IMG/VR virus record: IMGVR_UViG_3300009678_000013
Strand: one strand, 5' to 3'
Source: a virus
Length of the DNA stretch: 48,699 nucleotides
The translations under genes and the position numbers were made by a program. Every line of letters begins with the position of its first letter. Within the stretch, counting starts at the first letter, position 1. Below the pieces are notes generated by a model. That model ran no database searches, was not told the DNA's origin, and saw nothing but the letters and a program-made list of their open reading frames with translations. Below are positions 1 through 48,699 of this stretch, one piece after another.

Positions 1-123
1 CAAAGAAATCTACGGCGTTGATGTCTCGGGAACCCAAGCATCCACGTCCGATGGCGGCAACAAATATACGCCGTATTCAACGGCGGCCCGCGACTACAAG
101 AACAATCCTCGCGCTGAAATCAG
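1..123. repeat. Terminal overlap copy 1, identical to 48577..48699; circular or terminally redundant assembly junction
   Basis: The first 123 nt (caaagaaatctacggcg...gcgctgaaatcag) recur exactly as the last 123 nt. The repeat lies inside the portal reading frame and is 41 codons long. Confidence 0.9.
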
Positions 124-1249
124 GGAGAAGCGCAAGGATATGGTTTGCGTCTGGATTCTTTGGTATCGCCCGCTCGGGCTGGAATTCGTGATCGCCGACG
201 GTTACTGTGACTTCCTGACAGCGCCGCATGAGCCGGATGTTTTCGTGGAGCAGTTTTTCCCGGTCTATCCGCTGGTGTTCAATGAGTTGACCCATCCGGT
301 CAAAATCTTCCCGCCGTCCGACGTGCGGATCATGCGCCATCCCCAGGATGAGATTAACCGCGCCCGCCAGGGCCTTCGCGAGCATCGCCGGGCGGCGCGT
401 CCGGGCTACATGACGCCGACTGGAATGCTGTCGGAGGAAGATGAAAAGCTCCTAGCGAATCGGCCTGCCCATGCGATCGTGAAGCTGAATGCCCTGCTAC
501 CCGGCCAAAAAGCCGAGGAAGTCTTGCAAAAGCTGCCGGTGCAGGGAATCGACCCGAACCTCTATCAAATTCAGGATCAGATGAATGACATCTACCTGTC
601 GGTCGGCTCATCGGAAACCGGCCTTGGCATGGCTGGCGATGCGACGGCGACGGGCGAGGCGATCGCGCAGGGATCGCGAACGGTTGTCACCGAGGCGGAA
701 GTCGATGAGTTGAACGAATATCTGTCTTTGCTCGCTTCCGATTTCGGCAAGGTCATGCTGTTCAATCTGTCTCTCGAAACCGTGATCGAGATTGCCGGCG
801 ACAATGCGGTTTGGCCCGAGTTGTCGCGGTCGCAGATCATGAAGGAAATCAGCCTCGACATCGTGGCCGGATCGAACGGCAGGCCGAATAAGGCGCTCCG
901 CCAGCAGGCGTTGGAACGGCTCGCGCCGATGATGCTGCAAATCCCTGGCGTCAATCCATCCTGGCTTATCCGAACGATGGTCGAATCTGTGGACGACTCG
1001 ATCGATATGGATGAGGCCATGCTGCCCGGTGCCGCCTCGATCACGGCACAGAACACGATGCTGTCAAAGGTCGGCGGTGCGCCGGCAACAAGCGCCTCTC
1101 CTGGCGGCGGTCCAGCGCCGCAGCCACAGGCGCAAGCGCCACAGGCGCAGGGGTTGCAGGGCGCACAGAATCAGCCGCAGCCTACGCCAGCGGGCGGCTC
1201 TTTGCCGCCGATGCGGTCGAACCATGACTATAGCGGACTGATGCAATAA
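2..1249 (+). CDS. Portal protein, C-terminal part; the frame is open from nt 2, and the track ORF 140..1249 is only its internal-Met version
   Basis: Frame 2 is open from nt 2 (KEIYGVDVSGTQ...). It continues the 47567 ORF across the junction. Position is terL-portal-scaffold-capsid. The C-terminal tail is Q/P/A-rich. Confidence 0.8.
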   Translation, partial: KEIYGVDVSGTQASTSDGGNKYTPYSTAARDYKNNPRAEIREKRKDMVCVWILWYRPLGLEFVIADGYCDFLTAPHEPDVFVEQFFPVYPLVFNELTHPVKIFPPSDVRIMRHPQDEINRARQGLREHRRAARPGYMTPTGMLSEEDEKLLANRPAHAIVKLNALLPGQKAEEVLQKLPVQGIDPNLYQIQDQMNDIYLSVGSSETGLGMAGDATATGEAIAQGSRTVVTEAEVDELNEYLSLLASDFGKVMLFNLSLETVIEIAGDNAVWPELSRSQIMKEISLDIVAGSNGRPNKALRQQALERLAPMMLQIPGVNPSWLIRTMVESVDDSIDMDEAMLPGAASITAQNTMLSKVGGAPATSASPGGGPAPQPQAQAPQAQGLQGAQNQPQPTPAGGSLPPMRSNHDYSGLMQ

Positions 1250-1252
1250 GGA

Positions 1253-1289
1253 ACGGCGACGAGTCGCCCCGTCGCCGTTTGTTTGTCTT
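1253..1289 (+). terminator. Putative intrinsic terminator after the portal gene
   Basis: 9-bp stem acggcgacg/cgtcgccgt (1253-1261 and 1270-1278), 8-nt loop, followed by ttgtttgtctt. It lies 4 nt after the stop. Confidence 0.5.
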
Positions 1290-1293
1290 GCCT

Positions 1294-1346
1294 GCCTCGC
1301 CAAACCCATCCAAGCCTAGCCCCACCGGGCCATGTCCTACCCAACC
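1294..1346 (+). repeat. Short RCC-NN pentanucleotide array, about 11 units
   Basis: CC starts at 1295, 1300, 1305, 1310, 1315, 1320, 1325, 1330, 1340 and 1345. Only the 1335 unit is out of phase. The base before CC is usually a purine. Confidence 0.55.
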
Positions 1347-1387
1347 TGGGAGCGCCTAAAGTATCGACATCAGCACGTCGGTCAAGC

Positions 1388-1434
1388 GGCAAAATTTGAC
1401 GGAATTTGACGGATTTTGCCTTTTGGAGTAAATC
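1388..1434 (+). promoter_or_regulatory. Candidate promoter and palindrome upstream of the scaffold gene
   Basis: Tandem aatttgacgg x2 is framed by inverted ggcaaaat/attttgcc. TTGACG (1406-1411), a 17-nt spacer, then TAAATC (1429-1434). Confidence 0.3.
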
Positions 1435-1459
1435 GCCTTAACCATTTCAGGGGAACTCG

Positions 1460-2494
1460 ATGGACGACAAAGACGGAACGCAGCCGGAATCGTCTCCCGG
1501 CCCATCGGAGGAAACCACGGTCGAACAGCCAGCATCGACCCCTGGCGAAGCCGCACCGTCGGACTCGGCAACCGACAAGCCCCAGGACGTAGAAAAGCAG
1601 CCCGAGGAAAAAGCGATTGACGTTGTGCAGGCCGCGATTGATCTGCACCGTCCGAAAGCTCCATCGGATGCGTCGGCCCCGTCCACCGACACAGCGGAAA
1701 GCCAGGAAAAATCTGACAAGGTAGCAGCGGCACCGGCCGGCGATCAGCCGACTGATGACGCAATTCTTGCGGCGGCGAGGCAGCTTGCCGGCGAGAAGAA
1801 TCTTGGGACCATCGCCCGCTTTCAAGAATTGGTCGATGAGAACAAGCGATTGAAGCCGATCGCCGAAAACATGGTCAGGCTGAATCAGGCCATCCATGAC
1901 CTCGGCGGCGACCCGAAAGAGTGGGCGGATTTCTTCGCCTTCCCGATTCACTTTTCCTCGAATCCAACCGATGCCATCAGCAAGATGGAGGAATGGATCG
2001 AGGCGGCGAAGCGGGCGGTCGGATTGTCTTTGCCGCCCGATCTGGCAAAGCGGGTTGAGGATGGTTTGCTCGATGAGGCATCAGCCAAGGAACTCGCCGA
2101 GGCGAGGGGCAAGGCCGAAGTCAGCGAGCGGCGTGAAGCCAGGACAGTCGAATCTGTCCAGCTTCAAGCAAAAAATGCCATCGTCACGGCGGTCAATAGC
2201 TATGAGAAAACCCTGTTGGAAACCGATCCTGACTATATCCGTAAAGCCCCGCTGGTGCGTGATCGCCTTGCGGTGCTTGCGGCGACAAAGGGACAGCCAT
2301 CGACTGTGGAAGGTGCAAAGGCAATGGCCGAGCAAGCCTATGCCGATGTGAACAAGCAATTGAAGGCGATGCTCCCGGCGAGGTCCAGCACAGCAAAGCA
2401 ACCCGCGTCCCGGCGTGTCATCAATGCCACGCCTGCCGCTAAATCTCCATTGGAGGCCGTCAATCAGGCGTTGGCTCGCGTTCATGGGAGCTAA
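1460..2494 (+). CDS. Putative scaffolding protein
   Basis: 344-aa ORF between portal and capsid. Acidic P/S/E-rich N-terminus and a charged helical remainder. Confidence 0.55.
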   Translation: MDDKDGTQPESSPGPSEETTVEQPASTPGEAAPSDSATDKPQDVEKQPEEKAIDVVQAAIDLHRPKAPSDASAPSTDTAESQEKSDKVAAAPAGDQPTDDAILAAARQLAGEKNLGTIARFQELVDENKRLKPIAENMVRLNQAIHDLGGDPKEWADFFAFPIHFSSNPTDAISKMEEWIEAAKRAVGLSLPPDLAKRVEDGLLDEASAKELAEARGKAEVSERREARTVESVQLQAKNAIVTAVNSYEKTLLETDPDYIRKAPLVRDRLAVLAATKGQPSTVEGAKAMAEQAYADVNKQLKAMLPARSSTAKQPASRRVINATPAAKSPLEAVNQALARVHGS

Positions 2495-2497
2495 CAA

Positions 2498-3589
2498 ATG
2501 GCTTTCTCACAGGCCGAATTGGACTCCATTGCGGTGTCCTTGCTCGATTTCTATTATCGCGGCAAGCCGATCGCGCAATCGATTCAGGACAAGCCCAATC
2601 TCCTGAAACTCACGACCGGGAAAAAGAATCTCCCCGGCGGCAAGGGCGACATCGCCATCAACGTCAAAGGCAATTACCGCATTCTCGATTCGTCGGGCAA
2701 TCCGGTTGCCGCTGGCGTCGGCGGGCGTCTCAAGGGCTACAGCCACGATGATCCGGTCGATTACGGGCGGATCGCCGACATCCAGCAGGCCAAGTATGCG
2801 TGGAAGGAACTGACCGCCGGCTGGAACATGACGTTCACCGAGTTGAAGATGAACGGCCTGTCGGTCACGGACTCTGCGGTTCCCGACGGCACGTCGGCGA
2901 TCAGCGATCGCGAAAAGCAAATCATCAGCGACTTGATGCTCGACAAGATCGAGTCGTTCGATGAAATCTCGATGCGCGACATGAACGAAATGTTCTACCG
3001 GGCAACCCCGGTCACAGCGAAGTCCATGTATGGCATCGCCTACTTCATCAGCGATGTTCCCGCTGTCGGTGTGACAGGCGGCATCGATCGTGCCCTCAAT
3101 CCGTGGTGGCGGAACAAGGCGGTCCTCGGCATCGCTACCCCTGGCGTGTCGGTCGCTTTGGTCGTTCACTCCGTTATGCGCCAACTTCGGCGCTATGGCG
3201 GGCGGCCCGATACCTTCCTGGCCGGATCGGACTTCCTCGACGCCCTGGTGGCCGAACTCTACGGCAAGGGCGAATACACGAACATCGGTTGGTCGAAGCC
3301 CTCGACCATGGACATCAGCATCGCCGAGATTTCCTACAACGGCATGAAAATCCAATACGACCCGACACTCGATGACCTCGGCGCTTCGGGCGTCATCGGG
3401 AACGGATCGAAGCGGATGTATGTCTATGACAGCCGCGACATCTACGTTCATGCGATGGAAGGCGAGTGGGAGCGTGACCATGCGCCGGCAAGGCCGACGA
3501 ATGTGTATGCGCTCTACAAGTCGCGGACCTACACCGGGCAGCTTGTTGCCCGTCGCCTGAATTCGTCGGCGGTGTTCAGCATCGCCTAA
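2498..3589 (+). CDS. Major capsid protein
   Basis: 363-aa ORF starting 4 nt after the scaffold stop and followed by a hairpin. Assigned by position and size. Confidence 0.65.
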   Translation: MAFSQAELDSIAVSLLDFYYRGKPIAQSIQDKPNLLKLTTGKKNLPGGKGDIAINVKGNYRILDSSGNPVAAGVGGRLKGYSHDDPVDYGRIADIQQAKYAWKELTAGWNMTFTELKMNGLSVTDSAVPDGTSAISDREKQIISDLMLDKIESFDEISMRDMNEMFYRATPVTAKSMYGIAYFISDVPAVGVTGGIDRALNPWWRNKAVLGIATPGVSVALVVHSVMRQLRRYGGRPDTFLAGSDFLDALVAELYGKGEYTNIGWSKPSTMDISIAEISYNGMKIQYDPTLDDLGASGVIGNGSKRMYVYDSRDIYVHAMEGEWERDHAPARPTNVYALYKSRTYTGQLVARRLNSSAVFSIA

Positions 3590-3620
3590 CTGCATTCCGC
3601 AGGAGAGTTGGACTAGAGGC

Positions 3621-3648
3621 CCCGGAGCGATCTAAACGTCGCTCCGGG
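3621..3648 (+). terminator. Hairpin after the capsid gene; attenuator or terminator candidate
   Basis: 10-bp stem cccggagcga/tcgctccggg, 8-nt loop, weak T-run (ttgatt). Confidence 0.35.
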
Positions 3649-3682
3649 TTGATTCGTGCAAGCCTAGACAGGAGATACCAAC

Positions 3683-4153
3683 ATGGAACTCGCAGACATC
3701 GATCTGACGATTGGTAATGACAAGAACAACATCGCTCGCATCATCGGAGTGACCCCGCCCGAGGTTGCTTTCCTCTTGCGAGCGCATGGGCATTCGAGCG
3801 TTTCCGGCATTCGCAACATCCGCAAGGGCAAGAGCTTCAATTCGATCGAGGAACGGAATCGCCTTCGCCTTCGTTGGGCCGGCGCGGAATCGTTCATCGA
3901 AGATATGTGGATGGAATTCGGCGGCGCTCTGCCCAAGACCTTCAAGAATCTGGCGCAGCATTCCGGCCTTGGGGATTCGCTATTCGCGACTGGCCCCGAT
4001 CGGCAGCCGGTCATCGACCCTGACGATACCAGGGGGAACAATGCAGAGAGCCTTGAACTCGATGGGCCTGATCCGAAGCCCGATGATGACGGGCCATCGG
4101 ATGATGACCCCGAAGATGAGGATGAGGACGAGGACGAGAACAAGGCAGCCTAG
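3683..4153 (+). CDS. Hypothetical virion-module protein with a poly-acidic C-terminus
   Basis: 156-aa ORF with RBS ggagata upstream. C-terminus reads DDDGPSDDDPEDEDEDEDENKAA. Confidence 0.6.
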   Translation: MELADIDLTIGNDKNNIARIIGVTPPEVAFLLRAHGHSSVSGIRNIRKGKSFNSIEERNRLRLRWAGAESFIEDMWMEFGGALPKTFKNLAQHSGLGDSLFATGPDRQPVIDPDDTRGNNAESLELDGPDPKPDDDGPSDDDPEDEDEDEDENKAA

Positions 4154-4164
4154 AGGGGGCGAAC

Positions 4165-4920
4165 ATGGCTCGCGGCACGACGCTCGGCGACATGCTGGTG
4201 AAGCTCGCCAGCGAAATGCGGATGTCGGTCAATCCGGCTCATATGGGCAACGTGCGGGCGAGCCATGTCCAAGCTCTAGGGCGCGTTCAAGATCGCCTCT
4301 ATACCGAATGGGATTGGGAGCATTTGAAGGTCAAGCGCCCGATCGTGCTGGCCCCGAATGTTCGCTACTACGCTTGCCCCGCTGACATCGCATTCGACCG
4401 GATCACAGGGTTGTTGCTCTACCAGGGCGGTAAGTGGACGCCATTGAGCTACGGCGTCAACTTCGGCGATTACTCGATCTACAACAGCCCTGCCGGCGAA
4501 TCGGGATGGCCGCCCGAAAAGTGGGCGATCGGCGAGGAACCGACGGACGGCAACAACGCGACGGTCGATGACGTGAACAACATCGAAATCTGGCCGGTGC
4601 CGTCGGTCGCTTCGGGAACCGGCGACAATTGGGAAGGCCGGGTAATGGTGCAGGGGATTCGTCGGATCAAAAGGCCGGTCAATGATGTCGATCGCTTTGA
4701 AATCGATGACACCCTGGTTTCGCTCTATACGGCGGCGGAATTGCTCTCGCCGCTGAAACAGTCCGACTCCACGGCCAAGCTGCAACAAGCGCAGCAGCTT
4801 TATTTCAGGCTGCGGTCCAAGGGCTACAAGACCGGCTATGTCGATATGGTCGGCGATGACCCGGCCGATCGCAGCCAAGTCATCATTGCTTCGCCATTGC
4901 CCAAAGGTGTTTCAGTCTAG
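4165..4920 (+). CDS. Putative head-tail adaptor or tail tubular A-like protein
   Basis: 251-aa ORF in the T7 gp11-equivalent position. Function is inferred from gene order only. Confidence 0.4.
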   Translation: MARGTTLGDMLVKLASEMRMSVNPAHMGNVRASHVQALGRVQDRLYTEWDWEHLKVKRPIVLAPNVRYYACPADIAFDRITGLLLYQGGKWTPLSYGVNFGDYSIYNSPAGESGWPPEKWAIGEEPTDGNNATVDDVNNIEIWPVPSVASGTGDNWEGRVMVQGIRRIKRPVNDVDRFEIDDTLVSLYTAAELLSPLKQSDSTAKLQQAQQLYFRLRSKGYKTGYVDMVGDDPADRSQVIIASPLPKGVSV

Positions 4921-4931
4921 GGAGAACGATC

Positions 4932-5135
4932 ATGGTCATGTCTCTAATCACGTTGCTCATCTACTTGTTGGTCCTCGGGATCATCGTCGGCATCATCTAT
5001 TGGGTGGTTGATGCCATCCCGATTCCATCGCCAATCAATCGCTGGATCAAAATTCTTTGCGTGGTGATCGTCGCCTTGGTCGCCATCCTGTTGCTTCTGC
5101 AAGTCGCAGGAGCGCCCCTGCCTTCGTTTAACTAG
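4932..5135 (+). CDS. Small two-TM membrane protein
   Basis: 67 aa with two hydrophobic helices. Preceded by the conserved tagggagaacgatc junction. Confidence 0.6.
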   Translation: MVMSLITLLIYLLVLGIIVGIIYWVVDAIPIPSPINRWIKILCVVIVALVAILLLLQVAGAPLPSFN

Positions 5136-5137
5136 CC

Positions 5138-6961
5138 ATGCCCTATTTGACGATCGATGACTTCCAGAAGGGCCTCGATACGCGGCGGATGCCCGCGACG
5201 ACGCCTGCGGGAGCATTGATCGTCGCCGAGGACGGCCATATCACGCGAGGCGGTGAATTCGAGAAGCGCAAGGCGTGGATCGAGGAAATCGATCTGACCG
5301 CGATCATGGATGTCACGACCGATGGCAAGGGCCTCTACATGGAGGATGGTGGCATCGCGACCATCTTCGGGACGCATTTTGCCCCAGGTCAGCCGATGGA
5401 GAATGTTCAGTATTGTCAGTTGGTCAAGAATGATGGGACGGCGATCACTGATGATGTGAACGAAGTCATCGATGTGGACCGTTTCGGGCAGGGCCTCCAT
5501 ATTATCGCCGATGTTGGCGGTGCGATTCAGCATTACGTCACGACTGGAAAAGACTCCGCAACTACCTTTTGGCTGCCTGCGAAAGAAGTGAATTACTTCG
5601 CCGGGGTCCGCGCCTATTGCCCATTCCGCGTGGATGGATCGAGCGGAACCATCACAAGCATCAAGGTTGCCGGCGTTGAAATTTTGGGCAAGACGCTGAC
5701 TTTGCTTTCGGGATCGACGACCGATCGGAACAAGCTGGCACAGCAGATTGCGACACAGATCAATCAGAAGCTATCCAGCCCGGATTACACGGCAGCCAAG
5801 ACCGGAACCGCTTCGCCGATTGTCACCATCTATTCGACGTTGCTCGGCGCGAATCAAAATGGCAAGGCGGTCACGTTTGTAAAAACCGGAACCGTGACGC
5901 TGACCTTTGCTTGGCCGGTCACAGCCCCAAGCAATTTGACCCGAGGCGGTTCTGATGTCGGTCGGGCAGCAGGCCGCTACGCCAAGACCTATGGCGACAA
6001 GATGTATGCCCCGTCTGGTGCGATCTTGTATTTCTCCAAGGTCAATGACGCGACGAAGTGGGACCCGGCTGTTCCAGATACCGGCGCTGGCTCTATCGAC
6101 ATCGCGACCAAATCGAGGGCGCGGCAAGTCGTCACTTCGATGGCCGAGTATTACACGAATGTCGCGGTGTTCACGCCCGAGACGATTTTCATTTGGTATC
6201 TCGATGTTGACCCGGCCAAAAATGCGCTCATTCAAGTCCTCGATAACGTCGGGACCAATGCGTCCCGGTCGGTGACGCAATTCGGCGATGCCGATGTCTT
6301 TTTCTTGGAGCATTCCGGCATTCGATCGCTGCGGGCGCGGGCCAATACGAATGCTGCCTACACGACCGACATCGGGACGGCGATCGATACCATCGTGCAG
6401 CAGTATCTTGCGACGTTGCTGGATTCCCAGGTCAACCGGGCATGGGGAACGATTGAACCGCAAGACGGGCGGTTCATGCTGTTCGTCGGACAGAAGGTGT
6501 TTGTCTATTCGTTCTTTTCGTCCAGCAAAATTTCCGCATGGTCGATCTACAATCTGCCGTTCGATGTTGAGCATATCTGGACGACATCGCAGGCGATCTA
6601 TTTCCGAAGCGGCGAAAAAATCTACTCCTATGGCGGGATCGAGGGCGACCAATTTGACGCCACGGCTGCCAAGCTGCAAATCCCCTTCCTCGACGCCAAC
6701 AAGCCGGCGACGAAAAAGAAATTCTACGGGATCGATGCGGCTGTCGAAGGGTCATGGGTCACGAAGATCGCGCAAGACCCGAATTTGCCGGCGACGTTCG
6801 ACACCCTCGGGAACATCAGCGAAGTCACCTATCCACGCGATCAGATCGGCATTGATTGCGAGACGACGCATATTTCCGTTTACATGGAATCGGTCGGCGT
6901 CGGCCAAGCGAAAGTCGGCAAGATCAGCGTTCACTACAATGAAACCGAGGAAGCCCGGTAG
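5138..6961 (+). CDS. Putative tail tubular B or nozzle-like protein
   Basis: 607-aa ORF in the T7 gp12-equivalent position. Function is inferred from gene order only. Confidence 0.4.
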   Translation: MPYLTIDDFQKGLDTRRMPATTPAGALIVAEDGHITRGGEFEKRKAWIEEIDLTAIMDVTTDGKGLYMEDGGIATIFGTHFAPGQPMENVQYCQLVKNDGTAITDDVNEVIDVDRFGQGLHIIADVGGAIQHYVTTGKDSATTFWLPAKEVNYFAGVRAYCPFRVDGSSGTITSIKVAGVEILGKTLTLLSGSTTDRNKLAQQIATQINQKLSSPDYTAAKTGTASPIVTIYSTLLGANQNGKAVTFVKTGTVTLTFAWPVTAPSNLTRGGSDVGRAAGRYAKTYGDKMYAPSGAILYFSKVNDATKWDPAVPDTGAGSIDIATKSRARQVVTSMAEYYTNVAVFTPETIFIWYLDVDPAKNALIQVLDNVGTNASRSVTQFGDADVFFLEHSGIRSLRARANTNAAYTTDIGTAIDTIVQQYLATLLDSQVNRAWGTIEPQDGRFMLFVGQKVFVYSFFSSSKISAWSIYNLPFDVEHIWTTSQAIYFRSGEKIYSYGGIEGDQFDATAAKLQIPFLDANKPATKKKFYGIDAAVEGSWVTKIAQDPNLPATFDTLGNISEVTYPRDQIGIDCETTHISVYMESVGVGQAKVGKISVHYNETEEAR

Positions 6962-6972
6962 GGAGAACGGTC

Positions 6973-7746
6973 ATGCCAAAAGACTACGGCAAAGAAATGA
7001 TGCAAGAGGAAGCGCAGCGCCAGGATCGCATCGATCAGGCGACGCAAACCATCCGGGCCATTCTTTACGGCGGCAAGGGCCGCGAAGTCGCGAAGGCATA
7101 TAAGCCAGGGGCGATCTATACCGATCCGTCGGGGGATCGCATTCGTCTCGGAGGTTCCGATGCCGAAGGGCATTTTGTCACCTTGGCGGGGCTGAAAAAG
7201 ATGATCGGCCAGGGCAAGGTGTTCTCGGCGAAAAAGTATGATCCGCAATTCAACAACGCCTATTTCAACAAGCTCCAAACTTCCTACAAGGATTACATGA
7301 ACCCGCAGCTTGAGAAGCAATATGGCGATGCCGATGAGGCTTTGACTTTCGCGCTGGCGCGGCAGGGATTGCTTGGACAGAATTCGTCTGTCCGGGCCAA
7401 GGAGCAAAGTGATCTTTTGGAAAAGATGAGAATCCAGAAGCGGACGGTTATCGACAAGGCCAAGGATGTCGCCAACTCGCAGCGCCAAGCCGTTTCGGGC
7501 CTTGAGTCAAATTTGATTGCGATGGCACAAGCCTCGGCTAATCCGGCGACGGCGGCGAGTCAGGCCGGGATGCAGGCGAAGGCATTGACCACGCCGCCAT
7601 CGTTCAGCCCGTTGGAAATGGTATTCACCGACGCTACGTCGGCGCTGGCGACCCAGGCCGAGTTAGAGCGGCGCAAGCAAGCTGCCTTCGACATGGGCAT
7701 ATCGAACATCGTCGGTGGCGGATCGTCGCAAACCATTACGGCATAG
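6973..7746 (+). CDS. Putative internal virion protein
   Basis: 257-aa ORF preceded by tagggagaacggtc. Assigned by position. Confidence 0.45.
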   Translation: MPKDYGKEMMQEEAQRQDRIDQATQTIRAILYGGKGREVAKAYKPGAIYTDPSGDRIRLGGSDAEGHFVTLAGLKKMIGQGKVFSAKKYDPQFNNAYFNKLQTSYKDYMNPQLEKQYGDADEALTFALARQGLLGQNSSVRAKEQSDLLEKMRIQKRTVIDKAKDVANSQRQAVSGLESNLIAMAQASANPATAASQAGMQAKALTTPPSFSPLEMVFTDATSALATQAELERRKQAAFDMGISNIVGGGSSQTITA

Positions 7747-7756
7747 GAGAACGGTC

Positions 7757-8626
7757 ATGATGTGGCTATTGCCGCTGGCGGCGGCGCTCAAAGTCGGTTC
7801 CTTTTTCATGCAGAAGAAGGCCGACAGCGATGTTAGGAGCGCACAGTCGTCGGCGATGCAGGACTACAATGAGCGGCGACGGGAGTTGGAAGCCAAGTCC
7901 CAACAGGCCGCGCTAAAGACGCAATCCAATGCTGCCGATTTCACAAAGCAACAGGCTGCCTCGGAAGTCGCGACCAAGAAGGATTATGCGGCGCAGAATC
8001 GGATGGCGACTCCTGGCGGTCGGGATGTCGCTGCGGCCACGAATCAACCGATGGTGACGGGCCTTAGCAAAGACTTGGCGGCGCAATCTGCCGCCTATCT
8101 CGGGCAACAGGATACTGCCCTGGCGGGGTTGCGATCCTTTGGCGACATTTTGACCGGCCAGAACATCGCGCTCAATCGAGGATTAACGGATGCCGCCAAG
8201 TATGGCGACTTCATGGCGGGGCTGGAAGGTCCGATGAAGCAACGGATGCAGGATGCGCTCGCCGATGGTGCCACGCCAGAAATGATCGCGAACATCATGT
8301 CTAGCCTCGGCGACATGGCGCTGATGGGCGGCCTGTCCGGTGTCGGCGCGGGCGCGGGCGCAGCGGGCGGCGCGAGCGGAACAGGCTCGGTGATGGGCGG
8401 CGGCGGGCCGAGTGTGGCGGCGAACGTGCCGATTACAGCGGGTTCTCCCGCTGGCCCGACCGGCATGAGTGGCGGGTTCCTGTCCTCGATCTTCTCGGGC
8501 GGCAATCCGCTGCAATCGCTCGCCTCGTTCATCCCGGCCATGAACTTCATGCCGAACTCGGTGATGCCGCAATCGAAGATGACACCGACGCAAATCCAAT
8601 TGGCGCGAACGAAGTTTCAGTATTAG
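7757..8626 (+). CDS. Putative internal virion protein with an N-terminal TM and a Gly-rich region
   Basis: Start refined to ATG 7757 (MMWLLPLAAALKV), preceded by taggagaacggtc. Contains a G/A-rich stretch. Confidence 0.5.
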   Translation: MMWLLPLAAALKVGSFFMQKKADSDVRSAQSSAMQDYNERRRELEAKSQQAALKTQSNAADFTKQQAASEVATKKDYAAQNRMATPGGRDVAAATNQPMVTGLSKDLAAQSAAYLGQQDTALAGLRSFGDILTGQNIALNRGLTDAAKYGDFMAGLEGPMKQRMQDALADGATPEMIANIMSSLGDMALMGGLSGVGAGAGAAGGASGTGSVMGGGGPSVAANVPITAGSPAGPTGMSGGFLSSIFSGGNPLQSLASFIPAMNFMPNSVMPQSKMTPTQIQLARTKFQY

Positions 8627-8635
8627 GGGGCCTCA

Positions 8636-9937
8636 ATGGTCGGCTATCGGAGCAATCGCTATGGCGGGGCCAATGCTTATCCTGGCATCACGGCGGGCAT
8701 TGACAATCTGACATCGGCGATCTTCGGCAATGCTCAGGACGACGCCAGCATTGCCGCTGCCGAACTCGCCCGCGCCAAGACGGCGAATGAGCAATTTGGC
8801 CTGACCGAAGCGCAGAATCTTGCAGCGTTGAGGCAGCGGTATGGACCGGCCTATGCCAAATATCTTGCCGAGGGTGGAACCCCCGATCCCGGTCTTGGTC
8901 AAATTTTCCTGACCGATTTGAAGGCTGGTGATGACATCGCTAAGGCCGGTCAAATCGGCAACATCAATACCTATGTTGCGGAAGGGACACCGGCCAGTAT
9001 GCGACAGGCCCTTGTGCTGGCAGGCAAGATGCCCGGTGAGAAATTCGCCGCCACGCCAGAGGAAGGCCAGCTTATTCGCGATGACATTCAGTCAGCGGCT
9101 TATGAACAAGCGACTGGCGTTGCCAATATCAGCGCGGCGGCGCGTCGCTATGCCGCCGATCAGTCTTTGGTCGGTTCGATGTATGGAACCGATGTTGGGT
9201 CCAGGGATACGCGCTGGAAGGAAGGATTCACAAGCCCCGAGGAACAGGCCAACATCAATTACAAGGGCGCACAGATCGCGGACTTGGAAGCCAAGACAGG
9301 GCAGACGACGGCGCTGACACAGCCGAAAGTCGATGCCCTGATTGCACTCGCCGATCAGCGGACAGCATCGGCGGAAAAGAACCGGCGATCGGCGACAGGC
9401 GGCACGCCGACCAAGATCAACCTCGCGACTCAGAACCGAATCGACAAAGCGATCTTGGGGAGCTTGCAGCGCAAGTTGCTTGACGACCCCGAGGCGTGGA
9501 AAGTGGTTGGCAACAAGACGGTTCTAAAGCCCGAAGCCCAGGCGCAGCTTTATGATTTCTTGGATTCTGCCACGCCTCTTGTCTTTGAAAAAATGCGGAC
9601 CGAAGGGCTCGATGAGCAGGCGGCTTTCGAGGCGGTGATGACCGAGAACGATCCGACGTGGACGAAGGGAACGCCAGGAGAGGAAGGTTGGTTCACGGAT
9701 ACGCCAGCGGTGCCAGGGACGTTGCAAAGCCCGCTGTTAAGCGATTCCTTGACTACACCGGCACCGGCACCGGCACCGGCACCGGCCGAGGGTGAAGCGG
9801 CAGCGGCAGAGCCAGTGGTGACGGATGAACCCGCTGAACCGTTGCCGCCGATCGGCACAGTTGTTGACGGTCATGTTTACAAGGGCGGCGACCCCTTCGA
9901 TTTCAAAAACTGGCGTCCAGTCGGTAAGGGGCGATAG
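8636..9937 (+). CDS. Putative internal virion or ejection protein
   Basis: 433-aa ORF with a PAPAPAPAP linker near the C-terminus. Its stop abuts the next start. Confidence 0.45.
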   Translation: MVGYRSNRYGGANAYPGITAGIDNLTSAIFGNAQDDASIAAAELARAKTANEQFGLTEAQNLAALRQRYGPAYAKYLAEGGTPDPGLGQIFLTDLKAGDDIAKAGQIGNINTYVAEGTPASMRQALVLAGKMPGEKFAATPEEGQLIRDDIQSAAYEQATGVANISAAARRYAADQSLVGSMYGTDVGSRDTRWKEGFTSPEEQANINYKGAQIADLEAKTGQTTALTQPKVDALIALADQRTASAEKNRRSATGGTPTKINLATQNRIDKAILGSLQRKLLDDPEAWKVVGNKTVLKPEAQAQLYDFLDSATPLVFEKMRTEGLDEQAAFEAVMTENDPTWTKGTPGEEGWFTDTPAVPGTLQSPLLSDSLTTPAPAPAPAPAEGEAAAAEPVVTDEPAEPLPPIGTVVDGHVYKGGDPFDFKNWRPVGKGR

Positions 9938-12900
9938 ATGGCGAATCCTTGGGAACGGAATTGGGCGATCCCCCAAGCGGCTCCGCCGCCGGCCATGTCG
10001 CCAGCGGACTTGTTGCCAGCGGCCCCGCCGCCAGCGGCAGCGCCGGCCGCTCCGATGCCGACGGCAAAAGCGCCGTGGGAACGGAATTGGGCTGTCTCTG
10101 CACCCGCGCCTGAACCGGATGGCCCCGGTCTAGGTGATCTTGTCGCAAGCCAGATTCCTGACGATCTGATGCAATCTCGATCGCCGGCAACCCTGCGGTC
10201 CTTCGCCGCGCAATTCTTGCCAGGGATGGCCCCGGCTCCGACGCGACCCGAGCCGGTTCCTGCGGGGCCTCGCGATCTGAATCAAATGGTTTTGAGCAAT
10301 GCCTTGGCCGCGCCGGATGAATCCTCGGCGCTCGGCGATCTTGAAATTGGTGTCAGGCGGTTGCAGGAAACCTTGCCGGGATTCAGGGCAGCCGGCGCGG
10401 CGAGGGAGCTTGCCGCTGATCCGGGGCAGGCGATTCTCGATCAGACACTTTTGCGCCAGCAACAGCGCCGTGAATTCGGCGGCGGCATCGATCCGATCGA
10501 GCTTGCGGAAATGGATCGGCGCGAGCTTGCCAATCTCGGCGCGGCTGTCACAGCGGCAGAGCCTACCCGAGAGGCGGTCAAGACCGAAGCTCGGAAAGAC
10601 CTCGCCTCGGCTGTGATCGACATCGCCGAGCAGGAAGCGGCGATCGCTAAGATTCCAAAGAACCCGGCATCAGAAGCGATCGGAGCCGCCGGTAATTGGT
10701 CGGACATCCTGACCGCGTTTCGATCCGATCCTTATGGGGCCACGCGGTCTTTCATGCTGCAATCGGCCCCGGCGATGGTTCCGCAGATCGGGGCAACCAT
10801 CGTCGGCGGTGCGCTCGGCGGTGTTCCAGGCGCGGCCTTGGCGAGCGGCGCGGCGGCTTATGGCAATGAATTCGCCCCGGCGATCATCGAACAAATCCAG
10901 CGGCGCGGAGTGAACCCCGAGGATGCGGCAGGGGTCTATGCCTTGATGAACGGCCCCGATGGCGAGGCGGTCCTGCGTGATGCAGCCCGAGCCGCCGGCA
11001 TCATTTCCGTGGTCGAAGGTGTAACCGGCGGCATCTTCGGAAAGCTGTCCAAGTTTGCCCCTCATGGGCCGATGGGGAGAATCGCGGCGACGGGCGCGGA
11101 ATTGGTCGCCGAGCCTGCCGGCGGTGCGGCCGGTGAAACGGCGAAGCAATTGGCGATCGAGGGTAAGATCACTCCTGGCGGGATCGCTGGCGAGACGATC
11201 GGCGGCGCGGTCCCTGGCGTTGTCCAAGCCGGGGTTGTTGCCGCTCAACCCGGAGCTAAGACTCCTGAAATTCCGCTCGGTGCGGAACCAGGGCGAACGC
11301 CTGCGGCTTCGGCGGCACCGACCCAGGCAGCGCAGCCGGCGGCGGCGGGAGCAATACCTGTCTCTCCCCCGCCGCCGGTATCTACAACGGCCAAGGAACC
11401 GACAGAGGTTCCCCCGGCCCCTGTGACGACCCCCGCGACTGAAACGCCTCCCCAGGCCACAGCGGGGCAACCGGCGGCGGCGCTCCCCTCGCCGCCGCCG
11501 ACTACCGCGCCGGCAGCCGAGACGCCGCCTGTAGTGACAACCGCACCACAAACCGGCGAGACGCCGCCGGTTGTCACTACAACCGCACCACAAACCGGCG
11601 AGACGCCGCCGCCTGCCGCCGCTCCGGTCAGGGGCAGGCCGACCGGCAAGACGGAACAGACGACGACGGCCCGAGGCACGACGATCGACACCGAATTCGA
11701 GGTCATGGAAGCCGATGACATCCTGACTTCGGACAAGAAGGGCTATGACCCTGCGATCCAGCCTCGGCAGCGCGGCGGCAGGATCGGCCTCGAAACCCAA
11801 GTGGAGGACATCAGGGCGAACCTTCGGCCGGAATGGCTCGGATCGTCGCCGCAGGCCGATCGCGGATCGCCGATTCTCGGTCCCGATAACATGGCCGAGA
11901 CGGGCAACGGTCGGATCATGGCGCTTCGCGGTTTAAGCCCCGAGGGACGCCAGCGATATAACGATTGGCTCAAATCCGAGGGCTATGACATCGAGGGCAT
12001 GAAGGCCCCGGTCCTGATCCGCCGTCGGACCACGCCGATGACACCGGAACAGCGCCGGCAATTTGCGATCGAGGCGAACGAGGCGACCACGGCGGAAATG
12101 TCGGAAGTGGAACAGGCCCAGGCCGACACCGACATCATGACGCCGCAAGTCATGGAAAAGTTGGTCAATGCGACCGACATCGCCGGCCGGTCGAATAGCG
12201 CCTTCCATCAGGCTTTCATCGCGGCGCTGCCGGCGGCGCAGCAGAACAAGCTAGTGGACGCGCAGGGCAATCTCTCCCAGGCAGGAGCGAGGCGGATCAG
12301 GAACGCGGTGTTCAATGCCGCCTATGGCGATCCGGCGATGACGAATCGGATCACGGAATCGACTGATGATGCGGTCCGCTCGGTCAGTCAAGCCTTGCTC
12401 AACGTCGCGCCGGCATGGGCCAAGATGCGAGCGCGGGCCAAGTCGGGGGAAATCCAGGCTAACCTCGATGCGACCAAATCGCTGATGGAAGCTGTCAAGC
12501 GGACAGCCGACATCCGGGCATCCAACAGCGATCTAAAGACGGCGCTGGCGCAACAGGACATTCTCAATCCGATCAATTCGGAAGTCGAAGCATTCATGCG
12601 GATGCTGCACAACCCCGAAGGCAAGGCCGCCTCGGGCAAGGCGATGAACGATTTGCTCCGGTTCTATGCCGAGGAAGCGCAAAAGGCGGAAGCTCGCCCT
12701 GGCATCTTCGGTGAGGATGAGGTTCCGGCGATCACGCCCGAGCAAATCGTCAAGGCGGGAATGGAGCGCACCCATGGCAAAAGAGCAGAACAGCAAACCC
12801 TCGGACTCGGACTTGGACAGCCGAGTCCTGACAACAAAAAACAAGGCGCTCCTGCGGGCGATGCAGAGAACGCTCCGCAAGCATCGCTACAACGACCCCC

Positions 12901-15900
12901 TGCTAAAACAGGTGACGGCGAGACTGGCGGCGCTGGCGAAGGAAGTGAAGCTGGACGTGGACCCGCAAGTGGAGTCGAACCGAACGAAGCTGGACGAAAG
13001 GCTGGACCCGACACCGGGAAAGGGCGGACCAAAGCCAAAGCCAAACCAGTTCCAAAAGCCCGAAAGCCAGTAGAGCCGACCGAGGCGGAATTTACCGGCG
13101 CTATTCGGAAGCATGATGTCGCCAGCGTGACCGAGACGGCGAAGGATATGGTTCGCTCGGCGAGCAATGGCCGAACGGTCGAATGGGGCAAGCTATCCGA
13201 TGCAGAGAAACGGGCTGCTATGGAGCTTGCCAGGGCCTATCCCAATCTGCCCGAAGCCGAAGTCACCGAGGATACCGCTGGCGATTTTGACGATCTGGAC
13301 GATGAACTCGCCGAGGCGGATGAGCGGGAAGCCGAATTCGACGTGAACCTTGACGCGCAGCGCGAAACCGATCCCGACAATGCGGCAGACGTTTTCTCTA
13401 ACTTCCTTTTGGAAGCTCCTGGCGATCAGATAACAAAGAAGCCCAAACCGAAACCCCCTGGCAGGACCGGCGGCAAGGAAGGCGGCAAGACTCGGCCCGA
13501 GCCAGAGGATTTCCAGGCCAGTTCGCTTTTGCATCAGCCATCGGACCTCGACAACGTGTGGACCGACATGGGCATCGATCCTGCCGAGGCGAACGCCATG
13601 CCGCCGCAGCAGCAATTCAATTTGCTCACAAGGGCGCTGTCGGATCGCTTCGGGATCAAGAAAATCCTGAAAGCCCCCGACACGACCTTGCGCGTGGCGA
13701 TCGATCAGATGAAAGACCTGTGGCAAGGCATGTCGTGGATGTCGCATGTCATGGGCCTGCCGCCGAAGGCGATGGGATTGCTCAATGACTTGAACCTTGT
13801 ATTCACCCGCGATCCCGTCAAATTCTTTGGCGCTTATGCCTACGGCAAGGGAAGGTTCAGGGAAGGCAAATTGATTGTCGATGCGCCGGCCATCATCCTG
13901 CCGGATCGGTCGCGGTCATGGGCGCACGAATGGATGCACGCGCTGGACAATTGGCTGTTCGCGCAATTCGACGCCAGCCGATCGGACAATCTTTCCGGTT
14001 TCATCCGCGCTGTCGAATCCGGCGTCAATGTCGATCCGAAGATTGCCAGCGCCTTCGACAATTCGCGCAAGGCATTCGCCGATCTGATGCGGGCGATCTT
14101 CTATGAGATTGGCCCCGATGGGAGCTTCACGCAGCGCGATACCAAATACTTCGGCCTCGCTCAACGGCTCGATCAGGGAGGGAAAGCCTATTGGTCGAAG
14201 CCGACCGAATTGCTGGCGCGGGCCGGCGAGGCGTATGTCGCGCACAAGATCAAGGAAGCCGGCGGCTCGATCGCGAATGTCGCCAAGGATGATGCGACCT
14301 ATCTGTCGGCGGCGGAAGATCGCATGGCTAAGACCTTCCCCAAAAAACAGGATCGCGAGAACATCTTTGCCGCCTTCGACAATCTGTTCATCCAGCTTGG
14401 CCGCGATCAGCCCTTCGGCACCAGCCCGCTGACAGAGCGCCCCGCCGATCCGATCCTGACCCCCTCGAATTGGGATCATATCTTTTCCAACAAGGAACAG
14501 GCGACGTTGCGCTCGATCTTCGGTGATCCGAAGGCGGACCTCGTTCGCCTGCGGGATTCGATCAACGGGTTTGCGCGGCAGGCCGCCAACATGAGCGGGA
14601 TCAAGGATGCCGCTGTCCTGGCGCGGAACACCTATGAATTCCTGTGGCGATCGATGGCAGGGACATCGCACGCCATTGCGAGGCGCACCGGCAGCAGCGC
14701 GGCGCAATGGCTCGCCAATCATATCGGGACCAATCCTGGCAGCGGCCAAACCATCACGTCGCCCTATGAAGATGCGATCTACAACAGGATCGTCGGGTAT
14801 CAGAACGAGCTAACCGCCGTCGGTAAACAGACTGGCATGGACAATTTCACGGTCGATGAACTCGATCAGCTTCGCGACATCATGACGACGGGCGGCGAAG
14901 TCGATGCGATCCCGGCCGAGTTTGCAAACTATCCCGACGCCGTGAAACAGGCCGCGCTCGGGATGCGGAAGATCATGGACAAGGTTTGGTATGACCTAAA
15001 GAACGCCGGCATCGACATCGGCTATGTCCGCAATGGCTACTTGCCGCGCCGACTCGATCATGAGGCGATCGAAAGGAACCCGACGCAATTCATCGCCGAC
15101 GCCAAGCAAGTCTATGAGTTGGACTTCAATGACGACATCGGCGAGACGGTCGATGACGTGCTGGCAGACGGCTACACGGTCAAGGAAAACAAGAAACTTC
15201 GGGACTGGCGCTATTGGGCGCGGGCTGCGGTCAAGGCCGGGGCTGTTCCTGTCGATCTGTATAACGACCTCGCCAAAGCTGCCCGCAAGATGTCGAACCT
15301 CAATTCCAAGATCAAGAAAATCCAGGCGTCCGATGACCCGGACCCGGATGCGATCGCCAAATTGGAGGAAAAGCTCGAAACTGCCCAAGAGGAATTTGAA
15401 CAGGCGATGGCCGACATGCACGATGCGGTCAAAGACTTCTACACGACCACGCTGGCGAACGCTTGGCTGTCCAACATCAGGAAGGATGAGCTTCGCGCCG
15501 ACGATCGGCAGGGCAGGCCGGCTCCGAACAACTTCCTGAAAAGCCGGACCATGCGGCCCGAAGCCGATCGGATCATGAAGGCGTTCTATCTCAACCATCC
15601 GGTTGAATTGGTCAGCGACTACATTCACGCCGCCTCGCGCCGCGCTGAATTCGCCAAGCGGTTTGGATCAGGCGGCGAGCGGATCGATACCGCCATGGAA
15701 CTAGCCCGGAGCCAGGGCGTATCCAAGCGCGATCGCCAGTATCTTCGTCAATCGCTCGACATCGTGATCGGCCGCAACAAGCGCGACAGCAACGGCATGA
15801 CCAAGGTTGCCGACTGGACGAATTTCTTTGCGACCGCCGGCTTGCTCGGTCGCGTCACCTTCACGTCGCTGGCGGAAATGATGAACATCGTGGTGCGCTC

Positions 15901-17245
15901 GGGCCGCTATGGCGATCTGATCCGCGTGCCGCACCGGATGTTCATCGAAGCATTCGCCGAGTTTGGCCTGATGAGCAAGGAGACGCACGAATACCGGACC
16001 ATGATGGAAATGTTGGGCATCGTGGCGAACGAGGGTGTCTCGACCTACCTTGAAGCCGAGTCGCAGGGATTGAACCTTCGGCATCGGTCGCGGCTTGAAG
16101 GGATGCAGCGCCAAACCTATCGGTTCTTTGGCATCAGCGCCCTGACCCGAGCGCAGCGCAACGTCGCCGGCCGGATCGGGCTGCAAGTGATGCGATCGCT
16201 GGCGGTCAATCACCTTGACGGCAAGAACAAGGAAGCGAACGCCTATGACTTCGCCGAGCTTGGGATTCCCGAGGGGATGCGGAACAAGTTTTCCAAGTGG
16301 TTCCTCGGCTACTTCGCCGACGCGGAGCGGCGCGGCATCGATCTTCCGACGCCATCGGAATTGCAGACCCATGAGAACAGCGCGATGACCACGCTGTTGC
16401 GCGGCGCTCTGATGCGCTTTGCCGATCAGTCAATCCAGATGCCCAAGAAATCCGACATGCCGATGTTGGGCCATACTCCGGTCTTGCGGCTGGCCTACTC
16501 GCTGACAAGATTTTTCCATGCGTTGACGCGGAACATCCTGACCCCGCTCGGCCGAAATCTCTATGGCACCGCGACCGGAAAACTCGGCCCAGGCGGCAGG
16601 CCGGTGTCGCGGAGCGTGGCCGCCAATCGCGCCATCCTGCACACCCTGCCGCTGATGGCCGGCGCTGTCATCGTGTCCTCGGTCAATCAGTTCTTGCGCG
16701 AGCAGCTATTCCCGCCGGCCGACCAAGAGGAAAAGGATTGGTTCGATTACATCCTGTCCGGTATCTCGGGCGCGGGCTACTTCGGTTCCTTCGATCGACC
16801 GGCGACATGGATGGTCAAAAAGGCGACCGGGAAATCGCGCTATCCAGTCGATATTCGGGATCTGTTAGCCGGCCCCACGGCGGCCTCGATCATCAGGGAT
16901 GTCCAGCGCGTTTTCGGCCAGTTCGATGTCGGCAACTCGCCCAATACCACGGCGGCGGAATTCCAGGCGGCGCGGGGCTGGTATGGCCTGTTGGTCAAGC
17001 CGTCTTTGGTCGCCATCCTCGGGAGCATCAAATCGCCGACTTTCGGGATGCCGGCGGGACTGGCGAACATGTATCTGTCCAGCGCCCAAGGGCGGGACGC
17101 CATTATCGAGGGCGTGACCGGGTGGGAGCGACCGAAACCACCGAGCCGGGCGGGCAGTAAATCGTCAGGCAAGGCCGCGCCGGCTCCTGCGGCTTCGGGG
17201 ATAAAGCTGCCGACTTTGACGATGCCGGCTTTGCCTTCCCCTTAG
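9938..17245 (+). CDS. Giant (2435 aa) virion-associated polyvalent protein with a ddrB-type ParB-like domain and an HExxH zincin-like domain
   Basis: Single uninterrupted ORF. QPRQRGG (from nt 11759) and ETGNGRIMAL (from nt 11897) resemble the ParB-like motifs of phage polyvalent proteins. HEWMH lies at nt 13925-13939. The N-terminus is P/A-rich with a duplicated PWERNWA, followed by a G/A-rich hydrophobic segment. Confidence 0.6.
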   Translation: MANPWERNWAIPQAAPPPAMSPADLLPAAPPPAAAPAAPMPTAKAPWERNWAVSAPAPEPDGPGLGDLVASQIPDDLMQSRSPATLRSFAAQFLPGMAPAPTRPEPVPAGPRDLNQMVLSNALAAPDESSALGDLEIGVRRLQETLPGFRAAGAARELAADPGQAILDQTLLRQQQRREFGGGIDPIELAEMDRRELANLGAAVTAAEPTREAVKTEARKDLASAVIDIAEQEAAIAKIPKNPASEAIGAAGNWSDILTAFRSDPYGATRSFMLQSAPAMVPQIGATIVGGALGGVPGAALASGAAAYGNEFAPAIIEQIQRRGVNPEDAAGVYALMNGPDGEAVLRDAARAAGIISVVEGVTGGIFGKLSKFAPHGPMGRIAATGAELVAEPAGGAAGETAKQLAIEGKITPGGIAGETIGGAVPGVVQAGVVAAQPGAKTPEIPLGAEPGRTPAASAAPTQAAQPAAAGAIPVSPPPPVSTTAKEPTEVPPAPVTTPATETPPQATAGQPAAALPSPPPTTAPAAETPPVVTTAPQTGETPPVVTTTAPQTGETPPPAAAPVRGRPTGKTEQTTTARGTTIDTEFEVMEADDILTSDKKGYDPAIQPRQRGGRIGLETQVEDIRANLRPEWLGSSPQADRGSPILGPDNMAETGNGRIMALRGLSPEGRQRYNDWLKSEGYDIEGMKAPVLIRRRTTPMTPEQRRQFAIEANEATTAEMSEVEQAQADTDIMTPQVMEKLVNATDIAGRSNSAFHQAFIAALPAAQQNKLVDAQGNLSQAGARRIRNAVFNAAYGDPAMTNRITESTDDAVRSVSQALLNVAPAWAKMRARAKSGEIQANLDATKSLMEAVKRTADIRASNSDLKTALAQQDILNPINSEVEAFMRMLHNPEGKAASGKAMNDLLRFYAEEAQKAEARPGIFGEDEVPAITPEQIVKAGMERTHGKRAEQQTLGLGLGQPSPDNKKQGAPAGDAENAPQASLQRPPAKTGDGETGGAGEGSEAGRGPASGVEPNEAGRKAGPDTGKGRTKAKAKPVPKARKPVEPTEAEFTGAIRKHDVASVTETAKDMVRSASNGRTVEWGKLSDAEKRAAMELARAYPNLPEAEVTEDTAGDFDDLDDELAEADEREAEFDVNLDAQRETDPDNAADVFSNFLLEAPGDQITKKPKPKPPGRTGGKEGGKTRPEPEDFQASSLLHQPSDLDNVWTDMGIDPAEANAMPPQQQFNLLTRALSDRFGIKKILKAPDTTLRVAIDQMKDLWQGMSWMSHVMGLPPKAMGLLNDLNLVFTRDPVKFFGAYAYGKGRFREGKLIVDAPAIILPDRSRSWAHEWMHALDNWLFAQFDASRSDNLSGFIRAVESGVNVDPKIASAFDNSRKAFADLMRAIFYEIGPDGSFTQRDTKYFGLAQRLDQGGKAYWSKPTELLARAGEAYVAHKIKEAGGSIANVAKDDATYLSAAEDRMAKTFPKKQDRENIFAAFDNLFIQLGRDQPFGTSPLTERPADPILTPSNWDHIFSNKEQATLRSIFGDPKADLVRLRDSINGFARQAANMSGIKDAAVLARNTYEFLWRSMAGTSHAIARRTGSSAAQWLANHIGTNPGSGQTITSPYEDAIYNRIVGYQNELTAVGKQTGMDNFTVDELDQLRDIMTTGGEVDAIPAEFANYPDAVKQAALGMRKIMDKVWYDLKNAGIDIGYVRNGYLPRRLDHEAIERNPTQFIADAKQVYELDFNDDIGETVDDVLADGYTVKENKKLRDWRYWARAAVKAGAVPVDLYNDLAKAARKMSNLNSKIKKIQASDDPDPDAIAKLEEKLETAQEEFEQAMADMHDAVKDFYTTTLANAWLSNIRKDELRADDRQGRPAPNNFLKSRTMRPEADRIMKAFYLNHPVELVSDYIHAASRRAEFAKRFGSGGERIDTAMELARSQGVSKRDRQYLRQSLDIVIGRNKRDSNGMTKVADWTNFFATAGLLGRVTFTSLAEMMNIVVRSGRYGDLIRVPHRMFIEAFAEFGLMSKETHEYRTMMEMLGIVANEGVSTYLEAESQGLNLRHRSRLEGMQRQTYRFFGISALTRAQRNVAGRIGLQVMRSLAVNHLDGKNKEANAYDFAELGIPEGMRNKFSKWFLGYFADAERRGIDLPTPSELQTHENSAMTTLLRGALMRFADQSIQMPKKSDMPMLGHTPVLRLAYSLTRFFHALTRNILTPLGRNLYGTATGKLGPGGRPVSRSVAANRAILHTLPLMAGAVIVSSVNQFLREQLFPPADQEEKDWFDYILSGISGAGYFGSFDRPATWMVKKATGKSRYPVDIRDLLAGPTAASIIRDVQRVFGQFDVGNSPNTTAAEFQAARGWYGLLVKPSLVAILGSIKSPTFGMPAGLANMYLSSAQGRDAIIEGVTGWERPKPPSRAGSKSSGKAAPAPAASGIKLPTLTMPALPSP
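11539..11610 (+). repeat. In-frame 42-bp tandem duplication inside the giant gene
   Basis: aaccgcaccacaaaccggcgagacgccgcc occurs at 11539-11568 and 11581-11610 (TAPQTGETPP repeat). Confidence 0.8.
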
Positions 17246-17546
17246 ATCGTGGCCGGCGAGGCATTATCGCCGTAGGGAAGGGCGGCAGGCACAAGCCGGG
17301 GTATCCGACATGGAAAGCCTCAACGGCCCCTAACGCCCCGGAATCGACCGGCCGCGTCTTTCCGCCCTGGTAGAACCGGACCGCATCGGTGATCTTTTCC
17401 TTGATCGCGGTCAAAAGCCCTGCCCTTGTCACGCAATAGGATTGGTTAATCCATTGCTTTCCCTGGATTCTTTGCAAAATCCACTGGCGCGGCGCGGCGT
17501 CATGCTCGATCACGCGCCACTGATCGTTAAGCTGTATTAACATCAC
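17103..17546 (-). CDS. Hypothetical protein, last gene of the leftward arm
   Basis: 147-aa ORF. Its ATG overlaps the upstream stop (ATGA). Its 3' 143 nt overlap the convergent giant gene, and the C-terminal third is low complexity. Confidence 0.5.
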   Translation of the reverse strand: MMLIQLNDQWRVIEHDAAPRQWILQRIQGKQWINQSYCVTRAGLLTAIKEKITDAVRFYQGGKTRPVDSGALGAVEAFHVGYPGLCLPPFPTAIMPRRPRSKGKAKPASSKSAALSPKPQEPARPCLTIYCPPGSVVSVAPTRSRPR

Positions 17547-17983
17547 TGAACCCTCAACCCGTCGGTGTTGGGGAAATTGGCCGGGTTCGCCGATCGGAAC
17601 TCTCCGTCATCGCCCATGGGGTCATAGCCGGGATGGCAAAGCTCTAGGACACCCGCCTCGGCCAAGAAGGTGAACAGATCGAAGGAGTCGATCAGCAGGC
17701 CCACCCGTTGCTTGACGACCGGGCCGGTTTGGTCGGGGCCGGCGTGAAGCTGGCGGATGACATAGGGGAGCATGGCGATTTGCCTTGTCTCTACCGCCTC
17801 GCTCGACGGCGTGGTCCGCGTGGCGACCACGGCGATTCCAGGCGACTTTTCCGGTTCCGGTTTTTCGTCGGCATAGAACCGCCCGACGTAGGCCCCGAAT
17901 TCATTGATGGCGTCAAGCTGGTAGAGCGCGGTCAGAACCTTGGCCGAGGACTTGGGCCAGAGGCGAGTTGGAAGTAGCATCAT
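17543..17983 (-). CDS. Hypothetical protein
   Basis: Start refined to MMLLPTRLW at 17983, with an ATGA overlap to the upstream stop. 146 aa. Confidence 0.55.
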   Translation of the reverse strand: MMLLPTRLWPKSSAKVLTALYQLDAINEFGAYVGRFYADEKPEPEKSPGIAVVATRTTPSSEAVETRQIAMLPYVIRQLHAGPDQTGPVVKQRVGLLIDSFDLFTFLAEAGVLELCHPGYDPMGDDGEFRSANPANFPNTDGLRVQ

Positions 17984-18300
17984 GGCAGCACCAGGGGGTT
18001 GACCTCGGGGCGATCGTCGCGGGCTTGGATCGGCTTGCGAATCCCGACATCCAAATCCACGTCGCCGCACGACAGGCAGATCACGATGCCCTGCGGCGCG
18101 GAACCGAGTTGGCAGCCGCCGAGAGAAGCTATGCCGGCGGCAAAGAGAAGCAGGAGAACAAGCGTGGCTGCAAAGGTCAATTTCCTGGCGTGGGCCTCGC
18201 AATGGCTGAGAGCGAATTGGCGCATACACAGGAAGCGCATGGGCCAAGGCCCCCTCTCCCGATCGGAAGCTGCACAGGTGCAGGCGTAATTTTGTGTCAT
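17980..18300 (-). CDS. Putative lipoprotein
   Basis: Hydrophobic signal-like segment FAATLVLLLLFAAGIASLGG-C (lipobox-like LGGC). ATGA coupling at both ends. Confidence 0.5.
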   Translation of the reverse strand: MTQNYACTCAASDRERGPWPMRFLCMRQFALSHCEAHARKLTFAATLVLLLLFAAGIASLGGCQLGSAPQGIVICLSCGDVDLDVGIRKPIQARDDRPEVNPLVLP

Positions 18301-18515
18301 AGCTTCAATTCCTCTTGTGGCGATGGACCTCGCAATTTGACGAGGGTTTGGCGGACGGCGATCATTTGCCCGATCCGGCGCTTGGCGACTTCCTCTTTCA
18401 TGCGCCCTTCCTTGACCCACTTGGGATAGAGCATCCCGCGAAAGGCAAGCTCGCGCTCGACCTCGGCGATTTGATCGTCCAGGGACCAATTTTCATTGAA
18501 GGGCTGTGGCATCAT
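18297..18515 (-). CDS. Hypothetical protein
   Basis: 72 aa from MMPQPFNENW. ATGA overlap with the upstream stop. Confidence 0.55.
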   Translation of the reverse strand: MMPQPFNENWSLDDQIAEVERELAFRGMLYPKWVKEGRMKEEVAKRRIGQMIAVRQTLVKLRGPSPQEELKL

Positions 18516-18802
18516 TTCGTGGCCTCGCGGAGTTTGGCGATTACTGGACGGACGCCCCAATCGTTGTCGTCTAATCCCTCTGTCGCTTCCATCATCACGG
18601 CCTTTAGCCGCTCGATCTTCATTTCCAGTTCATACTTATCTTCGCGCAACCGCTCGGCCTGCCGACCTTGCTCGGTCGCGAGGGCATGAAGGCGGACCAC
18701 TTCATCGGTCAGTTGGAGAATCAAAGTGCAATGGTCCGCGCCATCGTTCAGTTGATAGGCCAGGGTTCTTGCCCGCTCTAGGTCCGAAGCATCGATGGTC
18801 AT
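18512..18802 (-). CDS. Hypothetical coiled-coil protein
   Basis: 96 aa from MTIDASDLER. ATGA overlap. Confidence 0.55.
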   Translation of the reverse strand: MTIDASDLERARTLAYQLNDGADHCTLILQLTDEVVRLHALATEQGRQAERLREDKYELEMKIERLKAVMMEATEGLDDNDWGVRPVIAKLREATK

Positions 18803-18993
18803 GGCTTCACTTTCTTTTTCCGGCCCTTCAATTGGGCCATGCCACAGACGATCGAATGCCCCTGCCCGCACCTCTCGCATTTGGTATCAAGAATATCCCG
18901 CCAATGAGCATAGACATACAGCGCGAACTTATTGAACGCGCCACAGGTCTTGCAATTGTAGCCCTTGGAAGGCTCGCTGACTTTGACACTCAT
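18799..18993 (-). CDS. Small zinc-ribbon protein
   Basis: 64 aa from MSVKVSEP. CKTC...CERC motifs. ATGA overlap. Confidence 0.55.
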   Translation of the reverse strand: MSVKVSEPSKGYNCKTCGAFNKFALYVYAHWRDILDTKCERCGQGHSIVCGMAQLKGRKKKVKP

Positions 18994-19190
18994 ACCTTCA
19001 TCTTTCGTGCTGCCCATTCATTGATGACCTTGATCGCTTCCTCGCGACAAGCATCACACAGAAGGCGTTCAATCGTGCCATCGACTTTTAACGTCGCCCA
19101 ATAATCCGGTCGGCTGTTCGTGTAGTAGCCGGATATGCCACAGACATCGCACTTATAGAGGAAGGCCCTCGGAATTTCCGTGATGCTCAT
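18990..19190 (-). CDS. Small zinc-ribbon protein
   Basis: 66 aa. CDVC...CDAC motifs. Confidence 0.6.
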   Translation of the reverse strand: MSITEIPRAFLYKCDVCGISGYYTNSRPDYWATLKVDGTIERLLCDACREEAIKVINEWAARKMKV

Positions 19191-19822
19191 GCTTGCGCCT
19201 GTTCCTGTTCCTTCAAATGCCGCTCTAGCAAATCGACTTCCAGCAAGCCGGGATAGTTCTTAGGCCCGCGCTTGATTACGACGCCTGCCATCGCGTCAGC
19301 CCATCCATGTTGGATCAATAGGAAGGAACAGATGCGCTTGGCTGCGGTCATCGGCTCGGCCAGGACATCCTCAAACCATAGCGGCAGGACGTTCTCTTTC
19401 CGCGCCAGGGCTTCGCATTTCTCCAAGATACCGTTGTCGGCGAAAGTCAGATCGCATTTAACCGCCCACATTTTCGACGGCGAGGCATCGATCGGAAGAT
19501 CGGGATCGGTCGATGACAGGAGCTTGACGTGCGACTTCGCTTGCTCGGCCTTGTCCCGACGGCGGCAGAACAGGATGCGATAATCGAAGCCTTCCGGCAT
19601 TGGCGGCGCGGCAGCCCACGGATCGACCCACTTCACGACGAAGCCAGGATGGCGCGACAGGAAGCGGTCATGGCGCTTCTCGAAAACATCGTGCGTCTCA
19701 AAGGCTGGATAGCGCCCCGCCATCGGGAATCCTGCGGCATGGAGCATTTGACAGGCCAGCGACGTTCCCGATCGAGGCGTGCCGACGACGGCATAGATGC
19801 GAGGGCCGGGAAGCGTGTTCAT
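19187..19822 (-). CDS. Sulfotransferase-family protein
   Basis: 211 aa from MNTLPGPRIY. VVGTPRSGTSL resembles the PAPS 5'-phosphosulfate-binding loop. FCRRRDKAEQAKS resembles the 3'-phosphate-binding RxxDxxxS motif. Confidence 0.55.
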   Translation of the reverse strand: MNTLPGPRIYAVVGTPRSGTSLACQMLHAAGFPMAGRYPAFETHDVFEKRHDRFLSRHPGFVVKWVDPWAAAPPMPEGFDYRILFCRRRDKAEQAKSHVKLLSSTDPDLPIDASPSKMWAVKCDLTFADNGILEKCEALARKENVLPLWFEDVLAEPMTAAKRICSFLLIQHGWADAMAGVVIKRGPKNYPGLLEVDLLERHLKEQEQAQA

Positions 19823-20220
19823 GGCTTCACCTTCTCGACCGTCACATTGCCGTCGCTGTATGTTCGCATTGTGTGCGTCGCGTTTATTCTTGCGGACCAG
19901 CACACTTCCGTTCGGTCATCAGATACGCGCAGGTAGAAAGTTTCCACAACCTCGGGCGGGATGATGAGGTCGCGGCCAAAATCATCGTATTCAGCGTTAT
20001 TCCATCTGCCGTCTGTGGCATAAGAACAAACATCTTCACCGCCGTCTTTCATACGTAGCCCGACGATTGGATAAGCACCACCAACACGGTCATTTGCGAT
20101 CACTCGCACGTCGCGCCCGCTTCGATCCTTGTAAACGTCGCCAACTTTGATGGTCATCGTTGCGCTTCCTTGATGTGATAGGCTCGCCGTAAGGAACTCC
20201 GCCAGTTCAAGGTCAGTCAT
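19819..20220 (-). CDS. Hypothetical protein
   Basis: 133 aa from MTDLELAEF. ATGA overlaps at both ends. Confidence 0.5.
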   Translation of the reverse strand: MTDLELAEFLTASLSHQGSATMTIKVGDVYKDRSGRDVRVIANDRVGGAYPIVGLRMKDGGEDVCSYATDGRWNNAEYDDFGRDLIIPPEVVETFYLRVSDDRTEVCWSARINATHTMRTYSDGNVTVEKVKP

Positions 20221-20444
20221 ACTTGCTCCATCGGCGGGCGGTATTTCTCGACAAGCTCCTGCATCCGAAGGCGGTTGTCGATTAGCTCCATGACCTCGGC
20301 GTAGGATTGCTTTACCCAAATGGGATAGGGCGCTCCGATCAAATGGACGTAGGCGCTTTTGCTGGTTTCCTGCACCGCCGCGATGGCTGCCAGATTGACC
20401 GAGACTGACAGCCCTTCGATGGTATGGAGAACGATCATCCTCAT
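20217..20444 (-). CDS. Small protein, paralog of the next gene; FlbD-like fold suspected
   Basis: 75 aa. It shares the pattern V-x-V-N...I...V-x-E...dE-V/I with ORF 20441..20632. Confidence 0.45.
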   Translation of the reverse strand: MRMIVLHTIEGLSVSVNLAAIAAVQETSKSAYVHLIGAPYPIWVKQSYAEVMELIDNRLRMQELVEKYRPPMEQV

Positions 20445-20632
20445 CCCGACACCATTTCATTGATTAGCTGCAATTCGATGGCAATTTCATCGAAGGTCTT
20501 TTGCGTGGTGATTTCATGGCCCGATGAAAAGACCAGGACCGCCTTGCCTGCACCGCTTTCCACGATGCACTCGATCCGGCGCGGATTCACGATCACCTTT
20601 TTGCCTTGGTTGTCTAAGAATGCGCGAAGCAT
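20441..20632 (-). CDS. Small protein; FlbD-like fold suspected
   Basis: 63 aa (KKVIVNPRRIECIVESGAGKAVLVFSSGHEI...). Confidence 0.45.
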   Translation of the reverse strand: MLRAFLDNQGKKVIVNPRRIECIVESGAGKAVLVFSSGHEITTQKTFDEIAIELQLINEMVSG

Positions 20633-20634
20633 GG

Positions 20635-21513
20635 TCAGGTTCCTTTCATGAGTTGCACAGCAAATTCGCTGCCGTAATCGACGCGGAAGCCAGCGGCATG
20701 TTCATGCCCGCCGCCGCCGAAGTGTTTGGCGACTTGGCTGACATCGAGTCCATCGTCGGCGGATCGCAGCGAGAATCCAATTCCATCCTTGCCAAGCCAG
20801 TAGGCTGCGGCGAACAGGGAATCTTGGCAAAGGATGTTCGCCGAGTCAGACGCCATGTGATAGGGCACGTTGACGATCGGGATGTCATAGCAATCGGTCG
20901 CGCCGACCCACCATTTGATCGTCCTGCCGGTCAGATCGATGGCTTTATGACAATCCAACATATGCTTACGAAGGATGCCCTCGCCGCCTTGGGCGAACTC
21001 CCAAAGCCATTCGACGCTGCGGCTATTGAGGATGATGTCAGCCCAGGTCTTGATGTCCATCGGATAGCTGGCGAGATTGGCGATGATTGCCCTTGTCTCT
21101 GGATACCGAAAGCGCCACAGATCGCGATCCTCGATATGTGTCAGCATCGGCGGCATGTCGATGTTCTTGTGCATGTTGAAATAATCCCAGGTCATCACGC
21201 AGCCGGAATTGTCCTGGCCGAAGATGGCGCGGAGTTTCGGATTATGGTCAGGAAACAGCCCGTCCAAATCCTCGATCGCCGACTTGTGATGATCGATCAA
21301 AAGCATCGACTTGCAATCGAGCATCATCTTCGCCATGACCGGGCGCTTATAGGAGAAGTCCACAATGATGACATCGCGATCCCGCACATCGGGCGGCTCG
21401 TTCTGATAGACGCCAGGGTAAAGCTCGACCTCGCCGCCGTAGTTGTTCCAGACAACCCAAGCCGAGGCGAAGCCGTCGAAACAGCCGCCGTGGTAGATGC
21501 AGAGGGGATTCAT
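20635..21513 (-). CDS. DHH/DHHA1-family phosphoesterase (NrnA/RecJ-like)
   Basis: 292 aa. DHH motif LIDHHKS and C-terminal DHHA1 motif GGGGHEHAAGF. Confidence 0.75.
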   Translation of the reverse strand: MNPLCIYHGGCFDGFASAWVVWNNYGGEVELYPGVYQNEPPDVRDRDVIIVDFSYKRPVMAKMMLDCKSMLLIDHHKSAIEDLDGLFPDHNPKLRAIFGQDNSGCVMTWDYFNMHKNIDMPPMLTHIEDRDLWRFRYPETRAIIANLASYPMDIKTWADIILNSRSVEWLWEFAQGGEGILRKHMLDCHKAIDLTGRTIKWWVGATDCYDIPIVNVPYHMASDSANILCQDSLFAAAYWLGKDGIGFSLRSADDGLDVSQVAKHFGGGGHEHAAGFRVDYGSEFAVQLMKGT

Positions 21514-22097
21514 CCGTTCGCTCCTGGTTCATGTTGCCGCTTGGGTTCCAGCCCGTTGATAACCGCGCCGGGGAAAATCTCTTTGACCGATAGGATGGCC
21601 CGCGAGGCGGCAAGCAAGCTCGCCACTTCGTCGGGCGTCAGGCTGACCGCCTCGGGTTCCGCTGGCGGCATTGCGCCATGTCGATTGCGGATCACGACGC
21701 GCAGGCCGGTTGTGCGATCTATACCTAACAAGTAGGCATCATCGTCCACTTGCGCCTCGACCATCGTTTTGATTGCCAAGGTGTAACCGCGCACCGTTGC
21801 TTGCGCGATCGCCTCTAGTTCGCTCCAATTTTCCTCGATCACGCAGCGGGAATCATAGATTTGAACTTGGTCGAACATGCGCCGGTATAGATCGGGGTTG
21901 ACGCGGGACAAAGCTGCCCATGTCCATCGCGCATGAAATTGGTCAGCGATGGCGTTCACTTGCTCCATGATCTTCGCCAGCCGTTCGCTGTCGGTGATGC
22001 GCCGAGGCGGCGGCGGCGGCAAGTTTGGCCTCGCCATCGGCGACGGCGGCGGAAGCTGTTTTTTCGGCGTCTTAAAATCCTTCGGCATCCTCGCCAT
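21510..22097 (-). CDS. Hypothetical protein with a proline-rich N-terminus
   Basis: 195-aa ORF with an ATGA overlap to the downstream gene. Confidence 0.55.
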   Translation of the reverse strand: MARMPKDFKTPKKQLPPPSPMARPNLPPPPPRRITDSERLAKIMEQVNAIADQFHARWTWAALSRVNPDLYRRMFDQVQIYDSRCVIEENWSELEAIAQATVRGYTLAIKTMVEAQVDDDAYLLGIDRTTGLRVVIRNRHGAMPPAEPEAVSLTPDEVASLLAASRAILSVKEIFPGAVINGLEPKRQHEPGANG

Positions 22098-22125
22098 TGG
22101 GAACCTCTTTCATGACTTCATGAAG

Positions 22126-22701
22126 TTATGACGACATCCTGGCAGCAATCGCGGCCCGCTCCACTTCGGTCAAATCCCAGGCGGCGACGACAACCCACAG
22201 ATCGCCTTTGCCGAGGCGGCGGATGAGCAAGGGGTCAACGGGCGGCAGCCGACGCCACTCCGCTTCCCAAAGGATATGATAGTTCGCCAGTCCGCGCTTC
22301 GGGCGAAGATGAACAGGAATCAGCGGCACGATGGCCTCGCCGTCCAGTCGGTTGCGAATATGCGGAACGGTATTCTCGGGCCACTCAAACCACTTCGCCT
22401 TTGACGCATTGCCTCGCGGCCAAGCACCGGGGCCGAAGCGCATGGAGCCATTGTGCCAGCGGAAGAAACGAACCTTTTTCTCGACCGCGTGGGAGATTGC
22501 CAGCTTGGGAAAGCCAGCATCATCGAACCCGGCGTTGATGATCGACTCCAAGGCCCGGATCACGACGCGGCCCTGGCTTATCATCTTGTAGGTCCGCTGG
22601 ATTTCATGATCGATCGGCGCGGCATAGTGCTGATGCTTCCGATATTCGCGATAGAGGCGAAGCGCCTCTAGGCGATCCATTTCAATTCGTGATGTTTCCA
22701 T
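22126..22701 (-). CDS. Hypothetical protein
   Basis: 191-aa ORF with RBS aggaga upstream. Confidence 0.55.
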   Translation of the reverse strand: METSRIEMDRLEALRLYREYRKHQHYAAPIDHEIQRTYKMISQGRVVIRALESIINAGFDDAGFPKLAISHAVEKKVRFFRWHNGSMRFGPGAWPRGNASKAKWFEWPENTVPHIRNRLDGEAIVPLIPVHLRPKRGLANYHILWEAEWRRLPPVDPLLIRRLGKGDLWVVVAAWDLTEVERAAIAARMSS

Positions 22702-22729
22702 TTCCTGTCTCCTGTCTTTTGTGTTGCGA

Positions 22730-22954
22730 TCAATGGTCGGGGTGATCTTCCTTCCACTTTGTCATTTCCTTGGCGCACCACTCGGCTTCTGCCAGTTTGG
22801 CCGCGCTCTTGCCTTCCATGAATCCAGCTAGGATCGCCCAAATCCTAATTAGGATCGGTGCGACCGGATCGCGAGCGAGCAACACGAACATCGGCTCATC
22901 CGGCTCGGCTTTGGAGTAGCAATCATATTGCCCCGGATTATTTTTCGTTCCCAT
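22730..22954 (-). CDS. Hypothetical protein
   Basis: 74-aa ORF. Confidence 0.55.
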   Translation of the reverse strand: MGTKNNPGQYDCYSKAEPDEPMFVLLARDPVAPILIRIWAILAGFMEGKSAAKLAEAEWCAKEMTKWKEDHPDH

Positions 22955-22966
22955 TTTCCCGTTTCC

Positions 22967-23614
22967 TTATGTTGCGGCGATCTTGCCGTAGTCTCCCACC
23001 TTTTCCCACGATGACCGATTAGGCGGTATCCACACTTTGAACGTCGGCCCGTTCCAATGCAGGAGCCAGACAAACCACGAATAGCAAGTCGCCGTGGTCG
23101 CGTCGCGATCGCACCGACCTTGCACCATTGGCACGCGCTGGACGAATTGCATTTCATAGGCCGGCGGATGCGGCAGGAACAATTCATTGTAGCGTTCCTG
23201 TCCCTCGGCGAAGGCCGATCGCGCCAGGATAGCGACCCCATACTTCGCCCGCTCGATCGCGGTCAGGGTAAATTCCTTTGCCATCACGAAAGGCGGATTT
23301 GTGATGATCCAGTCGTAGACCCCGACGGTCGCGAAGTTTGGGAACAGGAAGTCATCGATCGGATAGCCGCCGCCATAGTCGGCGATGTCCGAAGCATGAA
23401 CAGTCTTGAACCGCTCTTTCATCGGCCTGACCATGAAGCCGCGATTGGCCGTCGGCTCCCACACCGAGCCGAAGCTGTTGGCAATTCCGAGGGTGTCGAA
23501 CATATGGAACAGGGCGCGAGTAGCGTGAGGGGGAGTCGGAAAATCGTCTAGGACATCCTTGCCAGTCCCGCGTTGCTGCATCACAGCCGGCGAAGTGTTC
23601 TGTCTCTTGACCAT
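22967..23614 (-). CDS. DNA N6-adenine methyltransferase (orphan)
   Basis: 215 aa. Motifs DDFPTPP and IITNPPF. No partner endonuclease was seen. Confidence 0.7.
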   Translation of the reverse strand: MVKRQNTSPAVMQQRGTGKDVLDDFPTPPHATRALFHMFDTLGIANSFGSVWEPTANRGFMVRPMKERFKTVHASDIADYGGGYPIDDFLFPNFATVGVYDWIITNPPFVMAKEFTLTAIERAKYGVAILARSAFAEGQERYNELFLPHPPAYEMQFVQRVPMVQGRCDRDATTATCYSWFVWLLHWNGPTFKVWIPPNRSSWEKVGDYGKIAAT

Positions 23615-23817
23615 TACTGCCTCACAATCGGCGAGACGACGTGCATCTTAGCGACGCAGGCGGGGCAATGATGCGTGCCCTCGCCGCTGACTGTCACCCA
23701 TCCCTTCGCCTCGGCCATTTTCCATGCTTGGAAAAAATGCTTCTCGCCGGTTATGACTTCCTCGCGGCAGGAATCGCAATTGAAGATGTATTTGTTTTGA
23801 TGCTTCTCTGCGGTCAT
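23614..23817 (-). CDS. Small zinc-finger protein
   Basis: 67 aa. CDSC...CPAC motifs. Confidence 0.6.
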   Translation of the reverse strand: MTAEKHQNKYIFNCDSCREEVITGEKHFFQAWKMAEAKGWVTVSGEGTHHCPACVAKMHVVSPIVRQ

Positions 23818-26567
23818 TCCTTCGGTTCCTCTCCGTCATCCTCGCTTAGTTCGCCGAGCGCATTCTTGGCTTCCTCATCTTGTGCGACTATGGCCTTCAA
23901 TTGTTCAGCAAAGGCGGTTTTGATCTTGGGGTTCAAGTGATAGATGTCTCCCGTTCCCGCTGTTCGCTCGATCCGTATCCAGCCGGCGGTTTGCAGAGCA
24001 TCCAGCACGATCGCCCGGTTAGCGGGCTTGGTCACAAAGCGACGTGATACTCTGCCAAAGTATGATGGCAGCATATAAGCGTTCGATGTTGGATGCAGAA
24101 CCCGTTTGAAAATTCCATAGCAAGCCATTCGCAAATCCCTCGATACATCCGTCTTGTTCTCAAACAGCCAGAACCGCCGATGGTGGTCAGCCGCGATCCC
24201 GAGGATGAAATTGCAGGCCATGAGAATTGTCTGATCGCTGATCGGATGCCAAACCGATGACGTGTTGTTCGCCCAAGCATCGACCGCATGATAGATCAAT
24301 GTAATCTTGATCGCGAATTGCAGATACCGTGTGAAGGTATCGATAAATCCGTCATCCTCATCGCGGTAAACCAATCGCAATTTCTTGGACATCGACAACA
24401 GATGATCGAAGATGTCGATGCCCCGTTCCGATATTCGGAGTTGCGTGATTTCGGGCGGATGTGAATGCAGGATGTTGCGGATCATGGCGTTGTATTTTTT
24501 CTGTAGTTCATCCGCGCCTTCCACGTCGCCATCGCGGATGGATCGATCTTCGGACTCGCCAAAAACAAAGAACATGAACCGTTGATTCATCCCATCCTCG
24601 GCAGCCTCGCCGATCTTTAGCTTTGCCGCCTTGCTTGGCGTCATGCCGCCGATGATCGATACTGCCGTCGGCGGAATGATCGTGACGCCATCCTTGACCC
24701 GATCGATGATGACGCGCTTGCCGGCGTGCAAGGTCAGATAGCGTTCCCGATCCGCGCCCTGCGATCCCGACTTGAATTCATTGAACGACTTAAAGAACCC
24801 TGACAGTTCGTCAACGTGGGCCAGGAGCGCCCCATTGTAGGAGCAGCTATCTTCCGATCCCAACAGCTTCGCCAGCGATGCCGTGGTCATGTCGTTTGTG
24901 ATGATGCGCCTTTCCTTCGGCGGATCAGGCGGCAGGCTCTTATCCTTTTTGTCCCTTCCGGCGAGCATTTGCTTATAGGCTTGGCGCTCGGCTTCGTATT
25001 GCTTGCGTAATGTAATCGTCTCCCATTCCAGCGGTTCGATCGCGCTGTTGATTACCGAGGTCTTGCCGCCGCCCGATGGGCTAACAAGAGCGCACCACAA
25101 ATGCGGCATCGTGGATGCCCCTCGAATCTTCTCATTGGTCATCGATTTGAGGTTCGCCATTTGGATGTTGCTGCCGAGCGAGGTTGCGATCGCCGTCATC
25201 ATTGGCACCAGGGACAACACCGGATCGGTCCCATAGATGCCATGATATTTTTGCGCCAAGTCCAACAGCAATGGCGGCGCATGATCCTCTGTCAGCACCG
25301 CCTTGAACTTTGCCCATGGCACCAGGGTAATTTCTTCCAGCGGTATAGGGTCAGGCCATTCGGCTGACATGACTGGCGCTGGCCCAGGCGATCCCAGGCG
25401 GATACCGGGCGGAGCTACAGGGATACGCTTGCCCGAGGCAATTGCCGCCTTGACATCGGCGAGGTTAGAAATGGTTGCCGATGTCGCCCTGACATCGGCA
25501 GTAGCAGCCGCAGCCTGCGAAGCGATCGATGCTTGCGCTCGGAGTTGTGTCGCTTCCAGCTTCGACTTGATGTCGGGGTCATATTTTTGATGGGCGGTCG
25601 CGACCATCTTGGCGATGTTGCGGCGCTCGGTTTTCCAGTTCCAGGCGTAGGGCTGCACGTTCGCCCGCATGGCGCATTGCATCGTCGCCTGCATCACCAG
25701 TTCGATAATATCCTCATCGGCCATGCCGGTGTTCACCAGCGATCCGGTCACGACCAATTGAGTGTTGTGGATGTTGTTCGCACCGGGCGATCGATGCGTC
25801 ATGTTTGCCAGCGAGGAAGCAACATCGATGGGAGCCGACCGATCGAACTTCGCGCCGTAGGCTTGCCAAGCATTTTGCGCCTCGGCAGCGCGGCCTTCTA
25901 CTAGCGGAGCTTCCAGCACCGGGCTTTGATAGCTGGCCCAATCTTCCAGGTCCGACAGTTCATAGCGGATCACCGGACCACCCGCCTCGGGGTAGGCGAT
26001 GTAAATCCGCCGACCGGTTTCCTCGTATTTCCAATTGGCGGAGCCAGGGATTCGCAAAATTCTGGCGACATCATGACAGACAGGATCGCCGGCCATCATG
26101 CCCGAAAGCTGGCGGTTCAATTGCTCCAATCGCTCGACGTTCTCGCGCCCTTCCTCGGTCTTAGGATCGATGTTCAATGGCTCTCGAAAAAGCCAATAGC
26201 AATGCACGCCGCCGCCCGAGTGAATGATGAATGTCGGCTTGAACATCAAGCCCATCAACGCATCTTGAACCTTTTTCCCTTCCAGCTTTTGCTTGTCCAC
26301 GTCCAAATCGACCCAGGCGCATGTCGCCTCGACACAGTTTTCGGCGCTCCCCTTGGCGACCATCGGCCGACGGAGAGTCACACCGAAATAGACGTTCGCC
26401 CTTCGGCCCGTCCATTGCGTGACAAAATCTTCTACTTGTTTGAGATTTTGGGCCATCAGGGTTCGCGGCCCCTTGTCGGTTAAAGCGCGAACCTCGATCG
26501 ATGCCGGGTTGAAAGATGAGTTTTCAAAGACCGCCCCTAAGAAACGGCTTGCAGCACCATCCGCCAT
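23814..26567 (-). CDS. Bifunctional AEP primase-polymerase / DUF3987-type helicase
   Basis: 917 aa. AEP motifs WVDLDVD and SGGGVHCYW. Walker A VSPSGGGKTS in the C-terminal half. Confidence 0.75.
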   Translation of the reverse strand: MADGAASRFLGAVFENSSFNPASIEVRALTDKGPRTLMAQNLKQVEDFVTQWTGRRANVYFGVTLRRPMVAKGSAENCVEATCAWVDLDVDKQKLEGKKVQDALMGLMFKPTFIIHSGGGVHCYWLFREPLNIDPKTEEGRENVERLEQLNRQLSGMMAGDPVCHDVARILRIPGSANWKYEETGRRIYIAYPEAGGPVIRYELSDLEDWASYQSPVLEAPLVEGRAAEAQNAWQAYGAKFDRSAPIDVASSLANMTHRSPGANNIHNTQLVVTGSLVNTGMADEDIIELVMQATMQCAMRANVQPYAWNWKTERRNIAKMVATAHQKYDPDIKSKLEATQLRAQASIASQAAAATADVRATSATISNLADVKAAIASGKRIPVAPPGIRLGSPGPAPVMSAEWPDPIPLEEITLVPWAKFKAVLTEDHAPPLLLDLAQKYHGIYGTDPVLSLVPMMTAIATSLGSNIQMANLKSMTNEKIRGASTMPHLWCALVSPSGGGKTSVINSAIEPLEWETITLRKQYEAERQAYKQMLAGRDKKDKSLPPDPPKERRIITNDMTTASLAKLLGSEDSCSYNGALLAHVDELSGFFKSFNEFKSGSQGADRERYLTLHAGKRVIIDRVKDGVTIIPPTAVSIIGGMTPSKAAKLKIGEAAEDGMNQRFMFFVFGESEDRSIRDGDVEGADELQKKYNAMIRNILHSHPPEITQLRISERGIDIFDHLLSMSKKLRLVYRDEDDGFIDTFTRYLQFAIKITLIYHAVDAWANNTSSVWHPISDQTILMACNFILGIAADHHRRFWLFENKTDVSRDLRMACYGIFKRVLHPTSNAYMLPSYFGRVSRRFVTKPANRAIVLDALQTAGWIRIERTAGTGDIYHLNPKIKTAFAEQLKAIVAQDEEAKNALGELSEDDGEEPKE

Positions 26568-26618
26568 GACTAAGATGCCCCTAACCCTTGGTTAGCGTGG
26601 AACCTCACCGGGGGTAGG

Positions 26619-26655
26619 AACGGCGGCGCTTGACCTCCCAGGTCGCGCCGCCGTT
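26619..26655. other. GC-rich hairpin between the SSB-like and primase genes
   Basis: 11-bp stem aacggcggcgc/gcgccgccgtt. No U-run in leftward sense. A gaggttccac box lies just downstream in leftward sense. Confidence 0.5.
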
Positions 26656-26681
26656 TCCGCTTTTCCCCGATCCCCTAACTC

Positions 26682-27734
26682 CTAGAACCCATGACCGGGA
26701 CGATGCCCCGGCATTGGTCCCTGCGGCCCCTGTGGGGCTGGCGGTCCCTGCCTCTGTGGCGCAGGGCCGGGTTGTGGCTGGCCCTGCATCGGCTGCGGAG
26801 CGAAGCCGCCGCCAGGAGCAGGCGGCTGTCCCTGCGGCGGCTGTTGCTGCGGAGCATAGTTCTGCGGCGGCTGGCCCTGCGGCGGGTAGTAGGGAGCCGG
26901 CGCGGATGGTCCCTGCGGCGGGTAGCCTTGATGCTGCGGCTGCCCCTGCATCGGCGGCTGATAGCCAGGAGCGGGCATTTGCGGAGCTTGGGGGATCGGC
27001 GACTGGACCGGGCGACCGACCGCCTGTGGAGCTACCGGACCCCGAGGATTGCCAGTCGGCTGCGAGGCGTCGGGCTGCGGCCCGTCATCCTGCCATGCCA
27101 CAAGGCGAAGGTTCGGGAACTTGATGAACCGACGGAATTCCTTGTGTTCATACTGGCCGACTTCCAGCAGCACGATCGGCGATGTCTCGGGATAGATGCG
27201 GACCCGATCGCCATAGAGCTTGCAAAGCCGGCCGATGGCACCGATGCCGCCCTTGCTCGACGTGGAAAAGACGCCCTCGCTGATGCCATCCACTTCATAG
27301 CCCTGGCAGAACGTGAACGGCACCTGATTGACGAAGGCCCATGGATCACGCGGCCGACCGTCGGTCCCGACTTCCCAATAGGAAGCATCCAGATCGCCCA
27401 ATTCCTCGCGCCGGTAGGGCTGATAGCCCCGGAGCAGCAGGCCGAGGTATTCGCTGACCACTGTTTCGTTCTGGAATTTGAGCCAGCCGATTTCAAGGTG
27501 CTGCATATCGACGGCGATCGGCGATCCGTAGGGAGTCGGCGAACGGTTCTGACCGAGCAGATAGTAGCCATCGATGAATTTGAGGATCGGATTGCCGGCG
27601 CGATCGGCCTGTTGGCCGTAGGCTTCATAGTAGTTGGCAACAGTCTGTGGATCGAACCCGGCGACCGCTGTGGATTGCGGAGCCATAGGAACTACGTTTC
27701 CGCCTGTGGTCGGCGGCACTTGCCCATCGTTCAT
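26682..27734 (-). CDS. Putative ssDNA-binding or annealing protein with a roughly 130-aa P/Q/G-rich tail
   Basis: 350 aa. Globular N-terminal 210 aa, then a PQGQPP-type low-complexity tail. Located between the nuclease and primase genes. Confidence 0.35.
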   Translation of the reverse strand: MNDGQVPPTTGGNVVPMAPQSTAVAGFDPQTVANYYEAYGQQADRAGNPILKFIDGYYLLGQNRSPTPYGSPIAVDMQHLEIGWLKFQNETVVSEYLGLLLRGYQPYRREELGDLDASYWEVGTDGRPRDPWAFVNQVPFTFCQGYEVDGISEGVFSTSSKGGIGAIGRLCKLYGDRVRIYPETSPIVLLEVGQYEHKEFRRFIKFPNLRLVAWQDDGPQPDASQPTGNPRGPVAPQAVGRPVQSPIPQAPQMPAPGYQPPMQGQPQHQGYPPQGPSAPAPYYPPQGQPPQNYAPQQQPPQGQPPAPGGGFAPQPMQGQPQPGPAPQRQGPPAPQGPQGPMPGHRPGHGF

Positions 27735-27799
27735 TAGGAATCTCCTGTCTAGGTGTGGAACTAAAGGATCGACACCCTACGCCCGAGCTTCGATGCTAG

Positions 27800-28897
27800 T
27801 CAAACACTTCCATCGGATTTCAAAACAAGGCGCTCGCCAGGGACGCCGGCCTTTTTGTATTGGTCAACATTTATCCCGTCGGCCTTCATTGCTTCTACAT
27901 CTAGCGACGACCGACCGGCCACTTGTGACCATGTGACCGACCACCCTACCGCCTTGTAGGCGCGGATGCCGATCTTTCGCAGCAATTCCTTGACCGACTC
28001 GCGGGCTGCCGCCACTTGCGGCTCCATTGCTTCATACTGGCGCTTCAAGCCTTCGGCGATGGCGATCGCCTCGGCCAACTCTGCCTCGGCTTGGGACGGT
28101 ATGGGACGCTGTAGGCTCTTTTTCTTTTCGCCCTGCGGCGGATAGTCAGGGACGCGGCCGGCATTGTCGGCGGCGCACAGTTCATACCAGGGGCAATGTT
28201 CACATTCCTGGCCGCCGGCAATCTTTCCCTCGGGCCGAATCTCGGTCGGGTTCGTGGTCGCGAAAACTTGGTCCGCTCGTTCCGTCGCTCGGATAAAAAC
28301 TCGATCATCGGGCATCACGACGAAGGTTGACACTTCGTCAAGAAATGACGCATTGACATAGAGGATCAACCCGCCGACTACCTTAAACACGCCCTCGCGC
28401 TTGAACATGCCGATCTGGACTTGGTTCTGGCCCCAATGATGTTGCTTGGCTTCCTGTAGATTGACCCGAGGATCGATCGACTTGAATTCGATGGCGATCG
28501 CTTCCATCGGATTGATGGTCAGGCCGTCAACCTCGACCGGATAGTTACCCTCGTTCACCAGGACGCCATCAGGCGTTGCCGACAGGCGACCGATGAGCAA
28601 TGTCATTTGCTCGGCACCACAGCGATAGAGCTTCAAGCCAGGGGGAAGCTGCGATTGCAAGCCAGGGATGACATAGTGCGCCTCGATCAGATTGCCGCGC
28701 TCCATGGCTCCACGGTTTTCCTCATAGCCAGGATCGACCGGGGCCTCGGTCTTGCCATACCAAACTCGCCGCAGGCAAGTGAACACTTCGGAGCTTCCGA
28801 CGGTATCGAGGCGATTCCAATCCCACGTTTTGCGCTCGCCTTTCAGATAGAGCTTCAATAGTTCGCCCGCTTCGATCTTTGCAAATCCGTCATTCAT
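27800..28897 (-). CDS. Cas4-like PD-(D/E)XK exonuclease with a 4-Cys cluster motif
   Basis: Start refined to MNDGFAKIE at 28897. Motifs are an N-terminal Cys (FTCLRRVWY), IEFKS, QVQIGMF, and CEHCPWYELC (CX2CX5C). A C-terminal extension of about 110 aa follows. Confidence 0.65.
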   Translation of the reverse strand: MNDGFAKIEAGELLKLYLKGERKTWDWNRLDTVGSSEVFTCLRRVWYGKTEAPVDPGYEENRGAMERGNLIEAHYVIPGLQSQLPPGLKLYRCGAEQMTLLIGRLSATPDGVLVNEGNYPVEVDGLTINPMEAIAIEFKSIDPRVNLQEAKQHHWGQNQVQIGMFKREGVFKVVGGLILYVNASFLDEVSTFVVMPDDRVFIRATERADQVFATTNPTEIRPEGKIAGGQECEHCPWYELCAADNAGRVPDYPPQGEKKKSLQRPIPSQAEAELAEAIAIAEGLKRQYEAMEPQVAAARESVKELLRKIGIRAYKAVGWSVTWSQVAGRSSLDVEAMKADGINVDQYKKAGVPGERLVLKSDGSV

Positions 28898-29384
28898 CGA
28901 GCATTTCCCTGCAATGTAAAAATACGCTCCCGCCCGGAGCATGGTCGCCGTTTGAATCCCACGGCAGGGGATCGGACAATTCGTCAAGGCCCGCCTTCTC
29001 GCGCAGCTTCATCGATACGCGGTTGACCTCACTCAAAAGAAACTGACGCAGTTCGACATCCTGACACTGATCGCAATACTGCCGGAAGGTTTCGATCACC
29101 GCTGTTCCGTCATCAGGCCCGATAGTTGCCAGCCACGACACGATCGATTCCAGTTCCCTGCCGCCGCGCTCTAGCATCGCTGCCTTGTGTTCCTTTTTGT
29201 AATGCCGATAGAGCTTCGCCAGTTCTGATTTTTCTTCCCTGACTTCCGCGATCGCCGCCTCTTGTGCCTCGGATCGCTTCGGCCGTTCCTTCCTGTCAGG
29301 CGCAACCGACTTTCCATAGTCGGCAAATAAGTCACCGAGCGCAGCGGCGTCATTGGGGCGGGAGCCGCCGCCGCGCTCGGTCAT
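28890..29384 (-). CDS. Hypothetical protein
   Basis: 164-aa ORF with an 8-nt overlap to the nuclease start. Confidence 0.55.
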   Translation of the reverse strand: MTERGGGSRPNDAAALGDLFADYGKSVAPDRKERPKRSEAQEAAIAEVREEKSELAKLYRHYKKEHKAAMLERGGRELESIVSWLATIGPDDGTAVIETFRQYCDQCQDVELRQFLLSEVNRVSMKLREKAGLDELSDPLPWDSNGDHAPGGSVFLHCREMLDE

Positions 29385-29498
29385 CGCTCAACCCTTCTTT
29401 TTCGGAGTTGATTTCGATGTCGCCGGCTTTGCCGGTTTCTTTGTCGGCTTAGGTTTCCCCTTTGCCACTGTTCTCACCCCCCTTCAATTGACCGTGTG

Positions 29499-29894
29499 TC
29501 AGGCTACCGGCGCTGGCGGCGTCTCGGGCGGCGCTACCGGAGTGACCGTCACAAAATGTCCAAGCCCGTTCACGATGGCATGGAACAAATGATCCTTGGC
29601 CCGAACTTCCTCGGGCAGATCATAGAACGGCACCAGCGATGGATGCGTCTTGGCAACGGGGTCTTTGACCTCGCCCAAGGTCCAGCCATCGGCGAGCTTT
29701 GTATTCATCCAAAGCTGATGACCGGATTCCGGCGTCGTGCCGATGTTATCCAGATGGTAGGACACGCCGGTAATCGCCGAATCCTTTTGGTCTTGCGGCG
29801 CGTCGGCCCATGCAGGCTGCGACGTGTCGCCAAGATGTTCGCATAGAGTTTTGTTCGCCGAATGACAAATTTCAGCAAGCTGTTCTCGCGTCAT
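29499..29894 (-). CDS. RyR-domain protein
   Basis: 131 aa from MTREQLAEI. QLWMNTKLADGWTLGEVKDPVAKTHPSLVPFYDLPEEVRAKD resembles the RyR repeat consensus. The track ORF extends to 30167 only because the array has no stops. Confidence 0.6.
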   Translation of the reverse strand: MTREQLAEICHSANKTLCEHLGDTSQPAWADAPQDQKDSAITGVSYHLDNIGTTPESGHQLWMNTKLADGWTLGEVKDPVAKTHPSLVPFYDLPEEVRAKDHLFHAIVNGLGHFVTVTPVAPPETPPAPVA

Positions 29895-29990
29895 CTTTCC
29901 CTCTTTCCGCCCTAACAGGGCACACAAGAAAATGCCATCCAGATAGTTGCCGCTGCGAAACTGATGGCGAAGATCGCGCAGCGGATCGTT

Positions 29991-30160
29991 AGCCCAACCA
30001 TACCTGACCCAACCATACCTGACCTGACCTAGCCATGCCTGACCTAGCCCAACCTGACCACGCCATGCCGTTCCCATCCTTACCCGGCCTTGCCCGACCT
30101 CGCCGTGGCGAACCTTACCCGGCCTTGCCCGACCTCTCCTGACTCGACCCGGCCTTGCCC
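29991..30160 (-). repeat. Pentanucleotide array A: 34 phase-locked units with RCC on plus (GGY on minus)
   Basis: CC starts at every position 29993+5k up to 30158. Only 30108 (gc) and 30143 (ct) differ. The array starts at the stop codon of gene 30160..30813 and contains sub-repeats ccaaccatacctgac x2 and acccggccttgccc x3. Confidence 0.9.
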
Positions 30161-30813
30161 TAATCAATCGGCAGAATTTCCCATTGAGTCACGACGAAGC
30201 GCCCATAGGACGGGCGGAAATCGCCGACGCCAATCAGTTTGCCGGCACGATCTAGAACTTCCCGAAGTAATGACGGGCCGACATACTCTGGAAGGTTCGA
30301 CATAAAAATGAAATCGGCTTTCCAGCCCGCCCGCATGGCCGGACGAGTCCGGTTGATACCAGCGCGGCCGACGACGACACGCCGGGTGTCCAGATAATCC
30401 CATTCGGTTGTCGTCTCGCCCTTGGCACTGGCGATTGGCGCGAGCGGCGTCAAGCTAATGACGGCGGCCTTGGTTAAGTCCATTGCCGATTTGCGTGGCG
30501 ACCTGGGGTCTTGAGAAAACTTCGCCGCATGGATGATCGATTGCCTGACATACTCGCCAGGCAAACATAGTTCATTGATTTCGTTTCGCCAGATGTAGGA
30601 TTCGATGTCATCGCTCTTTTTCGCGGCGCTGCCCTTCTTAGCCTTAGCCTTCTCGATCACTGACTCGACGCCCCATCGATGGAATAGAAGGTCCGCCTCA
30701 CCCTGAATCGTAACTGCGACCCGAAACGGCATTTCCAGAGAAATGATGTCCGCTCCGCTGTTCGTCGGTTCTGACAGATTGTCAACCGCCTTTAATACTG
30801 ATGCCTTCGCCAT
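30160..30813 (-). CDS. Hypothetical 217-aa protein bracketed by the pentamer arrays; weak RAMP-like motifs
   Basis: Clean ORF with RBS aggagag. LCLPGEYVRQSIIHAAK and the C-terminal GVGDFRPSYGRF loosely resemble RAMP motifs by eye only. Confidence 0.6.
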   Translation of the reverse strand: MAKASVLKAVDNLSEPTNSGADIISLEMPFRVAVTIQGEADLLFHRWGVESVIEKAKAKKGSAAKKSDDIESYIWRNEINELCLPGEYVRQSIIHAAKFSQDPRSPRKSAMDLTKAAVISLTPLAPIASAKGETTTEWDYLDTRRVVVGRAGINRTRPAMRAGWKADFIFMSNLPEYVGPSLLREVLDRAGKLIGVGDFRPSYGRFVVTQWEILPID

Positions 30814-30872
30814 GTTAGAACTCTCCTGTCTTAAAAGGGACTCATCTTCGATTTCCGCCCCGTCCCGAAAGG

Positions 30873-31267
30873 CAGCCTCGCCTTACCAAGTCATGCCCGA
30901 CCGGAACAGGCCCCGCCACGTCTCGCCAAGCCAATCCAGGCCACACCAAGCCGAACCTAACCGCGCCTCGCCAAGCCGCGCCGCTGCGAACCAATCCGCG
31001 CCGTATCCGGCCCTGCCGCACCGCGCCATGCCTCAACTCACCACGCCCAATCCAACCCAACCCGGCCCCGCTCAACCATTCCCTACCGGACCGCACTCTG
31101 CCCTACCAAACCGTAGCCCACCAAACCTGACCTGACCTGACCACACCAAGCCGCACCGCGCCATGCCTCGCCGAGCCTTGCCCTGTCACACCAAACATCA
31201 CCGCGCCAAGCCTGACCTCACCTAACCAGACCTAACCCCGCCTCACCGCGCCAAGACAAACCCGGCC
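30873..31267 (-). repeat. Pentanucleotide array B: 79 phase-locked NNRCC units on plus (GGYNN on minus)
   Basis: By hand count, 66 of 79 consecutive pentamers end in CC with no phase slip. All 13 exceptions keep one C. The base before CC is a purine in 63 of 66. The array fills the spacer from the stop of gene 31271..32185 to about 60 nt before the 217-aa gene start. Confidence 0.9.
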
Positions 31268-31270
31268 AGA

Positions 31271-32185
31271 TCACTTGAACTTGGGCATGGCGTAGGACTT
31301 GGATAGGAACCCATGCCCCGGATTGATAAGCGCCGATCGGACCCATACGTTCTTGCTGTCAAGATGTCGAACATGGCCGCGCCGTGTGTGTGTCCGGGGC
31401 GAAGCATGATGACCACCCTGCCCATTGGCCCGAGGCGCATTCGGGCGCTCGCGGATGGTCAAGACGTGATAGTCGAACAGCGGCGGCTTGCCCCTGGCGA
31501 TCCTAGCCTTGTTCAATTTCGGCGGCGAAGGAACGCGGTCGATCCCGACGTTTGACATTTGCAGCATCTTGACAATGCAGACGACCGGATAGGTAAACGC
31601 CACCATCATTGACCCAAGGTCTGATTCTCCCTCTGGCATCGAATCAAAATCATGTTCAGTCCCAGGACGATCCACAACCTGATAGACCAATTCGCGCTTG
31701 ATCCCATCGTTGCCATGAATCTTGATTGAATCTGACGGGCTTTTCGGCGTGACCGGCATGGAGTAGGCCACTGAACCGCGAGGAAACAAAAAACAGCCTC
31801 TTGCGGTCAGGATTGTGAACCGACAGGCGAACAGAGGCGCGGCATTCAACGGGGTCAAGCCCTCTAGGTCCTCAAGATAAACCCCATCCATCGCCATGCA
31901 ATGAACTCTAGCCTGATGCGGTTTCCCGTCCGGTTCTAACAATTCTGCGGCAAACTCAAGGCAAGTAATATTGTAGGGCAGATGGATCGGGTCATCCAAT
32001 TCTTTGACATCCATGATGTTGCCTTCGTTCGGCAACTGAAAAATTCCTGCCTCTCTAATCATGTCGGCATAGGCTCGTTCTTCCTTGTTCGGATGATCCT
32101 TCCACTCCGCATAAATCCGAGAAGTATAATTCCCAGGATCATGCGGATGCAGCAGATTGACTTGTTCCTCGGCGAGCGCACTCAT
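31271..32185 (-). CDS. Hypothetical protein with a basic C-terminus (HTRRGHVRHL)
   Basis: 304-aa ORF. Confidence 0.55.
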   Translation of the reverse strand: MSALAEEQVNLLHPHDPGNYTSRIYAEWKDHPNKEERAYADMIREAGIFQLPNEGNIMDVKELDDPIHLPYNITCLEFAAELLEPDGKPHQARVHCMAMDGVYLEDLEGLTPLNAAPLFACRFTILTARGCFLFPRGSVAYSMPVTPKSPSDSIKIHGNDGIKRELVYQVVDRPGTEHDFDSMPEGESDLGSMMVAFTYPVVCIVKMLQMSNVGIDRVPSPPKLNKARIARGKPPLFDYHVLTIRERPNAPRANGQGGHHASPRTHTRRGHVRHLDSKNVWVRSALINPGHGFLSKSYAMPKFK

Positions 32186-32382
32186 GACAGCACCAGCCAG
32201 AAATAGAACACCGCCGCCACCAGCCCAACGCCAAAGCCCAGGCCGAAGTGATAGCCGGCCGAATGCTCGACAGGCGGATCATCGAAGGCCGAGCCGTGTT
32301 CTCCCGGTGTTGCCTCGGCGATATGACGGGCGACGACGCGCCTACAGGCGGGCGTCAGCGGGCGGATTGGATTGACTGGCAT
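32182..32382 (-). CDS. Small protein with a C-terminal TM
   Basis: 66-aa ORF overlapping the resolvase 3' end. Hydrophobic tail GLGFGVGLVAAVFYFWLVL. Confidence 0.4.
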   Translation of the reverse strand: MPVNPIRPLTPACRRVVARHIAEATPGEHGSAFDDPPVEHSAGYHFGLGFGVGLVAAVFYFWLVLS

Positions 32383-32872
32383 TGGAACCTCTTAAAGTGT
32401 GAAGGCCGTAACTGGCGATTAGACACGCCTCGGCGCGATCCGCATCCTTGACCCTAGCGAACAGGCCCGACGAATGCGGGAACAGTTCGCTGGCCCGAAG
32501 CCGGCTCGCATCCTTCTCCGACCCGCTTGCAAGGCGATGGTGCTTCTTCCAGACGGCCGGGGGAACGAGAGTCATCGGCAGGAAGTTGGCCCCTACTACG
32601 CCGACTAGGCCGCCGAAGATCATACCGAAGCGGAAGGCCGATGACACTCCCTGTCCAGGGAAGGCGGACACCCTTTCGATAAAGGCATGTTCGATAGCTG
32701 ATGCCCGAGCATCAACCCATCGCGCCAGTTCCGACCAATTGGGATGCCGCCTGACCTTACCGCCCTTGTCGCCCTCGATCGTGGGAACATCGTAAACTTC
32801 CAGATCGCGGTCAGGGTAGATGATCGCCAGCGCCCCGCTCAAACCTGGATCGATGCCAAGGACGCCCTTCAT
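32342..32872 (-). CDS. ruvC: RuvC-like Holliday junction resolvase
   Basis: 176 aa from MKGVLGIDPGLSGALAI (catalytic Asp context). ATGA overlap with the upstream gene. Confidence 0.65.
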   Translation of the reverse strand: MKGVLGIDPGLSGALAIIYPDRDLEVYDVPTIEGDKGGKVRRHPNWSELARWVDARASAIEHAFIERVSAFPGQGVSSAFRFGMIFGGLVGVVGANFLPMTLVPPAVWKKHHRLASGSEKDASRLRASELFPHSSGLFARVKDADRAEACLIASYGLHTLRGSNASQSNPPADARL

Positions 32873-33072
32873 TTTGATTCCTTCGGCGGGACGATCGACG
32901 CCCGCGCTTGAATGATGGCGACTGACCGGAGCGACCGACGGCACGAAGGCCCTATGGCCGCTCCGATTTGGGGATACATGGAGTCAAGGTGATCGGTGAT
33001 CGCCCTGTAAATCTCGACCCCGACGGTCTTGGCAAATAGCTCCATGTCCCGAGGCGTCGGCCCCGGCTTCAT
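32869..33072 (-). CDS. Hypothetical protein
   Basis: 67 aa from MKPGPTPRDM. ATGA overlaps at both ends. Confidence 0.5.
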   Translation of the reverse strand: MKPGPTPRDMELFAKTVGVEIYRAITDHLDSMYPQIGAAIGPSCRRSLRSVAIIQARASIVPPKESK

Positions 33073-33332
33073 GCGGCCCGCTTCTTGGCCTTTGGCTGTC
33101 CCTCGACCGTGACGTAATCGAGGATGTCGATCGGCTGCCTTAGCCGCTTGGCGATCCACAGCAATTCGATCACGCGCTCGATCTGGATACGATCGCGGCA
33201 CTTCCATTGGTCGATCATGTTTCGATTCGTCCATGGCAGGCCGAGGCTCTTGGCGACCTCGATCGGATCGGCCCTGAACTTGTCGGGCATGGCCGCCATG
33301 AAGTCTTGGACTCGCAGAGTAATCTCGGTCAT
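33069..33332 (-). CDS. Putative HTH DNA-binding regulator
   Basis: 87 aa. IEVAKSLGLPWTNRNMIDQW looks like a helix-turn-helix. The gene is preceded by a promoter with CAGATTG boxes. Confidence 0.45.
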   Translation of the reverse strand: MTEITLRVQDFMAAMPDKFRADPIEVAKSLGLPWTNRNMIDQWKCRDRIQIERVIELLWIAKRLRQPIDILDYVTVEGQPKAKKRAA

Positions 33333-33361
33333 GGGGTTCCCCCTGTTTGTTAAGGTTTGTG

Positions 33362-33390
33362 AACCTATCTGTCAGATGTCAGGTCGTCAA
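33362..33390 (-). promoter_or_regulatory. Candidate sigma70-type promoter for the HTH gene
   Basis: The minus strand reads TTGACG (33390-33385), a 17-nt spacer, then TAGGTT (33367-33362). Confidence 0.45.
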
Positions 33391-33392
33391 GC

Positions 33393-33405
33393 GGTCAGAT
33401 TGACA
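33393..33405. promoter_or_regulatory. CAGATTG operator-like box
   Basis: ggtcagattgaca lies just upstream of the -35 element. Confidence 0.4.
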
Positions 33406-33429
33406 GGGAAGGCTCGGCAACGGGCGAGG

Positions 33430-33534
33430 TCAGCGATTGCAGAGCCAGATGGCCCAAAAGATGAAAGCGCCGACAGGGCCGCTTAAGACGAACCCCGCCA
33501 GCGCGACCATCAGCCCGGTGAGCGGGCGCGACAT
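33430..33534 (-). CDS. 34-aa hydrophobic micro-protein
   Basis: MSRPLTGLMVALAGFVLSGPVGAFIFWAIWLCNR. Its ATG lies 1 nt after the upstream stop (TAGCATG). Confidence 0.45.
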   Translation of the reverse strand: MSRPLTGLMVALAGFVLSGPVGAFIFWAIWLCNR

Positions 33535-33535
33535 G

Positions 33536-34564
33536 CTACCCCCGCTTGCTAAGGGACGGGAACATGACCGCCATCGACCCGCGATCGGGCAACCCATCGG
33601 CGAACATGGACACGACATGGACCGCCTTGGGCGAGGTTCGTTCAAACTCTCCCTTGGCGGCGATCGCCTGTCCCTCATCATCATACCGATGCACGCCCTG
33701 CCACTGTGTCGAAACCCAATCGGAGCAGATCACGCCATCGGACCTTTTCTCGATCCGGTAGATGCCCCAGGCCCCGCGACCCTTCGGCCTCGGGATCATC
33801 CTGCGAACAGCATCGGCCAAGGTATCGACCGCAGGGCTATCCTTGACATTGAACGTCATGATGACGGTTTGCTCGCGGCCAGCCAAGCCGGCCACCATCG
33901 CCGCCACCTTTGCCGAGTCCGCCGCCGGTAGCCGCAATTGAAACGTGACCTTGCCATCCCATCCGAGCGAGGCGATCGACTCGCTGTCGATGCGGACAAC
34001 CTTCGGCTCCTGTTCGCCGCCGCGATTGTGTCTCTGATAGAGCGAATCATCATCGTCCCGATCGAACGCAGCCAGGAGCGCCTTGAACCTTTCCCGCTGT
34101 CGCTCCGCATGGCCTTGGTTCTCGCCGCAGGCGGCGATGACCTCGCGCAAGATCGGCAAACCCGGATCGAGCAAGCGCCGCCGCAGATCGGCGACTAGCT
34201 TGGCAACCGGGCGAGTCCAATCCTGTGAAATCTCAAAATCGGCATTAGCATAGTCCCGATTGAAATCCCGCCAGGAATATCGGCCGCTGACCTCATCACG
34301 CGGGCAAACCATGTCGATCGTGACCTTGGCGTCGGCCCCATAGGTGACAACGGAACAGCCTAGATCAATCTCGCCGTCGCTGATCCAAAGGTGATCGCCA
34401 GGAGCATCGGGATAGTCCGATGCTGCCGGGTTATAGGCGTGGCGGACCTTGAAGTCAGGCCCGAGCGCCGCCGCGATTTGCGGGGCGATGTCTTGCAGCA
34501 TGGAGCGCCGCCGAGTTGCCTCGGTGTCCCGCTTTTGCTGCCGCTCTTTATAGTCCATGTTCAT
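33536..34564 (-). CDS. Hypothetical protein
   Basis: 342-aa ORF with a cattgtggaacc start context. Confidence 0.6.
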   Translation of the reverse strand: MNMDYKERQQKRDTEATRRRSMLQDIAPQIAAALGPDFKVRHAYNPAASDYPDAPGDHLWISDGEIDLGCSVVTYGADAKVTIDMVCPRDEVSGRYSWRDFNRDYANADFEISQDWTRPVAKLVADLRRRLLDPGLPILREVIAACGENQGHAERQRERFKALLAAFDRDDDDSLYQRHNRGGEQEPKVVRIDSESIASLGWDGKVTFQLRLPAADSAKVAAMVAGLAGREQTVIMTFNVKDSPAVDTLADAVRRMIPRPKGRGAWGIYRIEKRSDGVICSDWVSTQWQGVHRYDDEGQAIAAKGEFERTSPKAVHVVSMFADGLPDRGSMAVMFPSLSKRG

Positions 34565-34637
34565 TGTGGAACCTCTTTGTTAGGTGATGTCGGATTGACA
34601 TCATCGGAACATGACATAGCGTCATGCCCCTGTGTTG
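34565..34637 (-). repeat. Intergenic cassette copy with a variant stem
   Basis: gatgtcggattgaca box, hairpin catgac/gtcatg (34610-34615 and 34621-34626), a tgttgtcaac box next to the upstream stop, and gaggttccacaatg at the next start. Confidence 0.7.
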
Positions 34638-34835
34638 TCAACTCGCCGCCTTCCTGGTGGCAATGAGGGTTATGTATCCATCCCTGGAAACATCGGCGGT
34701 TCGGGACCATCCCGATTCCGGGTAATCGATCTGGAACCGATGGACGGCGTTCACAAATAGGGACGGACTCTTGACGCCCCACGAAATCATTAACTCGGTT
34801 TCGACCCTCGAAACATTTGCGTCGTATCTGTCCAT
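34638..34835 (-). CDS. Hypothetical protein
   Basis: 65-aa ORF. Confidence 0.5.
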   Translation of the reverse strand: MDRYDANVSRVETELMISWGVKSPSLFVNAVHRFQIDYPESGWSRTADVSRDGYITLIATRKAAS

Positions 34836-34837
34836 TG

Positions 34838-35152
34838 TCAGCCTGCCTTTCGCATGTCATCGATCGCCCGCTGGCGGATATGGCGATGCGCCCAGGACTG
34901 GCGCTGAATCACCTTGAGCCTGTAGCCGATCGCTGTCAGTTCATGGAACAGCGCGGCATACTCGGTCGGCTTGGCCCTGGCGGTCATGCCGACAACCGCA
35001 TGGGGATCGCAATGCCCATGCTGCCCGACGTGAACGTAGTCCGCGCAGGAGTCCGGGCTGTTAGTCCCTGGCAGGGTCGGGAATATGGCGATGATTTCGC
35101 CGTCCCTGAACCGGCGAAAGATGACCGGCGTTTCGTGTGTATCCTTGTCCAT
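34838..35152 (-). CDS. Hypothetical protein
   Basis: 104 aa from MDKDTHETPV. Start context catcgtggaacc. Confidence 0.55.
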   Translation of the reverse strand: MDKDTHETPVIFRRFRDGEIIAIFPTLPGTNSPDSCADYVHVGQHGHCDPHAVVGMTARAKPTEYAALFHELTAIGYRLKVIQRQSWAHRHIRQRAIDDMRKAG

Positions 35153-35225
35153 CGTGGAACCTTCCTTTCGATCGATGTCTGACTGACACCATCGGCCCAT
35201 GTCTATCTGACATGGGCCTGTGCTG
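35153..35225 (-). repeat. Intergenic cassette copy with a variant stem
   Basis: gatgtctgactgacacc box, 10-bp hairpin ggcccatgtc/gacatgggcc (35194-35203 and 35209-35218), and a tgctgtcaac box. Confidence 0.7.
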
Positions 35226-35768
35226 TCAACCTCCGCCGATCGTGCGCTCATAATACCGCTTTTGCTTTGCCAGCTTAGACAAGGCATTGACGGCTCGGAT
35301 TTCCTTGCGCCTCCACGCCTCCATGCGCTTGATGATCGAGGCGAGGCGGTCTTGCCGCTTGGCGTCCAGGGTCGGCGCGGGCTTTTCCGGCCGCCTTAGC
35401 TTGCCTTCCAGCCAGCCGCTTGTGACAACGTGCTGGATCATGCTCCGCTCTAGGAAGGCATGAGCGCCGGTTTTATCGTGCGGCTTTTTCCCAGGATGCA
35501 GCCGGCGATGGCACCAATGCGAAACCGAATGCACAAGGTCATGCCATCCCGCGCCGGCATTGACCGAATAGACCCCGTAGCGCGGCCAAGTGTGCCGGCG
35601 TCCGGTTGTGATCCGATACTTGCCCCGGTATTTGACCTTGGTGAACCGGAGCAGCCGCTTGACCGCCGTGATTGCCTCGGCGTCAGTCAGCTTTGGGAGC
35701 TTGCTCCGCTCGCAAGGCCACGCTCCATTGACTGTGGAGTAGGGACGGCGATCGTTCTCATCGTCCAT
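35226..35768 (-). CDS. Hypothetical His-rich protein
   Basis: 180-aa ORF containing WHDLVHSVSHWCHRRLHP. Confidence 0.55.
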   Translation of the reverse strand: MDDENDRRPYSTVNGAWPCERSKLPKLTDAEAITAVKRLLRFTKVKYRGKYRITTGRRHTWPRYGVYSVNAGAGWHDLVHSVSHWCHRRLHPGKKPHDKTGAHAFLERSMIQHVVTSGWLEGKLRRPEKPAPTLDAKRQDRLASIIKRMEAWRRKEIRAVNALSKLAKQKRYYERTIGGG

Positions 35769-35955
35769 TACCGCCCCCTTTCCACGCCTCGATCAATTCA
35801 TCGATCGTGCGCTTGTCCTGATTGTAGCCAGCCTGCCAGCAATAGGCTTGCCAGCCTGCCGGGTATGGGTTCCTTGCCCGATTGTCATATCGGGCGAAGT
35901 TACCCGCGCCCCTCGCCGCATTGCCCTTTAACACTAGGGTAAATTTTTCGTCCAT
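35758..35955 (-). CDS. Hypothetical protein
   Basis: 65-aa ORF with start context cattgcggaacc. Confidence 0.5.
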   Translation of the reverse strand: MDEKFTLVLKGNAARGAGNFARYDNRARNPYPAGWQAYCWQAGYNQDKRTIDELIEAWKGGGNGR

Positions 35956-35964
35956 TGCGGAACC

Positions 35965-36156
35965 TCATCCTTGCGGCAAATGCCGCTCTAGTAATCCCCA
36001 AAGGCGGGTTTGCTTGGCAATCATTCGGTCATGAGCGCGAAGCGCCGAGCGATCGCCCTTCATTGGATCATTGCAAACCCGACTGTATTGGATCGAGGCA
36101 TTGGCGTATTGCTCGGCCGCCGCCTTGACCCGATCGATGATCGGTGTCTTTGTCAT
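35965..36156 (-). CDS. Hypothetical protein
   Basis: Start moved to MTKTPIID (36156), because the predicted transcript from the 36194 promoter begins near 36187. Confidence 0.45.
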   Translation of the reverse strand: MTKTPIIDRVKAAAEQYANASIQYSRVCNDPMKGDRSALRAHDRMIAKQTRLWGLLERHLPQG

Positions 36157-36193
36157 CTTTAACCCTTTCAAATAGCCATTTGTTAGTGTGACC

Positions 36194-36221
36194 ATTATAC
36201 CACAGTCTGACAGATTGTCAA
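36194..36221 (-). promoter_or_regulatory. Consensus sigma70-type promoter, leftward
   Basis: The minus strand reads TTGACA (36221-36216), a 16-nt spacer ending in TGG, then TATAAT (36199-36194). This is an extended -10 context. Confidence 0.7.
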
Positions 36222-36295
36222 CTGTGACAGATTGTCACATGGCAAAATGCCGGCAGATCGCAGATCGCCAAATGTCAATGCGACAGATTGTCGCA
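36209..36295. promoter_or_regulatory. Cluster of three palindromic operator-like sites
   Basis: ctgacagattgtcaa (core 36209-36219), tgtgacagattgtcaca (36223-36239) and tgcgacagattgtcgca (36279-36295). The first two overlap or abut the -35 element. Confidence 0.6.
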
Positions 36296-36297
36296 GG

Positions 36298-36534
36298 CTA
36301 GTTCATGGTCGCCAGAAAAAACACCTTTGCATCCGCGAGGCAGCCTTCCTTGCGAATCTCAAACCGCTGGCCCTCGCCTTCAAGGATCGCAACCCCTTCG
36401 GAGTTGAGAACCTTCAAAAGATCGGCCGCGAAAGCCGAGTCAGAAGCCGCCTCGGCCACGTCGGTAAACTGCACCGTCATGATTCGGCCGATCGGCTTGC
36501 CTTCCTTGTCAACGTAGCAACAGAGGCATTCCAT
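36298..36534 (-). CDS. Hypothetical protein
   Basis: 78-aa ORF. Confidence 0.5.
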   Translation of the reverse strand: MECLCCYVDKEGKPIGRIMTVQFTDVAEAASDSAFAADLLKVLNSEGVAILEGEGQRFEIRKEGCLADAKVFFLATMN

Positions 36535-36537
36535 GAT

Positions 36538-36723
36538 TCAATCTCCCTCGACCGGCTCATCGGTCCAATAGTTTGAGTTTGTGAAAATGTCCGGGCGATA
36601 GCCGCGCCGCTTTTCTGCCTCGCATTTCTGGCAGACGTAGGTGCAGAAAATACCGCGAGCATCCCGCAGTTCATAGCGCCGCAGGCCAGAACCGCACCGG
36701 CAGAGCTTGTCATTGCAGGCCAT
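36538..36723 (-). CDS. Small Cys-rich zinc-binding protein
   Basis: 61 aa from MACNDKLCRCGSG...CTYVCQKC. TGACATG junction with the upstream gene. Confidence 0.5.
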   Translation of the reverse strand: MACNDKLCRCGSGLRRYELRDARGIFCTYVCQKCEAEKRRGYRPDIFTNSNYWTDEPVEGD

Positions 36724-36724
36724 G

Positions 36725-36919
36725 TCAATCCTCCGCCTCGGGGCAATTGATCGACCATTGACCGACCTTATTGCCGTTCCGGTCGGCGATCCGACCATCA
36801 TCTTGCCGAGCGCCGGATTGTTCCAACCGATCGGCCACACGACGCAAAGCATCGGCAACGTGCCGGCCATTGAGCATCGCCGCATTGCCTAGCTCGATTT
36901 TCAAATGGAAATAACTCAT
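36725..36919 (-). CDS. Hypothetical protein
   Basis: 64 aa from MSYFHLKIEL. Start context catttctggaacc. Confidence 0.5.
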   Translation of the reverse strand: MSYFHLKIELGNAAMLNGRHVADALRRVADRLEQSGARQDDGRIADRNGNKVGQWSINCPEAED

Positions 36920-36997
36920 TTCTGGAACCTCATTCTCATCGGGGCAGGATCGCCACCATGGAGCGCCGCCGATCGCCGACGGCGCTCTAGCTGGCAC
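36920..36997 (-). repeat. Intergenic hairpin cassette
   Basis: caccatg-gagcgccg (36961-36968), loop, cggcgctc (36980-36987), then tagctgg, next to the upstream stop at 36998. Confidence 0.75.
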
Positions 36998-37273
36998 CTA
37001 GCGGCTATAACAGGCCGCGTGGCGAGGCATGAAAAAATCACGCAAGCGCCCATCGACAACATCAAGATGGCCCACGATGCCGGCAACATCGTGGACAAGG
37101 TTGAAATCATCCGCCGCCGCCAGCCGGTTCAGATCGAGCGGGCAAATATCGCCATGACAGATCGCCAAGGAACTCTCGACCATTGCCGGGTTCAAATCGT
37201 GCTTTTTCATGATGCCGACGGCGCGAGTCGCGATCGCCTGAATCATATTCCTGTCATGCTGTGATAGCTTCAT
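36998..37273 (-). CDS. Hypothetical protein
   Basis: 91-aa ORF. Confidence 0.55.
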   Translation of the reverse strand: MKLSQHDRNMIQAIATRAVGIMKKHDLNPAMVESSLAICHGDICPLDLNRLAAADDFNLVHDVAGIVGHLDVVDGRLRDFFMPRHAACYSR

Positions 37274-37345
37274 TCGTGGACCTCATTCTAGTGGGGCAAG
37301 ATTGCCACCATGGAGCGCCGCCATACCGCGACGGCGCTCTAGCTG
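37274..37345 (-). repeat. Intergenic hairpin cassette
   Basis: gcaagattgccaccatg-gagcgccg (37313-37320), loop, cggcgctc (37332-37339), then tagctgtcaac. Confidence 0.75.
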
Positions 37346-37990
37346 TCAACCCGTCACGTTGTAAGCCTCGGCCGCTTCGGCGCGACCCCTGGCAATCCCC
37401 GCCTCGATCCGCTCATCCTCCCGATACTCGGCCCACATTTCAGGGACACCCTCGCACCATGCGCCGACGTAGGAATTGAAGGACTCGAGAATCAGGATGG
37501 CCCGAGTTATGTCGGCGATCCGCTGGCCCTCGAATGCGTCCGTTTTGAGCGCAAAGGATGAACCGCCGCGACCGCCGACAAGGGTATCAGGGGCGAGAGT
37601 CCGCCCGCCTCGGCCATACTGATAGAGCTTGCCGAACTCGCCAATCAACTCCCAGGCCGCAGCCGATCGCCCATGTTCCAGATCGAACTCCCGCAGCCTA
37701 TGGGCGACGTAGTATCGCCGCGCCGCTTCGCTCTTGAACTTGCCGGCATTGGCAGGGTGTTCCAGCGTGCGCCGATAGTCGGCGCGATCGCCGCCATAAG
37801 CGCCGCCGCTTCGCAAGTAATCAACCTCGCCATCGACCGCAAACTCAAACCACGATTGGAAGGCTTCGCCCTCAATGTCATCCAGACAGGGATAACGCGG
37901 CGTTGCATTGTGATACAGGCGACCGATCGCCTCGGCAGCCCGCGCCTCGATCGCAGCCCGCCGCCTTGTATGCTTTGCTCTATTGCCCAT
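37346..37990 (-). CDS. Hypothetical protein
   Basis: 214 aa from MGNRAKHTRR. Start context cattgtggaacc. Confidence 0.55.
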   Translation of the reverse strand: MGNRAKHTRRRAAIEARAAEAIGRLYHNATPRYPCLDDIEGEAFQSWFEFAVDGEVDYLRSGGAYGGDRADYRRTLEHPANAGKFKSEAARRYYVAHRLREFDLEHGRSAAAWELIGEFGKLYQYGRGGRTLAPDTLVGGRGGSSFALKTDAFEGQRIADITRAILILESFNSYVGAWCEGVPEMWAEYREDERIEAGIARGRAEAAEAYNVTG

Positions 37991-38051
37991 TGTGGAACCT
38001 TCCTGTTGGGTTGACACCTTGAAGCGCCGACCGAAATCGGCGCTCTAGCTA
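37991..38051 (-). repeat. Intergenic hairpin cassette, shorter copy
   Basis: ttgacacc, then stem agcgccga/tcggcgct (38023-38030 and 38037-38044), then ctagctatca. Confidence 0.7.
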
Positions 38052-38315
38052 TCAGCCGGCATATGCCGATTCGATCCGCTTTCCGGTATGATCGCAGATC
38101 AAATTTCCATCCTCCCAATTGATGTCGAATCCCTCGACAAGCCAGCCCGAGTTGCGATCGTTCCAGAGTCGCGCTCTGACAATCTGTCGCCATTCGGCCT
38201 TGACCGCCTCGAATGAAAGCGCCGCCCCGTCCGATGTCACGAAATACATGGGATAACCCCCAGGCCAAGCATAGGGACCATTCCGCAGCACTTCCTTGAT
38301 TTTCAATAGAGTCAT
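38052..38315 (-). CDS. Hypothetical protein
   Basis: 87 aa from MTLLKIKEVL. Start context cattgtggacc. Confidence 0.55.
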   Translation of the reverse strand: MTLLKIKEVLRNGPYAWPGGYPMYFVTSDGAALSFEAVKAEWRQIVRARLWNDRNSGWLVEGFDINWEDGNLICDHTGKRIESAYAG

Positions 38316-38338
38316 TGTGGACCTCCAAAATTTGACCC

Positions 38339-38388
38339 TGCCAATCTGGCACAATTGCCCGAGCCTGCCCATGCGGCAGATTGTCACA
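38339..38388. promoter_or_regulatory. Two CAGATTG-type operator-like palindromes
   Basis: tgccaatctggca (38339-38351, inverted) and tgcggcagattgtcaca (38372-38388). This spacer lacks the hairpin cassette. Confidence 0.45.
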
Positions 38389-38710
38389 TGGCAGCCTTTC
38401 GCAGCATGGTGTTCAAAGCCTTGTTTGCTCGTTTCTGGCGATCCTTGGCGATGTCAAGAAACGCCGCCTCCCGATCGAGCGCCGCCGCCGTCGCCTTGGC
38501 GATCGCCGATGCCGCGACATAGATGGCAACGGATTCCTCGGATGTATAACCAAGGGTGAAATTGTAGCCATCGGTCAACGCCGCCATCTGGCGAGCGATC
38601 GCCTTTAGCGCCGCTTTCCTAGAGCGTGATTCTCTGACCTCTTGGTCGGAATCGTCCAATTCCCTGATTGCTTCCCGAGAACCGGGAATTTCCTGTATCT
38701 GTAGCGCCAT
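38384..38710 (-). CDS. Hypothetical protein
   Basis: 108-aa ORF with start context cattgtggaacc. Confidence 0.55.
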   Translation of the reverse strand: MALQIQEIPGSREAIRELDDSDQEVRESRSRKAALKAIARQMAALTDGYNFTLGYTSEESVAIYVAASAIAKATAAALDREAAFLDIAKDRQKRANKALNTMLRKAAM

Positions 38711-38785
38711 TGTGGAACCTCCTAGTTAGTGACTGACTGACACCATGGAGCGCCGCCGGCATAGACGGCGCTCTAGCTGGCAGCC
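38711..38785 (-). repeat. Intergenic hairpin cassette
   Basis: ctgacaccatg-gagcgccg (38748-38755), loop, cggcgctc (38766-38773), then tagctggcagcc. Confidence 0.75.
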
Positions 38786-39244
38786 CTAGACCACCGCCCA
38801 CTCTTGATTCCATTCGCCCTTGGAATCCCTGTAATAGAATGTCGCGTTGCCATGATCCGAGACGACGCAGAACATGCCGGACTCGGGCGCGACCTCGGGC
38901 AACTCATCGCCGAATTCGACTCCATCATCTTTGGCCCGCTCTTGCCAATCCTCCGAGAGCCAGAACCCATAGTCTGACCCGTCGCCAGGGTGAGCGCCGA
39001 AATAACCATACGACGGCGCGAATTCGTTCAGCTTGTCCGATAGCTCGGTCACGACTTCGCTTGCAGCAATCTGGCCCTCATCGTTAAGCCAGCCCTCGCG
39101 ATCGGCGACCACCAATGCCCGAGCCTCATCGATGTTCTCTGGATCGGAATCATCCAGATCACGGAGCGCCGACAGGAACGCCTCGATTAGATCGCATGAG
39201 CGCATCGTGCCATGCGATATAGTGCCAAATGTCGCCTTGCCCAT
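38786..39244 (-). CDS. Hypothetical strongly acidic protein
   Basis: 152-aa D/E-rich ORF. Confidence 0.55.
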   Translation of the reverse strand: MGKATFGTISHGTMRSCDLIEAFLSALRDLDDSDPENIDEARALVVADREGWLNDEGQIAASEVVTELSDKLNEFAPSYGYFGAHPGDGSDYGFWLSEDWQERAKDDGVEFGDELPEVAPESGMFCVVSDHGNATFYYRDSKGEWNQEWAVV

Positions 39245-39322
39245 TGTGGACCTCTTGTCTAATAACGATGCCGGATTGACACCATGGAGCGCCGACGCGG
39301 AGTCGGCGCTCTAGCTGGCAAC
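39245..39322 (-). repeat. Intergenic hairpin cassette
   Basis: gccggattgacaccatg, then 10-bp stem gagcgccgac/gtcggcgctc (39287-39296 and 39302-39311), then tagctggcaacc. Confidence 0.8.
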
Positions 39323-39529
39323 CTATGCCGCACGCAATAGGAACCCTTCGCGCTTGACCTTGCCAGCCTTGACGGCCAGCGAAATCAAAGCCTCGAATTG
39401 CGCCAGAGTCATCTTGCCCATCAATGCGGCGTATAGATGCCCCGACGGGATACCTCGCGACCCCGCCTCGGCGATCGCTTCGGCGATGGCATTTACCAAT
39501 TGCACGATTGCATCATGCTTCGCATTCAT
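39323..39529 (-). CDS. Hypothetical protein
   Basis: 68-aa ORF with start context cattgtggaacc. Confidence 0.55.
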   Translation of the reverse strand: MNAKHDAIVQLVNAIAEAIAEAGSRGIPSGHLYAALMGKMTLAQFEALISLAVKAGKVKREGFLLRAA

Positions 39530-39600
39530 TGTGGAACCTCATTCTCAATCGATGTCGGATTGACACCATGGAGCGCCGCCAATAGACGGCGCTCTAGCTA
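39530..39600 (-). repeat. Intergenic hairpin cassette
   Basis: gatgtcggattgacaccatg-gagcgccg (39571-39578), loop, cggcgctc (39587-39594), then tagctatca. Confidence 0.8.
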
Positions 39601-39723
39601 TCAGCCCTTGCGCCGCCGAATGCGCTCCAAAGCCTCGCGGTCTAATCGATCCTCGACCACCGCGACATATGCGCCAGCGATCGCCGAAACGATCGCCGCC
39701 CATATTGCCAGGATCACGATCAA
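39601..39723 (-). CDS. Possible 40-aa TM micro-protein with a TTG or GTG start
   Basis: (M)IVILAIWAAIVSAIAGAYVAVVEDRLDREALERIRRRKG. The TTG overlaps the upstream TGA (TTGA). A cassette follows its stop, as for the other genes. Confidence 0.35.
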   Translation of the reverse strand: MIVILAIWAAIVSAIAGAYVAVVEDRLDREALERIRRRKG

Positions 39724-39938
39724 GCCCGCACCCGATCGCGACCATTGCAGGGTTCGCCATTGGCAGCCGACATGAACCGATCGCGCTGGAATCGATCGTT
39801 ATCAGCCTTGAACTCGACCACCAAATGCGCCGCCAATAGATCAAGGGTCTTTGCATCCGCCCGGCTATCTTGCCGAACGGTTGCGATGATGGCAGCCAAT
39901 GCCTTATAGTGGCGATGCTCGAAAGTAGGATTTTTCAT
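39720..39938 (-). CDS. Hypothetical protein
   Basis: 72-aa ORF with start context catcttgtggaacc. Confidence 0.5.
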   Translation of the reverse strand: MKNPTFEHRHYKALAAIIATVRQDSRADAKTLDLLAAHLVVEFKADNDRFQRDRFMSAANGEPCNGRDRVRA

Positions 39939-39966
39939 CTTGTGGAACCTTTCAAAAAGTTAGAGT

Positions 39967-40015
39967 GTCAATCTGTCATAGATACGACAAGCCAGCAATG
40001 CGGCGGATTGTCGCA
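39967..40015. promoter_or_regulatory. Two CAGATTG-type operator-like boxes
   Basis: gtcaatctgtc (39967-39977, inverted) and tgcggcggattgtcgca (39999-40015). This spacer lacks the hairpin cassette. Confidence 0.4.
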
Positions 40016-40017
40016 GC

Positions 40018-40122
40018 CTAGATCACGCCGGCCAGCATCAACCCGATGCCGATGGCGACCCAGGCCAGGGCCAGCCAGGATACTAGCGGCATTGATACCG
40101 TTTTTTTGTCCATTAACCACAT
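40018..40122 (-). CDS. 34-aa hydrophobic micro-protein
   Basis: MWLMDKKTVSMPLVSWLALAWVAIGIGLMLAGVI. Below the ORF-track size cutoff. Start context catgctcggaacc. Confidence 0.45.
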   Translation of the reverse strand: MWLMDKKTVSMPLVSWLALAWVAIGIGLMLAGVI

Positions 40123-40197
40123 GCTCGGAACCTCGATCTAATGCGATGCCAGGATTAGCACCATGGAGCGCCGCCGGCCTAGACGGCGCTCTAGCTG
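40123..40197 (-). repeat. Intergenic hairpin cassette
   Basis: gccaggattagcaccatg-gagcgccg (40166-40173), loop, cggcgctc (40184-40191), then tagctgcta. Confidence 0.75.
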
Positions 40198-40401
40198 CTA
40201 CCAGCGGCCGGAGTCTTTGATCGCCTTGTGCATGAATGTCAGTCCGCGCCATACGACCGGGCAGGCGACCGCGACCGCCAAGACGCCATTGTAGAACAGG
40301 AACGACGCGCCATTGATGCCAACCCAGGAATAGCCAGGGACCGGATTGATTGACGCCATGGGGCGGCGGGGATCGCCTTGCGTAATGGTCAGATGGATCA
40401 T
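40198..40401 (-). CDS. Small membrane protein
   Basis: 67 aa from MIHLTITQGD. Contains a hydrophobic segment. Start context catttgtggacc. Confidence 0.5.
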   Translation of the reverse strand: MIHLTITQGDPRRPMASINPVPGYSWVGINGASFLFYNGVLAVAVACPVVWRGLTFMHKAIKDSGRW

Positions 40402-40481
40402 TTGTGGACCTCTTGCCTTGTCGCGATGTCGGATTGACACCATGGAGCGCCGACGCGGAGTCGGCGCTCTAGCTGCAAACC
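40402..40481 (-). repeat. Intergenic hairpin cassette
   Basis: gatgtcggattgacaccatg, then stem gagcgccgac/gtcggcgctc (40445-40454 and 40460-40469), then tagctgcaaacc. The hairpin is identical to the 39287 copy. Confidence 0.8.
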
Positions 40482-40772
40482 CTAGAGCAAAGACCCTTGC
40501 GCCTCGATCGCCTCGACCTCATCGCCGGGGCCGAGTGTTGCCATCAGCCAGCGATCGCCCCCGAGCCGGGAACCGCAGCAATCGCACGCCGACCATGAGA
40601 ACCCTTCGCCCTCGTAATTATCGCCGACGCCGGCCGGGACCAAATGCAGGCCAGGGAACGCCACCCGCAAGACCTCGGGCAATTCCGGCCGATCCTCGGG
40701 AATGTCGCCATTGGCAGCGAATGCCAGACAGTCAACGCAGCATCGCAGGCCATCATGAACAATGCAGGCCAT
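40482..40772 (-). CDS. Small Cys-rich protein
   Basis: 96 aa from MACIVHDGLRCCVDC...CDCCGS. Its ATG lies 2 nt after the upstream stop. Confidence 0.5.
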   Translation of the reverse strand: MACIVHDGLRCCVDCLAFAANGDIPEDRPELPEVLRVAFPGLHLVPAGVGDNYEGEGFSWSACDCCGSRLGGDRWLMATLGPGDEVEAIEAQGSLL

Positions 40773-40774
40773 GA

Positions 40775-40894
40775 CTACCTCCGATCGAACAGGCCAGCGC
40801 CGCCAGCAATGGCAAGCGCCAGAACGGACACGCAAACCGCCAGCAACCCAAACCGGGCAGCCAGATCGGCAGCCTCGACTAAAACCGTTGACAT
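40775..40894 (-). CDS. 39-aa TM micro-protein
   Basis: MSTVLVEAADLAARFGLLAVCVSVLALAIAGGAGLFDRR. Start context catagtggaacc. Confidence 0.45.
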   Translation of the reverse strand: MSTVLVEAADLAARFGLLAVCVSVLALAIAGGAGLFDRR

Positions 40895-40969
40895 AGTGGA
40901 ACCTCCGACAATCGATGCAAAATCGCACCAGGGAACGCCGACGCGGAGTCGGCGCTCTAGCTGCAATCC
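40895..40969 (-). repeat. Intergenic hairpin cassette, degenerate left box
   Basis: Stem gaacgccgac/gtcggcgctc (40933-40942 and 40948-40957, one mismatch), then tagctgcaatcc. Confidence 0.65.
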
Positions 40970-41194
40970 CTACAGCGAAATCCGGGCATAGTGACGCCAA
41001 TAAACCCGGTTCCGAGCCTTGTCCGATGGCGATTGCCAGCCCTTCCCACGGCAGCCATAGCAGGGGCCAATCTTGCCCGTATAGACGCCGTTCAGAACCA
41101 TCCCGCCGGCATAGAACTTGCCCGATCCCGAGCACTTGAAACAGACGCACGAACCGGCCGGAGCATCCGCCGGAACCTTGTCAATCATCGCCAT
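40970..41194 (-). CDS. Small DnaJ-type zinc-finger protein, first gene of the leftward arm
   Basis: 74 aa from MAMIDKVP. Two CxxCxGxG motifs (CFKCSGSG and CYGCRGKG). Confidence 0.55.
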   Translation of the reverse strand: MAMIDKVPADAPAGSCVCFKCSGSGKFYAGGMVLNGVYTGKIGPCYGCRGKGWQSPSDKARNRVYWRHYARISL

Positions 41195-41238
41195 TTGTGG
41201 ACCTCGATCTAGCTGTTGCCTTCGATGGCGAAGATGAA

Positions 41239-41450
41239 TGCCAGATTGACAGGAATCAAGCCACAAGTTGACATTGCGTCAATTTGTCGCGGATGTCGCG
41301 AACGTCGCTAATGCAGAAACGTCGCAAACGTCGCAAACGTAGAAATCTTAACGAATTTCAGCCGGAGCGACGTTTTTGACAGGTGAAGCGGTTGAAATCC
41401 CTCCCGTATAAAAAAGACAGCATTTAACATCTATCTATATGTATTATTTC
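41239..41450. promoter_or_regulatory. Divergent control or origin-like region: CAGATTG box, 9-bp iterons and an AT-rich island
   Basis: tgccagattgaca (41239-41251). (T/C)GTCGC at 41285, 41294, 41303, 41320 and 41329, mostly at 9-bp spacing, plus an inverted copy at 41367. The AT-rich stretch 41406-41450 stands out in a roughly 60% GC genome. Confidence 0.45.
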
Positions 41451-41567
41451 GGTTCTCTACTCTGGAAAAATGCCGCGGCGGCTGAAATCCGTTAATGCCC
41501 TTCGGTTCCGTATGGTTATCGCTATATAGGGCCGCTTCGGACCTAATCGCCAGCGATCGGCCAAATC

Positions 41568-41866
41568 GAGCGCCGCCGGATGCCTTTGGCGACATGGGAG
41601 CGCCGATCGGATCGCAGCCGGCGGAATGCCTCGCAATGGACCCTGGTAGGCGATGGGAGCGCCATCGATGCCGGCGGAGTCAGTCCGCACCCTGGCGGGG
41701 CCATGGAGCGCCATGGAGCGCCGCGACCTCGACCCAGGCGCGAGGCATGGTGCAGCAGGCGAGCGCCGACCATGGCACGCCGCCGGCCGGGCGAAGCGAT
41801 GCCGAGCGCCGCCCCAGGCCCCGCCGACGCCGGCCGCCCCCCTGCCGGCGGCCGAGCGGCGCTCGC
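41568..41866. repeat. GC-rich non-coding array of ATGGAGCGCC half-sites
   Basis: (at)gg(g)agcgcc(g) occurs at about 41568, 41594, 41653, 41703, 41713, 41761 and 41803. This matches the left arm of the cassette hairpin without its partner arm. ORFs here are R/A/G-rich in all frames. Confidence 0.55.
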
Positions 41867-42006
41867 GATTCTCATGCCCACCATCCGCGCAAATTTTTTC
41901 CGCATAGCTTCTGGCGGGTTGTTTCATGTGGAACATGAGGGTTTTGCGCCAAATCGAGAATTGGTGTATTGGGGCTTGCCTAGCTGCAAGGGCTAGGGGG
42001 TATTTG

Positions 42007-43116
42007 ATGCCCGACACCTACGTTCCGACGAAGGATTTCAGCGCCGATCAGGCGTTGCCGGTTCCCCCTGGTGGTTTCATTGACGGGGCGGGGCTGGACA
42101 GTGAATTGCTGGCGGTCAGCCAAGCGATTGATTCTCACAACACGAAGCTTCAAGCGATCACCGAGGCGGACAACAGCTTGGCGGTTCAGTCTGTGGGTGC
42201 CGAGCAATTGAAGCCGGGTTTATTGGAGGGGATTTCGGATGCTGTGGTCGGCGACGTTCAGCCATTGGTTGATTCTGCTGCGGCGTCGGCGGGCGCGGCT
42301 TCTTCGGCGTCGGTTCTTGCGGAGGATGCGCGGGTAGCTTCCGAGGCTGCGGCTATTGCTTCGCAGGGTTCGGCGAACTCGGCGGCGGCGGATGCCGGGA
42401 CGGCTGTATTGGCTCGGGATCAGGCGCAGGGTTTTGCAGGATCGGCTGACACTTCGTCAGCGACGGCTGTGGATCAGGCCAATCATGCGTTGGAGGATGC
42501 GAACCGGGCGAACCTGTGTCGGTTACGGTCGTTCGATTGGGCTGAGAAGTTGGATGGTCCGGTTCAGGATGATGTGGACGGGTCGGTATCGGGGTTCTCG
42601 GCGCATTGGTGGGCGGTCGAGGCGCAGCGGATTGTGACCGAGGGGTCGGTCAATCCGTTGACGGCGGCGGATATTGGTTTCGTTCCTGGCGGCACGATTG
42701 TTTCGGTGAATGTTCAGGATGCGATTGAGGAATTGGATTCTGACATTCAGGCATTGGATGTTCGGTTGGATGCGGTTGAGACATCGGCCTCGAATGGCGC
42801 GGCGGCGATCATCATTTTGGATTCTCGGCTGGATACGATCGAGGGTTTGCTGGTCACGATGGATTCGCGTGTTGACGCGATCGAGGCGGAGCAGATCGTT
42901 CAGAATAATCGGCTGACGGCTCTTGAGTTGGCTCCGCCGGCGACGGTCTTTGCTGCGTTCCCTGCCGATTACGAGGCTGGCGTTGCCGGTGAGGCGGTTG
43001 ATCCGGCCGGTGGCAATGCGGCATATCTTGTAAAATTGGCAGGGTTCGCGGCCCAGGTAGTTGCCGGGGCTGTCTCGTTCGGCTCGGCGACATTGGATGG
43101 TGGGGCCTATGCCTGA
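42007..43116 (+). CDS. Tail fibre-like protein
   Basis: Start refined to MPDTYVPTKDF (RBS aggggg). A/S-rich segment and coiled repeats (LDSRLDTIEGLL / MDSRVDAIEAE). Confidence 0.5.
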   Translation: MPDTYVPTKDFSADQALPVPPGGFIDGAGLDSELLAVSQAIDSHNTKLQAITEADNSLAVQSVGAEQLKPGLLEGISDAVVGDVQPLVDSAAASAGAASSASVLAEDARVASEAAAIASQGSANSAAADAGTAVLARDQAQGFAGSADTSSATAVDQANHALEDANRANLCRLRSFDWAEKLDGPVQDDVDGSVSGFSAHWWAVEAQRIVTEGSVNPLTAADIGFVPGGTIVSVNVQDAIEELDSDIQALDVRLDAVETSASNGAAAIIILDSRLDTIEGLLVTMDSRVDAIEAEQIVQNNRLTALELAPPATVFAAFPADYEAGVAGEAVDPAGGNAAYLVKLAGFAAQVVAGAVSFGSATLDGGAYA

Positions 43117-44293
43117 CAAGATCAAACATCGCCGATCGTCGCTGACCGGGGCGGCTCCTGTTGCGGGGGTCGCTGATGACTACGGGATTTTGAGCGGCAA
43201 TCTTGCCGACAAGAAATTGTTCATGGCCGATGCCGCTGGCGTGTCGGTCCTGATGTCGCAGCGTTTGGAGGAATATTCGGCGGTTCGGAAATATGCGGTC
43301 GGCGATTTGTGCATCCAGGCCGATTCGATCTATCGCTGCATCGTGGCCGTTGATCCCGTCGGTGCGTTCGATGCGTTGAAGTGGGAAGTGTTGGGTCCAG
43401 CGGTTCTCCCTGTCGTTGGTTTCAAGGCCACGCGAGCGACCCCTTGGGCGATTGCGCCTGCGACGTGGTATCCAGCGCAGCCCGATCAGGAAGTCTATGA
43501 CAACGGCGGGTATTACGATCCAGTCACATTCCGTTGGACGCCGCCGGCCGGCGACATCGCCATCGGGTTTTATGGCGACATGACCGGAAACATCGTCGCC
43601 AATCGCACTTATTTCGCGGCGATTTACAAAAACGGTGCGATCTTAGCGGGCGATCGTCGGCATTGCGTCCTGACGACCGGCATGGGTGTTGCGGTCCACA
43701 CCGAAGACAAGGCGAACGGCACCGACTATTACGAGGCATATATCAATGCCGATCAGGCAGGGTCGGGCAACAAGACCCTCGGTGCCGGTGTCGCGGCAAC
43801 GGCCTTCTACGGGCATGTGATCGCCGAGGGTGCCAGCGGCGCGGTCGAAGTTGTGGTCACGGCACCGGGAAAGGGCGATGTCATCCGCCACGATGGGACC
43901 AAATTCGTCAATCAGAAAACCCCTTATCCGATCTTGACCGGGCGCGTGGCCGGAAAGCCTGCGGCGGGTGCTGTCATGCTCGACATCAACGTGGATGCTG
44001 AAGTCGCGTTTATCGACGGGCTGCCCGATACGCTGATAACCGGCCTGACGGCGGCGACCGCGATTGCCGACTTCAAGCTGTGGCGCGGTGGCAATGCGAC
44101 CGATCCCTTGGTCGATGGCGCGACGTTGATCGGCACCATCCGCGTTGCGGCTGCGAGCCTCGTCGGGGCCGGTGTCGCTGGCGGCGGGAATTTCACCCTG
44201 ACACCTGGTCAGCGCCTTCGCCTGACCGCGCCAGCGGCGCAGGACGCAACCCTGGCCGATGTCTCGGCTTCAATTCACGGATACAGGCAATAG
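43109..44293 (+). CDS. Tail fibre or receptor-binding protein
   Basis: Start refined to MPDKIKHRRSSLTGAAP, an N-terminus typical of tail fibres. 8-nt overlap with the upstream gene. Confidence 0.5.
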   Translation: MPDKIKHRRSSLTGAAPVAGVADDYGILSGNLADKKLFMADAAGVSVLMSQRLEEYSAVRKYAVGDLCIQADSIYRCIVAVDPVGAFDALKWEVLGPAVLPVVGFKATRATPWAIAPATWYPAQPDQEVYDNGGYYDPVTFRWTPPAGDIAIGFYGDMTGNIVANRTYFAAIYKNGAILAGDRRHCVLTTGMGVAVHTEDKANGTDYYEAYINADQAGSGNKTLGAGVAATAFYGHVIAEGASGAVEVVVTAPGKGDVIRHDGTKFVNQKTPYPILTGRVAGKPAAGAVMLDINVDAEVAFIDGLPDTLITGLTAATAIADFKLWRGGNATDPLVDGATLIGTIRVAAASLVGAGVAGGGNFTLTPGQRLRLTAPAAQDATLADVSASIHGYRQ

Positions 44294-44296
44294 GCC

Positions 44297-45313
44297 ATGA
44301 TGCTCAATGCGGACGACTTCGGCGGCTACGGGACCAATGCCAATCTTGTTCTCTCCTGGGGCGCGAACTGGACCCTGGTTGGCACCGATCCTTGGGGCGG
44401 ACCGCAAGCTCGCGTCGGTGCCTCGACGCCGATCAAATTCACAACCGGGTTCGTGGCGGGCGACACCTTCATCTATGCCTTCCGCTGCAAAATGAATAAT
44501 TGGGCGGCGGCGAACTCGCGCTGGATTTCGATTTGCGACATCAATTCGGTTGAGCATATCCGGTTGCGCTTGGCGGGCGATGATACCTTGGAAGCCACGC
44601 GCAACGGCACAGCCATCGTTCCGGGTGCGGGCAACGTCAAGGGCACCAAAGTTTTTCAGGACGGCGCGACTTACTGGTTTTCTCTCAAGGGGAAAATTCA
44701 CGACACGACCGGATTCCTTGAACTCAAGGTCGATGGCATCACCGACATCAGCTTTACCGGGGCCGACACAAAGAATGCTGGCACAAGCGATATTCCCGCT
44801 GGCTTCCTGTGCGACGGCAATTCCGACATCCATCTATCATCGTGGATCGTCGCGAACACCACGGCGGGCGATGGCATTGTCGATCATATCCCGCCTTGCC
44901 GCGCCGAACGGTTGATCCCGAATGCCAATGGCGATCTATCGGGCTATGTTGCCTTGGGCGGCGGCACCCTGGCGTCGGAACTCGATGATCCGGCCACGCA
45001 TGATGGCGATGCAACCCGCGTCAGCGCGGCAGCGCCAGCCTCGTTCCTGGTGAACATGGCTTCGATCGTCGGCGCTCCGTCGGCCATCATCGCGGCCTAT
45101 GCCGAGATTGTGCATGAGAAGGACGATGCCGGGGCCTGCACAGCCCGGATCGATGTCAAGGCGGCAGGCGTCACGCAAAATGGCCCGACGCTGGCACCGA
45201 CCGGAGGCAACTACACGACCGACAAGCTGATGTTGGGCGATACACCGGCCAGCATTCCGTGGAGCGTAGCCGACATCAACGGCGTCCAAGTCGGGGCGAC
45301 GAGAATCACATGA
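44297..45313 (+). CDS. Putative tail-associated protein
   Basis: 338-aa ORF. Assigned by position only. Confidence 0.4.
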   Translation: MMLNADDFGGYGTNANLVLSWGANWTLVGTDPWGGPQARVGASTPIKFTTGFVAGDTFIYAFRCKMNNWAAANSRWISICDINSVEHIRLRLAGDDTLEATRNGTAIVPGAGNVKGTKVFQDGATYWFSLKGKIHDTTGFLELKVDGITDISFTGADTKNAGTSDIPAGFLCDGNSDIHLSSWIVANTTAGDGIVDHIPPCRAERLIPNANGDLSGYVALGGGTLASELDDPATHDGDATRVSAAAPASFLVNMASIVGAPSAIIAAYAEIVHEKDDAGACTARIDVKAAGVTQNGPTLAPTGGNYTTDKLMLGDTPASIPWSVADINGVQVGATRIT

Positions 45314-45516
45314 CAGAGCATCGCGTCACCAGGGCAGCGGCGGTCAGTTTCGAGACGTTCGCGGTCAGTCATCGAGTCAGCCGAGTGGCAATCGTTCCAT
45401 TCGAGACGTTCCCGGTCCAGCATCGGATTAGCCGCGTGTCCCTGGTTTACTTTCGCACCTTGGAGGAATCGGCGGCTCAGACGGCGGGGCCGGTGTTCAC
45501 GCCAACAGGAAACTAG
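45310..45516 (+). CDS. 68-aa protein built of three 17-aa tandem repeats
   Basis: HRVTRAAAVSFETFAVS / HRVSRVAIVPFETFPVQ / HRISRVSLVYFRTLEES. ATGA overlap with the upstream gene. Confidence 0.5.
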   Translation: MTEHRVTRAAAVSFETFAVSHRVSRVAIVPFETFPVQHRISRVSLVYFRTLEESAAQTAGPVFTPTGN

Positions 45517-45518
45517 CC

Positions 45519-45710
45519 ATGCCGTCATCCAGTCAAGCGCAGGCAAAACTCATGGCAGCGGCGGCGCATAATCCGAAGCTGGCCGATTCGCTCGGCATCG
45601 GTCAGTCGATGGCGAAGGAATGGCACAAGGCGGACAAGAAGCGCGGATGGAAGCAATTGCCGAAGCGGAAAGGCAAGGCGACCCATGCGGGGCCTCGTTC
45701 TCGCCGTTAG
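45519..45710 (+). CDS. Small basic protein, DUF3008-like
   Basis: 63 aa. SSQAQAKLMAAAAHNPK...KGK resembles DUF3008, from memory only. Confidence 0.4.
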   Translation: MPSSSQAQAKLMAAAAHNPKLADSLGIGQSMAKEWHKADKKRGWKQLPKRKGKATHAGPRSRR

Positions 45711-45885
45711 CCTGATGATCGGAGGATGCGCGAGCGACCAAGATGTTGTGGTGCAAAGCCCGTTCTGTTTCATGTTCTGCCGCAATGCGTATGGAACAAC
45801 CGATGTCACGATCCCGCCGATCGGGCGGGACTTGAACCTCAACGTAGGACCGCCTCGGGAAAGGCCAAGTGGATTTGTCGAATGA
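45685..45885 (+). CDS. Putative small lipoprotein
   Basis: MRGLVLAVSLMIGG-C (signal plus lipobox-like). Overlaps both neighbouring genes. Confidence 0.45.
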   Translation: MRGLVLAVSLMIGGCASDQDVVVQSPFCFMFCRNAYGTTDVTIPPIGRDLNLNVGPPRERPSGFVE

Positions 45886-47561
45886 ATGATGGATGGGGGC
45901 CGCAGGATTTGGATGGACAGCCGATCGCACAGCCGACGGCTGTGATCCTTCCTTTTATCCCAAGGCCGGCGCCAGAACCGGAGGGCGATGACGTTCTGAC
46001 AGAGGAAGAATTTGCGGCGAAGGAATGGGATCGGATCATCACGAAGCTCGCCCCTGACATTGAAAAGGCCAGGGATGATCTGATCCATTTCATTAAGCTG
46101 ATGAATTTGGACCCCGAGTTTCCGGGCGACATCCATCGATCGCTCTACAAGCCCGAACCATTCCATCGATCGACGGCGATGGCCTTGCAGCAATTGGAAT
46201 ATGGCGAGTTTTCAAACCTTATCATTTGCGTGCCGCCGCGCCACGGCAAGACCATGTTGCTCAAAAATTACATCGCATGGACCGAGGGCCGTCATCCCGA
46301 TGGGAACTCGGCCTATGCGTCCTACAACGGCGACTACGCGATGGAAGTCGGCTCGGCAATTCGCGATGAGATTTTGAACAACCCGCTATTCGGTGAAGTG
46401 TTTCCGGCCTTCATGCTCCGCAAGGGTGCGAAGTCATCGCGCAAGATGACCTCGACCATGAAAGGCTCGCTCTATTTCGTCGGGCGCAAGGGTGCGCTGA
46501 CCGGACGCGGCTATGATCGCGTCGGGGTTTGCGACGATCTGTTCAAGGATGCCGCCGAGGCGGATTCCGACATCATCCGCGAAGTTGCTTGGAAGTGGTT
46601 TACCAAGGTGTTCATGACGCGGCGACAGAATCAATCGAGGACCGTTCTCATCAATACCCGCTGGCATTCCGACGATCATATCGGCCGGTTGACCGATCCG
46701 AATAACCCGGCCTATGACCCCGAGGAAGCGAAGCGATGGAAGGTGATCCTGTTGCCCGCGCTGGCCGAAGTCGGCGACATTCTCGGGCGCACGCCGCATG
46801 AAGCTCTGTGGCCGTCTCGGTTCTCGGTCGAATTCCTAGAGCAACAAAAGCGCCTCGACCCTCGGGGATTCTCGGCGCTCTATCAGCAAAAGCCGTCGCC
46901 CGATGATGGCACTTATTTCCGGCGCGATTGGATCAGCCTCTACAACAAGGATGATCGGCCCGACGTGTCCAAGATGCGGATTTATGCCGCCAGCGATCAC
47001 GCCGTCGGCGAGACATTGAAGCACGATGCGACCGTGATGCTCATCGCCGGTATCTGTCCGGCGAAAAAGCTGTGGTTGCTCGATTGCTGGTGGGATCGCA
47101 AGGATACCGGCGTTGTGGTCGAAGCGATGCTGGACATGGCGCTCCGCTGGAAACCGATCTGGTGGTGGGCCGAGAAGGGCCATATCACGAAGGCCATCGG
47201 ACCCTGGCTGGAAAAGCGCAAGCAAGAGCGGGCCATTGTCCTCAATATCGACTACGTTGTCCCTGCCGCCTCGAAAGAACAGCGAGCGCGATCGGCGCAG
47301 GGTTTGATGTCCACGAAGCGCGTCATGTTCCCTCGGGCGGCTTTGTGGACGAACAGGGCCATGCACGAATTGCTGCAATTCCCGCATGGGAACAATGACG
47401 ATTTTGTCGATACCATTTCCCATTTGTCGGCGAAGGTTCACGCAATCATCGCCAAGCGGGAAGCTCCGCCGAACACCGAGGCGGCAGAGGGAACGTGGGG
47501 CTGGTGGAAACAGAGATTCAAACAGGCCGAAGATCGCGACCGGCCTAGCGATGGGTGGTAA
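45882..47561 (+). CDS. terL: Terminase large subunit
   Basis: 559 aa from MNDGWGPQD (the track ORF starts upstream at 45726). Walker A VPPRHGKT and a Walker B-like VGVCDD. Lies directly upstream of the portal gene. Confidence 0.8.
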   Translation: MNDGWGPQDLDGQPIAQPTAVILPFIPRPAPEPEGDDVLTEEEFAAKEWDRIITKLAPDIEKARDDLIHFIKLMNLDPEFPGDIHRSLYKPEPFHRSTAMALQQLEYGEFSNLIICVPPRHGKTMLLKNYIAWTEGRHPDGNSAYASYNGDYAMEVGSAIRDEILNNPLFGEVFPAFMLRKGAKSSRKMTSTMKGSLYFVGRKGALTGRGYDRVGVCDDLFKDAAEADSDIIREVAWKWFTKVFMTRRQNQSRTVLINTRWHSDDHIGRLTDPNNPAYDPEEAKRWKVILLPALAEVGDILGRTPHEALWPSRFSVEFLEQQKRLDPRGFSALYQQKPSPDDGTYFRRDWISLYNKDDRPDVSKMRIYAASDHAVGETLKHDATVMLIAGICPAKKLWLLDCWWDRKDTGVVVEAMLDMALRWKPIWWWAEKGHITKAIGPWLEKRKQERAIVLNIDYVVPAASKEQRARSAQGLMSTKRVMFPRAALWTNRAMHELLQFPHGNNDDFVDTISHLSAKVHAIIAKREAPPNTEAAEGTWGWWKQRFKQAEDRDRPSDGW

Positions 47562-47566
47562 GGGCT

Positions 47567-48699
47567 ATGTATGTAAAAAACGAAGAACTCGAAACTCCCG
47601 AGGCTCGCAAGGCGCTAGTCCAGCGGCTATCCGCTGACATCAAGGGAGCAAAAAAGTATTTCGATGATGACTTTCGGGCCATGCACGACGACATGGAAGT
47701 TGCTTGGACTGGCGCGTCAAAGAATTGGCCGAAGGATAATTACCGTGTCAACGTGACACAGCGGCATGTCAAGCAAAAGACCGCCGAGCTTTACGCCAAG
47801 AACCCAAAGGTTCAAGCCAAGATTCGGCCGAAAGTCGAATTCGCCGTGTGGGACGGCTCGCCCGAGACGCTACAGCAGGCGCAGCAGGAAATGATGATGG
47901 CGCAGCAGGCGATGCTCGGGATACCGCCACAAGCGCCGATGCAGCCACAGCCCGGAGCGCCAGCGGGCAACGGGCAAATGCCGCCCGAGGCTATGGGCCA
48001 AATGCAGACACAGGGGCCAATGCCGGCTGATCCAATGGGCGCTGGAATGATGAATCCCATGATGCCATCGCCGGAATCGATCGCGATCTTGCAGGAAGTC
48101 GAGATTTTCAAGGCGCGGCACAAGATGCTTCGCCGCCTCGGCAAGACGATGGAATCCCTGTGGGACTATTACACAGGCGAGCAAATCCCGCCGTTCAAGG
48201 ATTTGATGAAGGCTTGTGTCCGAACCTCGATCACTTGCGGGATCGGTTACACGAAGCTCGGATTCCAGCGCGAGGGCGAGCGCCGACCCGATGCCTCGGC
48301 GGATATTGCCGATTCGACTGTGCAGATCGCGCACATGGAACGGCTGTCGCAGGAATTGAAGGAAGGCGACATCACGACCGATGATGCCGATGCCGAGGAA
48401 TTGCGCCTCGGGATGCAGGCGCTTCAAGCACAGCCCGAGTTGATAGTGCGCGAGGGCATGGTGATCGATTTCCCATTCCCGACCGCGATCATCCCTGATC
48501 CGCAATGCGTTTCATTGAAGCATTGGGTCGGCGCTGACTTCTTGGCAGAGGAAATTTTCTTGACCCCGGATGAGGTCAAAGAAATCTACGGCGTTGATGT
48601 CTCGGGAACCCAAGCATCCACGTCCGATGGCGGCAACAAATATACGCCGTATTCAACGGCGGCCCGCGACTACAAGAACAATCCTCGCGCTGAAATCAG
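47567..48699 (+). CDS. Portal protein, N-terminal part; the ORF runs off the window end and continues at 124..1249
   Basis: ATG at 47567 lies 6 nt after the terL stop. The frame is open to the window end and, via the 123-nt overlap, in frame with ORF 2..1249. It is missing from the ORF track because it has no stop in the window. It contains a Q/P/M-rich low-complexity insert. Confidence 0.8.
   Translation, partial: MYVKNEELETPEARKALVQRLSADIKGAKKYFDDDFRAMHDDMEVAWTGASKNWPKDNYRVNVTQRHVKQKTAELYAKNPKVQAKIRPKVEFAVWDGSPETLQQAQQEMMMAQQAMLGIPPQAPMQPQPGAPAGNGQMPPEAMGQMQTQGPMPADPMGAGMMNPMMPSPESIAILQEVEIFKARHKMLRRLGKTMESLWDYYTGEQIPPFKDLMKACVRTSITCGIGYTKLGFQREGERRPDASADIADSTVQIAHMERLSQELKEGDITTDDADAEELRLGMQALQAQPELIVREGMVIDFPFPTAIIPDPQCVSLKHWVGADFLAEEIFLTPDEVKEIYGVDVSGTQASTSDGGNKYTPYSTAARDYKNNPRAEI
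48577..48699. repeat. Terminal overlap copy 2, identical to 1..123
   Basis: Exact 123-nt match to the window start. Confidence 0.9.

Follow-up and report, generated by a model that had tools for sequence, protein, structure and literature searches.

VIPR (Viral Interference Programmable Repeat) is an RNA-guided DNA-silencing system of phages, related to CRISPR, which was described in two bioRxiv preprints between April and June 2026 (10.64898/2026.04.26.720920, 10.64898/2026.04.26.720927). It combines one protein of ~20 kDa with a repeat RNA, has no PAM, has been proposed to be older than CRISPR, and silences competing phages, the NN dinucleotides of its repeats pairing with dsDNA in such a way that every third base is skipped (10.64898/2026.04.26.720920, 10.64898/2026.04.26.720927). 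The GGY of each repeat is sequestered by one Vipr protomer (10.64898/2026.04.26.720927). Reported vrRNAs have 9-16 repeats, with a maximum of 30, and "staggered arrays with overlapping vrRNAs" are mentioned without experimental confirmation (10.64898/2026.04.26.720920, 10.64898/2026.04.26.720927).

The window (the whole stretch of DNA analysed, 48,699 nucleotides of the IMG/VR virus record IMGVR_UViG_3300009678_000013) has no close relative among deposited phages in terms of DNA similarity. Within it, a gene for a 217-aa protein is flanked by arrays of a 5-nt unit (Table 1) and we conclude, with a probability of about 90%, that the arrays and the intervening gene are a VIPR locus, drawing on the homology and modelled fold of the protein, the grammar of the repeats, the linkage of gene and arrays over 160 loci and the 1-nt-skip code of the clade. 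The locus opens no new category; the kind of element is already known from the 2026 preprints, and the statement in a preliminary description of this DNA that no such phage element had been described is outdated. The same description had suggested that a trinucleotide is contacted every 5 nt by a filament-forming protein, which matches the published Vipr/GGY mechanism (10.64898/2026.04.26.720927). The window is a clean phage-borne example of a large and very conserved Vipr clade.

The closest known systems are the VIPR type II systems of Escherichia phage SUSP1 and of a Pseudomonas fulva prophage (10.64898/2026.04.26.720920, 10.64898/2026.04.26.720927). With VIPR type II the locus has in common a Vipr RAMP of ~200 aa with the G-loop GVGD[FW]RP, the thumb arginine and the helix-1 residues, its carriage by a phage, and GGY/NN pentamer arrays on both sides of the gene and on its strand; 1-nt-skip complementarity is shared at the level of the protein clade. 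However, identity to SUSP1 Vipr is only 29%. The vrRNAs of SUSP1 are separate from one another and 12-16 units long, and every one of them has a leader as well as a conserved pseudoknot tail, whereas arrays A and B here are uninterrupted for 34 and 79 units, carry no structured tail and are longer than the reported vrRNA range (9-16, up to 30). Also, in SUSP1 vap1 lies directly after vipr whereas an accessory gene was not found here, and the present phage has an extra orphan guide, 29 kb from vipr.

Like the backbone of class 1 CRISPR-Cas (Cas7/Csm3/Cmr4), the locus has an RRM-based RAMP, by predicted fold, with glycine-rich loop and thumb, and the likeness would extend to a helical filament on guide RNA with periodic base flipping. 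The best Foldseek matches of our model were type III-A Csm3 and type VII Cas7 (E down to 8e-7), although identity of the 217-aa protein to Csm3 is 11-15%. Class 1 CRISPR has a period of 6 nt and flips one base, whereas the period here is 5 nt, three bases of every unit would be sequestered, and the guide would be non-contiguous. The surroundings of the locus contain neither a CRISPR repeat-spacer array nor cas genes such as Cas1/Cas2 and Cas10, and the only repeats there are the 5-nt GGYNN units. TRAP on its 11 (G/U)AG repeats is likewise an oligomer that reads a triplet each ~5 nt and leaves RNA spacers free, and a TRAP-type protein had been proposed in the preliminary description, but this holds as an analogy only: TRAP assembles into a beta-sandwich ring of 11 subunits and exerts its regulation in cis, whereas the protein here is predicted to be a Cas7-like RAMP that would form a filament. 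Its spacers would carry targeting information, the triplet is GGY rather than GAG/UAG, and in place of ~11 repeats in a leader there are 34-79 units on both sides of the gene.

The 217-aa protein and its neighbourhood

A search of PDB with the family profile (hmmsearch) identified 36pp_D, "SUSP1 Vipr protein", with an E value of 3.3e-12, and the single sequence reached the same entry with phmmer (E 1e-7). Alignment to SUSP1 Vipr with hhalign scored 97.5% (E 8e-12) over 167 columns, which cover SUSP1 residues 5-188 of 195. The AlphaFold2 model of the protein (pLDDT 81.5, pTM 0.74) predicts a RAMP of the Cas7/Csm3 type, with a single RRM core, a glycine-rich loop and a thumb; it gave 99 Foldseek matches in PDB at E<=1e-3, of which the top 50 were Csm3, Cas7 or Cmr backbone RAMPs. 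In SUSP1, residues H17, E71, K82, R138, D177, W178 and R179 contact G1, G2 and Y3 of each repeat and the non-target strand (10.64898/2026.04.26.720927). Their counterparts by alignment are H45, E87, K98, R157, D198, F199 and R200, so that six of the seven contact residues are identical and the seventh, F199 in place of W178, is still aromatic. The G-loop, G195-V-G-D-F-R-P201, is invariant throughout the family. Searches of Pfam and PADLOC with the protein gave no match, and its only match in PHROGs was phrog_4652, a family of unknown function. By proposing work on the protein with (GGUCA)n RNA, the preliminary description had pointed at the right partner.

The vipr gene has the RBS AGGAGAG 7 nt upstream of its ATG at 30813, and its neighbours encode a RuvC-like resolvase, a RecE-like exonuclease, a RyR-domain protein and unknowns. 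Neither the RyR-domain protein nor the 304-aa neighbour has a homolog in the 160 Vipr loci or a DNA-binding or nuclease domain, and no neighbour family that could represent an accessory (vap-like) gene is common to the clade. A 147-aa ORF after vipr in one relative (L005) was considered as an accessory gene and rejected, as it is unrelated to SUSP1 vap1.

Table 1. Features of the putative VIPR locus and of the orphan array in the window
Feature	Position	Strand	Description
vipr, 217-aa RAMP (Cas7-like, predicted) protein	30160..30813	-	homolog of SUSP1 Vipr protein
Array A	29990..30159	-	34 in-phase GGYNN units; adjoins vipr stop codon (30160-30162)
Array B	30873..31267	-	79 in-phase GGYNN units, upstream of vipr; predicted vrRNA guide array
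Array C	1287..1346	-	12 GGYNN units; whole-window scan, register, array detector
Hairpin, 12-bp stem	1251..1280	.	directly 3' of array C on minus strand

Register and grammar of the arrays

Our recount agrees with the strict 5-nt periodicity first described: CC falls in one phase in 32 of the 34 pentamers of array A (phase counts 0, 0, 32, 10, 0) and in 66 of the 79 pentamers of array B (4, 0, 0, 66, 15), and the other phases reach at most 10 and 15, respectively. Over its 395 nt array B has zero indels or phase slips, and one C is kept in each of the 13 exceptional pentamers, again as described. Every copy-to-copy spacing within an array is a multiple of 5. The two arrays had been called phase-locked, which is correct within each of them but not between them, since their offset of 883 nt equals 3 mod 5. 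The unit reads NNRCC on the plus strand and GGYNN on the minus strand, where the 217-aa gene lies. In the minus-strand reading of all three arrays (125 units), G1 is present in 121 units (97%), G2 in 112 (90%) and Y3 in 116 (93%), the last being the purine that had been seen before CC in most units, and the composition of N4 and N5 is near uniform. That these two positions are nearly free had been recognized at the outset; that NN would be the information-carrying guide had been missed.

The placement of both arrays next to stop codons was also borne out. Array A abuts the vipr stop, although its register starts at 29990 and not at 29991 as first given, and it contains internal duplications, with "GGCAA GGCCG GGTNN" present three times. 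Array B lies 3 nt from the stop (31271) of the upstream 304-aa gene and 59 nt before the vipr ATG; all-GG runs occupy its units 4-14, 18-30 and 58-69, and it probably consists of several guide blocks sharing one register. When the CC phase was scanned in 100-nt windows across the whole 48.7 kb, the best-phase count was at most 7/20 nearly everywhere. Only three places gave 14-20, namely the two arrays and a further site around 1290-1350. Two arrays do bracket the gene, but this third one, array C, had been overlooked. The window contains no plus-strand GG-phase array. The periodicity signal alone suffices to find VIPR loci in raw sequence.

Relative to shuffled sequences, structure was not significant at the 3' end of array B (z +0.9) or in the 3' flank of array A (z -0.1). 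An Rfam search of the locus returned no family and no hammerhead or other ribozyme, and promoter and terminator scans found none on the array strand near arrays A and B. A coding reading of the arrays was rejected; no frame is open throughout array B, and the ORFs that traverse the arrays arise as a by-product of sequence that is periodic and rich in G/C.

Linkage and skip code in the Vipr clade

Members of the Vipr clade have 46-66% identity and occur across Planctomycetota, Proteobacteria, Firmicutes, Cyanobacteria and others. The preliminary description had proposed a search of relatives for arrays flanking homologs of the 217-aa gene, and such arrays were found beside the vipr homolog in ~93% of 160 related loci, almost always on the same strand (380 same versus 9 opposite). 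Arrays within 700 nt of the homolog are present in a majority of the 85 loci of viral or other origin and in 71 of the 75 loci from cellular genomes. The median array has 15 units, only 8 of 383 reach 60, and the longest has 138 in one register; arrays of great length are thus no single case but are seen at many independent loci. The genomic surroundings vary from locus to locus, the vipr locus of one relative (L002) being a moron between lysis and tail genes, and in another (L003) an array extends into the RBS.

The guides of the clade were compared with targets all-against-all over 2.2 Mb. Under the 1-nt-skip rule this search yielded 260 segments and 44 unique guide blocks (37 with a score of at least 10), versus 1-9 unique guide blocks in controls; the individual control results were 3 for a 0-nt skip, 12 for a 2-nt skip, and 3, 1 and 7 for reversed guides. 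The best match in the clade spans 16 units with 31/32 NN, and no guide matched its own locus, the window included. Matched blocks are 8-16 units long, even within long arrays. Homologous targets vary at 107 of 158 columns at the skip positions versus 5 of 316 at the NN positions. The published 1-nt-skip code is thus independently reproduced in the Vipr clade.

For the present phage we infer expression, processing, silencing and the identity of the target along the following lines. A leftward transcript would carry the GGYNN arrays that flank vipr, and Vipr, a minimal Cas7-like RAMP, would polymerise on the repeat RNA, each 5-nt unit taking up one protomer. The GGY of a unit would be flipped out and gripped by three elements of the protein (G-loop, thumb and helix 1), leaving two variable bases per unit exposed, and these would pair with one strand of a dsDNA target with every third target base skipped, the protospacer having the form xNNxNN and so on. 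The filament on the DNA would then keep the target, in the typical case a gene belonging to a phage, prophage or satellite that competes with this phage, from being transcribed, and synonymous escape mutations would be of no help to that target because the skipped base would usually be the codon wobble position. Arrays A and B most likely hold joined guide blocks of ~8-16 units each in one register, which would be excised from an early, polycistronic transcript, and array C would represent one guide on its own.

The window's own guides were scanned against the 160 loci, against viral contigs (with seeds C1-8, B24-32, B49-56, B60-67 and B6-13, of 8-9 units each) and against one metagenome (C2-10), and no convincing natural target was found in any of the three. 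Seed matches did not extend past the seed, except for the best match of guide C (L275, 23/24 NN), which is probably due to chance; it lies in DNA of 34% GC, has the skip at codon position 1, and its post-hoc p is ~0.03-0.05. Two other candidates were rejected, a 9-unit match of B24-32 to locus L057, which recurs solely in unrelated AT-rich contigs, and an 8-unit match of B49-56, antisense of the ENAVRLAA motif of large polyvalent proteins, which does not extend. Seeds were found 11 times in viral loci, where 1.3 were expected, but this excess rests on two sites, and enrichment was absent against the 75 genome loci.

Array form, alternative readings and the orphan array

A question arising from these arrays is "How are guides delimited, and how long can a filament be?" The extreme form seen here, a run of 79 repeats in phase for which neither a tail nor an accessory gene was found, bears on both points. 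Though less likely than not, arrays A and B, which run for 34 and 79 units without interruption or tail, may reflect a vrRNA architecture or biogenesis route that is uncharacterised in the preprints. This could take one of two possible forms: 1. guide blocks concatenated in a single 5-nt register, whose release or delimitation would need neither tails nor ribozymes and might take place at degenerate units or filament ends, or 2. very long filaments that cover >200 bp of target. The staggered arrays of the preprints may or may not be the same as the long arrays here.

Alternatively, the repeats could be genuine VIPR repeats of which only a few short blocks function, most of the 79 + 34 units being debris of slippage and duplication. 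The clade median of 15 units, the scarcity of arrays that reach 60 (8/383) and the 8-16 unit blocks matched even inside long arrays all agree with such a history, as do the loss of one G in 13 of the 79 units of array B and the obvious internal duplications in array A. We consider it unlikely nonetheless, given that array B has no indel or phase slip over 395 nt and that long arrays, up to 138 units, are present in many independent loci. Also, G1, G2 and Y3 are kept at 90-97% while NN is free, which argues for continuing selection on the whole register.

Does the locus instead act mainly in cis, with Vipr coating the untranslated flanks of its own mRNA to affect stability or translation, like T4 gp32 or TRAP, and guiding in trans being secondary or absent? 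The arrays adjoin the coding sequence, A from the stop codon and B to 59 nt before the ATG, the array of L003 runs into the RBS, A and B are without a tail or separate promoter, and a target for the guides of the present phage was not found. However, cis regulation would not predict the guide matches of the clade, which reach 31/32 NN with the 1-nt skip only and never fall in their own locus, nor NN dinucleotides that are near uniform and differ between loci as information-carrying guides would, nor an orphan array 29 kb from vipr, and we regard it as quite improbable.

A G-rich transcript and a C-rich template would favour R-loops and G-quadruplexes. Readings at the level of DNA or structure that the preliminary description had offered (two-tetrad G-quadruplex or i-motif formation, R-loop priming of replication, C-rich rut-like insulators against antisense transcripts, T7-like end repeats) could draw on this, on array C, which immediately follows a terminator hairpin and is rich in C on the strand that is sense for the late genes beside it, and on the position of the locus within the replication and recombination region, but they are unneeded and, in our estimation, barely credible. 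They predict neither a conserved pyrimidine at position 3 with free NN, nor that arrays and a single RAMP gene should strictly occur together, and on the same strand, at >150 loci in many phyla and contexts, nor 1-nt-skip complementarity to other elements, and the arrays sit inside the genome with ordinary genes on either side. The constant association of the arrays with this gene and its strand, across unrelated contexts and phyla, leaves these readings unsupported.

Returning to the VIPR reading, array C lies 29 kb from vipr, in the gap that separates the portal gene from the head gene following it, and is antisense to both. A hand-picked TTGACC-N16-TACTTT upstream of it fails the criteria of the promoter scan and is therefore speculative. 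The adjoining hairpin has a predicted RNA folding energy of -24.9 kcal/mol (z -4.9), with 0 of 200 shuffles equally stable; it is called terminator-like on both strands and also has that role for the portal gene, which is on the plus strand, and it is a candidate vrRNA 3' tail or terminator. Array C has the size of a single vrRNA as in the VIPR preprints and, with its 12 units and hairpin, is the sole array here that resembles the described SUSP1-like vrRNA form.

Array structure and identity of the locus

The 5-nt periodicity in the non-coding DNA on both sides of the 217-aa gene is real and far beyond chance. A direct recount returned the figures of the preliminary description, with CC held in one 5-nt phase by 32 of 34 pentamers in array A and by 66 of 79 in array B, the latter without any phase slip, and one C kept in each pentamer lacking CC. 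The minus-strand repeat unit of arrays A and B, and of a short third array, C, is GGYNN. Among the 125 units that these arrays contain, 97% have G1, 90% have G2 and 93% have a pyrimidine in third place; the fourth and fifth positions are near uniform. Copy-to-copy distances within arrays are all multiples of 5. The phase lock claimed for A and B holds within each array but not between them (offset 3 mod 5). Array A does adjoin the 217-aa gene at its stop codon, and the upstream 304-aa gene has its stop 3 nt from the end of array B. Comparable phasing, in a sliding scan of the 48.7-kb window, was confined to A, B and a short third site at ~1290-1350, and a register-aware detector found arrays A, B and C only.

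The preliminary description knew of no phage element with such an architecture, but one was described in two 2026 bioRxiv preprints as VIPR, Viral Interference Programmable Repeat (10.64898/2026.04.26.720920, 10.64898/2026.04.26.720927). According to these, the RAMP protein Vipr is encoded chiefly by phages and prophages, and intergenic arrays flanking vipr give rise to guide RNAs (vrRNAs) of 9-16 repeats, some up to 30, in which a conserved GGY alternates with a hypervariable NN. Each repeat is bound by one Vipr protomer with GGY flipped out; NN pairs with double-stranded DNA, one target base per unit, mostly the codon wobble base, being skipped, and Vipr-vrRNA, once bound, shuts off transcription of competitors (phages, prophages or satellites). 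There are seven types, differing in array form and in accessory (vap) genes (10.64898/2026.04.26.720920, 10.64898/2026.04.26.720927). The locus in the window matches this description point by point, and we consider the arrays and the 217-aa gene to be a VIPR system, of a kind already known from the preprints, with a probability of about 90%. The leading idea of the preliminary description, a filament-forming protein reading a triplet every 5 nt on a leftward RNA, was essentially right and agrees with the published mechanism.

The 217-aa protein has no match in Pfam or PADLOC, and its sole PHROG match is unannotated. Its family is large (5,905 matches at E<=1e-3 in a protein collection), and among solved structures a 20-member family profile matches a single one, 'SUSP1 Vipr protein' (PDB 36pp chain D; E 3.3e-12; E 1e-7 with the single sequence). 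Alignment by hhalign with Vipr of Escherichia phage SUSP1 (from phage record KT454805.2) gave 97.5% probability and covered nearly the entire SUSP1 protein. The best structural matches of an AlphaFold2 model (pLDDT 81.5) are backbone RAMPs (Csm3/Cas7) from CRISPR complexes of types III and VII. In SUSP1 Vipr, G1, G2 and Y3 are held by H17, D177, R138, W178, E71 and R179, and K82 touches the non-target strand (10.64898/2026.04.26.720927). SUSP1 residues H17, E71, K82, R138, D177, W178 and R179 align with H45, E87, K98, R157, D198, F199 and R200 here, and most of these counterparts are invariant across the family. The homolog in phage DSL-LC04 (OR003939.1; locus L005, 4001-4618), 64% identical to the window protein, is annotated 'helix-turn-helix transcriptional regulator', apparently a misannotation.

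Architecture of the locus and of its relatives

In SUSP1 the vrRNAs are separate, 12-16 units long, and each is equipped with a leader and a structured tail; a vap gene comes immediately after vipr. Arrays A and B, by contrast, are unbroken and each in a single register. For neither of them does the 3' flank fold better than shuffled sequence, an Rfam search of the locus gave no ribozyme or other family, and neither promoter nor terminator was predicted on their strand. Both arrays probably lie inside a leftward operon consisting of the 304-aa gene, array B, vipr, array A and a RyR-domain gene. The last directly follows array A (Pfam PF02026, E 7.8e-10; PHROG 5154); a listed ORF, 29499-30167, extends into the array only because the array frame is without a stop codon.

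Features of the window discussed in the text
Feature	Coordinates	Strand	Remark
Portal	140-1249		
Hairpin	1251-1280		12 bp, z -4.9
Array C, orphan	1287-1346	minus	12 GGYNN units, 29 kb from vipr
Next head gene	1460-2494		
Major head protein	2498-3589		
2435-aa ORF	9938-17245		structural region
Primase/helicase	23814-26567		
RyR-domain gene	29499-29900	minus	
Array A	29990-30159	minus	34 units
vipr	30160-30813	minus	217 aa
Array B	30873-31267	minus	79 units
Large terminase	45726-47561		

Arrays of the clade have a median of 15 units; 45/383 exceed 30, 8/383 have 60 or more and the longest has 138, a size distribution that places array B in the extreme tail without making it unique. It is partly plausible that long arrays are mostly decayed duplications, but such decay sits poorly with zero indels over 395 nt and with the retention of GGY. 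Array A holds 'GGCAA GGCCG GGTNN' three times (units 1-3, 7-9 and 14-16) and, near the 3' end, 'GGTCA GGTAT GGTTG' twice; these in-register duplications suggest growth by duplication of guide blocks.

Loci encoding homologs were fetched from 3 contigs, 1 deposited phage (DSL-LC04), 80 viral contigs and 75 species-representative-genome contigs. The same detector placed 380 arrays on the homolog strand and 9 on the opposite one, and arrays lie <700 nt from the gene in most loci of the first set (viral contigs etc.) and in 71/75 genome loci. The rare opposite-strand arrays (9/389) include those at L063 3302-3386 and L065 2020-2104, of 17 units, 121 nt downstream of vipr. The gene is found beside repressor/cro genes and in replication modules; elsewhere it is a solitary insert in convergent orientation, placed between lysis and tail genes and carrying a terminator and promoter-like sequences of its own. 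Homologs share 46-66% protein identity, unusually high conservation for a phage protein, across hosts of many phyla; the contigs (loci L200-L274) are assigned to Planctomycetota (many Phycisphaerales), Proteobacteria, Actinobacteria, Firmicutes (Alicyclobacillus), Cyanobacteria, Acidobacteriota and Patescibacteria, besides a Bathyarchaeia MAG. Because contexts differ so widely and hosts span many phyla, gene and arrays constitute a portable unit.

No accessory gene conserved across the clade was found, and homologs of the genes next to vipr in the window are absent from the other Vipr loci. An ORF of 134-147 aa, without a Pfam match and unrelated to SUSP1 vap1, overlaps the vipr stop codon in 10/86 loci (including L005, 4615-5058) and is a candidate accessory gene of a sub-clade. 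What is unusual in the window is the very long, tail-less, in-phase arrays, the lack of an accessory gene and the orphan guide.

This orphan, array C, lies between the portal gene and the next head gene, antisense to both, with a hairpin immediately after it, and resembles a vrRNA gene standing on its own. On the minus strand, TTGACC-N16-TACTTT at ~1385-1356 may be a weak promoter. The window looks like a complete phage genome; the 2435-aa ORF matches only PHROGs of unknown function.

Guide-target matching

When all detected arrays were compared as guides with the complete 2.2 Mb of fetched DNA, gapless high-scoring NN matches numbered 260 segments when one target base was skipped between consecutive NN pairs (44 unique guide blocks, 37 scoring at least 10), compared with 3 at a 0-nt and 12 at a 2-nt skip; reversed guides gave 3, 1 and 7 segments at 0-, 1- and 2-nt skips. 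Matched blocks are of 8-16 units, long arrays included, the top match (16 units) agrees at 31/32 NN positions, and no guide matched its own locus. The published skip rule is thus independently reproduced for the clade that holds the window's protein. Among diverged homologous targets of one guide, skip positions vary in 107/158 columns and NN in 5/316, the NN figure being partly forced by hit selection; the informative part is the high skip-position variability.

That the arrays act purely in cis on the vipr mRNA we think very improbable, as such a role predicts neither complementarity to other elements nor an orphan array. The G-quadruplex, R-loop, rut and end-repeat ideas of the preliminary description leave the conserved Y3, the free NN and the strict tie to one RAMP gene unexplained, and merit hardly any credence.

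Read as VIPR guides, the window's own arrays gave 11 seven-unit seeds against the first 85 loci, with 1.3 expected (0/200 shuffles), collapsing to two sites; enrichment was absent against the 75 genome loci, and further seeds yielded no targets. Units 49-56 of array B (8 perfect units) are antisense to an ENAVRLAA motif of large LPD38-domain polyvalent proteins, with the wobble base as the skipped one. Of 80 viral matches, about half lie in this protein family, and none extends past 8 units. Units 24-32 of array B (9 perfect units) match L057; in the viral collection, all further occurrences of this match are in AT-rich contigs that are unrelated. A 23/24 NN match of guide C to a metagenome contig was judged chance because the contig has 34% GC and the skip falls at codon position 1. 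These matches point only weakly to targets of the window's guides.

Elsewhere in the clade, units 1-16 of the L214 array at 9775 match (30/32 NN) a conserved site that lies upstream of vipr, by ~300 nt, in 19 other loci, and from this complementarity it looks as if VIPR-carrying elements target one another. Those 19 loci are mostly from Phycisphaerales, and variation in the target is confined to the skip positions.

Follow-up and report, generated by a model that had tools for sequence, protein, structure and literature searches.

The window (the whole 48,699-nt stretch analysed) belongs to an uncultivated soil phage. Its leftward array, running from 41194 to 33536, has 21 gene junctions, 11 of which are occupied by a cassette: a module of ∼75 nt with a standard ribosome-binding site at its end, each copy of which spans the interval between a stop codon and the following ATG. 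According to a covariance model, the 11 full copies all lie on the minus (mRNA) strand at 34562–40972, co-oriented, punctuating small early genes. The other junctions have overlapping or abutting genes (7/21) or a different, operator-like palindrome (3/21). A module shared by eleven junctions had been proposed in the first-pass annotation, and every element listed there was found in place on the minus strand, with 11 covariance-model matches. These full-length copies scored 63–96 bits, but the model was built from the same 11 junctions, so their recovery is by construction; the informative part of the search is the next best match, at 18 bits. An exact 12-mer, GCTAGAGCGCCG, occurs nine times on the minus strand (36980–40961) and has no other exact occurrence; the remaining two copies (35150–35228 and 34562–34640) use another stem sequence in an unchanged architecture. 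A 28-mer from the module occurs three times, versus zero in 100 shuffles. Assembly artefact was ruled out, as independent assemblies from JGI, ENA and Logan data agree at 99.99–100% identity.

What had been described as a separate box of 5–10 nt, GGGUUGNCA, which includes or adjoins the stop codon, actually belongs to a lower stem, P1, as its 5′ arm, GG(G)UUGNCA pairing with UGNCAAUCC; P1 contains or abuts the stop codon in every copy. A conserved internal loop (CUAG / CCAUGG) links P1 to the GC upper stem, HP1, of 10–11 bp. P1 pairing thereby lengthens HP1 to an irregular helix of ∼20–24 bp, about two A-form turns with the internal loop included. HP1 itself has one common structure, built from stems of two families, A and B, unrelated in sequence, and from seven different loops. 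The 3′ segment of P1 can alternatively form a second hairpin, HP2, of 6 bp. The block CCATGGTGTCAATCCGACATC, present as first reported, has the second hairpin inside it. P1 and HP2 exclude each other at almost equal energy; which of the two conformers is the minimum-energy fold of the full-length cassette depends on the copy. A short A/U-rich spacer then precedes the ribosome-binding block RAGGU(U)CCAC(A)AUG; this GAGGTTCCACA-ATG block is indeed found in the cassettes, but is not bound to them, recurring at 4–5 starts without hairpins. The features are:

41192–41218, minus strand: hairpin-less module at the operon's first gene, CAACAGCTAGA followed by TCGAGGTCCACAAATG
40892–40972, minus strand: cassette c01, stop TAG to ATG, 72.4 bits; P1 5′ arm 40970–40962, HP1 40958–40933, HP2 40929–40913, SD to ATG 40905–40892
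40399–40484, minus strand: cassette c02, 76.5 bits; P1 5′ arm 40482–40474, HP1 40470–40445, HP2 40441–40425, SD to ATG 40412–40399
40120–40200, minus strand: cassette c03, 81.7 bits; HP1 40192–40166, HP2 40162–40145; stop UAG inside P1, where UAGCA paired with UGCUA is a compensatory variant
39527–39603, minus strand: cassette c04, nearest the consensus, 95.6 bits; P1 5′ arm GGGCUGAUA at 39607–39599, stop UGA included, HP1 39595–39571, P1 3′ arm 39565–39557, HP2 39567–39551, SD to ATG 39540–39527
39242–39325, minus strand: cassette c05, 86.8 bits; HP1 39312–39287, HP2 39283–39267 with one U·G pair (GGCAUC)
38708–38788, minus strand: cassette c06, 82.5 bits; HP1 38774–38748, HP2 region 38744–38728 a degenerate variant (UGUCAGUCAGUCA)
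37988–38054, minus strand: cassette c07, the shortest, 66.8 bits; HP1 38046–38022, HP2 degenerate
37271–37348, minus strand: cassette c08, 73.7 bits; HP1 37340–37313, stop UGA within GGGUUGACA (37352–37344), HP2 a compensatory variant (GGCA/UGCC)
36917–37000, minus strand: cassette c09, 79.4 bits; HP1 36988–36961, HP2 variant GGCG/UGCC, P1 with a compensatory UGCCA paired with UGGCG
36194–36221, minus strand: strong sigma-70-type promoter, TTGACA-16-TATAAT, 12/12 matches, the sole one in the array
35150–35228, minus strand: cassette c10, stem family B, 67.3 bits; HP1 GGCCCAUGUC/GACAUGGGCC at 35219–35194, HP2 35190–35174, P1 GGUUGACA paired with UGUCAGUC; z = -6.0
34562–34640, minus strand: cassette c11, stem family B, 63.6 bits; HP1 34631–34606 with two G·U pairs, HP2 34602–34586 all Watson-Crick (GAUGUC/GACAUC)

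The promoter divides the array, with family-A cassettes upstream and family-B cassettes downstream. At the operon's first gene the 5′ box and ribosome-binding block are present and HP1 and HP2 are both absent, which links the hairpins with the presence of a cistron upstream. The HP1 stem is near-identical in nine copies, exceeding what structure alone demands; sequence-specific recognition or recent gene conversion could account for this.

Base pairing is maintained across the copies. All 10 HP1 stem positions are paired in 11/11 copies (101 Watson-Crick, 12 G·U and no A·C pairs). For P1 and HP1 together, 90.9% of cells are paired and six pairs are changed on both sides, a covariation count inflated by shared descent because the copies are paralogues of one genome. 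That pairing level was matched in 0/500 shuffles, a control that on such paralogous copies is not a probability, and slid registers gave 26–57%. Extended P1 has 82 of 99 cells paired across nine positions. HP1 with HP2 is 88.4% paired, matched in 0/500 shuffles under the same restriction, and in c01, c03, c08 and c09 an HP2 U-A pair is swapped to C-G or G-C; compensatory changes thus occur in both alternative folds. Over all helices there are 42 G·U versus seven A·C oppositions, and folding is more favourable for the sense than for the antisense strand in 10/11 copies (−310.9 versus −266.8 kcal/mol). The compensatory changes, the G·U excess and the better sense-strand folding are demonstrated here, as are the repeats, their placement and the two folds, and together they point to a cassette that would function as sense-strand RNA.

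The hairpins had been judged not to be classical terminators, and the scans bear this out: no U-tract follows the hairpins in the cassettes and HP1 was never called, the one terminator-like call within a cassette (c01) using another stem register. Attenuation is a different matter, in which HP1, or P1 plus HP1, would pause or partly terminate host RNA polymerase after each gene without a U-tract; if so, expression should drop in steps along the array or depend on a phage antiterminator. A stable GC hairpin does lie directly 3′ of each stop codon, and HP2, with its 6-bp stem and 5-nt loop, is of the size of a lambda boxB hairpin. T4-type PeSL intergenic stem-loops do serve as terminators or attenuators (PMC2839356). 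We nevertheless consider attenuation unlikely: besides the missing U-tracts, terminator calls were not above those in shuffles (8 found, 8.5 expected), eleven serial terminators would be costly with no antiterminator gene detected, and P1, the stop-codon overlap and the alternative HP2 fold would be left unexplained.

No sigma-70-like promoter was found inside any cassette either, as the first-pass annotation had anticipated. Very improbable, in our estimation, is that the 21-nt CCATGGTGTCAATCCGACATC, ∼25 nt upstream of each ATG, is a promoter served by a phage RNA polymerase or sigma factor that escaped recognition, T7-class-II-like or N4-hairpin-like with the hairpin ahead. Repeated promoters do precede small early genes in T7-like phages, and here a conserved block of ∼21 nt precedes the ribosome-binding sites by a roughly constant distance. 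However, its distance to the ATG varies by ∼10 nt, and its variation is compensatory, as in a helix, not conservative, as in a promoter. Pfam and PHROGs detect no RNA polymerase or sigma factor in any ORF, and no solved RNA polymerase matches the 2435-aa virion polyvalent protein in sequence.

The palindrome motif TGNCAATCNGNCA occurs 12 times, versus 0.055 expected, four times as the HP2 of cassettes and eight times outside them. Two of the outside sites overlap the −35 region of the sole strong promoter, which is overlapped by two TGACAATCTGTCA palindromes (36237–36225 and 36220–36208); another precedes the first early gene by 45 nt. The members at the real promoter look like DNA operators, and the HP2 13-mer belongs to their motif family. 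The cassettes might then be operators or 'stoperators', at whose TGNCA-N3-NGNCA palindrome a dimeric regulator of phage or host would silence or time early transcription, possibly also binding the TTGACA-like inverted arms that flank HP1. Oriented intergenic binding sites have precedents in cluster A stoperators and cluster K ESAS (PMC3203893). We hold this to be distinctly unlikely for the cassettes. HP2 resembles the 13-bp palindrome of the promoter, but a conserved half-site base differs in every motif-matching cassette copy: position 9 is C in 4/4 of these and T in 7/8 non-cassette sites, and the C breaks the half-site yet yields a 5-nt RNA loop. Cassettes c03, c08 and c09 differ in stem spacing by 1 nt, and covariation at the N positions includes U·G, which fits pairing, not protein contacts. 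Moreover, the bias of G·U over A·C is strand-specific, HP1 occurs as two unrelated sequences, and among ∼64 ORFs no helix-turn-helix protein or repressor was detected.

The cassette sub-parts (5′ box, HP1, HP2, ribosome-binding block) are mosaic, with discordant nearest neighbours, and in a 97%-identical strain variant (L010) the c07 HP1 loop is replaced by that of c09. The flanked genes are nearly all orphans, and among the products of the phage are a RecE-like exonuclease and RuvC-like resolvases. All of this suits recombination linkers, ∼75-nt modules that would let orphan-gene units be inserted, deleted or reordered through short homology with expression intact, PeSL-like in consequence; an extreme form would be integron attC-like single-strand hairpin sites for a putative recombinase. 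We give linkers little likelihood. Of the recombination modules first suggested, the discordance and the loop exchange stand, but in the available strain variants no gene was seen to be gained, lost or reordered between cassettes, and their divergent tracts (37474–37897, 39836–39881) lie inside genes, not bounded by cassettes. Any repeats of 50–80 nt are expected to recombine, whether functional or not, and the maintained base pairing and strand bias go unexplained. The phage has no tyrosine or serine recombinase that we could find, and GTTRRRY-type core sites are absent.

With every stop codon in or abutting P1, and P1 excluding an HP2 of nearly equal energy, the cassette could also work at the level of translation: P1 would sense the terminating ribosome and an HP2 switch would control the next start, or a RegA-like phage protein would bind HP2 or the ribosome-binding block. 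That block is conserved beyond its Shine-Dalgarno core, like the start-associated sequences of cluster K. We doubt such a device strongly, since forcing the stop-codon ribosome footprint to be unpaired brought no consistent change in predicted SD..AUG accessibility (0.40–0.59 free, 0.41–0.67 constrained), and the same ribosome-binding block works at hairpin-less starts.

The cassette was absent from 185,579 bacterial genomes, IMG/VR and GenBank phages, it matched no known RNA family, and its covariance model found no match in five related phage loci. The closest relative in the collections does not exceed 51% TerL identity; as no relative carries the cassette, we can only infer its function. 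The reading we favour, with somewhat less than even confidence, is that the cassettes are RNase III-type sites for processing and stabilising the message between cistrons, each fused to a conserved ribosome-binding site of the start-associated kind. The T7-RNase-III-like role among the first-pass suggestions is the best fit, given the irregular ∼20–24-bp hairpin after the stop, the compensatory changes and the G·U bias. Each cassette would act as folded RNA, a 'punctuation' between cistrons of the leftward early polycistronic RNA. P1, the internal loop and HP1 would form the hairpin directly at or behind each stop codon; we infer its recognition by a host RNase III-type double-strand-specific endonuclease, as with the five signals of the T7 early-mRNA precursor, a single cut, made on the internal loop's 3′ side, and stabilising effects. 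HP1 would stay as the 3′-end stabiliser of the upstream message. The cut would free the P1 3′ arm to refold with GACAUC into the 6-bp HP2, then the extreme 5′ end of the downstream message, ahead of the A/U-rich spacer and ribosome-binding block. The modelled helix length matches the idealised RNase III substrate of 22 bp, which may not be that of this host, and internal loops lead to single-strand cleavage and so to stabilising 3′ hairpins (PMC3867540). The degenerate HP2 of c06 and c07 counts against this reading, as do the near-identity of nine HP1 stems, the operator-like motif family that includes the HP2 13-mer, and the failure to match any known RNA family.

A distant relative, Rhizobium phage RHph_N65 (MN988536.1; TerL 43% identical), has two junction modules of the same layout, which speaks for the favoured reading (minus strand, 36189–36274 and 36506–36573), unannotated in its GenBank record and undetected by the cassette covariance model. 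Each has a stop in CUGACA, a lower stem UUUCG/CGAAA, an internal loop, a GC upper stem, a CAAMCCGACA box and then a Shine-Dalgarno sequence; they differ from the cassettes in copy number, in hairpin sequence and in lacking an HP2-type hairpin.

The integron attC sites (e.g. Vibrio cholerae repeats) likewise follow small promoterless orphan ORFs as closely similar imperfect inverted repeats that fold on one strand, but the cassettes have no integrase, R″/L″/L′/R′ boxes or GTTRRRY core and are fused to the next ribosome-binding site, so that the resemblance is analogy only. Cluster A stoperators (L5 gp71 sites) are also many, short, intergenic and of one orientation relative to transcription. 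They are, however, 13-bp asymmetric double-stranded DNA sites with an identified repressor, in early and late operons, whereas the cassettes are confined to 6.4 kb, in a phage with no detected repressor, and their signal is structural. Cluster K SAS, to which no function is assigned, are asymmetric conserved Shine-Dalgarno-containing blocks a few nucleotides before starts of non-structural genes only, in a single orientation, about half of them preceded (as ESAS) by a ∼17-bp inverted-repeat pair with a 4–13-bp spacer (PMC3203893). Their sequence and host phylum are different, and departures in ESAS arms give RNA pairing no support, a DNA-binding protein having been favoured, whereas cassette departures are compensatory and strand-biased. 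T4-type PeSL are conserved ∼100-bp intergenic modules of stem-loop, Shine-Dalgarno and start codon that lie beside the orphan genes of a plastic early region, their copies recombining with one another (PMC2839356). The earlier comparison with them falls short in that the defining feature of PeSL, a strong sigma-70-like promoter preceded by an AT-rich region, is absent from the cassettes, and strain variants of this phage showed no gene shuffling.

The T7 RNase III signals (R0.3–R1.3) are likewise several conserved intercistronic hairpins in one host-transcribed early polycistronic RNA, irregular, roughly two-turn helices that contain an internal loop, lack a U-tract and do not act as promoters, and their cleavage leaves a stabilising 3′ hairpin (PMC3867540). 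They have no sequence similarity to the cassettes, whose cleavage is a prediction. The cassettes further differ in overlapping the stop codon, having a competing HP2 and being fused to a conserved ribosome-binding block, in a phage that is not T7-like, having a P22/SU10-like structural module and no detected RNA polymerase of its own. Most probably they are a novel form of the kind of intergenic cassette already described in T7, T4-type and cluster K phages.

The cassette that the first-pass annotation had placed between small genes at 34.5–41.0 kb, an intergenic module of about 75 nt running from stop codon to next ATG, is present there on the minus strand. Copies are numbered from c01 (40892–40972) down to c11 (34562–34640). 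The sequence GCTAGAGCGCCG has exactly nine exact copies, all on the minus strand (36980–40961), and a 28-mer of the module occurs three times in the window but not at all in shuffles. Alignment of the 11 junctions gave a mean column identity of 71%. A covariance model, a check that had been proposed together with the alignment, recovered exactly the 11 junctions from which it was built, at 63–96 bits; the next-best match scored 18 bits. Two of the copies, c10 and c11 (family B), keep the cassette architecture with a stem sequence unrelated to that of the others (family A, c01–c09). The cassette is a real and statistically secure repeat family, previously undescribed. It occupies 11 of the 21 junctions in the array, always between co-oriented ORFs; genes overlap or abut at seven others, and the remaining three (40018, 38384 and 36298) carry a different palindrome. 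Because the array has only one strong promoter, we infer that the early transcript across it is polycistronic.

The window is a complete phage-like genome, circularly assembled (bases 1–123 are identical to 48577–48699). It corresponds to JGI metagenome contig Ga0137431_1000088, and independent ENA and Logan assemblies of the same genome are 99.99–100% identical. No GenBank phage matched it at the nucleotide level by megablast or blastn. In the large terminase (TerL) it shares 43% identity both with Microcystis phage Mae-Yong1326-1 and with Rhizobium phage RHph_N65, and the best match among 5.8 billion proteins reached 51% identity; the nearest phages have hosts in both Rhizobium and Microcystis. 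Pfam and PHROG scans of the ∼64 ORFs identified a primase-helicase, a RecE-like exonuclease, RuvC-like resolvases, a methyltransferase, a DHH phosphoesterase, a sulfotransferase, a RyR-domain protein, and capsid, portal and SU10-adaptor proteins, but no RNA polymerase, sigma factor, repressor, integrase or RNase III. The window showed no tRNA genes either. Leftward genes run from 41194 down to ∼17.5 kb, those in 41.2–33.5 kb being small and nearly all orphans. The virion module includes a 2435-aa ORF (9938–17245, plus strand) with ddrB-ParB and LPD1 domains, which mark it as a polyvalent protein, probably ejected together with the DNA; for the remainder of this protein no family and no match to a solved structure was detected. 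The whole window is also enriched in GATC (491 copies), in CGATCG (124 copies, the commonest hexamer) and in GCGATCGC (21 copies versus ∼1.3 expected, 16-fold), resembling the cyanobacterial HIP1 palindrome. A cyanophage origin, to which the GCGATCGC enrichment might point, was dropped, since the G+C content (58–60% by one figure, 56–66% by another), strong Shine-Dalgarno use and kinship with a Rhizobium phage leave room for other hosts.

Related phages had been suggested as a place to look for further copies, and no carrier was found in the searches, which covered five related loci. The covariance model had no match in these loci, and no cassette array was seen in the TerL flanks of three homologues (≤51% identity) or in two GenBank relatives. 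Searching IMG/VR with the cassette pattern gave no relative carrying it, and JGI metagenomes yielded only fragments of the same phage and one chance match within a bacterial CDS. The pattern is missing from 185,579 genomes, and a copied host repeat was rejected. Protein queries (342-aa protein, DUF6874 protein, primase) returned only the phage itself or no match.

RNA folding changed our view of the cassette's layout. What had been described as a separate box of 5–10 nt belongs in fact to a lower stem, P1, of which it forms the 5′ arm. In the core of P1, as seen in folds of single copies and in the alignment, UGNCA pairs with the UGNCA inside GGTGTCAATCC; counted in fixed register, the stem is nine positions long, GG(G)UUGNCA facing UGNCAAUCC, with pairing in 82 of 99 cells. 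The stop codon lies within the P1 arm in six copies (for example GGU-UGA-CA and GGC-UGA-UA), and therefore four of the six proteins concerned end in glycine; in the other five copies UAG stands just before the arm or at its start. P1 (5–9 bp) is topped by a G·G mismatch and a C-G pair. A conserved internal loop (5′ side CUAG, 3′ side CCAUGG) then leads to the upper stem HP1, a GC stem of 10–11 bp. The full helix amounts to ∼20–24 bp-equivalents in all copies. The 3′ arm of P1 can instead fold with the following GACAUC into HP2, a 6-bp hairpin with a 5-nt loop (GGUGUC-AAUCC-GACAUC). One segment thus has two mutually exclusive partners, and both pairings covary. The two conformers differ by only 1.4–5.5 kcal/mol in nine of the 11 copies, and at full length either may be the minimum-energy fold, depending on the copy.

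All ten stem positions of HP1 are paired in all 11 copies (101 Watson-Crick pairs, 12 G·U, no A·C), across two unrelated stem sequences and seven different loops. On a MAFFT alignment made without fitting to a structure, 90.9% of cells are paired for P1 and HP1 together and six pairs have changed on both sides, a level reached by none of 500 shuffles and compared with 26–57% in slid registers. As all copies are paralogues within one genome, shared ancestry inflates the covariation counts, and the shuffle control should not be read as a probability. The corresponding figure for HP1 with HP2 is 88.4%. Pairs of HP2 have been swapped from U-A to C-G or G-C in c01, c03, c08 and c09, and a U·G pair is found in c05. 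Summed over all helices, G·U outnumbers A·C by 42 to 7. The sense strand is more stable than its complement in 10 of the 11 copies (−310.9 versus −266.8 kcal/mol), an asymmetry that speaks against a double-stranded DNA palindrome, where none would be expected. Together these counts are evidence of selection for pairing on the mRNA strand, and the cassette probably functions as a folded sense RNA.

We weighed this against a role for the cassettes as DNA operators, which HP2 brings to mind. The 13-mer TGNCAATCNGNCA, a quasi-palindrome written TGNCAATCTGNCA, has 12 copies in the genome versus 0.055 expected. Four are cassette HP2 sequences, and eight lie outside cassettes:

41251-41239, non-cassette 13-mer
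39966-39978, non-cassette 13-mer
38339-38351, non-cassette 13-mer
36237-36225, non-cassette 13-mer
36220-36208, non-cassette 13-mer
35887-35875, non-cassette 13-mer
30784-30772, non-cassette 13-mer
8701-8713, non-cassette 13-mer

Two of these overlap the −35 element of the only strong promoter (TTGACA-16-TATAAT, 36221–36194), one is upstream of the first early gene, and others are at two or three non-cassette junctions. Because of these positions a genuine operator family probably exists, which HP2 resembles, and the non-cassette sites are likely the operator for a regulator. The cassette copies themselves differ: all four that match have C9, whereas seven of the eight non-cassette sites have T9. 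C9 breaks the half-site yet makes the 5-nt RNA loop, in which AAUCC has a pairing partner in P1 (GGGUU/GGAUU). Moreover, seven of the 11 cassettes lack a motif match, spacing varies by one nucleotide among cassettes, and no repressor or helix-turn-helix protein was detected in the phage ORFs. Stoperators and operators are recognized by double-stranded DNA sites of conserved sequence that match the operator at the phage's own promoter and by a cognate repressor gene, a combination that the cassettes do not show. We therefore consider it unlikely that they act as operators.

Other readings were rejected. HP1 is followed by CCAUGGUGUC, with no U-tract, and a terminator scan never called it (the sole call within a cassette, in c01, uses another stem register), which agrees with the first-pass view that these hairpins are not classical terminators; in an attempted calibration, no clear canonical terminator was seen at the convergent operon ends at 17.2–17.6 kb. 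The accompanying view that the cassettes are not obviously promoters also stands, as a scan found none in any cassette. By scan and inspection, TTGACA-like arms on either strand have no usable −10 at 16–18 nt, and the −10-like TAGAAT seen by eye is inconsistent and too near the Shine-Dalgarno sequence. The only promoter-like sites found were that at 36221–36194 (minus strand) and a weak plus-strand match at 39881–39910. Against a promoter for a phage polymerase, no polymerase was found and variation in the block is compensatory, not conservative. Likenesses to a sigma-54 promoter, lambda nut boxA/boxB and attC misfit in spacing or core motifs when compared by eye. Rfam 15, including ribozymes and nut/put-type elements, gave no match at gathering score in the window; 34400–41900 gave only a chance miRNA match (E = 0.3). 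A ribosome-sensing or translational-coupling switch was modelled by keeping the bases under a terminating ribosome unpaired, and the predicted accessibility from Shine-Dalgarno to AUG did not change consistently.

Other elements lie on either side of the array. Upstream, in minus-strand sense, a 577-nt non-coding region (41195–41771) separates divergent operons. It holds GGCGCTCC(C)ATGG four times (at 41722, 41712, 41663 and 41604), corresponding to the 3′ half of HP1 with the internal-loop motif but without the 5′ half of HP1, together with an AT-rich stretch (41420–41480) and five GCGAC(G/A)-type iterons 9–10 nt apart (41340–41285). This region may be an origin or control region. Downstream, pentamers of the form (GGYNN)n in minus-strand sense make up two long arrays, in which the 5-nt period is strict. 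In that at 30885–31270, located in a 457-nt gap between ORFs 31271–32185 and 30160–30813, 66 of ∼77 consecutive in-phase pentamers begin with GG; in that at 29985–30160, which covers the following junction together with the annotated 5′ end of the RyR-domain ORF, 32 of 35 do. A 5-nt period cannot code. The arrays could be a sponge for an RNA-binding protein, an array of G-rich structures or a DNA-level element, and may be more unusual than the cassettes are.

Another sample yielded two fragments that represent strain variants of this phage: L009, at 99.1% identity, and L010 (Ga0137444_1001369), at 97%. Their cassettes are identical to those of the window with one exception, c07 of L010, which carries the HP1 loop of c09. 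Other divergence lies in blocks inside genes and is not bounded by cassettes: 37474–37897 in L010 and 39836–39881 in L009, within orphan genes of 214 and 72 aa, differ by ∼20–30% and include a 15-nt deletion, the rest of the region being mostly identical to the window. The pattern resembles gene conversion in patches, or a diversifying exchange, inside early genes. Among the 11 copies, nearest neighbours disagree between the 5′ box, HP1, HP2 and the ribosome-binding block; c10, for example, combines a family B stem with family A-like flanks and shares an HP2 variant with c06. The cassettes clearly recombine with one another, as 75-nt repeats would be expected to do irrespective of function. 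The proposal that they are recombination modules shuffling small ORFs has partial support in the loop exchange from c09 to c07 and the mosaic sub-parts; 5.4 kb of variant sequence revealed no difference in gene content.

A more radical version would make the array an integron-like gene-cassette system. The strand-specific hairpins, folding in single-stranded DNA during replication, would be structure-recognized recombination sites for capture, excision and reordering of orphan genes by a putative phage enzyme, and the ribosome-binding block would guarantee expression of any captured gene. On this view, the loop swap and the mosaic sub-parts would record the activity of that system, not ordinary homologous recombination. 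The Pfam and PHROG inventory holds no recombinase family, and the arms, GGGTTGACA and TGTCAATCC, differ from integron attC sites, which have an integrase nearby and R″/L″-L′/R′ boxes with a GTTRRRY core. We regard this system as very improbable.

For the folded RNA, the best mechanism we can offer, tentatively, is RNase III-type processing with refolding, as a T7-like intercistronic signal. A single cut at the 3′ side of the internal loop would leave HP1 on the upstream message as a 3′ stabilizer. On the downstream message, the released 3′ arm of P1 would refold to give a 5′-terminal HP2, directly preceding an A/U-rich spacer and then the conserved ribosome-binding block. The nuclease, the cut site and the stabilizing effects are all putative. 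This cut-and-refold model would account for every conserved part, including the puzzling double duty of UGUCAAUCC, and would explain why hairpins are missing from the operon's first gene, where the 5′ box and ribosome-binding block are present. If it is true, one element of ∼75 nt would supply each cistron with an upstream 3′ stabilizer, a downstream 5′ stabilizer and a standard ribosome-binding site, a compact natural ‘insulator’ that would interest designers of synthetic operons, and the hypothesis would be transferable to SAS/ESAS-type elements. The cassette is short enough for plasmid work without phage culture. Sequence offers few clues to the expression and evolution of orphan-rich phage early regions. 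Repeated intergenic modules are one such clue, and most of those described are still without a mechanism.

In form, the cassette is closest to the start-associated sequences (SAS) and ESAS of cluster K mycobacteriophages. SAS place a conserved, asymmetric block with the Shine-Dalgarno sequence 3–7 nt before the starts of non-structural genes in one orientation; the cassette shares this form, not the sequence, the cluster K consensus being GGGATAGGAGCCC (PMC3203893). Here RAGGT(T)CCAC(A)ATG, conserved well past the Shine-Dalgarno core, is found at 15–16 early starts, all on the minus strand (34562–41205), where inverted repeats precede it, although four or five of these starts have no hairpins. 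Looser versions occur at two later minus-strand genes (32383–32390 and 22095–22107), and the rightward, structural genes lack the sequence. By cluster K usage it is a start-associated sequence. ESAS have an upstream pair of imperfect inverted repeats (∼17 bp), and departures between the two arms give no support to RNA pairing (PMC3203893), whereas departures in the cassette arms are compensatory and G·U-biased, which sets the cassette apart. The first-pass comparison with PeSLs of T4-type phages holds for layout and genomic context, with a stem-loop, Shine-Dalgarno sequence and start codon beside orphan genes. It does not extend to the strong sigma-70 promoter that defines PeSLs (PMC2839356); the cassette module has no −35/−10 sigma-70-like promoter with an AT-rich upstream region. 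A further PeSL trait is gene insertion, deletion or replacement in close relatives through recombination between copies; what bears on it here is the c09-to-c07 loop exchange and the mosaic sub-parts, alongside unchanged gene content in the variant sequence.

A cassette-like layout with different sequence is found in RHph_N65 (MN988536.1), as a two-copy junction module (36189–36274 and 36506–36573, minus strand). It has a stop codon in CTGACA, a UUUCG/CGAAA lower stem, an internal loop and an AAGGGCG/CGCCCUU upper stem, and 3′ of the hairpin CAAMCCGACA, then GGAG and ATG. In this small operon, the first gene's leader carries the CAAACCGACAAGGAGTTAC block but no hairpin, as in the window phage. 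This likeness of layout hints that the cassette design predates the window genome.

In working, the cassette would be most like the sites at which RNase III processes the T7 early mRNA precursor, a comparison of function with no claim of class membership. The comparison had been suggested in the first pass; the likeness holds for position, helix size, internal loop and multiplicity. An idealized RNase III substrate has 22 bp, and internal loops lead to single-strand cuts that leave stabilizing 3′ hairpins (PMC3867540). The cassette hairpin is likewise irregular, spans about two helical turns and includes an internal loop, and it is intercistronic within an early transcript that would be polycistronic. 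We place it in the class of intercistronic regulatory cassettes of phage early regions, as one in which the internal evidence for a bistable RNA fold is unusually clear and in which that fold, unusually, overlaps stop codons.
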